Source: Phoronis australis (Eukaryota; Animalia; Phoronida). From it: DNA of 64,000 nucleotides. Location of the stretch: positions 225,662 to 289,661 of the forward strand of contig NMRA01000059.1 in assembly GCA_002633005.1 (NCBI GenBank). Reading direction: 5' to 3'. This document shows, piece by piece, positions 1-64,000 of the stretch (position 1 is its first letter; each line of letters starts with the position of its first letter). A program made the position numbers and the translations under genes. The notes below the pieces were generated by a model. The model searched no databases, was not told the DNA's origin, and was given only the letters and a program-made list of their open reading frames with translations.

Positions 1-301
1 GATTAGTGAACACTAGTGTCAGACATTAGAGTACATCTACCTGCACTGGGTCAGTGATTAGTGAACACTAGTGTCAGACATTAGAGTACATCTACTTGCA
101 CTGGGTCAGAGATTAGTGAACACTATTGTCAGACATTAGAGTACATCTACTTGCACTGGGTCAGTGATTAGTGAACACTAGTGTCAGACATTAGAGTACA
201 TCTACTTGCACTGGGTCAGAGATTAGTGAACACTATTGTCAGTCATTAGAGTACATCTACTTGCACTGGGTCAGTGATTAGTGAACACTAGTGTCAGACA
301 T
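1..301. repeat. 55-bp tandem repeat, about 5.5 copies
   Basis: GATTAGTGAA recurs at 1, 56, 111, 166, 221, 276. Confidence 0.95.
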
Positions 302-500
302 CACACAGTATCGCATTGGACAATGCTACCATCTTAGTGAGACACAACAAGCACTGGTGCAGAAAGATACGTAACGTGGTGGGAATCCGCTGACATACTC
401 CATCACTTAACAGACTCGGGTTACAGTCTTCCCGCCATCTTGCAGAACTCATTCTACAAATCTTCATCAATAAGCAGATACAAAGACATCAATCTCTTAC

Positions 501-607
501 CAGGATCTGATCTAATGGACTCCTTTAACTTTGGTTTCCGTCCCACTTTCTTCTTCATAGCATTCTTCGCCTTGGGTGACCTCTTGACCCGTACAACCTC
601 AGGCAGG
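501..607 (-). CDS. trx: trx exon 32 (LPEVVRVKRSPK...KVGRKPK)
   Basis: attcag|C and G|gtaaga; frame continuous. Confidence 0.72.
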
Positions 608-3600
608 CTGAATTAAAAGTACAAACTATCTTTGATGTATAATTACAAAATCTTGAATTGACAAAAACACTGAATAAAATAACACAGTAAGTACCAAGTT
701 GATTGAGGTGTGAAATATTAGTTTCAATGACAGTTAACAAGACACGTGGGCGATAAGTCAAAATACTTCAAAATGGAAATAGTCATCTTAAATGTTGAAA
801 ACAACTTGACATTGAAAAGTTTCGAAATCAACATGTAGCCATGCACATTATGATTTTGTTTTTTGAAACTTTACAAAAATTTGTTTAATTTCAAGTTAAA
901 AGGTTGTCAATGACACAAGAGACGCGGTTAGAATACATGAATGTGATATGTCCTCCAACACTATGAACTGTGAGTTGAGTCTATTTCGGTTAAAAAAATA
1001 TCATTAAAATTGCAAACTAAAAAGACCAAAACATCACAAATATGAGCAACACTCGATTTTCCATAGGCTATACTCAAATTTTCCATTAAATTAATATTAA
1101 TATTAATATTTTGTTTCATTCTGGAGAATAGGTTGCCCATTGGTCTCTAGAGGCACTGCAGTATAAGATAATCACTTTGTTTGTACAACTCATAACAGGC
1201 TAATGTGTCTATTTTGTTGACCAACTTGACAAACCAAAATTCAGAGGTGGTAATGATTCCATCGCCACACCTCTAAACAATGCCCTTAACAGTCATGGAC
1301 CAGCAAACAGCCACAGTACAAGTCTCAGACTGTCACCCCTAAACTACACTCAAGAACTTAACACCATCCATTTCCGGGTCCAGAACTACTACTGGTAGGG
1401 AATGGAGTCTTGTAGCTAAAATGCTCTCCACAGCTTAGAAATTCACTTGTTTGCACCATCACTCTAAATAGTTGAGGGTTTACCATAAGCAACAAATCAA
1501 CACAATACCTGGGACGTTTATCATGAGTGTCTAGCACACTGGTGACACTGTTCTCTATGTGACCATGAATAATGCCTTTCCTGTCTTGCCAATAGTTCAC
1601 CTTGGGCAATTTACTCACTGATTTGTGAGTGGGTCTTGCTTTCCTGAAATATGGAAAAGAAGACAAATATTAATTAACACATTCAAGGATTCAATGAAAA
1701 ATATCAAAGATAACCAAGATGTTACATGTTCTCAATCACAAGTAACTGACGTCGATGAGAACATGATCTGAATATGACAGCTTGTAGCGTGACAAAATAC
1801 AGACACGTGTCATACTCTGTTCGTACTGTTATTCATACAACTGTCACGAGCATAACAGGACGACTAAATACATAACAGGAAGTCAATGTTAGACATGCTC
1901 CCAGTTTCAACCGCTTCCTGTCAGAAAGTTTTAAATGTACAAGTTCCTTCTGCACACTCCACAACTTTGTTCAGAAATTGTGAACAGTAATAACATGTAA
2001 ATGTACTAGACCCACCTCTTCAGTATTCTTGGCAAAGACATCTGGTTGACATCATCCTGGCACTTGTTGGACAATAGATGTTCTAGTCTCTCACTCTTAG
2101 CACGTGGCGACAGACCCACCAGTGAATTTACAAATGCCGGAGTGATCTTACTCCGCTGGGAAGCAACATTTTGATAGTGTACAACTGGCCTTCTTCTGGG
2201 TTGATGTGCCACGGAATAGTTGTGAAAGGCCCTGGTAGATGTCACTAGTGGCAGAACAGAGCTAGGTAAGGGATACTGGGCTGCAACTGGTATAGTTCGA
2301 TTTAGAGGCATGGCAGAAACCATGGGTTGTGCTATGGCAGGACTGGTGATGAAAGCACACTGACCATCTGTGTTGTTTGGTTGATTGGCAGCGAGTATGG
2401 ACGAAGGTCCTGCTGGAGGAAAAGTCCACTGAAGAGGGGTACGAGGTGCATTGACAGGCAAGGACGGGGTAACACCAACCGACATGGGGGTAGCAGATGG
2501 TGCCATGATCAGACTTGCAGCTGGTTGTGGTGCACATGCTGGCTGTTGCACCGTCCACTGTTTATCATTGTTCATGACAAATGTGCCAACATGCTGCAGA
2601 CTACCTCCTTGTAACATCTGTTGAATATTGTGTGGTTGGAGCACCACTGGTGGAGGGCAGGCACGTGGAGACAACATCACTGATGGAACAGCAAGTCTGG
2701 GACTCAGATCAGTCGGTAGGAGTGATTGAAGCTGAGTAGCCGTGTACACTTTTGTGTTGTGTCCCATGACAGTGGTCAGTTGGCCAGTAGACTGTAGCCT
2801 AGGCTTAGGCAGGATAGACTTTGACCAGTTCTGGGGGCCCACTTGAGTCAAGTTAGCAGAATTATTCGCAACAGCAGGTATCGATACAGTTGAATACTGC
2901 TTAGGCCCAACTGGGGTCACTCTGTTTGGATTAGTGATGACGGCTGGTAATGATGACATGGGCTGCTGCTGTGAGTGGGAGTTGTTGACTGAGGTGGAAC
3001 ACTCTACTGCTGGACTGTTGACTGAGGTGGAACACTCTGTTGCTGGACAGTTGAATTTCTGAATCGTCGTCGGAAGTAGACCATTCACAGTACGGCTAAC
3101 GGGGGGTGGTATTGTATTACCAATCGTTCTTACAATGACCGGACTTGACATGGAGCGTGGCAGAACATGAGAATGAGGTGGAGGCTCAGCTAGTGCCACC
3201 TTGTGAGCAACACTCTGCAAGATGGTGGAAAAGGTTGGAGTCATAATCTGGCTACTGCTGCTCTTGCCTGGGGTAACAGCAGAGGCCACAGCCTTTGAAC
3301 TTTGACTGTTGGTGAGTGTAGGAATGGTGCTTACACCAGGTTGTGATGTCATCGGCTTAGAAGTTGGCATGGAGCCAGAAGCACTTTTACTTGATGAATC
3401 TGCAACAGTAGTATTACTAACTGCATTTTTACCTAATGTTATCACTTGAGTTTTTGTGCTATTAACATTGACGACAGCACAATTACTAATAGTATTCTTA
3501 ACCGATGTTATGACATCAAGTTTTGGTGTATCAACAGTGGACACTTTTGACCCTTTCTTCCGACTTTGAAGCATCTGTCGTACAATGTTGCGGATGTATT

Positions 3601-6600
3601 CTGCTTTATTTGCACAGTTAGAAGGTATCTTGACCTTCAATGTTGAAACACACTTCCCTCTTTCCAACTGAGAGAAGCCCACCTTAGCCTCACCATGTGC
3701 ACCACTGCCCTCCTTCTCCTTCACAACATTCTCATTTTTACTAAACTGGCCAACTTCCACTTCTGTTCTCTCACAATCATTTTCACCTGACAGCGCAATT
3801 TTTGAAGGTTCTTCAAATTTGGTCCGTTCAAGTGTACTCAATACTTCTGCACATTCATCCTCAGACTTGGTCCGTTCAAGTGTACTCAATACCTCTGAAC
3901 GTTTATCCTCAGACTTGGTCCGTGCAGTTGTACTCAATACTTCTGCACATTCATCCTCAGACTTGGTCCGTTCAAGTGTACTCAAAACCTCTGAACATTT
4001 ATCCTCAGACTTGGTTAGTCTAGTTGTACTTAATACCCCCATACATTCGTCCTCAGTCTCAACCTGTCCAGGTGTACTCAATGCCCCAGTACATTCATCT
4101 AACACCACCCTTGTTCCTGTCTCCCCCTCATGTACTCTCCCAGTCCCCAATTCATCATCTTCATCCTTGCTTATAATGCCATCTTCTTCTTCACACCTCA
4201 GCTGGTCTGGCTCATGACTATCACTACTTGTTCTTCGCACACTGCCCCCTACAGGCGGACTACTGACATAACACATCTCATTCTGTGTCACCACACCATC
4301 TCCAAGCTCCGAATGTTTACTTTTTAAAACATCACTAAAGTGTCGGTCACCATGATTCTCAGATGCACTATCACCTGCAACGTCCTTCTCTCCATTATCC
4401 CCCCCAGTGGGGTGCTTCCTATGACGCCCTCTTGATCTACACGTGGCTGAACTCGTCCCACTGCCACTTACTTCTGCCTTCTCACCACACTCTTGGATTG
4501 CAGCTGACACAGTTTCTTCTTCACTTTTTTCACATTCTTTGGGATCTGATTTCGGATGTTTCCTCGGCCGTCCGGCACGTCGAGGGACTGTTTTAGGAGG
4601 GCGCCCTCTGTGAGCAGGTGAGTGGCTCACTTGAACTGCTGGCTTAGGGTTCTGGAACAAGTGTTAAAAAAGCTTAAGATGCAGATACAACTAACACTAT
4701 AACAAAAAACAACTATTAACAAAAACAAAAACCAATTGCTCCATAATCATTGTGCTAATGATGTGATACAGGAGGGGACACCGTGGCTCAGCAGATTTAG
4801 CTCCGTACTCCCATTTGGGAAACACGGGTTCAAGTTCTGGCTTTACTGGTAGACAACCGAGCATTGCACAAAGGTGTCTCCTACTCCTCTCAGTTTTGTC
4901 TTACTAGAAAATGCATGCAAGGGAGTGAAAGAGATCCTGGATATAATATGAAAGCTATTTTACTGCTGTGCTCCAGTTGTGTGATACATGCTGCAGCAGA
5001 TGGGCGCAGGCCCCTCAGTGGGGCCCACTGAACACATTGCATCAGCCGTGAACAAGCCCCTCAATGGGCCCCATTGCACCACACACTTGAAACCATCTTT
5101 CGTTAACCAATGATAGTATGAGATGGTCACTTACTTAGAGACGTGGTAGGTTGTTTGCAGACTTATGACCTGGTCCACCAGGTCTGTGTCAATGAATGAG
5201 GGATTTCCCGCATTTCGCTGGTTAAGAATGTTTGAATACATGGAAGGTAAGTGGAGGCCACGGTCCCGATACAAGAGGGGGCACTGAATGCTGATGTTTA
5301 TTGAAAGAGGCCTCCACTTACCTCCCATGTATTCAAACTATTCTTAGCTATGGACAATTCAACAAAGAATGTGCTGAGAGTACAATTAATACAATATACT
5401 AGACTAACTATTATATATTTAGGCTTATACACATAAATCACCTTTTTATTAGGACTCTTTGAACATTCCAGGACTCCAGGGATAGCACGCGAGTTGAAAA
5501 ACTCAGCATATCCAAAATCTCGTGCTCGGCTCTGTCGTCGTGGATATGACCTCACCTCAGGTTCTGACGGCTCGGTATCATCACTTGAACTAGTGCTCAG
5601 CTCATAGTCACATGATTGGGCGTGACGATCTCTGCTCTGTTTAGTGCGATACTCGGCTTGGCATTTGGAACATCTAAAGCCTAATGTAACAGAAATGCAA
5701 CTGAAGACTGACTAACAAAATTAATGTTCCTCATCAACCTTTCAGACAAATTCATCTAGTTTATTTCAAAATAATTCTTTAAGGCACTACACAAAACACA
5801 AATGCTGCTATAGTGCAACGCAATACTAATCATTCCTAGTTTTTGGTCTTCATCTTCCAAGAAGATAATTGCAACACGATTTTACATATCTTTAAGAATT
5901 GTCCAACTATAGTTACATTACAGCTCAAATTCCTCTATTTTCCTCACCAGTCACGGCTGATCCAACAATTCAACTTACACTCAAAACAAAATCACCACTT
6001 AAAGTAGCATTTGCTACCACTTAGTGGTCAATTTAATTCTGACGCGCGTCACTTTAAGATTTAAAAACATTACCAAATATCTCAAAACCTCAATTGTAGC
6101 TGGATCAATTCAAGTCACACAAAATGCACATACCTGCCATTTCCGAATTCAGAACTTGAGGGTTAAGAAGCACAAAAATCAGCTGAACGCTTTTCTTAAG
6201 TACCTGATTGTCAGTATGTTCATGATGGAAATCAACTTGCATGCATGGTAAGCAACATCAGGAGATTGATTGTATTAGCCAAAGTGGCTTAATTCATTCA
6301 TTGTTATCTTCACAAAACAAAGAGGAGATATAGCTTTAGGTCTAACATTACCTTCTTGTTCACATTCTTCATCTTCAGCATCACACTTGGCGTCTTTCTT
6401 GGCAGAAACTACAAATGAACAAACTGACCAATTTATGAATGGACTAAAGAAGATATTTAACAAAATACAAAAAACATTCATTTCCTTACACATGGGAAAT
6501 AACGTAGAAAATAAATCTGAAACTAAATAAGGCGATCACAGATCCTCCCAAGGATACTATTGTTTCATGAAAAGTAGAATATAAATCGGTAAATAAAACA

Positions 6601-9600
6601 ACAAGAATGGATCAACTGAAATTTGAAATTTTCGGATGTAATAACTTCCTTTGTCAACAAAAACAGAAATAAAGTACAAGAGCAACGCAGAGCGTTGAAA
6701 TGCGCCCACAAGTGCACCGTATACGGTATCCTTCTAGGGTTGTTTATTGGTACCATAAAGTGGCCAGTAGAGGGCATATATGTAGTATGTTGTACTTTGC
6801 AAAATGGAAAGGCATGGTCATTGTCTCCTCAATAGGCTAGGTTTCAAAATGTGAGTGATCTTCATAATACAAGCACATCCTATGCATCAGTTGCTTAAAG
6901 CACCACAGAAACATAGAATTAAAAACAAATTTACCAACATACGAGATTAGCACAGCATNNNNNNNNNNNNNNNNNNNNNNNNNNNNNNNNNNNNNNNNNN
7001 NNNNNNNNNNNNNNNNNNNNNNNNNNNNNNNNNNNNNNNNNNNNNNNNNNNNNNNNNNNNNNNNNNNNNNNNNNNNNNNNNNNNNNNNNNNNNNNNNNNN
7101 NNNNNNNNNNNNNNNNNNNNNNNNNNNNNNNNNNNNNNNNNNNNNNNNNNNNNNNNNNNNNNNNNNNNNNNNNNNNNNNNNNNNNNNNNNNNNNNNNNNN
7201 NNNNNNNNNNNNNNNNNNNNNNNNNNNNNNNNNNNNNNNNNNNNNNNNNNNNNNNNNNNNNNNNNNNNNNNNNNNNNNNNNNNNNNNNNNNNNNNNNNNN
7301 NNNNNNNNNNNNNNNNNNNNNNNNNNNNNNGATACAGCCACAGGCGAAAAAAAAAAAAAAACTTCCACTAGGTGGCGCCACAGTAGTCGAAATCGTCGGA
7401 AAATCATCGTCAACCGTCCTCTAGATAGTAAGCATATACATGCAAATTTTCACAATCATCCTTTGAGCGGTTTGGTTGATAGAGGGGTTGATGCACAAAA
7501 ACACACTCGAAAACACTAAAAATGGCCACCAGGTGGCACAAACTATGTTGAATCCATCTGAAAACGGGAGGATAGCGTCATCTCACTAATAAGTGTCTAC
7601 ACACCAAATTTCATGAAAATCCGTTCAGGACTTTTGAAGATACAAAGGTAAGCGTAAAAAAACTAAAATTGCCACTAGGGGGTATGTCAAAGGGTTTTGG
7701 AGATAGAGCAGCGGACGCCGGACGCCAGACGCCGGACGGACGCCGCCCGCACGGACGGACGGAGATGACGGCATAATGCGTCCACATATAAATATGTGGG
7801 CGCATAAAAATCAAGCACTATATGACAATTGACATATTGACATATAAGATATGGGGTCATGTTAGCACCAAATAAATCATGAAATTTTTAGTTCAGAAAG
7901 ACAGCTTTCCATTAACTCTTAAGTTCTTGTATTTCAGCACTGACAGTTACTTTTGGTGACATTGCAGACACCCACATACACCTTGTCACCCACACACACC
8001 TTGACACCCACACACACCTTGACACCAACATACACCTTGAAGAGGTCCAGGAACACCATCCAAGATGAAGAATTACAAAATCAATATTAAAATTAGAAAA
8101 ATTACAAAGTTTCAAGAAGACACAAACCCTTCAAAATGTTCTCATCAACTTCCTCTGCTAGTCTAACAGCTGAAGCTCTTAATCCTGAAATCATTCAAAC
8201 ATAACCATATCTTACAAACGTGATATTGATAACCATACCTTACAAAGGAGATATTGGTAACCATATCTTACAAAGGTGATATTGATAACCATATCTTACA
8301 AAGGAGATATTGGTAACCATATCTTACAAAGGTGATATTGATAACCATATCTTACAAAGGAGATATTGGGAACCATATCTTACAGAGGTGATATTGATCA
8401 CCATATCATACAAAAGTGATATTGATAACCATATCTTGCAAAGGTGATATTGGCAACATTAACTAATACTCAATATCAAATTTTGTAGGAATACATTTCA
8501 AAATATGGAGAACTATCTTTAAAAATAGTTCAAAAGTAAACAACCGAGGCACTAGTCAGCATAACTACACAATAGAAATATTAGTTTTATTTGACCAATC
8601 AGCTAAATCCATGTTTCAATAAAAAATCTAAATGAGTGAACAAAACAGAAGAGCTCCGGGTAGTAACACTCTTTGTTATACAATTTGGACAGATTATGTT
8701 GTTACAAACCTACCAGAGGTCCCTACATTACCACCGTACCTCACCAAAGTCATTTCATGTCATTCAGATTGTGATCTTAAACTATGCACCACTTGGTGAG
8801 TACAATCCAGTGTCAAGGCAACACATCATGTTAATCAAATAAATGCTGTGTTCCAACTTTCACAACAGACTTGAGTGTGTGCACACTGAGTGAGCCGACA
8901 CACTTTAGTGTGTGCACACTGAGTGTGCTGACAGGCAGAAGGCAATGGATGGTTCTGCACTAAACTTTGTATGACCCCAAACATATCTTTTTCAGAATAA
9001 ATCGATTGTTTTTTTGTACATTCTGAACATCTCGAAGTTTTTTTCAAAATATTTCCACGTTTTGACTGCCTGAACAAGTGAATGACATACCACCACAAGC
9101 CCAAATATAACCTCCTTCCATAAATTACTTTAATTTAATCATGTCATAGAACAATAACTTACTTTCACCAGGGTCTTTATCGTATTTTTGGTTCTAAAAA
9201 TCCATTTTAACTATGGCAAAAGTCAATAATTGTATATTTACAAATACTTGCAAGAAACATCTCCCAAATAACTTTAAATTGGCTCTTACCCTTATCGGCC
9301 AATCTCTGCACAGTCCTCCGTAGGGGGTAAGTCTTCAACACACTCTTGGCCTTGTCACCCAAACTACTGTCAGCCTTCATTTCCTGCTCATCCATAACAT
9401 TCACCTGAGTCTCACGGTCACCATTCAACAACTGTGACTCGCACTCTTTCCACTCTCCAGGTTTCTCCACTTCCTCTGTAGTTCTGGATTTCTTCGTTAC
9501 CTCGGATAGTTGTTGGTCCACTTCCTCCGTGGTAATCCCTGACATTATCGACTCTTTCACCTTATTGGTCAGTTTATCTAAGACTGGCTTTCTTTTAGAG

Positions 9601-12600
9601 ATTTCGTGACCTATGATTACTCCAGAACTGTTGTAGACAGGACGCGCCTCTTCACCACTCTCTGTGTACATCTTTCCGTCCTCCCCAACCACAAAGGTCT
9701 TCTTTGTCTCAGCACCTCGCTTTGAACGTCGCCGGTCTACAGTCGACTTCAATGACAACTTTTGGTTATTGTTGTTCATGTTCTTATTTTGGGTTGGAGG
9801 AGGCTTCACCTCAACTATTTCAATCACGTCATCGTCGTCATGGTTAACCTTCGTCGGTGCCTCCATGAGTCGCACACCAGTAGCGCCACCTAGCCTCCCA
9901 CGAGATGACTGCTTGTCTGACTGTTGTGCAGTCACAACAGTGTCATTACTACATCTGACAGGCTTGACAGTTTTGCTCATGTTTTGACTGTCCTTGTCTG
10001 CATCAGACACTTTAGAAGAAATCTTCACCCTGTTTCCTTGACAACGTGGAGTTGTTTCCGAACTGCACTGGTCTGTATCAGGCACTTTAGAAGAAAAGTC
10101 CACACTGTTACCTTGACTACCTGGACTTGTTTCAGTGACAGGTTTATCCACTTTTAGTTTAACTTCTTTAATGCAGTTGTAGTTATTCTTGGAGTCGAGG
10201 TAATACAAGTACTTGAATGACTTGGCAGCATCAGTGGCCTTCATATTGGGTGCATTCTTGGCATCAACACAGTTCTGGGACGAGACTTTCAACGCAAGAG
10301 AATCACGCACGGATTTTTGTGATAACTCGCTTAGTTTTGACGGTGAACATTGTTCAGTGTTGTTTGTCTGAAGACCAAAGTGTTCAGTTATGGAAGATTC
10401 ACCGAGGACAACACTACCACAAGCAGTCTTTGTGGCTTCACACTGTTTGACATTATCACTTGTACTTGTTACTTTAACACAACTTTCATTGGTGTTGCTA
10501 CCTTCAACTGTCTCATTACTAGTGCTTTGTGATTGGCTGATCAGTAGATCTACTGAGGGTGCTTCATCACCATCACCAGAGATTACCCTGCATGACTCTG
10601 TACCACTTGCTACAGAGTCACTCCTGGCCATGTCACGACCCACACTAGTAGAACATTTGGAAAGTGGGTTATCTAAACTACTAATCACTGATGTTGAGTG
10701 CCTGTCTGAAGCAACAACGCTAACAGCCAGTTGACCCTGTGATGTGACAGAGTGTGAACTTGACACATGAGTGACAGGAGTCAATAAGGGCATTGTCAGA
10801 TTGTTCCCGTTTGATTTGTGAGAACCATAAGACCTGACATCTGACAACGTGGGTGGCATCAAGTCATTGTGTTGATCACCTTCATTATTATCCACTGCAA
10901 GAGAAACAGAATCATTCTTTTCTGCTTCACAGCAATTAGCAACAATTGGAATGTTAGAGTACAATAGCTCTTGAGATGACTCAGCACTGACACCATCTCC
11001 ACCTTTACATTGTATATTGTTTGCATTTGCTCGTTTGTCTGACGTAAGGGAAGATGTGACCTTTAAACCAGGCATTAAGTCATCAGTCTGTACAGGGTGT
11101 GAAGAAGACCTCTCTGGCCCAACGACAGCCTGTACAGGGTGAGACAAAATTGTCTCTGGTTCTCCACCAGTCCGTACAGGATGAGAATAAGACCTCTCTG
11201 GCTCACCGACAGTCTGTACAGGGTGAGATAACATTGTCTCTGGTTCTCCACCAGTCTGTACAGAGTGAGGTATAGTCCTCTCTGCCTCTCCCTTGTTCTC
11301 TGACACTGGTGGGAGGACCTCATCCATCTTGGTACCAGAAACTCCAACAGAATCCATATGAGTTAAACAGGAGAAGTCCTCAAGACTTGGCACCTCTGTT
11401 GTATCCTTCTTGTTATCTTCAGTATTTTCAGACTTCTCTCCTGATGAAAGCTGTGTTCCTGAACCAAACTTATCTAGATCGTCAACAGAGACTTCTATGA
11501 AATATGACTCCTCTGTTTCACCAACAATTTGCCCCTCAACAGCGGTTTGCATGTGAGCGTCGTCATCTCCAGCCAATAGCAGTACTTTATTGTCAACCAC
11601 TGGCAGGTCACCACAGGGTGAATCAGAAGTTGTAGTCAAGTCAATACAGGGTGAATCAGAAGTTGTCCGGCCAATACAGGGTATATCACCAGTTAAAGAC
11701 TGTCCACCTGCACCGCCTCCGCTCCATGGCTCACTCATAGCACGGCCACTTCTTTTCGCCTGTTCCCTGGCAACAAATTCTTGTGTAAAAGACTCCACCC
11801 TCGGTCTTTTGTTTTCCCGAGGAATAACTGAATCGTCCAATGACAACACCCGCTTTCGCCGAACTGTACTAAATGCCGCAGCCTTGTTTAGAGAATTCAC
11901 CAATGACATTAAGTTGCCATCGATGTCATCACTACCTTTCTCAACTGTTTCTTTGTCAACAAACCTTTCAAGATTACTCAGTCCCAGTAGTTTAACAGTG
12001 CTGGCAGAAAGTCGGCTCAGATCTGGAACACTTCCACGCTTCGTTTTGGGCCAGGACTGACTCAAATTAGACTCCTTTTCTAACGATTTACTGAATCCTT
12101 CTGGAGCAGAGAAACTTGAGCACAACCTTTGCGGCAACTGAGAAGTTTCCGCAAGTAGTGCTGGTGACCTTTGTTGTTTCACTGGATCAATTGTAAGCGT
12201 GTTGAATCCCTCAGGGGCAGATCCACTTGATGCAAGTCTAGCAGGACTACCATGGCCAAAGTTGGAGCCAAGGTCAGGGTCATCTGTAAAGAAAAAGCCA
12301 CGCACCTCAGAACAACCCACGCACCTCAGAACAATTTCAAGAAGAATGCTTCGTGTTTTAACATTACAAGTTACTTTTCAGTTCCGTTACAAAGTGGCAG
12401 TGACTTTCAAAAATGCTGACAAAACAGTCTCTTAACTGCCAAGACTGACACAATTGTGAAACAAATGACAAAGGTCTCTTGGTCCCTTATTCAAATGACA
12501 TTCACGTCCAATATTGTTAATCTGCATTAAGTTCCTTTTAGAGCAAAAACTACTAAAAATAAGTACCAGAATGGAACACAATGTCATATTTATGCCGGCC

Positions 12601-14296
12601 TGCCCTCTTCTGGCATGGAGACAACAAGGATGGCACAAGGTCAACTGGTGTGTAGTCTGGGTGGCCGGGGTCATGTACAAAGGTCGTGTCAGAGGTCACG
12701 TGCACTTGCTGAGACTCATCCTCCATAGGGTGTACTTCGATGACACGACACGTGTAGACAGTGCGACGACGGAAGTCACTGGTACTCCAGTAAACACGGG
12801 CACAGCTGGAGATGATGAAGATAAGGAAGGATATAAAGATGACAGGACAACAGACAGGACAACAGACAGGACAAAGTCACTATATTTGTGGCTTTTCACA
12901 AAGAACTTAAGTAGACAAAAGTCTCTTCCTACACTAACAACCATCAAACCTCCAGTCATACAATTCAAAGGTCTCTTCCTACACTAAAAACCTTCAAACC
13001 TCTATTCAAATAAAGACAATTTCCTCCACAGAATTTTTATGACACAATGTTTCCAGCAGAAGATGAAGCAAAGTGAATACTTCATTAATCACAACACCAC
13101 ATTTAAATAAAAGAAGTATATACATGAACAAAAACATAGAAATAGAACAAGGCAATTCAACAGACTAGTGTTAGAGTAACTACATCCTCTGCACGATCAA
13201 CTTAATAATATTGATAGCTAGACAAATATTCAATTGATGGACAAGGCAACACAGCTCTATTTACAATTAATGTAAAGATATAATCCTACCTGAAACCAAC
13301 TGGAATTAGATGTTGTTTAAAGTCAGACTGGTGGCTTAACTGGCCAAGGCACTCCACGGTCAGGGAACCTGTATAAAGAAATGACACAGTGAGGGAACCT
13401 GTATAGAGAAATGATAACCGACTGGAAAGATGAATGTTTTGTGAATATGCCAAATATGCTACTGAGTATAATTTTGCAAAGATAACCGAGATCAAGAAAC
13501 GAGTCGGCAAATCTCACACGACAGCTGGAATTAAATTTTCAAAAATGGCACAGAACACCTCTAGCTGTATATATCAAGTCAAGCCATATTAATTTCGTGT
13601 AGATTGGGCGAAAAACCTTCAGCACTAGTTGAGTGGTCAATAAAGAGAGCACATACCAACAACAATGTTGATGAGTTCTGGGTAGAGTCCTGATGACCAA
13701 GACTTCTTGGACATCTTTACATTGTCACAGTTGATGCATACTCGCCGCAGCACTGAGAATTGGTCTTCTTGGATTGGCTACAAAAAGCATTGGAGACAAG
13801 ATTGATTTGCTGCATGATCCTTGTGCCGACTTACAAAATATCGTGATTTCCACAACATCCGTTTGGCAGTGCTAGGTGAGCCAACTCACCATGCACAAGC
13901 ACCACCTAGTGACTACCAGTTCTACAAAGCGCTTACCTGGCTATCCGCATCAGCCCAATGTAGCTTACAGAAGACATTCTTGTCATCCTGGAAGTAGCAG
14001 CCATCTCGTCGTGAACACATGAAGTGGAAGTTGGCCTGACAGTAACTACTGCAGCAGCCAACGGTGGCGCCGGTGAGACTGCACACATTACACCTCTGAA
14101 TGAACAAGAAGAAGTGATGTCATCAGATAGGAGGTTAACAATAACATGATGAGTAGAAACGATGGAACTATGTTATGCCTGTAAAATATGGACTTTGACA
14201 GTAGCCAGCATGTGAAAACAGTAACATGGATAATTACGATAATAACAGAAATGGTCTCGTAATACTAAATCAATAACGGTGATCATATTACAAACA

Positions 14297-14342
<46 letters not shown>

Positions 14343-17300
14343 TGGCAAGAAACGTTTTTATTGAAGGAGAGGTGACAAAACTTTGATAAATAAATGATAT
14401 TACTAAATGTGCACATTTAACATGACAAACAGACAGACACTGAGTGAGTGTTCATTCAAAGATCAGAAAGACACTGAGTAATTGTTCATTCAAAGACCAG
14501 ACACACACTGAGTGAGTGTTCATTCAAAGATCAGAAAGACACTGAGTGAGTGTTCATTCAAAGACCAGACACACACTGAGTGAGTGTTCATTCAAAGATC
14601 AGAAAGACACTGAGTGAGTGTTCAGTCACAGACCAGACATTCATAGACCATACACACACTGAGTGAGTGTTCAGTCACAGACCAGACAGACACACAGTGA
14701 GTGTTCATTCTCCTGACCAGATAGAGACTGAACATGTGTTCATTCACAGACCTTACAGACACCGAGTGTGAGTTCAGTCACAGGTCACTCTTACCAATTG
14801 TTTGCCACGTGACACTGCTGTATGTACATTCTGCAGCGAGCCGTCAGCCAACTCGTACACTTCTGCCGACCAGAGGGCGCAGTTAACGTGAACCCACGTG
14901 TCATAGCCAGCATAGAGTAATCGGCCAGCTTCCTGTAAGGAAGACAGTTTACGGTTAGAGAAGTTAAAACAATATTGAGCACAGTATCGAGCACAATATT
15001 GAGCATGGAAAAGGTATAATTTTTTAGCACACATCAAATGACATTTTTCTTTATTAAGAGCTTCATAAGTCACCCACTGCAGCTACTTATCCACTGAAAA
15101 AATTGCCTGATGATGCTTTACAACAGGATAGAACAGATATGTGAGCAAGGCATGAATGTTTGAAGACAGATAATGTCCTGCAACTGATCTGTGAGCAAGG
15201 CGTGAATGTTTGAAGACGGATAATGTCCTGCAACTGATCTGTGAGCAAGGCGTGAATGTTTGAAGACAGATAATGTCCTGCAACTGATCTGTGAGCAAGG
15301 CGTGAATGTCTGAAGACAGATAATGTCCTGCAACTGATCTGTGAGCAAGGCGTGAATGTTTGAAGACAGATAATGTCCTGCAACTGATCTGTGAGCAAGG
15401 CGTGAATGTTTGAAGACAGATAATGTCCTGCAACTCACATAAGCTTATCTAACTTTGCCACAGTGCTGATAATTTCAGTCATTATAATTGGTAACATCTA
15501 CCTTCAGAGAGATGCCTTTTTATAAACAAGAGCAATGTGGAGCCTTGAAATATACCCACGGCTGCAACGCAAACAGTGTGCTTCTAGGGTATTTATATCA
15601 TAAATAGAGGCCATTAGATGGCTCAGAATACAGTGAACCCATCCACAAATGGGAAGATGTCATCTCTCAAAACAATTTGCCAAATTTCCTGAAAATCTGT
15701 GTCAAAGAACTCCAATGATACAAAGGCAAATGTAAAAAACAAACTGCCATTAGGAACCACAACAGTAGTCAAATCCATCCATCTGCTGCCAAGGTAATAG
15801 GAATACAATTGCAAAAGTTCAAAAACATTTTGCAAGGAGTTTAAGAGATACAGCCGTAGATGCAAAAAAGTCACTCGAGGGCACCCCGTACTTGGACCCA
15901 TTTGAAAATCCATGTTCGTCATGCTCTTGTCAGTAGGAACACATCTGACAGTATTTCACAGTGATCCTTTGCATGATATGGCAGATGCAGAAGCAGACAA
16001 CAAAAAACAGACTAACATACATCAAAGCGTTTTGGAGATAGACCAGCAGACGTCAGATGCTGGACGGGAGGCGGATGGACGGACAGGGTTGACGGCATAA
16101 TGCGCCCACGCCTCCAAAATTTAGCGAGCACGCAAAAATGATAGAGATGATTTCAAAACTACAATGCATGACATTTAACATTTCAACACGGAAATATGTA
16201 GTTGTTACAACAGGTGCAAGGCCAAGTTTGCTTTAATTCCAATACTGGTATATCAAGAAAAATACTTCCAGCAGGCGTTGGGAATCATTAAACGAAATGT
16301 TTATTGTATGCAGGGCTTAGCTTCATTACACAGTTTACATTACAACTTTACAATGATAAAATTTCAGCTCTTAGCACTGTTGTGCCAGGTTACAAAGATC
16401 ATGGCTTTGAAATAATCTATCTACACTGGCATGATCCGTCATATTGGACAGTACTAAGAACCACTTACATTGGGATCAGCATCACCTACAGTCTGACACA
16501 GTAAACACCGGCGGTTGTCATTGTCAGTAGTTTCCATGGGCTCTACTAGAGGCACTGCCAGCTCCATGCAAGGTTCAGACTCATCCCCACTGTTGTCACC
16601 AAATGAGGCTAAATACAGGAAACAAAGAATTGTCAAATTTGACAAGTGTTTCTTTGATGAGAAGTTTCAGGCAAATGTAACCTCACTGGCAGAAGTCGCG
16701 TTAAACTGATCAACACTAGACAATTCTCAAACCAACAAAATATGGAGATTTTTCCATTCTGAACTAAACAACACATAGACATTATGTAACAATACATTTT
16801 AAAAGCCAAATGGCATGCCGTTTTAAATGAATTCCACATGACAAAGCTCACCTGCAGGGGACTTGGTCTTGGACCTGGGGGTGACCGTCACCCTCTTGAA
16901 GGGCGAGGGTTGTGGTGATAAGGGTTCAACCACTCGTCTAAGCCATTGGGCGTAGGTGTGATCAACAGTAGGAGGAAGGATAGCATTGTCCAACATGTTT
17001 CTGAAGGAATGTGAAGGATTAATAATCAAATTTATAATTACTACAGTTATTTACCATGTACAGTGGTTCAGATTTGTTGAACTTATGTTTAAAGCAGAAG
17101 ACAAATCTGTGCATAACTAGAGAACTAGCCAAAAATTTTAGCCTTAAAAATAAAAATTGGTCTGAACAAAAGACTGAAATAAGAGAAAACAGCACAGAAA
17201 TAACAAGAGAAATGAAATCTGAGAGGCAGCAACATAACAATCTGAGATCCACTACATATGGGGGAAACAATTGCTAAAACATTTCAGGTTATAGTTTGCA

Positions 17301-20300
17301 CTCACATTATCCCTCTTTACTAATAACATTTTGTTCAGTTTTAAACTCATCCACAAATTTCATTGCTTGAAGGTTGTAAACTGCTGACTACTTACGGGGG
17401 TAAGTTTTTATTGTGTTCCCACAGACTAGAGCGGTTGACATTAAACCAAGGAAAGACATTAGCCATTTGCTGCAAAATACAAAAACATGAATAATGAACA
17501 AAAACTTCAAATAATAATGAGAGATCGTCTGAATCATTTAGGGTCATACTACTACAGTACACTGCAACAATAATCAGACAAAAAACACTCCCCTTCAAAA
17601 CCGGTAATGACCAGTCATGACTGGTAATGACCAGTCATGACTGGGCATTCTATATGTTGTGATGGTGAATTACACTTGTGCCCAGCCATTCTGACAGGGA
17701 ATCCCAGGTCATTTTGTCTGATTATTTTAAGTGGGTACAGCACATATTACTCCATCATCTGCCAAAGCATGGTTTCGTGAGGAATACAACATAAGAAATT
17801 TTACAGTAAAAACTCCTATAAGGTTGGCTTTGTATGCTTACTAATTCTTGTCGAAATATTTTACAAAGACTGATGAAAAAAGGAAAATTGTTCTATTGCC
17901 CAAATAATAACTAAGGTGTGTATTCATGATCATACTATTCCAGACATTTTATTTTGTAAACAGTCTACAAATGCCATATTCTCGTCTCTTTGTAGTTTTT
18001 GTTTTGCCCTTCAACCAGAAAAACCAATTTTGGTTTATCACACATTTTGGTGCCTTGGCCCAGATCAACTCAGACAAGTTGCCCTAAAAACAATTAATGG
18101 CAACGCATTTAGTAGCACTGAACGTATTGTTGAGATACTGTTTCATTGTTATCAGTATCAATAGGATTACATCAACAATACTGATGTGTGCACCGTCCTA
18201 GTTATAATTTATGAGTACACAGTCCAAGTTATAACTGGTGTGTACACAAGCCTAGTTATAAATGATGTGTACACAGTCCTATTAATGACTGATGTGTACA
18301 CATTCCTAGTTATAAGTGATCTGTACACAGTCCTCGTTACAAGTGATGTGTACACAGTCCTAGTTATAACTGTGTACACAGTCCTATTTATAACTGATGC
18401 ATACAGTCCTAGTTATAACTGATGTGTCACAGTCCTAATTATAACTGATGAGTACAGTCCTCGTTATAACTGATGTGTACACAGTCCTAGTTATAACTGA
18501 TGTGTACGCAGTCCTAGTTATAACTTATCCACAGTGAAAAAGAACATAAACTCACTGACTTGAATCAAACTCATTAGGGTAAATCACAAACCTTAATGAA
18601 CATTGACCGAACAGAGCTGGTGTTCTTTCGCAGGTTGCCGGGCAGTGATTCATTTTTCAATGCCTTCTGAATAATTCGCACCAAGTCATCATTGAATTGT
18701 TCCTGTGGAAATAAAAAGACCAACTACGATTGACAACCACCAATTAAAGCGACCACATACATTGTAATTTAAGACACATTTTAGTTAGAAATTATCGTTG
18801 ACAACCTGACAACTAAGTAACAAAAAATGGATTAGGTCATTTACTCTCATAACAAATTCTCATAACATTCATTAACATTATGAGCATTCCTTAACATTAT
18901 GAGCTTTCATTAACATGACGAGCTTTCATTAACATGACGAGAATTCACTAACATGAGATTTCATTAACATGATGAGCTTTCATTAACATGATGAGCATTC
19001 ATTAACATTATGAGCATTCACTAACACGATGAGCTTTCATTAACATGATGAGCATTCATTAAGAAACATGATGAGCTTTGATTTCAATTACTAACAACAA
19101 CATGAAAACCATCAGCGACTCAAGAAAATGTTTCTGAGTTTATTGACGTTGGCCAACACTAAAAATGCAATTTTGGACGCATGTATGCATGCTCTGGTTT
19201 GGAAATTGGCCAAACCTAAAAATATGAGTTGGAAAACAGCACATGGATGTATTTTCTGGTATGGAGATGGGCCAGGCGTAAAATATGAATTGGAAAACAG
19301 TGCATGTACACATTTGCTGCGACTTGAGTCAGTAACAAAAGTAGAATCCTGTCACAGTAATGAATATTATGAGACTCATTACATAACAGTAAAAGGCCTA
19401 ATTTAATATCGGTTTTACATCCAGATAAATAGGGTGAAATGGAGCTTTAACAGTGGCAAACTACTGGTTTACATCACAACACCTACTGTGTAATTCAACA
19501 TGTTTGAGTTGGCAAGAAGTCAACTTTATTTCAGTCAACTACGAATTGGTCAATTTTCAATAACATAAATCATCACAGCAAAAACTATTGTGGAAAAGAT
19601 CACATAGGCACAGTCGATCATACAGGCACCGTCAAAAGCACAAGAAGTAGTAAAACTAATTTACTCTTTAATGCTAGAACAAATTTGTTGACTTCTGAGT
19701 TCTCTAGTCAATTAGTTGGTTACCTCATGTTAAATAAAAGAACTTAAAACAAACATATTTCACATCAACCTACTTCCTCTATAGTGTTTGCTTCACTTAC
19801 ACTTTTACACTGTGAACTGCTGCAAGAAGTCAACATGACTAAGAGAGCTAGACTAAAAATAAGCAATGACTAACAACAAGCAATGACTATCAAACAGATC
19901 AAATAGAGCAGAATTGTTGACATCAAGACCTAGTTTGGCTCAAGAAGGAAATATATTCACTGTACCCCTTATGGAGCATGATGGCAGGGCTTTAGTCATG
20001 TCTGTGAAACAGAATGAGGTGATACGCTTAAGCAGAGTGGACACGCATGAACATATGTATTTAAATATTCTGGTGAATGTCAACAAGTGGGAAATTCTGA
20101 ATCTGTTGCAAGATGCGGGACTAAGCTTCAAAAATCAGGACAGTTGGCAAATATAATATTGGTTGATAAGACACGTCATTAAATACTTCAACTCACCACT
20201 GTTGTGTAGAGACCAAGTAAAGCTTTGTTCATCACAGTCTGCAAATCATATGGATTACTGGCTTCCCCACTTCCTTTTTCAGGTGTGGAAGGGAGACACC

Positions 20301-23300
20301 TGGCGAGCCGTACCTGAGGTAGCGCTACAGATGTAGACAACACCACCTGAGTAGATGTCAATGATGGTGAAGTAGTTTCCATAGAGCCAGAATGTTCAGT
20401 GTCATCTGTAGCCTTCATCAGACATGAGTCTGACTTACCAGGGTTAGAGCCAGAATGTTCAGTGTCATCTCCAGCCTTCATCAGACACGAGTCTGACTTA
20501 CCAGGGTTAGGCAGCACAGTATCATCAGAGACAGCATTCAGAACATTAGTCATCACGAGATTCTGGGAGTCTGAATTATTATCAACCTCACGTAATAATA
20601 AACTATTTGTTTCTATTGTTGCACATCTTTTCTCAATGTCAACCATACCAGTCTTACTATTGCCCAATGAAATCTGACTAGCTTCCATACTGCTATTACT
20701 TTGGTTGCCAGTCCTTTCTGATACAGTATTGTCAGTCACATGATCAGTCATGTGACCGCAACTAGGGTTAGTCTTGGTAGCATTGGAGACTATCACCTCA
20801 CTCCATTGCACTTGAGTATTGCTCAGCTCTCTTGAACACGTATTTTGTTTCCATTCACTGTCAACATTGTTCTTGTCCGACCCTGACTTACTGAGTTCCT
20901 CCCCCGTGCTACACAGTTCTTCTTTGTCCGAACAATCAGAGTCGTCATCCTCCTCAATGACCTTAACCGTGGCGCCTGACCTTAGTTTCTTGACCTTGGT
21001 CTCCTCCAGTGTAATCTCAGGCATCTCAAATACATTCCTGTAGATCATCTCGGGCTCAGATTTTGCAGTTTGCACAGACTTCAACTGAAACATGGTGAGT
21101 ACATAAAGGATCAAAAGAAAGTAGTCAACAGATGGCGCAATAATAAAAACAGTGCGTACAAGCATACCTTCTGATTTCAAAAGCTCGCCATGAAACTGAC
21201 CAAGAACACGGTTAGATAAAAAATTCTGAAAAATACTGATAAGTATATTTCCATGACTAGAATAATGATTTAGTCTCCAATTAAACTAACGAAGAGAAAC
21301 ATGTGAAAACAATAATAAAGTAATTTGGATTACGATTGCAATGAACACTAATTTACTATTTGTCATAATTACAATTATATCCCAATATACGATTTGGTAC
21401 ACTGAAAAGAACATCAAAAATTTAACGCTATGTGCGATTCAACAGAGCACAAATACCATGACAGTGAGACATAGGTGTCTCGATAACAGTCTGTGATAGA
21501 AAATATTATAAAACCTGAAAGTCTTCACCACAACTGTGTCTAGTGAGAAACATTATATTGATACTCACCACAGATGAGAATTTTTCCGTAGTCACCAAAT
21601 GTTGGGCACATCTGGCCCCTACAAGAGCCTTCATAACCGCAACACAGCCTTCTTGAACCTGCTTGTCCAACGTGGGGCGCCACAGGTCCATGCCAGTGTC
21701 TGGACAACAGTTCTTGCACGTATACTGGATGACCTCTTCAGGTAGGTATGACAAGATCTCGTACATCTCATCTGCAAACAGACCAAAATACTTAAGTAAC
21801 GTATTGGAGACCACAACTTTGTTATTGTTACTATGTGACTCAAAGAAGCATTAATGATGATAATTACGCCAAACATATCACATCACAGAAGAGTCTGCCA
21901 GCCTAATACATTGAACACACAATTGTAATATGTACTGTCACTAAGTGAAGTTTGAACATAAAGACAATGTCTATATTTGTTATCAAAAGTTGGAACACTA
22001 AGACAAATTGGAATGGTATAAGTAACATTTCAATATAAGAACAATTATTAGTGAACATACAGCATTGGTACAGGAGCTGGATTATGATCCAACAGAGGTC
22101 ACTCTACTAGTTTATGATCCAACAGAGGTCACTCTACTAGTTTATGATCCAACAGAGGTCACTCCACTAGTTTATGATCCAACAGAGGTCACTCTACTAG
22201 TCTACTAGATAATAAAACTGCTCTCAGACAGCTTTTGATTTGCGTCAGTTACGCAACTAACATTCTGCTTATTGACAAACACATATAACTGTTCACTCAA
22301 CACATGTTATGAGAAGGAACTACACATACCTGACATGTTCTCACACTTGGCATGTACCCTGCTGATACATACCTGACATGTTCTCACACTTGGCATGTAA
22401 CCTGCTGATACATACCTGACATGTTCTCACACTTGGCATGTACCCACGCCTCACACTTGGCACACTGTACCATCTTACTCTCCCAGTCATCATCCGAGTA
22501 GCACTTGCAGCAGATGGGGCAGTAGTTACCTGTCAAATATACAGCAGAGTCAACTAACATCTACTCACAATGAGGCAGCAGTTACCTGTTCAATATACAA
22601 CAGATTCGACGAACATCTACTCACAATGAGGCAGTAGACAAACATACAGCAGAGTTGACTAACATCTACTCACAATGAGGCAGTAGACAAATATACAGCA
22701 GAGTTGACTAACATCTACTCACAATGAGGCAGTAGACAAATATACAGCAGAGTTGACTAACATCTACTCAGAGTTGGCCAACAATGATTAGTGTTATCAA
22801 AGGAGCTGCCACTCTCACACATCTCCATGTATGCAAGAATAATCCTGCACTGCACCTTTGCAGTATGGACACATAAAAATACAATTTCAGCAGTGCAATA
22901 TCTGGTAGTCAAAACATTGGTTGCCAACCTCAAGTTGGCAAATGCAAACTCAACATCATTAACAGGCATTCCTTTGATGCCCTACTGGATCCAGTTCCTT
23001 CTTTACAGTAACTGTGTCCAATACTGAAGACTCCTAACACTAAAGAAATGGAAATATGTCTTTGACTTATGTTATCCATGTCTTGCACTTGTATTTTTAT
23101 TTTTTGTCTTGTGTTTGCTTTCATGTTTTTCTTTTATTTCTCTGTACTTGTGTGATTCTAATAAGCTTATTATCATTATCGTTATCATTGTTGTTATATA
23201 GAAGGCAGGTAAGGCACACAATCTCACTAACTCACCTTTCTGCATCAACTGTCCACATTCATAACAGAGAGAGAAGTCATACGTCCAGGAGCCTGAGGGG

Positions 23301-26300
23301 CCAGGTGTGGTGGCTCCACAACTACGACACTTGACACATTTACTACACACCTGAGATTAAATAAAAATGAGCTCTAATCAAAAACAGTATAACTGCTTGT
23401 TTTCAACTCCGAAATATTTTTTTCTAATTGAGTGAGTTATCTTCACAGCAAATTGCAGCTTTCAATATCGACATAATACACTTAGTTTGTGCACAGAATG
23501 TATTATTGTATCACTGACACTCTCTAAAACAGGATGCATATTTGTTGATCCTTCAAAGAGAAACAATAGGGGCAGATCACTTAGAGACAAAGCAAACAGG
23601 ATATATAAATATACGTAGCGACAGCTATACACAGACTGTTCAAGCTTCATGTTCAGAAAACAAAATCCTGACTGGAACTAAAAATAAGCTCAGAAAATCA
23701 CTACAGTCTCACAACTCACAACCATTATTTGATCCACAATTACAATAATAATGATTATGATGATGATAACAGTAGTGGGGTCATTCTTGAATACTTAGTG
23801 CTATTTTGAAATTTTTACAATAAGAAAACATGAGGATAGTCCAAGACAGGACTTACCCAAATATTTTTCTTGGTCGGTTTAGTGGGATACAGAGGCCCTA
23901 GACACTGTGGGTGATAGTGTTCATGGCAACGGTCACACTGCAACAGTTTCTGAAATAAACCAATATATGTTGATGTTGGTCAATCACTGTTAGTTCATTC
24001 ACTACATTCTAATGACCACCTTCAACACTGGCAGTTATTAACAAAATAAAATGAAACAAAATCAGACCTGTGTATCGCCAAACTGTTTTGGAGTATTCTG
24101 CATACCAGACTTGAAGACTTTAGTGAAGGTTGGATGATGGTAGTGAATATTCATAGAAGCGACTTCATGATTCACGAATTGTCATGTGACTGAAAATGGC
24201 TGACAACACAATGTCCACAGCCACGCCAACTTGAGTTATTTTTTAATCAAATTTAAGAAGCAGACATCATTTTTGAATTTTTAATCAAAAAGCAAGCACC
24301 CGCCTTCCATTTTAACGCTACACTCATCATTTCCATTATGCAATAGTTACAGAAACAAATGGATTAACTAAGTTGATTTGATGTGTATTTTTGAAGTCAA
24401 TACACACTTGCATACTACTAGTCAATTTCTCTGCTACTACGCCCGTTATACATATGATACACAGGTCTGCACAATAAAATGAAATGGTGCTGTCTAGAAG
24501 ACTTACATGTTACATCTGGTACAAAGGTCTGCACAACAGAATGAAACGGTGCTGTCTAGAAGACTTACATTTTACATATGGTACACAGGTCTGCACAATA
24601 AAATGAAATGGTGCTGTCTAGAAGACTTACATGTTACCTATGGTACAAAGGTCTGCACAATAGAATGAAACGGTGCCGTCTAGAAGACTTACATTTTTCC
24701 TCAGTCCACACACACTGCAGTAGCGACATTGTCGACAACACCAATTGGACACATCATCACTCTGCGGTCGCTCAGTCTCCTCCAGGCAAAACTCGTGAAA
24801 TGGCTCACAACAGATTGAGCAGAACAGAAACTATAAGGATAGAATGGCTGTGTGTCAACAATGGATCAACAAATGTAGAGAAATGGCTGCGTTCTCATTA
24901 ACAGACACAGAGAGTCTTACAACTACACTTTACACCTACAAAGAATATGAAACAAAAACTGTAAACATGCAAGCTAAACAAGTGATGTGAAAAACTTTTA
25001 TAACTGAATGTCAAGTCGTCAAAAATGAAATCTAATGAACTCCCCAACTAACCATAAAGGTCAAGGACAATTTACAAATGGCAAATACCCTCTAGCAGCT
25101 AAGCTTTGATTACAGTCCATCTCCTCAAGTTTTCAGGTCACCATAGACACTTGTTTACTGTATACAAGGGCAGGAGGACTTACCTGATGTTTACCAGCAG
25201 AGCCACACAGGTAACACAGTGTTCTGATACACATGGGTGTTGATGCAATGAGGGCCATACCATGTAACCAGGCAGTGTCTACATTATAGTCATCCTACAG
25301 AGCAACATTAATGAATCATAGAGTTACAAAGTAGACACACAAAGTACAATGACGTGTTAAAACAATGTTTGTTAGTTACCACAATATGTTTATTCCCGCC
25401 AACCAAACAGTTTTACTGAAAATGTCAATTCGCAAAAAATGACGAATCATATACTTGCCTTATGTGACTTGACAACATTAAGACACAACTGTAGAGTTGA
25501 ACAACAGACAGTATACGTTTACCTTCTTTAAACTATTTGACCAATTCTTTATCATCTCATCATTATACAAATCACCTTAAAGTTGGCCATGATCTTATGT
25601 TCTTTCCTCTTTGTCTCAAGATGTTTATCTTCCTTCTCTGACTCAAACTGCCTCACTATCAGGTTCTGACTATCCACCTTGTTCTTATCTGCCATCTTCT
25701 CTGCCTGTAACGTGTCACTCCCATGTATATATATATATATATATACCATAATACAGATGTGAATTTTATCTCCAGCAAAGGGCTTCAATAATTCATGAGC
25801 TACAGAATATGCACAACCAAAAAATCTACAGAATGGTACATAACCCTTTGTGATAAGATCTATATGACGGTGCAAAACCCATTGTAACAATTAGTGCTAT
25901 CCAAAGGAAGAAACTAGTCTATTTATTCACCAGAATCTGCAATGTGCATACATGTAGCTAAATTGTATCCAATTCCAAGTATAACAGAGACCACACTTTA
26001 CAGCAAATTGCTCCATCTAACTTTAAACAGATGCCAAACTTTAGAGGCTCTGATAGAAGATAGTGACAGTAACACACCAATCAACTGACAGTATACGAAA
26101 GAGTGACTATACACAAAGACCATGCAAGGAATAATTATCACTCACTAGTCTCTGGTTTTTTCTCTGTAAAAGCAATGTCTTCTTTTTCTTCAGCACATCA
26201 TCCATGTCCGCTTTCGTTTGACCTTTGCGTGACACGTTTTCATCCAACTTTACATCAGTATCAACCTCCCGCTGAGCATCAGTAAATCGGAATTCAATGT

Positions 26301-29300
26301 TTTGTCGAGCCCTCTTTGCTGTCTCATTTACTAAAGGGCTTTTATCTTTGCTTTCTTCAACAACTGGTGTTCGCTTTACTTTCTGTTGCCGTGGAGATTT
26401 TTCCCCAGCGTTCTCTTCAGCGTAGTGCGGATTTGTACATAGACGCAGACTTTAAAGATCCAAAAGTTACAATGAAAACAAAAAAACTTAACAAACATAT
26501 CAAAGGTCTAGACAATGTTGAAAGACTTGATCAATGCCAACCAGTCAACCAGGTTTGTTGCAAAGAAAAATCTGTGGAAGATTAACAAGTTGACAAAAAT
26601 GCGACATAGCAGGGATGTAGGCACACATGGTGCAGCAGAAGTACAGTCATACTTTTAGAGTTGTTTTAGATGTTCAGTGGAAGACTTAACAATTTTATTA
26701 TTGCATAAAACTACCACAAGAGCTATTTAACATTAACTATGGAAACTTTATTTTATAGAAAGTCAATAAACTATTAGAATTATAAATAGAAACCAACAAA
26801 GCAAAGTGAAGAAATAAGTAACAACTGTTTCAAACAACGATTCTATGTCTATTTCTAACACATGTAGCTTGCTAATACAACATTGGAGTTTAATAAATAT
26901 ACAAACTATAGTTGCAGATAATGTAAGCAGTTGGAAAGATTATACAGAAGATACAAAAAACACAAGAATAATTCTTATGAAATCAGTCCAGAAACTGAGC
27001 CAGCCATCACAGTTAGGGTCAAGGTCATGGTCAACGTCACGGTCACCATCACCACTAGTCAAACCACAACACTGAGTGGGTGTACATGGTTAGCAGCTCA
27101 GTGATAATGTTCTCTTGATTAGGAATTTTTCTTAAATGCATACTTTGAACAAAGTGTTAACACAAACACACAACAAAGTCGTTAAAGGAGAATGCCACCC
27201 GATTTAATTAGTTTTTTTTGCCCTCTTGATCAGTCTATATCCACATCGCCTCGCATATGGTCGACCTTACCTTGCCAAGAGGTGTCGCATTAACCTGTGA
27301 GGAAGGTGAGAAACGACGCTAGCGACGTCAGTGGTTCATCTGCAGAGTGAATGCCGCTATGTTGCGGTGCATCGTTCCCGCTTGTCTGAACTATGCAGCT
27401 GCGAGAAAAGCGGGTATATCGTTTGTTTCGACTTCCTTGAGAGACCGAAATGCTTAGGAAGTGGCTCGTGGTAGTGAAGAATGAAAAGTATGCTATAAAT
27501 AGCAAATATGAGGCCGTGAAACATCTCCGTGTCTGTGGCCTGCAGTTGTCGACAGTGCCTGATGAATGCCGGCTTACTATCCAATCCATACGTTCCGTTG
27601 TCTGAGCTTGTTCACGGCGCCTCTCTAGTATTTCTTCATCACTGTATTCCTGTTCGAATTGATAGCCCGTGAAACTTAACGATCCACCCGCTAAGTCTCC
27701 GTAGGGATTGACTGATGAGTTCTCATCTAAGTCAGGATTGCGAGTTGCCATGTTGATGTTTATTACTTAGCGTTCTGTTTCAAAATTATTATTCTCATCC
27801 TAACCAATACTTATATAAAACTGAAACAAAGTCTGCCTCATTAGATGCAATTTGTAATGCCTTTGGAGTGTTCGTGAAAGCAAAGACTTGAGAAGCCACC
27901 AATGAATAAATCACTGCGTTAACGGCTTTAGGTGCAATAAAACTAATTGACGGGACACCGAGGCCGTGTGAGCTCATGCTAATTTAGTGTTTGCTGGCAG
28001 AAACTGTTGTGAAACAACTCAGTCGATTTCCACCCCACGGCCTGGTGTTAGGGAAATCTTTATTCACATTTACATTACTCAAATAATGATTGTCAATGTA
28101 CAACTTCGGCCCTAAAGCAGAACCTAAATTCGTGGCTCCCGACAAGAAAGTAGATTTGCAGTTTCGTGGGTAATTCACCAACATAATCACGTGCGCATTA
28201 CTTTGGCTCACTAGTATAGTATTTTCTTGACTGGAAGTTTAGTTTCCAACTATGGCTGGTTTATGTTCGTGATGTCTGATCAGTTTCCGAGCCACTGAGC
28301 AGGATAGCGAGACAATCCGGCCGGCCGTGACGGGCCTGATCGGGCTCCGAGCCACTGGCCAGGATAACAAGCGTTTTGTGTGTTTCGAACTCAAAAACAA
28401 CACAGATCTGGGTTATCCTGTCCATATCTCACGAAAAATATTTCGAATTTGTCTCCGAACAGACCCCAAACTCCTGCTACGGACCTTATTGGTCTGCGGA
28501 ACTTTGTAGGCTATGGTGTGTCCAAATACCAATAAATCCGTAACAGCGAAATATAACAACATGTTTTTATAAGAACGCGGTGTACTTTTAAGGGTTTTAC
28601 ATCGAAGTTTGATGATTTATTGGTGTTAAACGATGAATTCAAGCGATAAGCTGACACCAGTTACCCGTGTTGTGAACTGCTGAACAGATTGCGTGTGAAA
28701 CCAATTACGTCATTGGATAATTTCAACACCTCCGTCTGCCGTCAGGTGTCAGGTAACGCAACCGTACGTGCCGTTATGGAGCAGAACTACTTGATCTAAA
28801 TTGATAAAAATTAGGTTGTTTTTTGGGTGGCATGCTCCTTTAAAACAATAGGTATGTCAGGCACTGTAATTAGGACAAATCCAGGTCACCAGTCCAATTA
28901 GCCCGACATGCTCTGTGATGTAATTGTACCAAATTAACAATGACAAGTAATCAGACTAAAATACTGTGTAATGTATTATAAACAAAGATTGGTTTTAAAA
29001 ATGACACCATACGCCAAATGTAACAGTTACTGTTGCAATAAAACAAACTTGTATGCCAGTAATAAGTCAAATATTTTGACTTCATGAGTTTCAATTGAAA
29101 ACAACAAGTGGTTAAATAAAAAAAGCTCATTTAGAATTTCTGAAATCCACAATATTGAGGTATGGTGAATTTTTTGAAACACTACATAACTAATAAGATT
29201 CGTCAGTTTAACAGTTCTCAGTAAGTTAAAGGCAGGAAAGTCTTGTGTGTAGGCAGGAGGCTCTGTGGATACTCATAAATGATTGGCTCCACGATTGGAT

Positions 29301-32300
29301 ATGTGACAAATGGGAGGCTTTGTGATTGGATATGTGACAAATGGGAGGCTTTGTGATTGGATATGTGACAAATGGGAGGCTTTGTGATTGGGTGATTGGC
29401 ACGTGGGTGTCTCTCTTGATTGCATCACTCAGATAAAGAGGGTTCCATGACAAGAAAACAGGCAAGTGGGTGACAGTGACTAAACGACGACAGATTGAGT
29501 CACTATTCAACATGTTCAGAAATATGCACTAAAACTATAGCACACACACACAAACACACACACACACCTGTGAAAGCGAGTTATGACCAAAACCAAGCAT
29601 CAAAAGAACCAAGACAAAAAGCTACAACCTAAGCTATCCAAACTCCAACTTACTTGCACGACTGTTTTAACACACCCCGTCCGCCAAATTTTGGCATATC
29701 TCTGAAAAATTCAGCACGATATTTTAGCATGACATTCAACCTCAACTTACACGCAGGCTTGTTTCATGGTTCCTGGTCCGCCAAACTTTGGTTTATCTCT
29801 GAAATGATTAGCACAGTCAAGAAGCAGAGCCTGCACTAGGTTCACTGACATTGCGTTAAAAGATCATATTCAAAAATAGACAAGTAAAACTGCAGAGAAC
29901 AACTGGTATGGGCACTAAAGGGAAGTATAACGACGGACTTGAGAGAGGTAAACAATTGAAATAAAAACTCAATAATCATAGTAACGATATGCTACTTTCA
30001 TTTGAAGGAATATGCCAGAGTGCCATTGATTCCATTCAATCTCATCACTTGTTTACTTACAGACAATTTCTGCAGGTGCCACAATCTGGTGTGTTACATC
30101 CTTTACACTGGTTACAACGCATTCGTCGCTTGCGTCTGCCACTTGGTAACCTGGGTGCATTTTCATCAGCAGACAGCCCGACCTTGACCTTGACATCTTG
30201 ACCCACCTGTTCACTGATAGGCACCTCGTCCATGTTGTCTTCTGTAACACAGTATGCTCAACAAAATACAGCGACCTTCACAAACGTGCGCATTGCTTGA
30301 AAGCAGTGCACAGCACAACTACGAAACATGTGCCCATTTAGATCTATGAGTCTCAATATATAAAGATGTGCTTGGATCATTTAGATCTATGAGTCTATAT
30401 ATATGTAAAGATGTGCCTAGATCATTAACTAGACACGTGTCTATATGTGAAACACTTCAGTAAAACCAGGGAACCAACTCATAAACTATTTTGCAAGTGC
30501 AACTTGACTTTTCCTTTAACAATGCTACATGTTGACAATACTCAGTAGGACATACTATTAACATTAGCAAGACAAAGTCTTGATATTAGGCTCAAGACTG
30601 CAATACAAATATAAACATGTGGGCGCATAAAAATAAGACTGCATTGATGGCTCCACATTTCATGAATTTCAAAATTGACCAAAGAAATCCAAAAACAAGG
30701 AGGCAAGCGTAAAAAAGCCAAAGGTGGAGTGAAAGAGGATTGCTCACCCTTTTCCCTGGCATCCTTTTCTATAATTTTATGCTTGTACGTGTCTGGTAGT
30801 GCACTTAGATGGAACTCAGGTTTAGAATCAAACACAGCTGGTGACCCCAGAGCTATGGCTTTCTTACGACACACATGTTTGATCCGTGGTCCTCGACCTA
30901 AAGGAAAATGGAGAATAGACAAGTGGTAACACTAAAATATAGAATGAATATAACAAAGATGATGGGTCACAAAACAACATTATCTAGAAAGCAAGACGGC
31001 TTCAGCACAATTTCCTAGTCCGCATTGTTTTACACATGACTTTGGGACATTAATTACAAATCTATGCTTAGTCAAAATTGTTGGTGCGTTGAATTTCAAT
31101 TCAAAATGAGGTTAAATCGAATAAATCAAATAAGTCTAATGAAAAACTCTGAACTAACTTAACATTATATATTAATACAAACTATAGCAAACAGAAAACA
31201 GACAAAGTAATTTTGAATTCCATAATGTCCAATAATATTAATACGCGTTGAATACATTGTTTCCATATTGAACTCTCAGGACTATTTTTAACAGCGCCCT
31301 CTGCACTCAGACATGGAAAGTACAAAGAGTAGGTCAATGTCGATTCAACGTCGCTAACGGGCTTGATCATAAAACTTTCCAACAATAGCGTAAAGTTCCA
31401 AAATGGCAACACTATAAATAACACTAAACATGCAATCAGGTACCAAACATAACATCTGGTAAAAAACTGTTACTTTTAACACTTCTGTCTCAGTTTTATT
31501 TGTTACAATATATCGTCTGCAACTCAGGTGCCAATCCCTCGGTAACTAAAATGTTGAATATAGATGGTAATTACTTTCAAAAATGTAAGAAGTTCAGTGC
31601 GCAGTTACTGTTGTTGTCATCTTTGTTATCTCTTTTCAAGTCATAAATCATTACATTTAATACTGTTTTTTTACTAAAGTAAACTTATAGCATCACGCGC
31701 AAGTACATACACTACAGGTTCTGATACGCCACATAAAGTCTGGGTGAAGTATTTCAAAAATGTACCAAATAATCAAAGAAACTAAGAGCTTGAAGTATTG
31801 AAGTATAAAGGATGAATGCCTTCGTTCTCAGTCGATAAGTAGAATAAGGTCGAGTGGGATCATGATATTATTTCATTTAGGCCACTCACAGTATGTTTTG
31901 TGTACTTCTAATGAAATGACAAGTATTGTTAATTCAATACCTGAGGAGGCAGATGCCACACTACTGGCNNNNNNNNNNNNNNNNNNNNNNNNNNNNNNNN
32001 NNNNNNNNNNNNNNNNNNNNNNNNNNNNNNNNNNNNNNNNNNNNNNNNNNNNNNNNNNNNNNNNNNNNNNNNNNNNNNNNNNNNNNNNNNNNNNNNNNNN
32101 NNNNNNNNNNNNNNNNNNNNNNNNNNNNNNNNNNNNNNNNNNNNNNNNNNNNNNNNNNNNNNNNNNNNNNNNNNNNNNNNNNNNNNNNNNNNNNNNNNNN
32201 NNNNNNNNNCCATAGGTGGACAAGTACTTGCGGTAAAACTTGCGACAACTGTCACAACTGGGAACACCATAATAGAGGCCATTACTTGACATACACAGCC

Positions 32301-35300
32301 GAAGGTGACCGCACACTGCACATCCCACCCCTGAAAATACGACAGCCACTAAAGTAATTCACAAAGAGTCTTCCCTAGCCCAGGAAGTTGCAAGGTAAGA
32401 ACAGGAAATGGCCGTCAACAAAAAAATTATATTTGCAAATATCTGTCGTTTAAAGAATGTTCACCATTTATTTTTGCATTACTCGAGACATAAACTAGGT
32501 AGACCCGTGTCTAATTATAAAAAATCCTCCACATAACCTTACAGATCAACAAGCACCAAATGATCCTACAGTTCCCCCTGAGGGCCGTAACTGGAACTGA
32601 CACAGAGGTGCTCTACTTTGCAGTGGACAGGACAGGGCAAAATGACATGCATTTCAAAGTCAAACTATGAATAGATCTTACTTTATGTGTTTGAACACAG
32701 TGGATTTGCTCCTCATCAGTTACAAGACAACCAAGAGTCAGTCATGTCACCTGACCACAAACTATAGTTTTGTAAACATCATAAATTCCGTGTTATGTTG
32801 CGTTGGCATAAGAATGACATTCAAGCAGAATTGTGATCCAGGATAGTCAACAATACAAACTAGACAATAGCTAGTAAAACTGCAACAGCACAGTGCCCAT
32901 GTGTCAATTACATCCAACAGCACTGTGCCCATGTGTCATTTACATCCAACAGCACTGTGCCCATGTGTCATTTATTTACATCCAACAGCACTGTGCCTAT
33001 GTGTCATTTAGATCCTGTTACAGCTGTACATGCACAGACAATGTCACGTTTTCAACACAGGTTGATGACAAGTGAAAGCACTGGATCACAGTCCAATATT
33101 TGAAAAGCGCGAGTTTTTCTGCCCTTCTTCAAGATGATTGAAATACAGGTATGTGCACTTTTTATTCATTGGCTCTAAAAAACATTCTGAGCAAAGTGAA
33201 CCTAATGTACAAGTAGACATAAGTAACTTAGTTGTTAGAATTGTAAGAGGAAAATTAGGGTGTGAAAACATGATGAAAAGTTTGAACCATCAGATTCAAC
33301 GTCAGTTATACTGGTGAAGTACTTATTGATTATAAGTTAATATTTTTCAGGAAACGATGCAGTGGAACCACGTCATGTGGCTCCCTCTATTGCACATCAT
33401 TCAGTGTTCTCCAAGACCGCTTTCAATGTGTCGCAGCGTCCTGTTTGGCCGAAGGCACATCCTGTTTAAATGCCCCGCGTCCTGTTTAAAAATGCCGCGA
33501 CCGATTTAAAAATTAGACCAGTTTGGAAAAATGGCGTCGGCATTGTTAATAAGGTCTTCATTGGCTCAAACAATGCTTGACAGCAACTGCCCATAGCCCA
33601 TTGAAAATGATAAATAAGAGCTAAGTGGTCAATTGTCGAAAAAATAATCACGAATCTAGCTCAAGCGGCAGACTGGGCCGCTCGTCTATTTATGGTGCAA
33701 TGTCGCTTGTAAATAATTGCTCAATCATCTTTTGGGTGACCCGAATTTTATTTTCGTAGTACATTTTTCAATATTCCGTGGGCCCCACGACACTGGTCTG
33801 ACTTACCGACGCCAGTCTCAACCTTTGCATGGAAACGCTTTTGATGACTCTTATTGGTTGTTGTTTGGCATTTCTCACTTGGATGAATATTATTGGTTAC
33901 TATTGGTGCATTGAGACAGATTGAGCTCATCTTATTGCCTTCTAGGGAGTTTTGTTGGCAGCTTGAGCATTATATCTGTAGCCCATACTCCCTCTGAAAA
34001 CCTGCTAAGCCAATCGCAACTAACTCACCTTACGTAGCGGCGTGTGCGACGTTTGCGGTTTCGGGGGAGTAATGCCGAGATTTGAGACAGCTAGTTCAAT
34101 AATATATGTCTCGCGGTGAGAAACTGTAGCCAAAATCACGTGCTCTCATTGAAAGCGCACGGTAATATCTTGCGTAATCTCGCAAAGTCTAGTCTGGCTT
34201 CAGTTACTGATTAACATGCACATTCTACATACTTAGTAATGTCGTCTGCCGTGTGAAGGCGTAGAAAGACTGCGAAGAATCATTTTAAAAACCGAGAGAT
34301 GTTTCAGATATTGACAATGACTCACACGCCGATAAGACAGATCCACATGGTGGCGACACTACCAAATCGCAAATATCCGTGCCATTAACGGTGGACTGAA
34401 TTTTTTTCAACTGACAACATCCAACATCGGCATTCTTACAATTCTCTTGAACTTGAGAATAAATAGTTCTCAGCTGGAACAATGAGTTGGTGACAATCCT
34501 GAAAATTGTGGGAATGCCGGAGTTGCAAGTGTATAACAATCCAGTCGATATCTTTCTAGAAATATTGCTTTTCATCAACAGGCCTAACACTCCTGTCCAT
34601 GTAAATGGAAAACGCACGTTTACTCCACTTTATTCATGATGCAAGACTCGCATATTGTGCACTTTTTACAAGAATTTTGGTGGTGCACAGGTTTAGTGTT
34701 GTACCAACTTCAGAACATCGAATTCAGACAGACAATGTGGGCCGGAGTATTGAATATAAGAATGCTGTGCAAGACATTAGACTGAGAGAAAACGTAGACT
34801 TGGCTGTCAACACATATAAAAATGCGACTGGCTTTACCAAGACACTTCACTCGGACGGTCTACTTCGTGGGAAAAGTTTAGCTCAATGTTAGACTTTTTG
34901 GACTTGGTTGACAGTGACATCACAAGAATTAAGCAAAATATTTCCGCATACTGTTTCAAACACGTCTGCGTAGACTTGCATTTCAAAGTCATTGACTAAA
35001 CAAATGTTTTTTGTGATATGTTTGTGAATAAGTCCACTGCCACCTTTTAAAAATAAAAAGTTGAACAAACATAGTTATTTTTTGCACTACTGTGCATTAC
35101 TAGCCTACTGAGAGCGTTGACTGTCGCGCGGTTCTGGCATGTTTGTAGCAGTTTTTACGCGCACGACCTGCTTAGATTTTCAGATGTGGAGAACACAGTG
35201 ATTAAAATCAAGTAAGATATGATCACAAGCTTTCAATAGTTTTGATTGAACAGCTACACAACAATCTGAACCATTTTTGGACGTTTGTACAATGAGAACG

Positions 35301-37863
35301 CTATCAAGATCTAACAATTAACTCTGCTTAGTAAGTATGAGAAGTACGTCATCTCACCCTCATGGGACAGATTACTCTTCGCGGCTCCTTTCACTACAGT
35401 CTTGTCTGACTGCACCTGTGTTTTTTTCTTCAGCAGTTGTTGTTTCGCCTTCTGAACAATCTTCAAGTATTTTTTGCTACCACATCGCTTCTCGTCTACT
35501 TTCCTTGTTGTTGCTGTTTCCCGGGCAAACCGAATCGCTGAATTTTCATCCAAAACCTGTGTGAAAAATAAGCAGTTGCAGTCACAAAACACAGAACTTT
35601 AGGTAACACTCACTCGCTCTGAAAAATGAACAAAACAATGTTTAGTGAACATGATTATGCTTTGAATAAATCAAAGTAATTTGTACATAAGTCAATGGTT
35701 TTGTCCAAATCTATTCTAACTTCACCTCTTTCCGTTTTCCAGATTTTCGTTTATAAAGTTCTGGAGCACCAGTGGTCAACTTGTTCACCAATTTCACAGA
35801 AGGCTTCCTTGACCTTTTGCCCTCAGCAACATGTGGAGAGTCCAGTAATGTAATGGAATTCTGTTCATCATAAACAAATAATTTAGATGACTTCTCAGGT
35901 GTTGTGCTGTTTCCAATGGATACATCCAAGTTGTCTGAGAGTGGCTTCACTCGAGTGAACACAGACCGAGACTTAAACTCTTCCTCAATAAAACGCTTTG
36001 ATGGAATTATCGTCCTTGATGACCGTGAACTTTTTTCGGGAAGAACAAATTTATGAGGGGTCCTTTTGTGTACAATTGTTGGTGATGGACCATCTGGCCC
36101 ACTCTTATGCTGTGCTTTAGTCTTAGCCAGTTTGTTGTACTTATCACCAATCTTCTTGCCAGGAAGGACTCCCTTAGCAGATTTATTTTCCAAATATTTT
36201 CCAGGCACTTTTTGTAATCTCTGCAACTTTTTCTTCTCTTTGAGTTTGAGCTGCTTTGCCAACTTAGCCCTTGTATTTTCCTTCAACTGTTTCTTCATTT
36301 TCTGCATCTTCTTACGTTTAAGTCTCTTGACTTGCTCAGAAGATTCAAAATCTGAATCAGATTCAAGTTGATACAACACTGCCTTGACTGATTTCTTCTT
36401 CTTTTTCTTTTTGTGTTTTTTATCTTCTTTCTTATACTTTGAAATCAAATTACTCAACTTTTCATGCTTTTTAAACACCAACCCTGGCTGTTTGACTTTG
36501 TACTTGGCCTTGAATATTTGCTTTTGAGGTTTAACTCGTGTCTGTGTTGTGGGATCACTAATGTCTATCATGGAACACTTGACAACACCCTTTCTAGCCT
36601 TCTGGGCCAGACCTTCTTCAATCAATCTTTTATAAGACTTTTGCATGCGTTTCCTTTTGCCATCTGGTGTCGGCTGCAGTTGGAGCTTTTCCAATTCAGG
36701 ATCTTCCTCATCATCAGTTATTTCAACCATTTTCTCGGCCATTTTGTACATCATGTTCAGACGTTTTTCACTCTGCCGAATTTCCAAATCAGTGAATCCA
36801 ACAAACTCATCTTCCTGCAAAATATACAAATGATTAATGTGCATGTAATCCTTTTAACACGTTTACAACAATGGGAATTAAAATGTAACTAAAGTCAGTT
36901 TTTAATGATATTCCTTGCTGTTCTACCAGTCATTCCATTAGTCACTCCTGTACTGCAAGCTGCTTACAATCACCCTTTGGATAAAAAGAGAATTACTTTG
37001 AGTTATGACCACTTTTGGATATAACATTGGTCTCAACTCGTTCCTTGAACTCAGATGAGTAATGATATATTGGCTATAGTGACAATTGTGTAGTGAGACC
37101 ATGCTGTGTTAGTCTTCCTATAGTTATCTGGCCTGGCTAGTGTTGTATCACCAGCACATAATAATGTTGTAGACGTGCTTCTAGTGAATCATGTCAGCCT
37201 CCGTTAGCCACTCACTAATGGGCAATTGAATGGTTAGCAAGCTTGCCAATTTTATTGGGGTCTCTGCTCTGGTTCAACGCGTAATCTCGGAAAATACTAC
37301 AATAGCACAAAACCCGGCCATTACACTCCTTTCCTTTAGACTGTCTATGGTGCATTCACTGCAGAGACTTTTCTAACAGGGTTGACATATTTTGTTGTAG
37401 GTGCAGTGATCTAGGCCCAGTTGCTACGTGCTCTCACAAGGATGATTGAAATAAACATGCAGAAATGAGAAATTAATTCACCAGACGTAGACGATATTTT
37501 TCGTCTTGATTAAAGTGAGCAACGTAAAGTAACTTTGATCTTAGAATGATGAAAGGGGGATAAACATTGTAGTGAAACATAGTTGAAAATCCATCGAGCA
37601 CAACTTCAATAATTCATTCATCTCTATCACTCAATAAACCATCAACTGGTCAACTGTCTCACTGAAAACGGGCCCAACACCATGGGAGACTTTACCTCAT
37701 CTGAAGCACCAAATAGTTCATAAAACGTAACAAGACCACGATGCACATTAATCAAGATTTCAGTCTTCCCATCTGCCGATTTTAAGCCATCATCGACAAC
37801 GTATTTGGGGTCAGTTCTGTCAAATCTCGGACCAGGTCGGCCAGGAAAACGTAAGCTCGCCAT
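501..37863 (-). CDS. trx: Trithorax / MLL1-2 (KMT2A/B-type) histone H3K4 methyltransferase gene, multi-exon, 3'-truncated at the window edge (FYRC/SET not in window)
   Basis: 33 GT-AG exons with continuous phase. Diagnostic motifs in order: RFPGRP (menin-binding), FxGF (LEDGF-binding), GPRIKHVCR, CXXC with KFGG, PHD1-3, atypical bromodomain, ePHD (WVHVNCALWSAEV), FYRN. Confidence 0.97.
1509..1643 (-). CDS. trx: trx exon 31 (KARPTHKS...DKRP)
   Basis: tttcag|G and AG|gtattg, phase 2-2. Confidence 0.72.
2016..4651 (-). CDS. trx: trx exon 30: AT-hooks (RGRPPK, AGRPRK) and large P/S/T-rich region
   Basis: 884-aa ORF; ttccag|AAC and AG|gtgggt. Confidence 0.9.
4774..4900 (+). mobile_element. Possible tRNA-derived SINE head
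   Basis: A-box-like TGGCTCAGCAG and B-box-like GGTTCAAGTTC about 45 nt apart; does not form a full tRNA. Confidence 0.4.
5442..5680 (-). CDS. trx: trx exon 29: C2HC zinc finger (FRCSKCQAEYRTKQSRDRHAQSC)
   Basis: cattag|GC acceptor; donor AAG|gtgatt at 5442, with an in-frame alternative GAG|gtgagg at 5556. Confidence 0.82.
6352..6408 (-). CDS. trx: trx exon 28 (SAKKDAKCDAEDEECEQE), putative
   Basis: ttgtag|TT and G|gtaatg, 57 nt, phase 1-1. Confidence 0.65.
6959..7330. other. Assembly gap (N run)
   Basis: Run of N. Confidence 1.
7331..7812. mobile_element. Helentron-associated (HINE/DINE-1-like) non-autonomous repeat
   Basis: CCACTAGGTGGC and AAATTTCATGAAAATCC modules, (GGAC)n microsatellite, terminal hairpin TGCGTCCACATAT..ATATGTGGGCGCA followed by an A-run. 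Confidence 0.55.
8128..8184 (-). CDS. trx: trx exon 27 (LRASAVRLAEEVDENILK), putative
   Basis: tttcag|GA and G|gtttgt, 57 nt, phase 1-1. Confidence 0.6.
8200..8455. repeat. 28-bp tandem repeat
   Basis: Unit AACCATATCTTACAAAGG(T/A)GATATTG(A/G)T, about 9 copies. Confidence 0.9.
9290..12283 (-). CDS. trx: trx exon 26: large low-complexity exon (about 998 aa)
   Basis: 1037-aa ORF; tttacag|AT and G|gtaaga; phase 1-1. Confidence 0.9.
12567..12805 (-). CDS. trx: trx exon 25: FYRN (CARVYWSTSDFRRRTVYTCRV)
   Basis: ctccag|C acceptor; donor G|gtactt inferred from the phase of the next exon. Confidence 0.88.
13290..13368 (-). CDS. trx: trx exon 24: FYRN (GSLTVECLG...LIPVGF)
   Basis: tatacag|GT and AG|gtagga; a duplicated acceptor lies 30 nt upstream. 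Confidence 0.92.
13657..13777 (-). CDS. trx: trx exon 23: ePHD-FYRN linker (FSVLRRVCIN)
   Basis: ttgtag|CCA and G|gtatgt, 121 nt. Confidence 0.9.
13937..14095 (-). CDS. trx: trx exon 22: ePHD/PHD4 (RCNVC...GATVGCC...NFHFMCS)
   Basis: attcag|AGG and CAG|gtaagc, 159 nt. Confidence 0.96.
14298..14340. repeat. (AAT)n microsatellite
   Basis: Direct reading. Confidence 0.95.
14430..14785. repeat. About 32-36-bp tandem repeat
   Basis: Unit ACACTGAGTGAGTGTTCATTCAAAGA(T/C)CAGA. Confidence 0.9.
14795..14932 (-). CDS. trx: trx exon 21: ePHD (EAGRLLY...WVHVNCALWSAEV)
   Basis: ttacag|GAA and TTG|gtaaga, 138 nt. Confidence 0.96.
15141..15435. repeat. 50-bp tandem repeat, about 6 copies
   Basis: GTGAGCAAGG recurs every 50 bp from 15141 to 15391. 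Confidence 0.95.
15600..16140. mobile_element. Second copy of the HINE-like repeat family
   Basis: CCAAATTTCCTGAAAATC, GGACGGAC and GCATAATGCGCCCAC motifs shared with 7331-7812. Confidence 0.45.
16469..16608 (-). CDS. trx: trx exon 20: start of ePHD (DNRRCLLC...GD)
   Basis: atttag|CC and AAT|gtaagt. Confidence 0.9.
16852..17000 (-). CDS. trx: trx exon 19 (NAILPPTVDHTYAQW)
   Basis: cttcag|A and G|gtgagc; conserved MLL motif. Confidence 0.92.
17396..17469 (-). CDS. trx: trx exon 18 (QMANVFPWF)
   Basis: ttgcag|CAA and CC|gtaagt; resembles MLL1 QMERVFPWF. Confidence 0.92.
18180..18525. repeat. About 27-bp tandem repeat
   Basis: Unit ACTGATGTGTACACAGTCCTAGTTATA. Confidence 0.9.
18592..18702 (-). 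CDS. trx: trx exon 17: bromodomain (EQFNDDLVRIIQ...VRSMFIK)
   Basis: ccacag|GAA and AAG|gtttgt, 111 nt. Confidence 0.92.
18865..19080. repeat. About 19-20-bp tandem repeat
   Basis: Unit CATTAACATGATGAGC(T/A)TT. Confidence 0.9.
20197..21084 (-). CDS. trx: trx exon 16: long low-complexity bromodomain loop insertion ending PYDLQTVMNKALLGLYTTV
   Basis: tttcag|TTG and GTG|gtgagt, 888 nt. Confidence 0.9.
21569..21771 (-). CDS. trx: trx exon 15: end of PHD3 and start of atypical bromodomain
   Basis: DEMYEILSYLPE...YTCKNC matches MLL1; ttgcag|AT and GTG|gtgagt. Confidence 0.94.
22082..22201. repeat. 30-bp tandem repeat, 4 copies
   Basis: Unit TTATGATCCAACAGAGGTCACTCTACTAGT. Confidence 0.95.
22325..22445. 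repeat. 43-bp tandem repeat containing the exon 14 end and donor site
   Basis: Copies start at 22325, 22368, 22411. Confidence 0.92.
22416..22529 (-). CDS. trx: trx exon 14: PHD3 (GNYCPICCKCYSDDDWESKMVQCAKCEAWVHAKCE)
   Basis: tgacag|GT and G|gtatgt, 114 nt. Confidence 0.95.
22518..22775. repeat. About 49-56-bp tandem repeat derived from the exon 14 acceptor region
   Basis: Unit AATATACAGCAGAGTTGACTAACATCTACTCACAATGAGGCAG, about 5 copies. Confidence 0.9.
23236..23350 (-). CDS. trx: trx exon 13: end of PHD2 and Cys-rich linker (VCSKCVKCRSCGATTPG)
   Basis: tctcag|GTG and G|gtgagt, 115 nt. Confidence 0.95.
23857..23949 (-). CDS. trx: trx exon 12: PHD2 (LLQCDRCHEHYHPQCLGP)
   Basis: tttcag|AAA and TGG|gtaagt, 93 nt. 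Confidence 0.95.
24458..24695. repeat. 62-bp tandem repeat containing the exon 11 GTAAGT donor, 4 copies
   Basis: ACTTAC at 24501, 24563, 24625, 24687. Confidence 0.92.
24693..24830 (-). CDS. trx: trx exon 11: PHD1/PHD2 (CSICCEPFHEFCL...WCCRQCRYCSVCG)
   Basis: ttatag|TTT and AAT|gtaagt, 138 nt. Confidence 0.95.
25184..25294 (-). CDS. trx: trx exon 10: start of PHD1 (LCYLCGSAG)
   Basis: ctgtag|GAT and CAG|gtaagt, 111 nt. Confidence 0.93.
25576..25704 (-). CDS. trx: trx exon 9 (...EHKIMANFK)
   Basis: ttacag|GCA and AAG|gtgatt, 129 nt; resembles MLL pre-PHD1 HRIRVDFK. Confidence 0.85.
26146..26449 (-). CDS. trx: trx exon 8: last Cys of CXXC (LRLCTNP) plus linker
   Basis: Phase-2 entry at ctttaaag|T, open for 101 codons to CTA|gtgagt. 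Confidence 0.82.
27186..28839. mobile_element. Internally deleted Kolobok-type DNA transposon
   Basis: TIRs AGGAG(A/C)ATGCCACCC at both ends, TTAA on both flanks (27182-85, 28840-43), degenerate THAP domain on + strand and KolX-like ORF start on - strand. Confidence 0.85.
27359..27552 (+). pseudogene. Degenerate THAP zinc-finger fragment of the Kolobok transposase
   Basis: MLRCIVPACLN...GIS / FRLP*ETEMLRKWL...LRVCG, with a frameshift and a stop. Confidence 0.75.
29293..29390. repeat. 31-bp tandem repeat, 3 copies
   Basis: Unit GATTGGATATGTGACAAATGGGAGGCTTTGT. Confidence 0.9.
29654..29701 (-). CDS. trx: trx exon 7b: CXXC DNA-recognition loop variant B (DMPKFGGRGVLKQSC-N)
   Basis: 48 nt; gaatttttcag| acceptor; AA|gtaagt donor; phase 2-2. 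Confidence 0.88.
29751..29798 (-). CDS. trx: trx exon 7a: CXXC DNA-recognition loop variant A (DKPKFGGPGTMKQAC-V)
   Basis: 48 nt; tgctaatcatttcag| acceptor with branch-point-like CTAAT; GT|gtaagt donor; phase 2-2. Confidence 0.9.
30061..30241 (-). CDS. trx: trx exon 6: N-terminal half of CXXC zinc finger
   Basis: Hand translation RRKRRMRCNQCKGCNTPDCGTCRNCL; donor CT|gtaagt, phase 2. Confidence 0.93.
30748..30897 (-). CDS. trx: trx exon 5: SNL2-like motif
   Basis: GRGPRIKHVCRKKAIALG...LSALP matches the MLL motif; tttag|GT and G|gtgagc. Confidence 0.93.
31941..32330 (-). CDS. trx: trx exon 4 (spans N gap): nuclear-receptor-type C4 zinc finger
   Basis: CAVCGH...YYGVPSCDSCRKFYRK; ttttcag|GG acceptor; frame resumes after the gap to CAG|gtattg. 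The gap could hide an intron. Confidence 0.75.
31969..32209. other. Assembly gap (N run) inside trx exon 4
   Basis: Run of N. Confidence 1.
32884..33010. repeat. About 31-bp tandem repeat
   Basis: Unit CATCCAACAGCACTGTGCCCATGTGTCATTTA. Confidence 0.85.
33402..35198. mobile_element. Probable hAT-type DNA transposon relic
   Basis: Ends CAGTGTTCTCCA / TGGAGAACACAG (near-perfect TIR); internal decayed CCTNFRTS motif resembling the zinc finger of ZNF862-like hAT transposases; no clear TSD. Confidence 0.5.
35358..35556 (-). CDS. trx: trx exon 3 (KIVQKAKQQL)
   Basis: acag|GTT acceptor, G|gtgaga donor, phase 0 to 1. Confidence 0.85.
35726..36814 (-). CDS. trx: trx exon 2: EDEFVGF LEDGF-binding motif, Lys-rich region, SNL1-like motif
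   Basis: ttgcag|GAA acceptor, GAG|gtgaag donor, 1089 nt; KFVLPEKSSRSSRTIIPSKRFIEEE resembles MLL1 SNL1. Confidence 0.92.
37696..37863 (-). CDS. trx: trx exon 1: MASLRFPGRPG... menin-binding motif and start of LEDGF-binding region
   Basis: ATG at 37863; RFPGRP resembles MLL1 RFPARP; donor GAG|gtaaag, phase 0. Confidence 0.93.
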
Positions 37864-38814
37864 CTTGAAAATGCAAGATGGCGGATGTCCCTACACTTAT
37901 ATTCCCGCGAATTTCTTCCATGTTTCAACAATGTTAGATAAAAGAAATGCGCGCAAGAGGATGTCACAAAACAACAAAATGATTGAATGATCGGATGAGT
38001 GAAAATATATTAATTTCTTATACATGAAAGGACAGTAATTTCAGCAATTTAATCGTTCGACAAGGTGCTCGTAGTTTCTCTTCGCGAAGGGATTACCCGC
38101 CAAATTTGTAAGACGCACATGAAACACCCAAAAGATGCCTATTAGGCTCATGAAAACGAGAATTAAGTTTTCATAATTTAAGAATACAGTTGAATTTAGC
38201 TTCTTGTAACTGTTGTGCAAAATAGCTTTTATGCTTTCACGAAATATTGTATTCAAATGAAAACATCATCGACTAGAAATTCGCCCATCAAGAGGAAATT
38301 ATTTACTGTAAAATAAAAGAAGAGTTTGTTACGGCAAGTGAAAAAATGTAATAAACTGCATCTATGAAATATCAAATTTAAAGTTAACCACTTGGCGTTA
38401 TGTTTCCTTTGTACGTTTAATTGGATGTTGCATTTGAAATCTTAGTTGTTCGATTGTTGAGCGGATGGACATAATATTTAGATGGAAGTAAATCGTCATT
38501 CAAGTTCAGAGCCCCGTTGGATTGCGTGCAAATGTGGGCAAGTTACTCCGCGTAGAGATATCGATTACTGTTGTGTTTACAAATGAAAAAGCCGGTAAAG
38601 AAAGTGGAAAACGGTGGTTATTTTCTTTGCTAAAGATTCTTTTCTGGCGTCTGCTAAAACATCGCAAACTCCAGTCAAAATGCAAACAACATCTGTGACT
38701 ATTTTTGGGCATATTTCAGCCCTTGATAAATAAAGTAGAGTTGGTCAGTCGTGAAACCCAGACGTTCAAGTCAGTCGTGTTTATTTTGGGTGACAAATGA
38801 CAGCATAACGAAAG
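37864..38814. promoter_or_regulatory. Putative bidirectional promoter between trx and DIXDC1 exon 1a
   Basis: Divergent ATGs about 950 bp apart; CpG retained; inverted YY1-like CAAGATGGCG pair at 37858-37883. Confidence 0.6.
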
Positions 38815-39117
38815 ATGAATACAGCTCCGTACGCGAACGGCAGCCCTTCTCGGTTAAGATATCTAAGCAACACGCCAACAGAGAGGCTTTTTCAGAGTAT
38901 GCCGTTTTTGGCTCACAGTCAAAGATCGCCTGTTAACCTGCCAAATTGGAGTAATAGAGATGTTTCGCCTGCTGGGAGTTCTCCCAACATGGATAGGAGA
39001 TTGTCACCGAGAATTGTGAGCCCCAGGGACGGCGCTGTGGCTCGCGGGCTGCAGGACTTAGAGCTGGAAGAATCACGTGCAATTGAACAGCGTTCTCGAG
39101 AAGAAAATCGACGACAG
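38815..39117 (+). CDS. DIXDC1: DIXDC1 distal first coding exon (1a), SP-rich, 101 aa
   Basis: ORF from ATG 38815; CAG|gtaccc donor, phase 0, compatible with exon 2; no recognisable homology. Confidence 0.6.
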
Positions 39118-42100
39118 GTACCCTATGTGTCTGAACATATATGACTTACAGTTTTCTGTTAACGGACTGATCGAGGATTAAACTTGTACGTGTAATCCTG
39201 ATTTGTAGTCCAGTCAATTTATGATTTGTGCGCCGCCTTTTCTATGTGATTTTTGAATTGAAGATATCTCTTGTCTTTCCTCCAGTCAGTTTACTGCTTT
39301 GATATTCCACTACAAAACTTGAAAAAAATAACTCTTTGAAAGTATTCGCATCGTCGCTTCAGTAAATAGTTTGTCGTTTTTTATTTTACTGAGATGTTAT
39401 ACAAATGAAAGAAAAGCGTATATATTATTAACGCCTAAATGGACAGCTTATGCGTAGTATAGTACACTTGGATCTTAAGGTAAGCATCTCGTAAAGACAT
39501 CGATCGAAGCGCACTAAGATGCTCTCTAATGCAATATTGAACAGCCCGACAGTGTTGACACTTGTAAGAAATTTCTCATTGAACCAACGGTATTATTTTC
39601 AAACCCTTTCTTCGAACAGACTTGCATTTTAACGGGCGGTCGATATGAGTCTCAATGAAGTTTTGATGTCGCTGAATGAAATAAGCGCAATTTAAGAACA
39701 ACAGTATCATTTATCGGATGGTATTTAACACGCAGTGGCTAAGTCAAATAAGGCCATGTCACAGTCGGGGCTGGCAATAAATGCCCTTTAGAAGATGTAT
39801 TAAACTCTAAATGTTCTCCACCCTGAACGACGTGTTCAGCATTAAACTCATTAATTTAAACGATCAGTACAAATCAAATTCTAGGGTTTGTTACTCCAAG
39901 TCCCCCGTGCAGAAATGATCGAAATCCAGTGGAGTCCTTTCTCAAGCTGTGTCTCGGACTTTAGTCGCACTATCGTAGAATTAGTCTAAGCGATAAGCAC
40001 CGGCAAAAGCAAACACAGGTCGGGAGTGACTTTTAATTCTGACACCTTAGAGTTTCCACTAAATACATGCTACCCTCTCGTGGCTTTATTTGATTAACGA
40101 CTCTTGTCAAATTCCAAACCCTGACAAGTGTGGACCATTGTACTTAAATTGGGACAATACTGTGCACAAGTCGCTTAATTTTCATTCCTCTCATCGTATT
40201 AGGAAACATTGATTTTATTTTTCCTGCCTTTACCTGGATCGTCGATTGATCCTTGGGATTTGTGTTATCGTAATCTAAGTGGACCGGTTATTAATTGGCA
40301 GTTTTAAATAGAAATTTCTTTCTTGTGTCATCAACTGTTAATCGATAACGTTACCTAGAATATAATGACTCTATAGCGATTTTAAAATCCTAGATCACGG
40401 CACACAAGGTATTTGTTAAACAGCGAAATGATTTTACGTTGTATAAATAGCGTTGTTTGCTGTGTAGAGAGGTCGCCACCTTTAAAACATACAGACAAGT
40501 GCAAACATTGATCTATTTAGCATCTTGCAATGAAAAGTATTTTGTATAATTCCGAAACTCAATTGACCACAAACGGTCTACGAGATAAGCTTTTAGAAAT
40601 AAAAATGCACTGCCTTCTGTTTGTACCCCATGCAAAACCATAATTGAACTAGGTCACTTACCCCTGTAAAATCGGTCTCGAAATATTTTTAACTATGACA
40701 GAAATTCTATTCCGTTTCCAGGAGGAATATCCAGGTTATTCACGAATCAAATAACGCTGAAAATCTGCGTAGCGCTTGCGCGATATGCCGAAATGTGACC
40801 AATTTAATTCATTAGAAAGTTAGCTCTCAATTCCAACTGAAAATTGAATCTGATCTATGATGACAAGTAAAGTTTTAAACTCAGCCATTTCCTACTCTGG
40901 TATATTTCTTAATTTCCATTTTAACCGGTAAATGGAATGAAAACACAGCTTTAATTAATTATTTGCTTAAAAGATTTTTTCAGTTTCTGCAGTCTCTGGT
41001 GTGAGGTGTATCAGCACATTAAACGACTTGTAACTTCTGGAAGTTGGACCAATTCTTACCACTGCACCTCAATATCACCTCAATATCACCTCAATATCAC
41101 TCAATACCACCTCAATATCACCTCAATATCACTCAATATCACCTCAATATCAGCTCAATACCACCTCAATGTCAGCTAGCGCGTGGCATTTTCAAGGATA
41201 ATAAACTGGCAGGTTTCGGAATATTTCAAGTTCGCTATTTGACCGAGTTCATCTAATTGTTCAAAACTGAATTTAAAAAACATCATGGATCACTTGGGAC
41301 AACGACTGGTTTTGTTTCAGTTTATCTCAGTGGCGGATTTAGAGGAGGGCCAAGGAGGCCATGGCCCCCTAAACTCTCCCAGATCCCATTTGGCAGTTGG
41401 GGGGTGCGAATGTCTGACGGGCAAAATCCTGACTAATACTTTGCCCTGCCCCCCCCCCAACTAAAAATCCTGGATCCGCCCCTGTATCTTATCCATAGGT
41501 GTCGTTTTTCTGTTTTATTCCTTGGGACAATATTTTTTTTGTGAGCGAGAGCTTTAAAAAATCTATACTAACGACGAATTCTGTTTTAATCACTCCCTGA
41601 CTTTAGATATTGTGACGTTTCTTCAATCAGTCTGTGTTTTGAACTCCTTTTTTCATCACACAATCGTTTTCACGGGAAAACGATCGGCATTACCTGTACA
41701 GAAAACATAATCAGGCGCACGGTATATGTTGACGTCGTTGTCTGAACTTTGGAGATAGGTTCATGTTATTCCCATGGTCTATATATGGTTTCAAACCACG
41801 GGTTTGTGTATTGCGATTAAAATTCAGTAAAGGTTGAAAATGCAAGCAGTCACGCGAGGTCGCACTCAGCAGTGATACGGCAGGCTATTGTTTGACATTC
41901 TCAAGTTACCTGACAGTACAGAGTCCTTTCAAACGTTCTGCATGTTTATTCGGTGATCAATTAAAGCACGGACAAGCATTAGCAAACATCTTCTATTCTA
42001 TGGTCACTCACAATGGACGCGATTTTCTATTTATTTTTGTAAGCCTCGCATTTATCTCGCTTAGTTAGTTTTGAATTGCCGGAATTTTGCAAATAGTGAA

Positions 42101-45100
42101 TACCGTTCAGGGGTAATTCCCATTGTAGTTTTGAAAGTGTCTTGCACTACAAGTTACATGCAAGCATCGCGGCATGGATCAGGTACTTGAGAATCAAGGA
42201 AATCTTTCAGCTCTTTTAGTGTTTTTGAATAGTGAAAGGAAAGATAATGTTGGCGTTCTTTTATTCAACTAAAACGCGAATGATTCAACGCTACGTGTAA
42301 ATATAATCTCAAGTGCAGTACTTGCGTAAATTGGTATTTTTATTAGAAATTGTTTCAGTCACTTAATAATCCGGCAAACACAAAAACCTGTTTTTTCAAT
42401 AAACAGTTTCTAGGTTTAATTCAAGATGTTCGTGCAAAGAGTTTGTGTTTAAAGTTACAAAACGATAATTCGAGGATTTCTCTGCCGGAAAGCTTCAATC
42501 AGAAGTATACGCAGATTCAAATTTTAAACTAGGGTCCTCCAAGCCCTGATCCTCCAATGAATCGCAACAGATCTATAGTACAAGTTACCCCAGAATACGT
42601 TATGCACGCACTGGAAGACGCGTGCGGGCCAACTATGATGTGTGCCAACATTACTACAAAACACACTGTACTTTTATTTTACCAGTCCAGAACCAAGACC
42701 AAAGCCTCGTTTACGTGGTCAAGATTTACCTTGGATGCAAATGTCCACCTGGGTGCAATCGTATTTTTTTATGGATTTCCATGACTTGTAACAAAACGAA
42801 AAATTGTATACTCAAGGCCATTTTAAGGTTATATGGGACCTTATCGACATGCCTGTGCATTTAGTAAAATATCTAAAAAACTGTAGATTTTAAGTCAGTA
42901 AAAGTATATATTTTCTGAAAGTAGAAACATTGAAGAATTTGACTTTCGACCAATCTGTTATTGATTGGGTCACGTGACCATGCCTTTTCAGTAAAATTTA
43001 ACAAAAACAAAGGAACAACGGTATCAATCACACGACCAAAACTTATTTCATCGAAATGTTCGAGGTGAGATACCAAAAACTCTGTTTCGTTTTCGTTTCA
43101 TGCAACATCAAAAATTTTCCATATAAATCATAACAGCACTATGTTTGATAGACCCTCACGCAAAAGTGCAAAATTTTAATTCTTTACAGCGTGCTTGAGA
43201 AAAGGGCATAAAGCATTGTATCGGAAAGCTCAATGTGAATCCGATAAGCCGTTTCTGAGGAAAGACGTTTCGAAGACCACCAAATTTGGTCATTTTGCTA
43301 TTGTAAAAGGTGAACAGGGTTGGCATGCGTGGTGAAAGGCATTTCTGTTAAGAATGTCAAATGTCAGTTGATGCTGGTTCATTTCTACATAGAACGGACT
43401 TTGTTCCTACTATACGGGGTGATTACTCGAATGAAAATAAACTGGTCCATCATTTTGCAAGCCGAGTGTGATCACTACAACAATACAATGTAGCAGTACA
43501 TTAGACTGTGCAAGCCACGTTGCTGGACCCACTCCACGTTAGAACTAAGAAAAATTCACGAGAGTCTTTCCGTTGGTCATCATGTTATTCGTAAAACAAG
43601 TTTCAAGTCTGTTGGTTGTGTTTGGTAACTCCAATTTCTAGTCTAGACGAACAAAATCTTATACACACAGACAGATACAAACTTGTATTTTTGTTATTAA
43701 TGACGGGTAATCGTCATCACCCGCTGGATGCAACCTAAGTCCTAAACGACAGCCCTTCAAAATATGACTTGGCGTCGCTATAATGACAACAGTGTTATGG
43801 TTATATTGAAGAAGTCTCCGCACGATCTGTGCAAGGTAAGAAAGAGACAGATTCTTGCGTGGAAAAAGCTTTAAGAATGTTATTTTAAAATGGCACTTTG
43901 GCAAGAAAAGTGGTTTACTGAGGTCAGTTCCAACAACGAAACCAGAACTCACAATCTCATTGGATGCTCTACTGGCGAAGCTACTGGCGAAGCTAAACCT
44001 CACTCTATCAAAAAAAATATATTAAGCGTAACGTGGTAAAGTCATGGATCTCTTTGTTTTCTCCAAATGGCTGCCAGACACCGGCGAGAACTGGCGATTT
44101 GTAATAAAATCACAAAACAACGATTTTGTTGTTTTATAGGTCTGGTTAAGGGTAATACCTTCAAGAAGTGTATTCCATCCAAATAAGTGATTTATAGCTT
44201 CTGATGCACCATAGCTACTTGGTGACCATCTTTACTCCGCCCCCTCCATCCCTCCCTACCTCTCTCCCTCCCTCTGAATCAATTTGTACATGTGCACATG
44301 ACTAAACTGAAAGAATGAATATAGAGTTGAGAAAAGGGATTTTTGAAACATTTTATGATTGAAGGCACGCTCCGCTGAGGTATCCGTGTTCTGAATGAAA
44401 GCTGTTATATAAAGTGTTTTTGCCATGAAATGAGTCATTGAAACGTTTGTAAATAGTAGTGAAATAGCATAGGCTCGCTGAAAATTGCAATTTGCTGATG
44501 AGTTTAGAAACAACATTTCTATGTTATCTCTCGCATATTATTCATGAGCTCGCTTTAAAAGGCCAAAAATTGGAAATTCAAATTACTGAGGTTAAAGGAA
44601 TTGGAAACTTTAATTTATGATTATTTTATATTATTGGAGGAGAAAAGTGAGTTGTATATATCTTTTATTATTTTCTTACAAAAGTCTTTCATCAGTGCAC
44701 GTCCCTAAATGAGCGTCCCAGGTGGTGAACGAAGTTTACTTCATGTCAAAATACTGTGCTGGTCCGCTCAGCCTTAGGTGTATACTTACTTCTAAATTTA
44801 AACACTGTGCCCAGCAGGAACCAAATTTACAGGTGTTACAATTCAAGATAGGTTATAAAGCTTGGCTAATTAGATGTCGGGACGTTTATTGATTTCAGAC
44901 GTGCTCCAGACCAGGCCTCTGTTAGAGAGGTGTCTGTTGAAAACCTACAAGGCTAGGTCTTTAGTCTACGATGACAAACAGAAAAAAATCGCTTTTGTCA
45001 ATTATCCACTCCAAGATTGTTTCACGTGATTACAGGATAGGCTAAGGCAGACCTAGCTAGTCGGAGACCCAGCCTCTGTGGGTGAGACCTGCCGTGCGTT

Positions 45101-48100
45101 TTCAGGCGTGATACTCCTCGGGAAAACCCAAAATTACTCAATAATTTTCGAAACATCGCCATGTCTTTTGGCGAAACACATTTCACAATAGCCCCGTTCT
45201 TCCGGGAACTTCTTTCGTCTACGGAGTTGGCCCTAGCTTCCATTGGAAACCCCGTTGAATTTCAGCGTAGGCCTACCCCAGTACGTAAACTTCGGGGTTG
45301 CCTCAGTGGCCAGAAACCTAACTGGCCTCTAATTTGCTGTACACGCGCATCCAATTTAGGCCTTTGCAGGTGTATGTGAACAGATATTCGAAAAGGTGTT
45401 TCACATACAGGCGCGTGCGCCTAGTAGTGCTTCTCGTTGCAGCTAGGCTCAATAGCTCAGTTCTCTGTCTTGGTTGGTGTTGATGACGCACCAGTTAATA
45501 TCTATCGCGTCGAAAAAATGACGATTCACTCACATTTCACTTTTGTTTTGGACAGTTATTCAAGTCTAGGCGCAGCAAAAGTGGCCAGTCTTATCCAGAA
45601 CAAGACGCACTATATGCTAGCCTATGTTTATTGTTCGAAGATTCCTTGCTTTTTTAATTATTCTACATTTTTGTTTTTTTGTGTTCCGGATGACGACAGC
45701 TTCGATTGCTATAGTATTGGCTTCACCACTAATATGCAGAAGTCGAACAATGTGATAAAAATTTTCAGTTTCATTATGAAAATTCCGCCCTCACTGGTCT
45801 AGTCTAGTCTACTAGAGTTACATTATTACTGAATGGTAGTCCTAACCTTGACTTCGTTCTCAACGAATTCCTCCTAAGCAACGTTAGCAAATTTTTATGT
45901 ACCGTTTATCAATATTGTTCCATCTGATTTCCCTACATGAATCTGTACATATTTTTGTTTTTATATATCTGTAATAGCATGTCTAAGTATTGGAATACTT
46001 ATTTTAGATACTACTTAATTGTATATACCTCTATGTATATAAGTTTCATTTATGAATTGCTTACAACCCAGATATAATGCTTCGCGGTTTCTGGGTTTTT
46101 TATTATTAGTCTTTGTACTGGTCTAGTTGGCTGACCGAGGGTCAGACTCGATTACCTTGGTGTTCACAACAATCGCACTATTAAAACGTAATCGTGTCGG
46201 AACGTGCTCTGAAAAACGTGACGCAAGAGAATGGCGATTATACTGACAATTTCAGCTCAACTTCAATGAGCTATGGTCAGTTGTTGGGTTAGCGAAAACA
46301 GAATTTTGTGGTTCAGGAAAAAAGTTGGTCAGAGTAGCAAGAGGCGAAAAATAAGACAGGGCTCCACCCATTGTGGATTGGGAAAAGACTACCCTTTGAA
46401 GGGAAATGCGGAAAATCCCGGCCTTTCGCAAAATTTTGTTCCGGAAACCGCATCGCCGGGGCACCGTCTTTCCGTCGCAGGTCAATATTATATTATTGAA
46501 GTACACTTATGATTAAGCCGAAAAAAGTTAAGGTCAGCGCCTCTTGGATGTACTCAGAACCGGACAGCATACTTGTAGTCCAAAATCTGTGCATGTTTTG
46601 CAACCTTTAAAAAAAAAACGGTTCATCAGACTTGTTGATCTGTGTACATGCACGAACCTAGCTTAAAAATGAGGGGCTCGAATTTTTCAGAACGCGGACC
46701 TAAGTTTTACGGCACCGGACGACGACCGGCCGCCTTAGCGCCGCGTTCAAGCTAATGTGCATTCGCCGAATTTTGGTAGTTCCTGCCATTTCAGTGTAAT
46801 TTTGTCTCGTTTTCTATTTTTTCGGAGTTTTTGTTTCTCTGAGGCGTACCTTTTTGCCCACTTCGCCAAATGGGGGGCGCGCATCGAGTGTTGAGTGTAG
46901 TGTGAAAACCGCGGAGGCTACAACATTAGTAAGTTCGGAAGACTATTTATTAGTCTTCTTGTAAGCCATGTGAAATTTGTTGTTTCGAGCTGTCCTAGAA
47001 AAGGCACTCTTTTATTAATTGAATGGGAAAGGCATTCTTCGGAGGAAAAGTCATGGTGCCGGAAAAGTCACCCCTCTGTGAGCGGCTCGACTCAGTCGTA
47101 CTGTTATCTCTCCTTGAATGGATTACCAGTCAAGAAATCGAATAGGCTATTCTTACAGTACACTTCCGGATCTGGATAGAATAGCCTCAATCAAAACATT
47201 CCTTGAAAAGCTTCACTTCAGAGGCTAAATAATTGACTGACCTTTATAGAATCTCTAAACACGTTATACGTTTCAATTACTCTTAACACTAGTGCACAAT
47301 ACCAGTTCTACTTGATTATGGCTTTCTGTTTTGTTAGCTATCGTAAGAGACTAGTTTTATTGCGGCCATATCTAAACAGTTTGCATTCAAGACTTCGGCC
47401 CGTCTTTGGAAACCAGTACGTCGTGTATTGTGCGGTCGATTATTTAAAACTTAAGTGCGAAGCATCGCGGGAATGTTAGCAATCAATGGCGGATCTTTGA
47501 CTTTTCATGTTTATTGAAAATGGCTGAACAAGTGTTGAAATGAACGCTCACCCGTCATCGCGCGATCGGATTTGGAGTGTGAGCGTCGCTGAACTCTGCA
47601 GTGTATATATAAGTGAAGCCGACTGGTAGTAATTATTGAGGGGCATCACTGGCCATAATCGACGCGTTTAATTTTGATTTTTTAAGGAGCCCACATTAGC
47701 AACAATTATGTGTGGTTTTGAGCAGACCAACTCTCATTTTGACCTCGGATCAATAGTTTATTAACATACTGCATGATAAATAGTGCCTGAATCATCTGTG
47801 TTGGCTGTCGTTGGCACAATGACGTCAAAGTTCGTTTCTAGTCACAAAGCTGGTACAGAAGTTACAGGGTCACAGTCATGGAACGAGTGGACGGTGCGTG
47901 CAGTCTTAAACGATTAGTAAATATTAATCAGAAGTTTTCAAATGTAACTGGCAACTTGGAGTCAATTGCACAAGATTTTTTTTTAAATGTGCTTTGTTGA
48001 CTGCCATTTTAATTCAGCAGGGTGTTTGAATTTGGGCATGTTGTCATAGTCTCATTAGTAAGGTTTCACAGGAGAGACCCTGGATGATCATCTTGAGTAA

Positions 48101-51100
48101 CAGATTTTGGTTGTTTTTTTTTGTATTTTTTCAGTTGAAGTTGACTTCTTGCAGTAGGCCTATAAAAATTTTTGTTTCACTGTGAACCTGAATATCCATT
48201 CAATTTTATATGAAAAGAATAAACTTAGGTATCCTAAGCATTTTAAAAGTATGACTGTGTACATGGCTAACTGTATTGTAAGTGATGGTGCATACGCCAA
48301 GTGATTTTCTACAAATTACGCTTAACACTCGTTAAATTATAAAAATTACGTTACAATATGTATCTTTTGAGTAAAGATGGACACCTTTGGAGGCAGTTGG
48401 AGTCTTTAAATTCTTCCAACTCGAACAAATATTCAACATTTTTTTAATAATCCTTATTCTGTCAGTGAATTTGAAGTGCAAGGGGTTATGGGTAGGTCAC
48501 CCGTCTGCCAGCTACGTCAAGACACAGCAGCACAGACAGGAAACCTGTCTTAGAACTAATTTTAACATACCATGGACAATTTGATATGAATTGTACATGC
48601 TTAAGGCTTACTCTCTATAAGCAATAACATCTCATGGATAAATGTTATTAAAACTATTGAGGTGAAGAGGTGAGCAGTTAGTTGAAATGTGTTAGTGATC
48701 TCTGAGGGTGATGATAAGGTTGCTAAGCTTGCAAGGCTAAACTGATGTTTTAGAGGGCTGACACCCAATCACTCACTTTGTACATGTGTCCTCTGCTTTG
48801 ATGTTCTGCTGTTGTAGACTAATCTGCTCAGATGAAATGTGTATTACTCCAATGACATTACTTCACTGACATTACTTCACTGCATTAGTCCACTGAGATT
48901 ATCCTGAATTATACTAAAGCAAAATTAGGAAGTGACAGTTGGTACAAAAAATTTTGAATGCTCAATCAATTTTTCAAAAGTGACTAGGTTAGTGTTATCA
49001 GAAACATCAGAATTGATTGAAAACACATTAAAATGCAGAGTAAATTAATGTTTGTGTCCCTTCAGTGTTCAGTTTCAACACATGACATAATTCACAGTAT
49101 TTGGTTGGTGAGTTGTTGGTAGTTATAGTTAGCACTATTCAGTGTTGGCTTTGTACTTCCAAACACTGTTGTCCAGTGGACCTTGATACTCATATCAATT
49201 TACTGAGGCTTGAGAAAACAGTCATAAATCACTGATGCTACTACAGGAGTGCTAGCATTGTTGCATGGTATTGTGTATCATTGTTGAATGGTATTGTATA
49301 TCATTTTTGATCATGAAAATTTTTGTCAAAGCTCCAGTCTGATTTGTTGTCAGTCATATACATGTACTACGAGCAAAACCCTCATAATGTGCCTGCACCC
49401 TACTTTTATTTAACATGACCCTCATATTGTACCTGTGCCCCTCTTTTATTTAACACAGCAGTCATAAGGTGCCTGCACCCCACTTTTGCTTGACACAGCT
49501 CTCATAAAGTCTGTATGTGTCTTTCTAGCTTAGTTGCATCAAATGAGGCAAGCCTGTAGCCTCCAGCAAACGATGCACTATGTTCTTCAATCATGTAAAA
49601 ATGGACACAAAGATAGACAGAATTTATAACATTGCACTGCTTTTCAATTTCCTGTCAGTATGACATGACCTTGTTATTCACTTTATTATTCCAGTCTCAG
49701 CTTCATGCCTATATTGCCTGGGTGAACTCACAGCTGCGAAAGAGACCAGGATGTCGTCAAGTGGAAGAATTGAGGCACGACATGCAGGATGGAGTAGCAC
49801 TCGTACAGCTTATAGAGATCATAGGTCAGTGGTGCCCCCTGTTGGTGGTTATTGCTTGTTCGCTTATATTACATCAGTTTAGTTACCCATCTCAGTTGGG
49901 TGTTCTAGTTTCTGAATTCAACTCTTTTATTGCAGATGTAAAAGTGCTTTGTATGATTGACTATACTTTTTGAAAGGTACGGCCTCTAACACATTTCTGA
50001 TTTGAGACGGACAAGTTGTAGAGAGCAATTATCGTACACCACTCAGTTTTTCAGAAATGCTGGTCAGGTGGGAAGAGGACCATTAATTGTTCTCAGTTGA
50101 TGGTTCGTTAGAGCAGACACGCCCTCTACAAGAGCAATCTTAATACACAGTCAGTGTTGTTAGTTTATGGTTGGTTAGAGGAGGCATGGCTTACATGGGC
50201 AACATAATTGCACAGTCAGTGTTATTAGTTTATTGTTGGTTAGTTTTGACATGTAAACCTTGATGACACTCAGTAATGAGTGTTGAAGTGAATTATTCAT
50301 AGATTTTGTTTCTGAAATGTGGCAAAGATCCTTGTGAGTCGGGTGTAGTGCAGTATTATCTGATGTGAGTAAATATGCCCGAGAGCAAATGTTCGGCCCG
50401 TCATAGCTATTGTGGGAGTCTTTAATTTGATGAGGGATTGCTGGCTTTTAGATTTGCAGATGTTATGCAGATTTTTAAGGAGGTTCCGGCTCATTCACAG
50501 TCACGTGTTCTGAAGTTAAACCATGCATTTTTACGTCATTCTCAGTCTTGAAATTCCATTCCAGCCCAAGAGAAGTTCCTGGGTGTGCACTTGAATCCCC
50601 AGAACACGTTGGAGATGAGAGAAAATGTTGAGAAAGTGTTACAGTTCATGGTGTCACACCGCATACGCATGCATCAGATCAATGCTAAAGGTATACTCAA
50701 ATCATACGCATGCATCAGATCAATGCTAAAGGTATACTCAAATCATACGCATGCATCAGATCAATGCTAAAGGTATACTCAAATCATACGCATGCATCAG
50801 ATCAATGCTAAAGGTATACTCAAATCAACTTGCAAACGTAAGGTACTTTTGTAAAAAAACAGCATTCCTATTTGTTTTTGTTACATTACGCAAAAGCTAA
50901 GCCTTCGTATCAAAAATCCTAACGGCGTTTTTGAGTTGTTTACGTCACATAGAGCAAATTTTCTGTTTTAACTTGATCGTCAGTGATGTAGTGACCTTGT
51001 GCTGCTATTCCTTTGTAATATATTCAAATAATGTTTATCTATTTAGTATACTAATATATTCAGATAATGTTCATCTATTTAGTATACTAATATATTCAAA

Positions 51101-54100
51101 TAATGTTCATCTATTTAGTATACTAATATATTCAAATAATGTTTATCTATTTAGTATACTAATATATTCAAATAATGTTCATCTATTTAGTATACTAATA
51201 TATTCAAATAATGTTCATCTATTTAGTAAACTAATATATTCAAATAATGTTCATCTATTTAGTATACTAATATATTCAAATAATGTTTATCTATTTAGTA
51301 TACTAATATATTCAAATAATGTTCATCTATTTAGTATACTAATCTGATGGTAAGTCATTTGATGAATCTGTACAACATCCAGATACGGATAATGTTCACC
51401 ATTGATAGAGGCTGGTGAAGACGAAGCCTTGGTATCAGGTGATAAATGTTTGTTGATAAGATACATTTAAGATTTTAGAGTGGCCCTTTAGATATGATGG
51501 TCGTTGAGCACAGGTAGTGTTATCTGGGGGATTGCATAGTTGGAATAGTTAGTCCACGCGTATTGACACAGTTTGTGTTGTCATGACAACCAGTACTCTA
51601 GTCTTGTTTTTTTAACCTGCAAGTAACAGCTGTGATGACCCAGTCATCAACATGACAAATTATTAAATACATTAATTTTAAGAAACCTGAAAAGCTAGTT
51701 GAAGAGAATTCTGAGGTTGATTTGAAGACTTTTTTAGAGCGTTGAAAATATTTTTATTGATGTGGGATGTGCAATTGTAAGGAAATATCTTGTGTTGTTT
51801 ATGTTCAAAAAAATACATCTAGTGATGTGAAATAGCCTGACCTTAAATAGAGAATATCTTGGTCTTGTGTCGCAGATGTATGATAGCTATGCGTAGTCAC
51901 ATTCTATCATGTCTTGGTCTTCTTTATATAAAAACACAGAGTCTTGGGTCAGCAAATATTTAGTTATGTTAAATTGGATGACAACCTCTAGTTTTTTAAC
52001 ACTGGTTTGATATGACTAATACTGTTTGTGTGCATGTTAATTTATTGACTTTCCATAGAAGAGGTACTGGATTTAGACACCGGGTGTTGACACTGGAGTG
52101 GCCATCACCATCACTTGGTTGTTTGATTCTTAGATTTTTTCTCGATTTACTTTTTAAATAAGCCAGTACCGAAAGTTTTAGTGGGTGTGGTAGTTTTCAA
52201 AAATGACGAAGATGGAATTATGGGGGATAATTCTTTGTGAACTGCCAACCAAAATACTGTAGTAATTTAAATCTTTTTCCACAAGCCTCAGATCCACGGT
52301 GCATTGTTTTTACATTGAATACCAGTCATCCTAGGACTACTGTATGTAAGGATACAAGAAAGTGGTTACATGTCAGATTGTTTCACTTTTAATATTCAAA
52401 AGCAGTTTAAAGAATATATAAGGATGCACCACTGTGGTCACACAGCAGTGTCTAGTTTAATGGGGTACCTCCACTAATATACACTGGCGGATTTAGAGTT
52501 GTCGGGGGCCCTCTACGGTCTTGACCTTAAAAACAAAAAACAAAAAGAGAAGAACAAAATGGTGCCGATATCCCATGTGAAGGTTTCCACAGGCACCTCC
52601 GACATCCTAGGTTAACCAGTGACTTATTTCCAAGAATTTTTTGTCCCAGCAATTTATGGAAAGTTGATTTTGCATTTTTTCTGTGCTTGACCAACTCTCA
52701 GTTATGTGCATTTTGTCCAACAGTTGAATAACTAGTGTTTGTGTATATACAGGTCCATGACTAAACAATTGTCCTTCTTTACTCTTAAATTAGTGGGTCT
52801 AATGGAGATAAGCCACACTATGAGTACCATTGTTGCTTGTTATGTACCAGTGTGGTCACACACTGCTATGTATGCAATAACATATATGTACATGGGTGCA
52901 TATTGCCGTCATCTCTGCCTAGGTGTACGATGCCTGTGGCTGTTTTTCTAAAACACTTTGAAGGATCATGTGACAGTTGGCAGACGTGTATTGGTGGAGA
53001 TGATGATGACTGTCACATAGATCCATTCCAACTATTGCTGTGCCCCCTAGTGGCAATTTTAGTATTTTATGTTTAGAATTTTGCAATAGGTTTCTCTCAA
53101 TGAGGCAACAACGTCTTCCCATTTTTGGACAGATTTAACGTATTCTGAGCCACCTAGTGGCCTTTTTTATTTTACAAATCTGTTGCGGGATCTGCTTTTT
53201 TATCTACTAAATTGGATAATTAATCGCTTGATGGATCATTATAAAATTGATGTATGTGTTCTGGCTGTGAAAGGCACAGCTGAAATTGATTTGTAAACGG
53301 GTCATATTAGCATGGCATCATCTAGAGGTAATTTATATGTTTTCAAGGTGTTGTAATGCTCCTGTTATGTCTTTGACTACTGCACTGCAGCTATTGTCGA
53401 AATATGTTAACAATAAAAGCTTAACTTTGCTTGTTCTCACACTAGTCTCTTCAACATGCTAGCGTGTACTGTATCATATTGGTGCAATTTTACTGTATAT
53501 TTTCATGGGTATTGTAGTTCTCAAAACATTATGGATATTGGTAAATCGGTGATATTGGATAAATTTTTTTGACCAGTTGTTTAATGATTCCGTTCTCTTC
53601 ACATTTTTTTCCCAGTTTTGTCAGAACATGCTACTGTATTAAACTTCAACGAGAATTTATTTATTATTTTAGAAGTATCACATACAACTAACTCAAATTG
53701 CCAATTCTTACTGTTTCTATTCCAGAAATTGTAGATGGAAATCTGAAGGCCATTATGCGTCTCATCCTGGCACTTGCTGCTCACTACAAGCCGGGAAGTG
53801 TCAAACAATCTGCACACCAACAGTTCCGGTCCCCGCGGGCGAGTCCTATGGCCAGCATGGCCCAGGGGGCAGCAGCAGCTCTGGCTGAGATAAGACGGGA
53901 TGCAGCCAGTGTTGGACAGAAGATTCGCCGACCGAAACAGTTCCCCGGTGACAATGTGCCCAGGTAGTAAAGACTTTTGCAGTTATGTTCTGCTTTGTTT
54001 GTTTTGAATTAAGATACTTACTCTGAGTCGTATGTTTCTTGATGTTTTGAATCCTTATGTGGTTCTTTTCAGTCAAAGGATCCATGATAGTGACATATGG

Positions 54101-57100
54101 AAGGTCTTGTTAAGTTTTCAAATGTTCATTTCCATCAAGAAACACTTTGATGGTTTAAAAATTTCTGAGCCATCATCTCTTGCAGGTACTATGGTAGTAG
54201 CTCAGAGCAGTTGAGTGACTCTGACCAGAGTTCAGTGTCACGAGGCCGTGCTATGCCCCGTCTTCGTGATCAGGATAGTATAGATGGCGCTAGTGCTAAC
54301 AGTAGTCCATCAAACAGTGCTCAGCACTCACCGCGGGGCAGCATCAGTCTGTCCATGGTCAGAAGCAGATCAGACTTCAATGTGCATCAAGGTGACTATG
54401 GTAATTATGGTATACACTGGGTAAAATGACTAAAGGTTTTCTGTGTTGTAACACATACTAATACTTAAGACTTTTACCAAATGTTATGATCTTTAATGAC
54501 GTCATTACTTTGCCAACTAATGTGTCTGAAAAATGTAACTAGATCATGGCTCATACAATCCTGAGAAGCCCTTAAATTTACAGTCTTGACCCTGAAATGT
54601 CTTTGAATTTCGAATCTTTGTCTTGGAATTTTAGCTTTTTATCTAGAAGATATTTGAAAGACCTTAATCATAAGTAGGTGTCTATGATTTTAGTTTTTGG
54701 TTGCTTCAAAAAGTTGTTGTAGAAGTCATGAACAGGAGCCATTTTTCTTGATGTGCCATTACATTTTATGCATGAGAGTAATTAAAAATGCATGACGCCA
54801 AGTTTGCCTTTTTGAGTCCCTGGTTTTAAAGATTTTCACAGTTGTGATTGGAGGATTGGGATTAATGCACTCAAAGTTGTAATATAACGACCTTAAATTT
54901 GTTTTGAGTACACTTTGAATTGCCCCCAAAAGTCTCTGAATTTCTTTGTCAGAGTTTTGTATCAAACATACAAATCAAATTCTTAATTTGTGGTATATAG
55001 CAAATCTAGAATTCAAACTGTCCTACTCAGATGCCCTGGTGTTACTTACAGAGGACTTGGCACATCAAGCAATGGAAAATGAAGCTGAGAGAAAAAAGAA
55101 AGAAAGTCTATTGCAGGAGTTGATGGACAGCCATATAGACTTGGATGAAGAGATAGCAGCCACTAAGAAGACAGTGATGCTGCTTCAGGAGCTGGTGGGT
55201 GGAGCTATCCTGTAGGGATGTAGTGGGCGGGGTTTAAGAGGTGGAGACTTGCATAAGGAGATAGCAGTTGTCAAAAATGCAGCGATGCTGTTTAGGTATT
55301 GGTAGGTGGAGCAAGCACTTATGAGAATGTTGTGGGCAGGGCTTCAGGAATGGGTGGGGGAGCTTGCATGTGGATTATGGGGATATAGTGGGCGAGGCTT
55401 AGGATTGATGAGTGCAGTAGACTACTATACTGAGTTAGAAGAGCAGATTATGGATATCTATTCTGCATTCAAGTTTTGTTTGCTAAGTAAAAATTTCTTT
55501 TGACTCATTCTGCTTCCTGTCATTTTTGATTGGACTTGTATTCTCCTTTTGATATCTGATAGTTATCACTGTACATATCTGAGAGTTAGCACTGTATATA
55601 TGTGAGAGTTAGCACTGTTTCAATCTGATGTTTAATTGTCACAATTTATTTGCAGTTGTTGTCTGGCCGAAGTCATGATGGTGCAGATGAAGAGGAAGGA
55701 GATGTTCCATTTGAAGGATCCACTCCCTCTGAACAACTGGTGAGTAGAAACAGCTGGTCATAGTGATGGTCACAAAACCGACATGGCTATTTTGTTTAGC
55801 GAGACAACTAATGCATACAACTCGTGTGCCTTTTATTAAGCGAAGCCATCTGTGAATTGCAACTGTGAGATAATGGATCTGACAGTGCTGGTTTTTTGTT
55901 GTTCATCTTGTGGTAATCTACACGTGGTTCTTCTACACTTTTCAACATGGTTCAGCAAAAATACAGTCTACACTTATTATCTGGCAGTTTTATGTGTCCG
56001 TGTATATGTATGTTATATTTGACTATGTGTATGTATATCTGTGGGAGTGTGTGCGTTCTGTCATCAACTCTGTCTGGTCATCCAGCATCTACTGCTGTAT
56101 CTCCTAAGCCCCTGGCAGGATCTTCATGGAATTTGGCATATGTGTCCCTATGAAGCTGAGAGATGGCAACTTCCACTTTGCTCCTTAGTGGCAATTTTAT
56201 TTTTTTGCTGGCATCTTCGGAGTTTCTTGACGGATTTTCCTGAAATTTGGTAAATAGGTTTCTAAGGAGACAACAACGTCATCGGACATTTTTGACCTAT
56301 TCTGCGCCACATAGTGGCCATTTTTCTTATTTTCAATTCCATTTTTTACTTGTGCCTCTCTTTACACCAAATTGTTTGAAGGTTTATTATCAAAATTGGC
56401 AGATGTGTTCCTGTTAGCATTGATTTTAGATCTCATCTGGCTACTGTGCTGCCTCTAGTGGCCATTTTTTTTCTTAACATATGACACTGCCTTTGGAACT
56501 GACTACTACTGACTTATAAACACCCCTAGAAGTGTAGTTTTTGTGGTTCAGTTGTGGGGCATTTCAACGCATTGCATAACTCCCGTTTTAAACACAAGAG
56601 AACTCTGAACATGATATGTGTACACATTACTTAAGTGGAGTCGAGAAGCTGAAGATGAAACTTAAGTAATGTTGTTTTATAGAATTTCAATCCAGCAACT
56701 TATAAGAGTGGACCACGAATACCATGCCACTGGGCCACATTGGCTCCTATATGAATGCCATGCCACTGGGCCACACTGGCTCCTATATGAATACCATGTC
56801 ATTGGGCCACACTGGCTACTATGTGAATGTCATGCTACTGGACCACACTGGCTCCTACATGAATGCCATGCCACTGGACCACACTGGCTCCTATATGAAT
56901 GCCATGCACCTGGGCGGCCACACTGGCTCCTATTAATCCATTACTTGTCTTCACACATTTGTTGTGTGCAGCCTTCAGTCTCCCCGCTTGTCTCTACAAT
57001 GGCCCGTTGTCTACTTTGTACATTCACAGATTGTGTTACGCAGTCGTCTTCAACAAACTACTGAACTATGTAATGATCTCCGTGATGAACTGAACAAGTC

Positions 57101-60100
57101 AAAGAAGGAAGTAATGCAGTTACAAGGAACCAAGGTATGTGATGACGGTCGGTGAAGGTAATGGTGGTTGTGTGGAATGAAACGTCTTAATACTCTCAGA
57201 TGGTTCAAGTTTTAAATGACCATTTTGTAGTTGTTTTGAATTGTGGTTAATGTGTAATGCAGAATGCCCACTCCACTACAAACAGTGCTTTTTACTGGAT
57301 ACTATCAACTTGGTTGTGATGTTTTGATCAGTTTCACGTAACACTTGGCAACTTTCGTCAACCTAGACAATTTTTGAGCATTTTTACAAAGGATACTTAT
57401 TCTGCCATAGAACAGATTCTGTCTCAACATAGAAACAGTCTGTTGTAGAATATATATACCTCTTCACATGTATTAGTTCTTGATTGTCCGACTATTGTTC
57501 TGCCACAGCTTCTTGTTATTTTCATCCATTACCTTTAGTGCCATATTATTTCTATCATTAATATGTTTTTCACTACCTCTAGGCTGGACTGCAGCAAAGG
57601 TTGACAGAGCAAGAGAACTCCTTGTTGCAGATGAAGGCGGAGCTACTGAGGATAGGCTTCTCTCAGGAGAGTCTGGAGGCGGAGAGGGTAAGTGTCACTC
57701 AGGTCAAAGTGGAGAGTCTGAGAATAGACTTCTCTCAAGGGAGCCTGGAGGCGGAGAGAGTAAATGTCATTCTCTGGTCAAGGCGGAGCCTCTCAGGTTA
57801 GGCTTCTCTTTGGACAGTCTGGAGGCGGAAAGGGTAAGTCACTCACAGGTCAAGACAGAGCTTCTGAGGATTGGCTTCTCTCAGCAGAATCTGGAATATT
57901 CAGTGGTCACTTACACTTATTCCCTTTCTCAGTGCTACAAGTGGTAGCACTGTGAATTGATCCATTACATGGCTTCTCATTGGTTAACAGCATGAGGGAA
58001 GATTCAAACTGATTGGTTGAAAAATTGCATTTTAACTTTCCGATTGGTTGATGTCGAGAAATGGATCTGTACGCTGCTCCATCTATTGAAAAATGTTCAT
58101 GTGGCTTGTGTTGGTGCAACCACAAGAATAGACTATATCGATCCATTCAACACAATTTTGTTGTTTTTTACACTCCCAGGATTTTAAAACATCAAAACGA
58201 TTCACCATACTTTTCCTTCTCATTCCTGTGTCATGTGTAAAATCCAAACCAAGACATGCACACTGATACACACACGCACACTTCTATGTGTTGTTCATCA
58301 CCATTTCACTTGGTCACATTTCCAAATAGTTTGGACACATCGTTGTCAGCTTCTTGACATGGGATCTTTTGTAGTTTTTGTAAATCACAAATTTAGTATT
58401 AACTCGTGGTACATTTGTCTTGTAATGAGTACTTTATCATCTTCTGATGTTTATGGATCAGAGTCATCTGTTGGTGTTTATGGATCAGAGTCGTCTGTTG
58501 ATGTTTATGGATCAGTCGTCTGTTGGTATTTATGGATCAGAGTCCTCTGTTGATGTTTATGGATCAGTCGTCTGTTGGTATTTATGGATAAGAGTCGTCT
58601 GTTGATGTTTATGGGTCTGAGTTATCTTTTGGTGTTTATGGATCAGAGTCATCTGTTGATGTTTATGGATCAGATAACTCTCAATGGTTGCCTTGTATGT
58701 TGTGTCAAGTTGAATGTTTGTATGGCTCTTCTTTCTTAACAGAATGATCTTCAGAAAAAAATACATGAAAAAGACAAAATAGCGTTGGAGCAAAGGAAAG
58801 AATTGACTCAGAAGGACCGCATTATTGAGGAGCTCAAGGTGAGTGTCTTGATGTGTGGTTATCAGTTCTGCGAAGACCATCTCATTAGAAAACTTAGTCT
58901 CAATATTTGGATATTTGAGTCATCTGGACTGTTATTGAGGGACTCAAGTTGAGTCTCAAAATATGACTATCAGTGGATTACCTCTTGCACACCAGTCAGT
59001 GCTGCCATCTTGCTGCAGAAGTTGTAACTGGTTCTATCCCTTCTTAAATTCATCAACACACTGAATACAGAGTCAAGTACACATTCTCAGNCAACCACAA
59101 GAATAGACTATATCGATCCATTCAACACAATTTTGTTGTTTTTTACACTCCCAGGATTTTAAAGCATCGAACAAAACATCAAAACGATTCACCATACTTT
59201 TCCTTCTCATTCCTGTGTCATGTGTAAAATCCAAACCAAGACATGCACACTGATACCCACACACACACTTCTATGTGTTGTTCATCACCATTTCACTTGG
59301 TCACATTTCCAAATAGTTTGGACACATCGTTGTCAGCTTCTTGACATGGGATCTTTTGTAGTTTTTGTAAATCACAAATTTAGTATTAACTCGTGGTACA
59401 TTTGTTTTGTAATGAGTACTTTGTCATCTTCTGATGTTTATGGATCAGTCGTGTGTTGGTATTTATGGATCAGAGTCCTCTGTTGATGTTTATGGATCAG
59501 TCCTCTGTTGGTATTTATGGATAAGAGTCGTCTGTTGATGTTTATGGGTCTGAGTTATCTTTTGGTGTTTATGGATCAGAGTCATCTGTTGATGTTTATG
59601 GATCAGATAACTCTCAATGGTTGCCTTGTATGTTGTGTCAAGTTGAATGTTTGTATGGCTCTTCTTTCTTAACAGAATGATCTTCAGAAAAAAATACATG
59701 AAAAAGACAAAATAGCGTTGGAGCAAAGGAAAGAATTGACTCAGAAGGACCGCATTATTGAGGAGCTCAAGGTGAGTGTCTTGATGTGTGGTTATCAGTT
59801 CTGCGAAGACCATCTCATTAGAAAACTTAGTCTCAATATTTGGATATTTGAGTCATCGGGACTGTTATTGAGGGACTCAAGTTGAGTCTCAAAATATGAC
59901 TATCAGTGGATTACCTCTTGCACACCAGTCAGTGCTGCCATCTTGCTGCAGAAGTTGTAACTGGTTCTATCCCTTCTTAAATTCATCAACACACTGAATA
60001 CAGAGTCAAGTACACATTCTCAGCATTTCTGTTCAAAAACAGGGGAAACTTTCATTGTCAAGAAAGTTGTGTCATCTGCTATTTTGTTTTGTTGTTGATT

Positions 60101-63100
60101 TGACATTCAGACTTATACCATACAGTAGAAATGCTGTGGAATTCAAGCTTTGAAATTTTCACTGATGTAACCAGCACAGCAATCCATCTTTTTCTGTAAA
60201 AATTGAAACTATGCTCGTATATTTTTGTTATTTACTCTTTGGATCCACCACCGTCAGCCAAACCACCTGCCACCACTGCTTGAAAGATTGATATCAAGGT
60301 TTTTTACTTTTGCTTTTGGCACTATGCTTGAAGTCCTTTGAAGTACATTCTTCGTTTAAGCACTGTCCTTTAATTTGCCTGGCTTTGTAAAACTCAGTAA
60401 CAGAAGGTGAATGATTTTTTAATTTGATGCTGCTATATTATTCGCCATTCAAAATGCAACATCAAATGTTATCACCTCCATTTGCCTGTCACCCTGTTGG
60501 CTGACCTCTGTTTGCATATCACCCTGTCTAGGCTGACCTCCATTTGCATGTCACCCTGTTGGCTGACCTCTATTTACATGTCACCCTGTATTCTGACCTC
60601 TATTTACATGGCACCCTGTAGGCTGACCTCTATTTACATATCACCCTGTTTGCTGTCCTCAATTTGCATATCACTCTGTTGCCTGATTTTACATGTCACC
60701 CTGTAGGCTTACCTCTATTTACATGTCACCCTGTTGGCTGACCTCTATTTACGTGTCACCCTGTTGGCTGACCTCTATTTACATGTCACCCAGTAGGCTG
60801 ACCTCTATTTACATGTCACCCTGTAGGCTGACCTCTATTTACATGTCACCCTGTAGGCTGACCTCCATTTACAAATGCAAGAGAAGGATGCCGCTACTCG
60901 TACACTCAGGACACAACTGCATGATCTTCATGACAGCTTACAAAGGGTGGGACAAAATGAGGTATGTACACTGTAGTAGTACATCTTGACTCCTTCACTT
61001 AAAGTACTGTCCCATATTTGTGCATGTTTTATCAAGGTATATTAAGTTCATAAAACTTGTCAGCTCAGTAGGCTAATAGTGGACAAGCTGATGAGGTCAA
61101 ACACGTTAATAGCATAGTGTGATGGTTTTTGTTTCTTTCTTGTAACTGAATTAAAGTATAAAAAGTTGTGTTTTCTTCATTGTTCGTAAGGTTCATATGG
61201 TTTGTCACCAAATCAAGTTTCATAAACTTAAGAGTATTTACAAAATAGAAGAAAGACGATATTAGAGAATATTTTTTCCAAAATTGAAGAATTTGTCATT
61301 CTGTATACCACTGTTTGATTTACAAATGATGGAAAACTACAACTTAGGATAATGAATGCTAACCAGCGGTGCCATAGTTCAACTTGACCTTAACCTTGTT
61401 CTGTCATGTTCAGTCTGCTCTGTCATCACGGATCTCGTCTCATGACAAGAAAATGAGCCAATTGGAAGACAGGTTATCACTGGCCCTGCCTACTGAGCCA
61501 CGCCCTCCTGCCACTGGGGCACAGGTGAGTAATCAGGGCTGTCACATCCGATGGGCGATGTTATGTTATGTTGTATCCACAACTACCTAATACAATTTGT
61601 ATGTAAAGTGGCTCAAACTGAGCATATTCATCAACATCCCTAGTAATGCAGAGAAATTTTAATAAACGCTTCTAAACTGGGCACAAATACTGGCCTATGT
61701 CTTGCTGTTATGCCAGTTATTAAAAGTTTTCCTCTGTATTCAGTTTTAAATACTTTCCTTGCGTTCAATATGCAATGACATCGTCAACCAATTGACTGCC
61801 TTTGGGTGTGTTATGTTTGGTTAATATTTAATAATTTATTATTAAATTAATAATTTACAATTATTATTAGTGTTGTTTTATTATTATTATTATTATTGTT
61901 ATTATTAATATCATTCTTATTCTTCTTATTATTATCATCATTCTGTCCTTCAGAATGGTGCAGAGGAAGAGTTAAATCATGTTCGAGACTCACTGAGAAC
62001 CATTCGAGGTGGTTACCATGGCAGCCACCCCCAACAGAAGGCCATAGACACGCTTGAGCGCAATATTTCCTCCCTTTTGGACCGTCTCCAGTTGAATGAG
62101 GGGTCACGACCTCATGGCGACACAGGAAGACTTAGTGTGGACCGAAACCACCGAGTTCCAGGTTAGTCCTTGTTATTGGCAGCTATCTATAGCAGTCGCT
62201 GTCTATAGCAGTCACTGTGAATTGTAAATCTTTCAAACTGTTTCATAAATAGGAGAAAACATTATAAGTTACTTGGTACAGCACTGTTGAATGTGTTTCA
62301 TAAAAGACTTGATGTTCCATTATCAGCAAATTGTTAGCAAGCACTGTAAGATGAAAGTTTCTAATCAGAATGCAGCAACAGAGATATAGGTCATGATCCG
62401 TTATGTTCTTGATTTTTGTCAACTTTGTAACAGCAATTTACTGCTCTTGATTCTGTATAAATTTGTTGTGATTGGCTAGATGATTGATTGATTTATTGAT
62501 CGACAGCATGACATTGAATTACAGGTCATCAGTCTGTCCACAGTGATGGTGACTCATCTACTGTGTACAAACCTTGCACCAAGGTGTTGTATTTCACAGA
62601 TCAAAGTGACACGCCCTTCATGAGGTCAATACACAAAAGGTAGGGCTGCTGCCCCCTATTGTCTGATCAGTGTATTGCTTCATAGACCTGAACCTCTCAA
62701 TTCAATTATTGAATGACTTCTGATACTTGTGTCCTCTAAATGAATCCCAGTCTGACAACTTGCACTATAGCACTGTAATGACCAACTTGCACTATAGCAC
62801 TATCTAAATGACCAACTTGGTGTGGAACATCACGTTACATTCATGTCGTCTGGATGGCACATGTTGCTATTCGCCATCTGACCAATGGGACACTGTAGAA
62901 ACCATTACTACCAAACAAGCAGACAATGTCAGTGCATCAAAGCAGGCTAACCAATAAGAGAGGGAAACAATTGTGAAAGAAACCTCAGTGGTCCTGTAAT
63001 AAAACAGTTTATATCCCTTATGTGTATCTGGTCATGTGGACCTCAGTAGAGCAATGTTGCAACGTCACTCTCTCTCTAACTCTATGACCTAACATCACCT

Positions 63101-63347
63101 TCAGAATTGGCCAGTATTTATAATTAAATCATTTCCAACATTTCTTGACCCATTATATATGATTTTTGCACTGCACTGTTATTACATAATTGTTCTTATG
63201 CTGTCAAAGTAGTTTGTATACGTTTGATCTGTTTTCAGATTAGGCGAGATCACTCTGGCAGATTTTAAGAATTTGTTTGACAAGCCAGGACGATACAGGT
63301 ACCACTTCAAGGCCCTTGATCCTGAATTTGGAACAGTTAAAGAGGAG
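38815..63347 (+). CDS. DIXDC1: Dixin / Ccd1 (DIX domain-containing protein 1), multi-exon, last coding exon beyond window
   Basis: CH domain ([13 protein letters not shown]...[22 protein letters not shown]), coiled-coil exons, DIX domain (CTKVLYFTD...[17 protein letters not shown]); exon phases continuous. Confidence 0.95.
41065..41172. repeat. 10-11-bp minisatellite
   Basis: Unit CACCTCAATAT. Confidence 0.9.
41328..41484. mobile_element. MITE with CAG(T/G)GGCGGAT TIRs and 5-bp TSD TATCT
   Basis: Left end cagtggcggatt, right end gatccgcccctg; TATCT on both flanks. Confidence 0.75.
47604..47613 (+). promoter_or_regulatory. TATA box of putative proximal DIXDC1 promoter
   Basis: TATATATAAG about 205 bp upstream of the exon 1b ATG, in CpG-retaining sequence. 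Confidence 0.45.
47819..47893 (+). CDS. DIXDC1: DIXDC1 putative proximal alternative first coding exon (1b) MTSKF...SWNEWT
   Basis: ACAATG start, ACG|gtgcgt donor in phase 0, TATA box at 47604. Confidence 0.55.
49695..49824 (+). CDS. DIXDC1: DIXDC1 exon 2: CH domain start
   Basis: ttccag|TCT and G|gtcagt; [18 protein letters not shown]. Confidence 0.95.
50565..50690 (+). CDS. DIXDC1: DIXDC1 exon 3: CH domain ([13 protein letters not shown]...IRMHQINAK)
   Basis: ttccag|CC and G|gtatac. Confidence 0.94.
50662..50826. repeat. 41-bp tandem repeat containing the DIXDC1 exon 3 end and donor, 4 copies
   Basis: Unit CATACGCATGCATCAGATCAATGCTAAAG|GTATACTCAAAT. Confidence 0.95.
51016..51343. repeat. 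36-bp AT-rich tandem repeat, about 9 copies
   Basis: Unit TATTCAAATAATGTT(C/T)ATCTATTTAGTATACTAATA. Confidence 0.95.
53726..53963 (+). CDS. DIXDC1: DIXDC1 exon 4: CH domain end
   Basis: ttccag|AA and AG|gtagta; [24 protein letters not shown]. Confidence 0.95.
54186..54400 (+). CDS. DIXDC1: DIXDC1 exon 5, Ser-rich (alternative in-phase donor at 54391)
   Basis: ttgcag|G acceptor; G|gtaatt or G|gtgact donor, both phase 1. Confidence 0.8.
55052..55194 (+). CDS. DIXDC1: DIXDC1 exon 6: coiled coil
   Basis: ttacag|AG (in-frame alternative acceptor giving a start at 55031) and CTG|gtgggt. Confidence 0.82.
55656..55739 (+). CDS. DIXDC1: DIXDC1 exon 7 (LLSG...EQL)
   Basis: ttgcag|TTG and CTG|gtgagt, 84 nt. 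Confidence 0.88.
56110..56470. mobile_element. Reverse-orientation fragments of the HINE-like family (also 53040-53260)
   Basis: Repeated (C/A)TAGTGGCCATTTT and GATTTTCCTGAAATTTGG modules. Confidence 0.4.
56717..56932. repeat. 36-bp tandem repeat, about 6 copies
   Basis: Unit GAATGCCATGCCACTGGGCCACACTGGCTCCTATAT. Confidence 0.92.
57030..57134 (+). CDS. DIXDC1: DIXDC1 exon 8: coiled coil (IVLRSRLQQ...LQGTK)
   Basis: tcacag|ATT and AAG|gtatgt, 105 nt. Confidence 0.92.
57583..57687 (+). CDS. DIXDC1: DIXDC1 exon 9: coiled coil (AGLQQRL...LQMKAELLR)
   Basis: ctctag|GCT and AGG|gtaagt, 105 nt. Confidence 0.9.
57630..57895. repeat. About 72-bp degenerate tandem copies of the DIXDC1 exon 9 3' half and donor
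   Basis: [18 protein letters not shown]-like units repeated 3 times after the exon. Confidence 0.88.
58443..58673. repeat. About 22-27-bp tandem repeat (second copy 59431-59606)
   Basis: Unit TGTTGATGTTTATGGATCAGAGTCGTC. Confidence 0.9.
58743..58838 (+). CDS. DIXDC1: DIXDC1 exon 10 (first of two identical copies)
   Basis: taacag|AAT and AAG|gtgagt, 96 nt. Confidence 0.8.
59676..59771 (+). CDS. DIXDC1: DIXDC1 exon 10 duplicate copy (likely assembly duplication)
   Basis: Same sequence as 58743-58838, inside a ~0.95-kb direct duplication joined at N 59091. Confidence 0.5.
60475..60873. repeat. 30-bp tandem repeat containing the DIXDC1 exon 11 acceptor, about 13 copies
   Basis: Unit ATTTACATGTCACCCTGT(A/T)G|GCTGACCTCT. 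Confidence 0.93.
60857..60961 (+). CDS. DIXDC1: DIXDC1 exon 11 ([11 protein letters not shown]...GQNE)
   Basis: ctgtag|GCT and GAG|gtatgt, 105 nt. Confidence 0.85.
61414..61524 (+). CDS. DIXDC1: DIXDC1 exon 12
   Basis: gttcag|TCT and CAG|gtgagt, 111 nt. Confidence 0.85.
61954..62161 (+). CDS. DIXDC1: DIXDC1 exon 13 (LNHVRDSLR...[15 protein letters not shown])
   Basis: cttcag|AAT and G|gttagt; conserved DIXDC1 helix. Confidence 0.92.
62525..62639 (+). CDS. DIXDC1: DIXDC1 exon 14: DIX domain start ([16 protein letters not shown])
   Basis: ttacag|GT and AG|gtaggg. Confidence 0.94.
63239..63347 (+). CDS. DIXDC1: DIXDC1 exon 15: DIX domain ([10 protein letters not shown]...[17 protein letters not shown])
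   Basis: tttcag|A and GAG|gtgaga. Confidence 0.96.
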
Positions 63348-64000
63348 GTGAGACAATACTCCTGAGTTGGGCCAAGTTGACTCTCGCTGATTAGTTGCCA
63401 TTTTGGATGATGAAATTCTTCTGTTGCACGTTTCGTAGAAGTGACCCAATTTCTTTTAAATCACAAATTTAGGACACAAATATGGTGGACAAGTAAAACT
63501 TTATTTTTCATTTTTTTCATGAAAACTATTTACCAATTATAAAGTTTACATGTTCAAGGTCTGTACCATTTTGAAAAAATTAGATATCTACAACAAAGTT
63601 ACAAGTATTTGACAAATTAAATGTGGCCATTTTGTTAATTATTTTTGTCCAAAATTGGTGATGTTGGTGAAGTGTTGTTATAGTCAATGTCAACATGATC
63701 AACGCTTTCAGACTGTAACTTCTGACAAAACTCAGATTTTTACAATTTTGAGACTCATAGTAAGGATCTTGAGACAATTGTAAAGCAAACATGTTTTCCC
63801 AAATCACTGTACTTTTGGACATGTATGCTACTTTTTACAGGTAGACAATGAGCATTATAATATAGTTTTTATTGCAACACATGTATAAGACAATGCAACA
63901 ATAGTGCAGAGAATTAATCCAAAAACGAATCATTATATACTAGGCTTCAGGCTACTCGGTCTGTGTTTAAAGAAATCAGTTTGGACGTTTGATTGATTGT

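Follow-up and report, generated by a model that had tools for sequence, protein, structure and literature searches.

Does one trithorax/MLL (trx/MLL) gene encode two enzymes that hold DNA with different loops of their CXXC zinc finger, and is the choice of loop made by splicing? The question is raised by two homologous short exons, 7a and 7b, that lie in tandem within a trx/MLL gene of the phoronid Phoronis australis, on a stretch of 64,000 nucleotides (hereafter the window). The original prediction, made from sequence, read these exons as mutually exclusive and as giving one gene two histone methyltransferases with different DNA-reading loops. The positions of exons 6, 7a, 7b and 8 on which it was built, including the 49-nt gap between the two copies, all hold (Table 1).

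Table 1. Features of the trx/MLL locus, numbered from the first letter of the window.
Feature	Position	Strand	Description
trx/MLL gene body	2009..37863	-	conserved N-terminus, C4 zinc finger, CXXC, PHD1-3, ePHD, FYRN-like piece, long exons
exon 6	30061..30241	-	trx/MLL; basic N-terminal stretch and CXXC Cys1-6; phase-2 end
intron exon 6-7a	29799..30060	-	262 nt; GT..AG; joint 30061-29798 in 3 reads with 3 starts (run X3)
exon 7a	29751..29798	-	48 nt; CXXC linker, DNA-binding loop, Cys7
intervening intron 7a-7b	29702..29750	-	49 nt
exon 7b	29654..29701	-	48 nt; encodes DMPKFGGRGVLKQSC(N)
exon 8	26146..26449	-	CXXC Cys8 and linker; 3' end placed at a putative GTGAGT donor
non-autonomous DNA transposon-like insertion	27182..28843	.	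in the 7b-exon 8 intron; ~1.66 kb; 19-nt terminal inverted repeats

The host gene

The gene shares 15 collinear tblastn blocks with each of three full-length molluscan trx proteins and has the domain order of KMT2A and KMT2B (CXXC, PHD1-3, extended PHD, FYRN). PHD (in two exons), zf-C4 and zf-HC5HC2H score above the Pfam cut-off; zf-CXXC and FYRN are partial matches below it, the FYRN piece being weak. Pfam domains and the collinearity with annotated trx together bear out the assignment to trx/MLL, and the product is likely a gene-activating histone-marking enzyme. Within the 64-kb window no tblastn match to a SET domain was found, and the gene likely runs beyond the left edge. A protein search with exon 6 alone returned no match among 6 length-limited candidates. 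A tree of 561 residues, from a set with no named annelid or brachiopod, places the window among lophotrochozoans, outside the cluster of sampled molluscs and nemerteans, with weak support (bootstrap about 60).

Several other features of the stretch are recorded here. A further trx exon (32212-32325, reverse strand) encodes a nuclear-receptor-type C4 zinc finger above the Pfam zf-C4 cut-off and runs into an assembly gap (31969-32209); such a finger is annotated in several molluscan trx proteins and is absent from the vertebrate ones listed. The introns that follow PHD exons contain tandem repeats made of copied exon ends and donors (24449-24697 and 22324-22445). A second gene lies head-to-head with trx (about 38800-62200, forward strand). 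It has coiled-coil exons and a calponin-homology-like piece (53692-53964; weak filamin matches, E 0.3, and no Pfam match), and it may be dixin/DIXDC1-like. A near-identical duplicated stretch around a single N at 59091 (58560-59852) is possibly an assembly artefact.

Anatomy of the duplicated exon

Exon 6 ends with Cys6 and two further bases, followed by GTAAGT, and the starts and ends of reads coincide with its borders. Its Pfam zf-CXXC match (positions 3-27, E 0.001) stays below the whole-domain cut-off because the exon encodes only half of the domain; its best PDB match is the KMT2A CXXC structure 4nw3. Exon 8, with an AG upstream of its first base, follows 7b after an intron of 3.2 kb. As predicted, 7a and 7b are homologous, of equal length and of phase 2/2, each with a TTTCAG acceptor and a GTAAGT donor; they thus have the layout expected of mutually exclusive exons, being related copies in tandem that agree in length and phase and have splice sites of their own. 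Either exon alone completes an eight-cysteine CXXC domain; joined by coordinates, the 7b product reads ...RNCL-DMPKFGGRGVLKQSCN-LRLCTNP. The reading frame is also kept when both exons are included or both are skipped, and nonsense-mediated decay is therefore, as claimed, not what would enforce exclusivity. Retention of the 49-nt gap leads to a stop, and double inclusion places 16 extra residues and a second Cys between the zinc ligands.

The two copies are identical at 32 of 48 nucleotides and 10 of 16 residues and have KFGG, KQ, an Asp and Cys7 in common. Over 15 codons, pS is 0.69 and pN 0.20. These values, together with the use of the exons in reads, uphold the view of old, selected copies and rule out a recent neutral repeat as their source. 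The synonymous differences that had been cited for this are present, "several" being slightly generous for three of ten shared residues that use another codon. The loop-exon pattern occurs at exactly two places in the window, even with two mismatches allowed, and in none of 100 shuffles. Hence there is no third copy in the window, and a chance origin of the pair is excluded.

The loop exon in other genomes

Metagenome contigs were scanned with a 48-nt exon pattern demanding D, K-F/Y-G-G, Q and C, so that divergent exons (for example the first exon of locus L027) are detectable only beside a strict match. Of the 32 loci found, three, all bivalve-type, carry the exon twice in tandem, and the other 29 have it once. 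Two of the pairs (L003 and L020, of one species type) encode PGLAKQAC followed by PGVIKQCC, with gaps of 55 and 56 nt; the flanking exons match the trx genes of Mya, Mactra and Ruditapes with E-values down to 1e-40. The third pair (L027, bivalve-type) encodes PGTIKKAC followed by AGVLKQCC across a 70-nt gap. Its second exon is identical to that of L003 at 42 of 48 nucleotides, and the locus presumably belongs to a trx gene. In all three sequenced pairs (window, L003/L020, L027) Cys7 of the first exon is preceded by Ala, and Val occupies the position of I1184 (KMT2A numbering) in the second, a shared pattern that hints at one origin. An exon tree over 48 columns has one well-supported branch among 17 inner branches, and AU tests of four exon groupings reject none (p 0.09-0.27). 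These analyses neither confirm nor reject a single origin of the pairs.

The single exons fall into a 7a-like type (11 loci; a five-residue Cys spacer where seen, PGTSKQSC in 10 of 11) and a 7b-like type (18 loci; DM..GG.GV.KQAC). The only loop exon of L010, L018 and L031 has 14 of 15 residues in common with 7b; 7a is identical at 13 of 15 to L002, Lytechinus and oysters. Other trx exons are present on L013, L005 and L031. The loop thus widely occupies a phase-2 exon of its own, which would make it easy to duplicate. Scans of prokaryote genomes and viral contigs with the pattern gave no matches.

Annotated proteins add a further case. Among 30 protein clusters listed, 15 contain at least two members with a CXXC (for the ray, 15 of 19 members were listed; for the frog, 6 of the 15 listed members were examined). 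Two loops occur in one of these 15, that of the acorn worm Ptychodera flava, and a single loop in the other 14, including all nine molluscan clusters with Ruditapes among them; in the vertebrate proteins compared, each protein and each isoform set has a single loop. The P. flava KMT2A-like models come from automatic annotation: X1/X2 (XP_070548619.1, XP_070548620.1) and X3/X4 (XP_070548621.1, XP_070548623.1) are pairs of equal length whose only differences are three residues in the CXXC segment. As all are from one contig, they would represent alternative exons. The two loops agree with each other at 12 of 15 residues and with 7a or 7b at 6-9 of 15, and the pair may be a separate duplication. 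Thus the paired design recurs in relatives, as it should if the prediction is right, namely in L003/L020, in L027 and in the P. flava isoforms. No protein with two loops in tandem was found among those compared.

The bivalve annotations may record different members of an exon pair: the Sinanodonta and Potamilus models share 14 of 15 residues with the first exon of L003, Mya shares 13 of 15 with its second exon, and both Mya and Ruditapes share 13 of 15 with the second exon of L027. One Ruditapes model (P0319) has a four-residue insertion at the junction of loop exon and exon 8, which is an alternative splice site at that border.

In several molluscan trx loops, RK or KK is found in place of KQ; the proteins and the locus concerned include P0176, P0185, P0189, P0186, P0214 and L027:392-439. 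The Gigantopelta loop has KNGG instead of KFGG. To judge from these sequences, molluscan trx may on more than one occasion have lost its CpG reading or had it altered.

Predicted consequences of the swap for DNA binding

In type-1 CXXC domains, KFGG is described as structural and without base-specific contacts (PMC3685328), and KQ, together with the preceding residue's backbone, recognises CpG (PMC3685328, PMC3072069, PMC3032784). The CpG-reading tripeptide is rigid, its first residue touching DNA via the backbone (PMC3685328, PMC3072069). The claim that the KFGG...KQ segment reads CpG accordingly stands for the KQ dipeptide but not for KFGG, which PMC3685328 presents as structural. Each isoform has the eight cysteines, the KFGG and the K/R-Q that define a type-1 ZF-CxxC (PMC3685328). 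The base-contacting side chains, equivalent to K1186 and Q1187, are identical in 7a and 7b, and both domains are predicted to bind unmethylated CpG.

Six positions change, at the equivalents of K1176 (K in 7a, M in 7b), R1182 (P, R), I1184 (T, V), K1185 (M, L), C1188 (A, S) and K1190 (V, N), all in KMT2A numbering. The net loop charge is +2 for both exons, with one positive charge shifted from 1176 to 1182. The swap alters three equivalents of backbone-contacting residues, K1176, K1185 and K1190. According to PMC9249231, K1176 and K1190 make electrostatic DNA contacts and K1185-Q1187 hydrogen bonds, and supplement rows of that paper list K1176A and K1185A as compromising binding. Human KMT2A R1182P, I1184V/T and C1188A are listed there without effect, so that three of the six exchanges may have no consequence. 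A coordinate table in the same paper was considered as a source of human exon borders; it runs continuously, without jumps, and is useless for introns.

Since both exons keep KQ, altered affinity or altered flanking contacts are to be expected rather than two specificities. The predicted difference in CpG read-out between the loops is thus not the default expectation, and the swap likely tunes the grip on DNA rather than the sequence read-out. The reading towards which we lean, with some reserve, is that the tandem loop exons are used either-or and yield two full-length trx enzymes with the same Lys-Gln and a different grip on the backbone. The two enzymes would both read unmethylated CpG through this Lys-Gln, and they would differ in how they hold the backbone and hence in binding. 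That the exon has been doubled or swapped in three animal groups suggests repeated selection on the loop, and the 7a/7b pair is real and probably functional.

The strongest alternative takes the exons as exclusive but interchangeable, a short tandem duplication locked in by its geometry, both copies staying intact because they are used and their proteins binding DNA alike. The common KQ, KFGG and net charge would fit, as would the tolerance of several swapped positions in humans (PMC9249231); in addition, near-identical single counterparts serve alone elsewhere (L010 for 7b, 14/15; L002, Lytechinus and oysters for 7a, 13/15), and one copy suffices in most lineages. However, the pair has persisted until its silent sites were nearly saturated, such pairs are found in three or more animal groups, and the exchange at the K1176 equivalent hits a residue that is needed for KMT2A binding (PMC9249231). 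We consider such interchangeability unlikely. More improbable is a true switch of specificity, with one isoform reading unmethylated CpG and the other having an altered read-out or tolerating methylation. L027, with KK in its first and KQ in its second exon, is the one case that points to such a stronger switch, and Gln is absent from the annotated loops of Pinctada, Littorina, Babylonia, Biomphalaria and Bulinus. Against it, the two exons of the window, the two of L003 and the two P. flava loops all have K/R-Q, and the tripeptide is rigid, with a first residue that contacts DNA by its backbone (PMC3685328, PMC3072069).

Splicing of the pair

The whole intron between 7a and 7b is 49 nt long, and any branch point therefore lies less than about 50 nt from the 7a donor. 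The best branch-like adenine of the window is some 27 nt away from that donor, and the best candidates in L003, L020 and the window lie at 27-31 nt. The steric threshold between 5' splice site and branch point is given as about 50 nt (PMC7969005), a vertebrate-based value below which the window falls because of the length of the intron. Introns of about 49 nt are, however, spliced in some invertebrates. The spliceosome would thus likely be unable to join 7a to 7b, and steric exclusion is the likely mechanism; the 70-nt gap of L027 may be spliceable. Introns before the first loop exon measure 307-1731 nt (18 measurable loci), so that it is the gap between the exon copies alone that is short. 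Elsewhere in the trx gene, conserved coding blocks are separated by 18 further gaps of about 220 nt or more (approximate lengths). With regard to RNA structure as the means of exclusion, folding of 371 nt gave nothing unusual (z 0.27); in a pairing scan, made with no control, the best helix was one of 13 bp over the 7b acceptor.

RNA evidence comes from three stranded raw-read runs of one study (X2, X3 and X4), of each of which about 18% was used; run X1 had zero depth on trx exons. A first read mapping was dominated by the intronic transposon, with 15 of 61 joints listed. The reads show two fixed differences from the window in the 181 nt of exon 6 and hence are from the same or a very close species. 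Run X3 contains two exon-6 haplotypes, four of seven reads having five extra differences (30061-30241).

In X3, three reads with distinct starts join exon 6 to 7a across GT..AG and continue beyond 7a, where the consensus of their loose ends equals the first 8 bases of exon 8. Hence 7a is included and 7b skipped. Three reads cover 7b, two in X2 and one in X4, and all stop at the 3' edge of the exon; one X2 read and one X4 read start exactly at 29654, and the second X2 read, of 48 letters, was deduced from bin depth. X2 and X4 have zero depth on 7a. The partner exons of the 7b reads were not seen, the downstream one presumably being exon 8. The six spliced reads of the three runs include no exon 6-7b joint; neither a 7a-7b joint nor double skipping is among the joints listed, which start at three reads. 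In X3, two unspliced reads of 151 nt that extend into both flanking introns, probably one pre-mRNA fragment, account exactly for the only depth across the 49-nt gap. Of the junctions proposed as a check, 30061->29798 and 7a-exon 8 were seen, but 30061->29701 and 29751->29701 were not represented. The reads thus show 7a spliced in alone (three reads) and, for 7b, sharp exon edges (three reads), with no spliced co-inclusion seen.

The split of 7a and 7b between runs (3/0 versus 0/3; Fisher p 0.1) is not significant and only suggestive of exon choice. The reads are few but consistent with mutual exclusion. Exon 7b is likely the alternative to 7a, with predicted junctions to exons 6 and 8. It is improbable that 7a is the working exon and 7b a minor one, used after 7a or in one haplotype only: the missing exon 6-7b joint, the presence of both junctions for 7a alone and the differing exon-6 haplotypes of the runs would agree with this, but in X2 and X4 reads fall on 7b while 7a has zero depth, 7b has full splice signals and is identical at 14 of 15 residues to an exon that is the sole one elsewhere, and inclusion after 7a would lengthen the stretch between the zinc ligands by 16 residues, with a second Cys among them.

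Two further observations concern RNA from introns. Stranded depth of 2-4 is seen in trx intron sequence at 30528-30691 and 29052-29215, which may reflect retained introns or transcripts that end before or within the CXXC domain. Reads from many copies pile up on the transposon in the 7b-exon 8 intron and end loosely at 27182 and 28843; its RNA is abundant in the runs, in both directions. The insertion is not part of the exon switch.

Meaning and comparison with known systems

Beyond the reading of two trx enzymes with one Lys-Gln and different backbone grips, we tentatively consider a wider scenario, possible though doubtful, of an old and overlooked trx/MLL splice switch. The loop would occupy its own 48-nt exon throughout the invertebrates, and early or repeated duplication of that exon (in this animal, heterodont bivalves and acorn worms) would have set a strong loop against a weak or non-CpG-reading one. 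By choosing between the two, cells would direct H3K4 methylation to other targets according to tissue or stage, and single-exon lineages would have kept one type or the other. Invertebrates are, to our knowledge, without vertebrate-style CpG islands in the strict sense. Isoforms that differ by six loop residues offer a natural test of the role of the CXXC finger in targeting invertebrate Trithorax.

The original prediction knew of no earlier description for trx/MLL, and full-text searches gave none either: mutually exclusive or alternative exons in the CXXC domain of trithorax, MLL or KMT2A were not found (most subscription papers, and the supplements of genome papers, lie outside the body searched), nor was any paper on the evolution of the trithorax CXXC in molluscs or annelids. 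Either-or exons in DNA-binding domains are already known; we could not find a loop swap in the CXXC finger of a chromatin enzyme, which is apparently undescribed.

The closest relatives in protein terms are KMT2A and KMT2B, whose type-1 ZF-CxxC (4nw3, 2kkf, 4pzi; described in PMC3685328) shares with the gene studied here the eight cysteines, KFGG, KQ and the domain order. The vertebrate KMT2A and KMT2B proteins compared have one loop, whereas here the loop has its own 48-nt exon in two copies. The P. flava models X1-X4 resemble 7a and 7b in being isoforms of the same length that differ only within the same CXXC segment, but are known from automatic annotation alone. In splicing terms, the OGDH exons 4a and 4b, a sterically enforced mutually exclusive pair described in PMC7969005, are likewise duplicated, with a branch point less than about 50 nt from the upstream donor and an intervening intron that is evolutionarily short. 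In OGDH, however, distant branch points lie in a longer intron, whereas in the trx pairs the whole intron measures 49-70 nt (PMC7969005 for OGDH). Unlike OGDH, the trx pair affects the DNA-binding loop of a chromatin enzyme. For either-or exons that swap part of a DNA-binding surface, FOXP1 (18/18b) and TCF3 (E12/E47) are known examples, and in these sequence-specific factors the swap changes sequence preference or dimerisation. In specificity-switching exons of this type, base-contacting side chains would differ between the exons, which is seen here only in L027 (KK versus KQ) and not in 7a/7b. In contrast to FOXP1 and TCF3, the trx exons 7a and 7b keep the core base-reading residues, and the protein that carries them is a histone methyltransferase.

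Follow-up and report, generated by a model that had tools for sequence, protein, structure and literature searches.

The window, that is, the whole 64-kb stretch of Phoronis australis DNA analysed in this study, carries on its minus strand a gene of the trithorax (trx)/KMT2 family that extends on to lower coordinates (Table 1). The predicted product has the following domains, in order from the start codon: a C4 finger, the CXXC finger, PHD1-3, the bromodomain region, the ePHD and FYRN. This order, judged up to FYRN, and the grouping with relatives of KMT2A/B identified the gene as a trx/KMT2A-B orthologue. In a tree of 457 columns, it fell within the lophotrochozoans and outside the mollusc clades sampled, on a long branch. 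Exon 6 matched Pfam zf-CXXC with an E value of 1.6e-4 over half of the domain, which is under the curated cut-off, and its best PDB match was the CXXC finger of KMT2A. Exon 8 was placed with an inferred AAG acceptor at 26449, and the RNA depth there was low.

Several other features of the window were recorded. The C4 finger is of the nuclear-receptor type (Pfam zf-C4), its exon abuts an assembly gap, and C4 and CXXC fingers also occur together in several mollusc trx proteins. The final part of the PHD3 exon, together with its donor, is seemingly repeated just downstream in the intron, as a possible alternative donor. The intron after exon 7b holds a multi-copy element of about 1.66 kb that is deeply covered by RNA and has loose read ends at either border; its terminal inverted repeats are flanked by TTAA on each side, and we take it to resemble a non-autonomous DNA transposon of the Kolobok or piggyBac type. 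The same intron contains a 31-nt tandem repeat of about four units. Elsewhere, two near-identical 360-nt stretches, 933 nt apart, represent a tandem or an assembly duplicate, and an exon that presumably encodes a calponin-homology domain belongs to a neighbouring, divergently oriented gene.

Table 1. Features of the window (positions are those of the 64-kb stretch)
Feature	Position	Strand	Description
trx/KMT2 host gene	12560..37863	minus	tblastn with named KMT2 proteins; extends on to lower coordinates
C4 zinc finger exon	32210..32358	minus	nuclear-receptor type
Exon 5	30748..30897	minus	carries the trx/KMT2-specific GPRIKHVC motif
Exon 6	30061..30241	minus	CXXC finger cysteines 1-6; phase 2 at end
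Exon 7a	29751..29798	minus	48 nt, phase 2/2; CXXC recognition loop, GGP type
Spacer intron 7a-7b	29702..29750	minus	49 nt; putative steric role
Exon 7b	29654..29701	minus	48 nt, phase 2/2; CXXC recognition loop, GGR type
31-nt tandem repeat	29277..29400		intron downstream of 7b
Multi-copy element	27182..28843		intron after 7b
Exon 8	26146..26449	minus	last base of loop codon and eighth cysteine; placed by frame and xRxC pattern
PHD3 exon end and donor, apparent repeat	22344..22430	minus	possible alternative donor
Calponin-homology exon (presumed)	49617..49970	plus	neighbouring gene
360-nt stretch, first	58560..58919		near-identical to the second
360-nt stretch, second	59493..59852		near-identical to the first

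The sequence-only reading had placed two exon variants of the CXXC loop side by side in this gene, and our analysis confirmed this arrangement, with both exons in frame and the finger intact. Exons 7a and 7b are both bounded by CAG and GTAAGT and are identical at 32 of 48 nt; being adjacent, homologous, equal in length and phase and intact at their splice sites, they have the properties of homologous exons. The spacer between them is short in comparison with the other 13 modelled intron spans of the gene (159-3204 nt). A splice-anchored motif recovered only the 7a and 7b sites in the window and none in 100 shuffles. Moreover, no third copy of the loop exon was found in the 64 kb, where the next-best ungapped match to 7a or 7b reached 26-27/48. 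The model of exons 5-14 was free of stops with either loop exon and retained the eight cysteines of the finger. The modelled loop sequences were DKPKFGGPGTMKQACV for 7a and DMPKFGGRGVLKQSCN for 7b, the final residue of 7b being N rather than K, given the inferred acceptor of exon 8. Eight cysteines, KFGG and KQ or RQ, which characterize Type-1 ZF-CXXC domains (PMC3685328), were present in both modelled isoforms, and the best PDB match of 7a was the CXXC finger of KMT2B (4pzi).

Metagenome contigs were scanned with the splice-anchored 48-nt motif, which gave 63 loci, the mini-exon size being set by the design of the scan; judged from these sequences, the 48-nt loop mini-exon is widespread. A tandem pair was present at three of the 63 loci (L004, L043 and L053; clam-like), with spacers of 55, 56 and 70 nt, respectively, and in each of them the GGP exon came first and the V10 exon second, as in the window. 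L004 and L043 were identified as trx by their flanking exons, with Mya as the nearest match. The contig of L053 carries no flanking exon, and its second exon is like that of L004 at 42/48 nt. The remaining 60 loci had a single exon and comprised 21 of GGR type, 24 of GGP type with KK, 10 of L003 type and five others. L054 was treated as a probable chance match. The locus-fragment trees were poorly rooted, and seven loci with too few columns were dropped from them. Word-based protein searches with the CXXC region returned nothing in one case and only abalones in another, and a search with the PHD region was used instead.

Trx exons 5 and 6 accompany both the GGP and the GGR single-exon loci and are distinct in the two types. 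For eight of the 21 GGR loci, the upstream intron could be searched in full and contained no second loop exon (the contigs of the others lacked exon 6); at all 24 GGP loci, the following 300 nt or more were likewise free of one. Among 36 record-prefix groups, all 10 that held two loci contained one GGP and one GGR locus, which indicates two separate trx genes per host with one loop type each. These protostome paralogs are candidates for splice isoforms that were split between gene copies, and their loops suggest, at a level that is not significant, that the GGP and GGR paralog exons descend from the 7a and 7b types. In Mytilus, the isoform breaks fall exactly before the D of the loop and after the 16th residue. 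In three Mytilus species (P0198, P0315 and P0318), a six-residue alternative first exon is joined directly to the loop exon, and these short-start RefSeq isoforms yield a trx protein without its N-terminal portion and CXXC cysteines 1-6. In Lytechinus variegatus, two neighbouring trx models (P0053 and P0158), placed on a contig of equal length, share an identical loop, as a local duplication or an assembly artefact.

We lean, with slightly better than even confidence, towards the following reading: 7a and 7b are a mutually exclusive pair that is probably old in Lophotrochozoa, and their likeness to KMT2A and KMT2B reflects shared ancestral residues together with a toggling site. In this scheme, 7a would keep the ancestral GGPGT loop and 7b would represent a lophotrochozoan GGRGV loop. 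The loop of 7a matched the GGPGT loop of the L003-type loci at 14/16 residues; these loci are trx by their PHD1 exons, lie beside the sponge outgroup on a long branch and are probably non-bilaterian. The loop of 7b matched the GGRGV loops of scallops, oysters and mussels at 12/16. Furthermore, 7b was closer to metagenome locus L060 (38/48 nt and 14 of 15-16 residues) than to 7a (only 32/48 nt and 10 residues), and the first exon of L053 was closer to the GGP single exons (35 nt and 12 residues) than to its own neighbour (26 and 8). Since an ancestral and a lophotrochozoan-wide loop adjoin each other in the order of the clam-like pairs, one old duplication is the simplest explanation. Most lineages would then have kept one loop exon, and one protostome group would have retained both types in separate trx paralogs.

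The principal rival, which we regard as serious and on the whole rather unlikely, is that the mini-exon is a duplication hotspot. Pairs would have arisen independently in the window species, the clams and the acorn worm, each of them mutually exclusive, and the GGP/GGR contrast would have evolved repeatedly, including in KMT2A/KMT2B and in the metagenome paralogs. Its weight comes from the excess of codon and flank similarity, from a 7a+7b clade that was not rejected and from the rarity of pairs. Of 10 synonymous codons, seven are common to 7a and 7b, where the average across lineages is 0.43 and 5% of 135 pairs reach this level. In the splice flanks, 14 of 20 positions agree, compared with 6.7 on average for 120 pairs; when the flanks were aligned locally and tested against shuffles, the result did not reach significance (p 0.25 and 0.50). 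In L004, a 13-nt motif is common to the two acceptors (p 0.001). Such likeness within pairs in codons, flanks and acceptors points to younger duplications or gene conversion. On nucleotides, the 7a+7b clade was not rejected (p-AU 0.37) in a 48-nt tree that was mostly unresolved, and two loops occurred in one of the 13 multi-record invertebrate clusters compared, with the Gigantopelta isoforms left out. In addition, the pair of the acorn worm Ptychodera is 13/16 identical and hemichordate-like, so that it looks lineage-specific, and every tree tried requires 16 or more changes at position 8 and 21 or more at position 10. Against recurrent duplication, it would demand that several residues of 7a went back to the outgroup state, and the exon order is identical in three distinct pairs. 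The tree in which all pairs are independent also fitted worst (151 steps versus 136-140, p-AU 0.03-0.06, on 16 columns and with classes assigned with hindsight). Likewise, the second exons of L004 and L053 are nearly alike, as given above, while both first exons retain the ancestral A14.

The sequence-only reading had also compared the two exons with vertebrate KMT2A and KMT2B, and it proposed that an ancestral splicing switch may have been partitioned between MLL1 and MLL2 or, alternatively, that the loop types arose by convergence. The human loops that it gave agreed through the seventh cysteine with the PDB chains of KMT2B (4pzi, DKPKFGGPNTKKQCC) and KMT2A (2jyi/2kkf, DKPKFGGRNIKKQCC); the loop-final V was seen in pangolin KMT2B (P0064) and the final K in human KMT2A (P0346). 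The residue matches are real: 7a agrees with KMT2B at P, T and V, and 7b agrees with KMT2A at R. Over the 16 residues, 7a had 13 identities with KMT2B and 10 with KMT2A, 7b had 10 with KMT2A and nine with KMT2B, and the comparisons of 7a with 7b and of KMT2A with KMT2B gave 10 and 13, respectively.

These matches were examined in other animals. The P, T and V of 7a also occur in the outgroup-like trx exon L003, P and T in sea urchin and brittle star, and P in KDM2A, KDM2B and FBXL19, which argues that they are ancestral states and not specific to KMT2B. Moreover, 7a matched L003, freshwater mussel, scallop and sea urchin at 13-14/16, which is at least as well as it matched KMT2B. The R of the loop site was present in all 87 KMT2A-type loops read among 90 proteins, and it also occurs in a crinoid, a nemertean and many molluscs. 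Of 17 KMT2B-like proteins, 14 had P, two had R and one had K at this site; five of the 17 were named KMT2B by their source, among them the two with R (from manta ray and caecilian), and the three with R or K included the only shark-group protein. N9, K11 and C14 are common to KMT2A, KMT2B and amphioxus and are absent from both window exons.

With regard to gene structure, C1170 of human KMT2A (c.3509) belongs to exon 5, and c.3570 is the first position of exon 6 (PMC10070943), so that the intron upstream of the loop is absent and the downstream intron is kept. The phase-2 intron after the loop occupies the same codon in the window gene and in KMT2A (K1190, c.3570), and the intron that would be expected before D1175, if KMT2A and KMT2B had separated two flanked exons, is missing from KMT2A. 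Position c.3052 of KMT2B lies in exon 7, and KMT2B, we presume, likewise has no intron before the loop. The comparison of introns with KMT2A bore out the shared downstream boundary and not the upstream one. The tree of the 16-residue segment did not reject the partition, nor did it reject the alternatives in which KMT2A and KMT2B are sisters: the AU tests, run on 16 columns with three models, left all five old-duplication trees of either kind unrejected. The survey of deuterostomes was also divided. A single loop in non-vertebrate deuterostomes would have spoken against the partition, and Ptychodera has two loop variants, both of them GGP-N; amphioxus, in contrast, had one GGF loop in 17 of 17 protein records.

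The partition, in which the pair dates from the bilaterian ancestor and KMT2B kept the GGP exon and KMT2A the GGR exon at the vertebrate genome duplication, appears improbable to us. It draws on the 13/16 identities between 7a and KMT2B, on the existence of a deuterostome pair, on the loops of brittle star (14/16 with KMT2B) and sea urchin (also KMT2B-like) and on that of the crinoid Anneissia (GGRNV..CCK), which is like KMT2A. The partition trees were also one to two parsimony steps shorter than the matched non-partition trees, with p-AU values of 0.22-0.77. Eleven cases of isoform separation have been documented (PMC4494069), and a similar split is suggested in the metagenome paralogs. However, the matches of 7a to KMT2B are ancestral, N9, K11 and C14 unite KMT2A and KMT2B with amphioxus, KMT2B flips to R or K in three of 17 proteins, amphioxus has one loop and those of the acorn worm are both GGP. 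Furthermore, KMT2A has no intron before D1175, which, with KMT2B presumably the same, would require two independent losses, and with two of three models the non-partition tree had the better likelihood, by a non-significant margin of 0.6-1.2 lnL. Sixteen columns cannot decide the question, and the evidence of gene structure and outgroups leans against the partition. The proposed partition gained no positive support, as the matches are ancestral, R is recurrent and KMT2A is without the upstream intron, and convergence fits better. A wider form of the idea, to which we assign an equally low probability, is that a trx loop switch of the bilaterian ancestor is still present in lophotrochozoans and the acorn worm and on two occasions became fixed as separate genes, in a protostome lineage and as vertebrate KMT2A (GGR) and KMT2B (GGP). 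If this were true, part of the targeting difference between MLL1 and MLL2 would be older than the two genes.

Several observations suggest that 7a and 7b are likely spliced as mutually exclusive alternatives, the stronger ones being comparative, from the acorn worm isoforms and the tandem pairs at three metagenome loci. In Ptychodera flava, the four RefSeq isoforms form two pairs, X1/X3 and X2/X4, which differ at three residues only, all within the 16-residue loop segment; in these protein models, each loop occurs in two of the four isoforms and both loops together in none. For the window gene, three raw RNA runs, matched by species label, were aligned over positions 25400-31300, a region crowded by the transposon. 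On the expected strand, the depth was low in exon bins, and most of the intron bins that are free of the transposon had little RNA or none. The 7b bin contained about 89, 171 and 47 letters on the expected strand (all three runs) and the 7a bin 0, 276 and 0 (one of three runs); unspliced RNA could be the source of this depth. No joint of 7a or 7b was found among the joints listed for the three runs.

Exon 6 would be joined to either 7a or 7b, and the chosen exon would then be joined to exon 8. The spacer has candidate branch adenines at distances of 27 and 40 nt from the donor of 7a, and the steric threshold for vertebrate exon pairs is approximately 50 nt between branch point and donor (PMC7969005). 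With the branch point this close to the donor (40 nt or less), the joining of 7a to 7b would be sterically hindered. Double inclusion and double skipping of 7a and 7b keep the frame, whereas retention of the spacer loses it; because double inclusion is in frame, nonsense decay cannot guard against 7a+7b. The RNA structure across 7a-7b was not above shuffles (z 0.15), and a search for inverted repeats gave none that was convincing. As neither a frame guard nor an RNA structure was found, steric hindrance is the probable guard. The 70-nt spacer of L053 is less restrictive in this respect than the 49 nt of the window. That only one exon is used, with the other a decaying duplicate, or that both are included together, would agree with the lack of a 7a or 7b junction among the listed joints, the 7a-bin depth in one of three runs and the in-frame double inclusion, but we consider it highly improbable, since consensus splice sites, an open frame, KFGG, KQ and the cysteine are intact in 7a and 7b alike, their substitutions match states in the genes of other animals, inclusion of both would add 16 residues between two zinc ligands, and no Ptychodera isoform carries both loops (0/4).

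The segment encoded by the alternative exons contains KFGG together with the loop in which KQ contacts the CpG (PMC3685328). Both motifs are kept in 7a and 7b, which differ at six of 16 residues, corresponding to human K1176, R1182, I1184, K1185, C1188 and K1190. In 7b, M occupies the position of K1176 and R that of R1182; a lysine is lost and an arginine gained, so that the net charge is the same and the basic residue has moved. The substitutions K1176A, K1186A and Q1187A are reported to impair DNA binding (PMC9249231). Predicted from these motifs, both isoforms would still read unmethylated CpG, and the exchange in 7b would shift backbone contacts and might tune the affinity or the flanking preference of H3K4-methyltransferase targeting. 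The two exons are thus predicted, from their sequences, to give two CpG readers that differ in affinity or flanking preference. The replacement of KQ by KK, as in the first exon of L053 and in the GGP-type paralogs, would be a larger change than the 7a/7b swap. More generally, the second residue of the KQ/RQ dipeptide is K, not Q, in many lophotrochozoan trx loops (L053, L005, L063, the GGP-type loci, Pinctada, Biomphalaria, Littorina and Babylonia), and a dipeptide that ends in K may weaken or alter CpG reading.

Mutually exclusive homologous exons that arose by tandem duplication are known from 97 human genes (Abascal et al. 2015, PMC4494069), and exons 4a/4b of OGDH are such a pair (PMC7969005). 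Exons 7a and 7b resemble these pairs in being adjacent and homologous, of equal length and phase, and alternative versions of one functional loop, with a branch point less than about 50 nt from the upstream donor. They are unlike them in that the loop is the CpG-reading wedge of an invertebrate trithorax/KMT2 CXXC finger and the whole spacer measures only 49 nt. Separation of isoforms after gene duplication has been described for CALU, MARVELD3, U2AF1 and others, 11 cases in all; KMT2A/KMT2B are absent from that list, which started from human exon pairs (PMC4494069). The metagenome GGP and GGR trx paralogs are similar in that each carries one type of a pair that is tandem elsewhere; unlike the published separations, which concern long exons and supported trees, the segment here is 16 residues long and the tree is not significant. 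The window gene shares with human KMT2A and KMT2B the eight cysteines and the KFGG and KQ motifs of Type-1 ZF-CXXC domains, and with KMT2A the phase-2 intron after the loop; unlike KMT2A, it has an intron before the loop. In vertebrates there is a single loop in each of the two genes, whereas the window gene has two loops and a C4 finger of nuclear-receptor type. A literature search with few subscription journals in its coverage found no prior mutually exclusive exons for the CXXC loop in trithorax. A homologous-exon switch in the CpG-reading loop is apparently unreported so far, in a class of mechanism that is well known.

The CXXC loop governs the reading of unmethylated CpG by trithorax/MLL proteins and hence the placement of H3K4 methylation. 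Reviews describe subtle differences between the CXXC domains of MLL1 and MLL2 in swap experiments. The natural variants reported here, including the change from KQ to KK, may be used to probe CXXC specificity, which is still open for MLL1 versus MLL2. The split between the metagenome paralogs is a candidate for the separation of splice forms into duplicated genes outside the vertebrates. In invertebrates with a single trx gene, an exon that swaps the loop would provide two readers from one locus.
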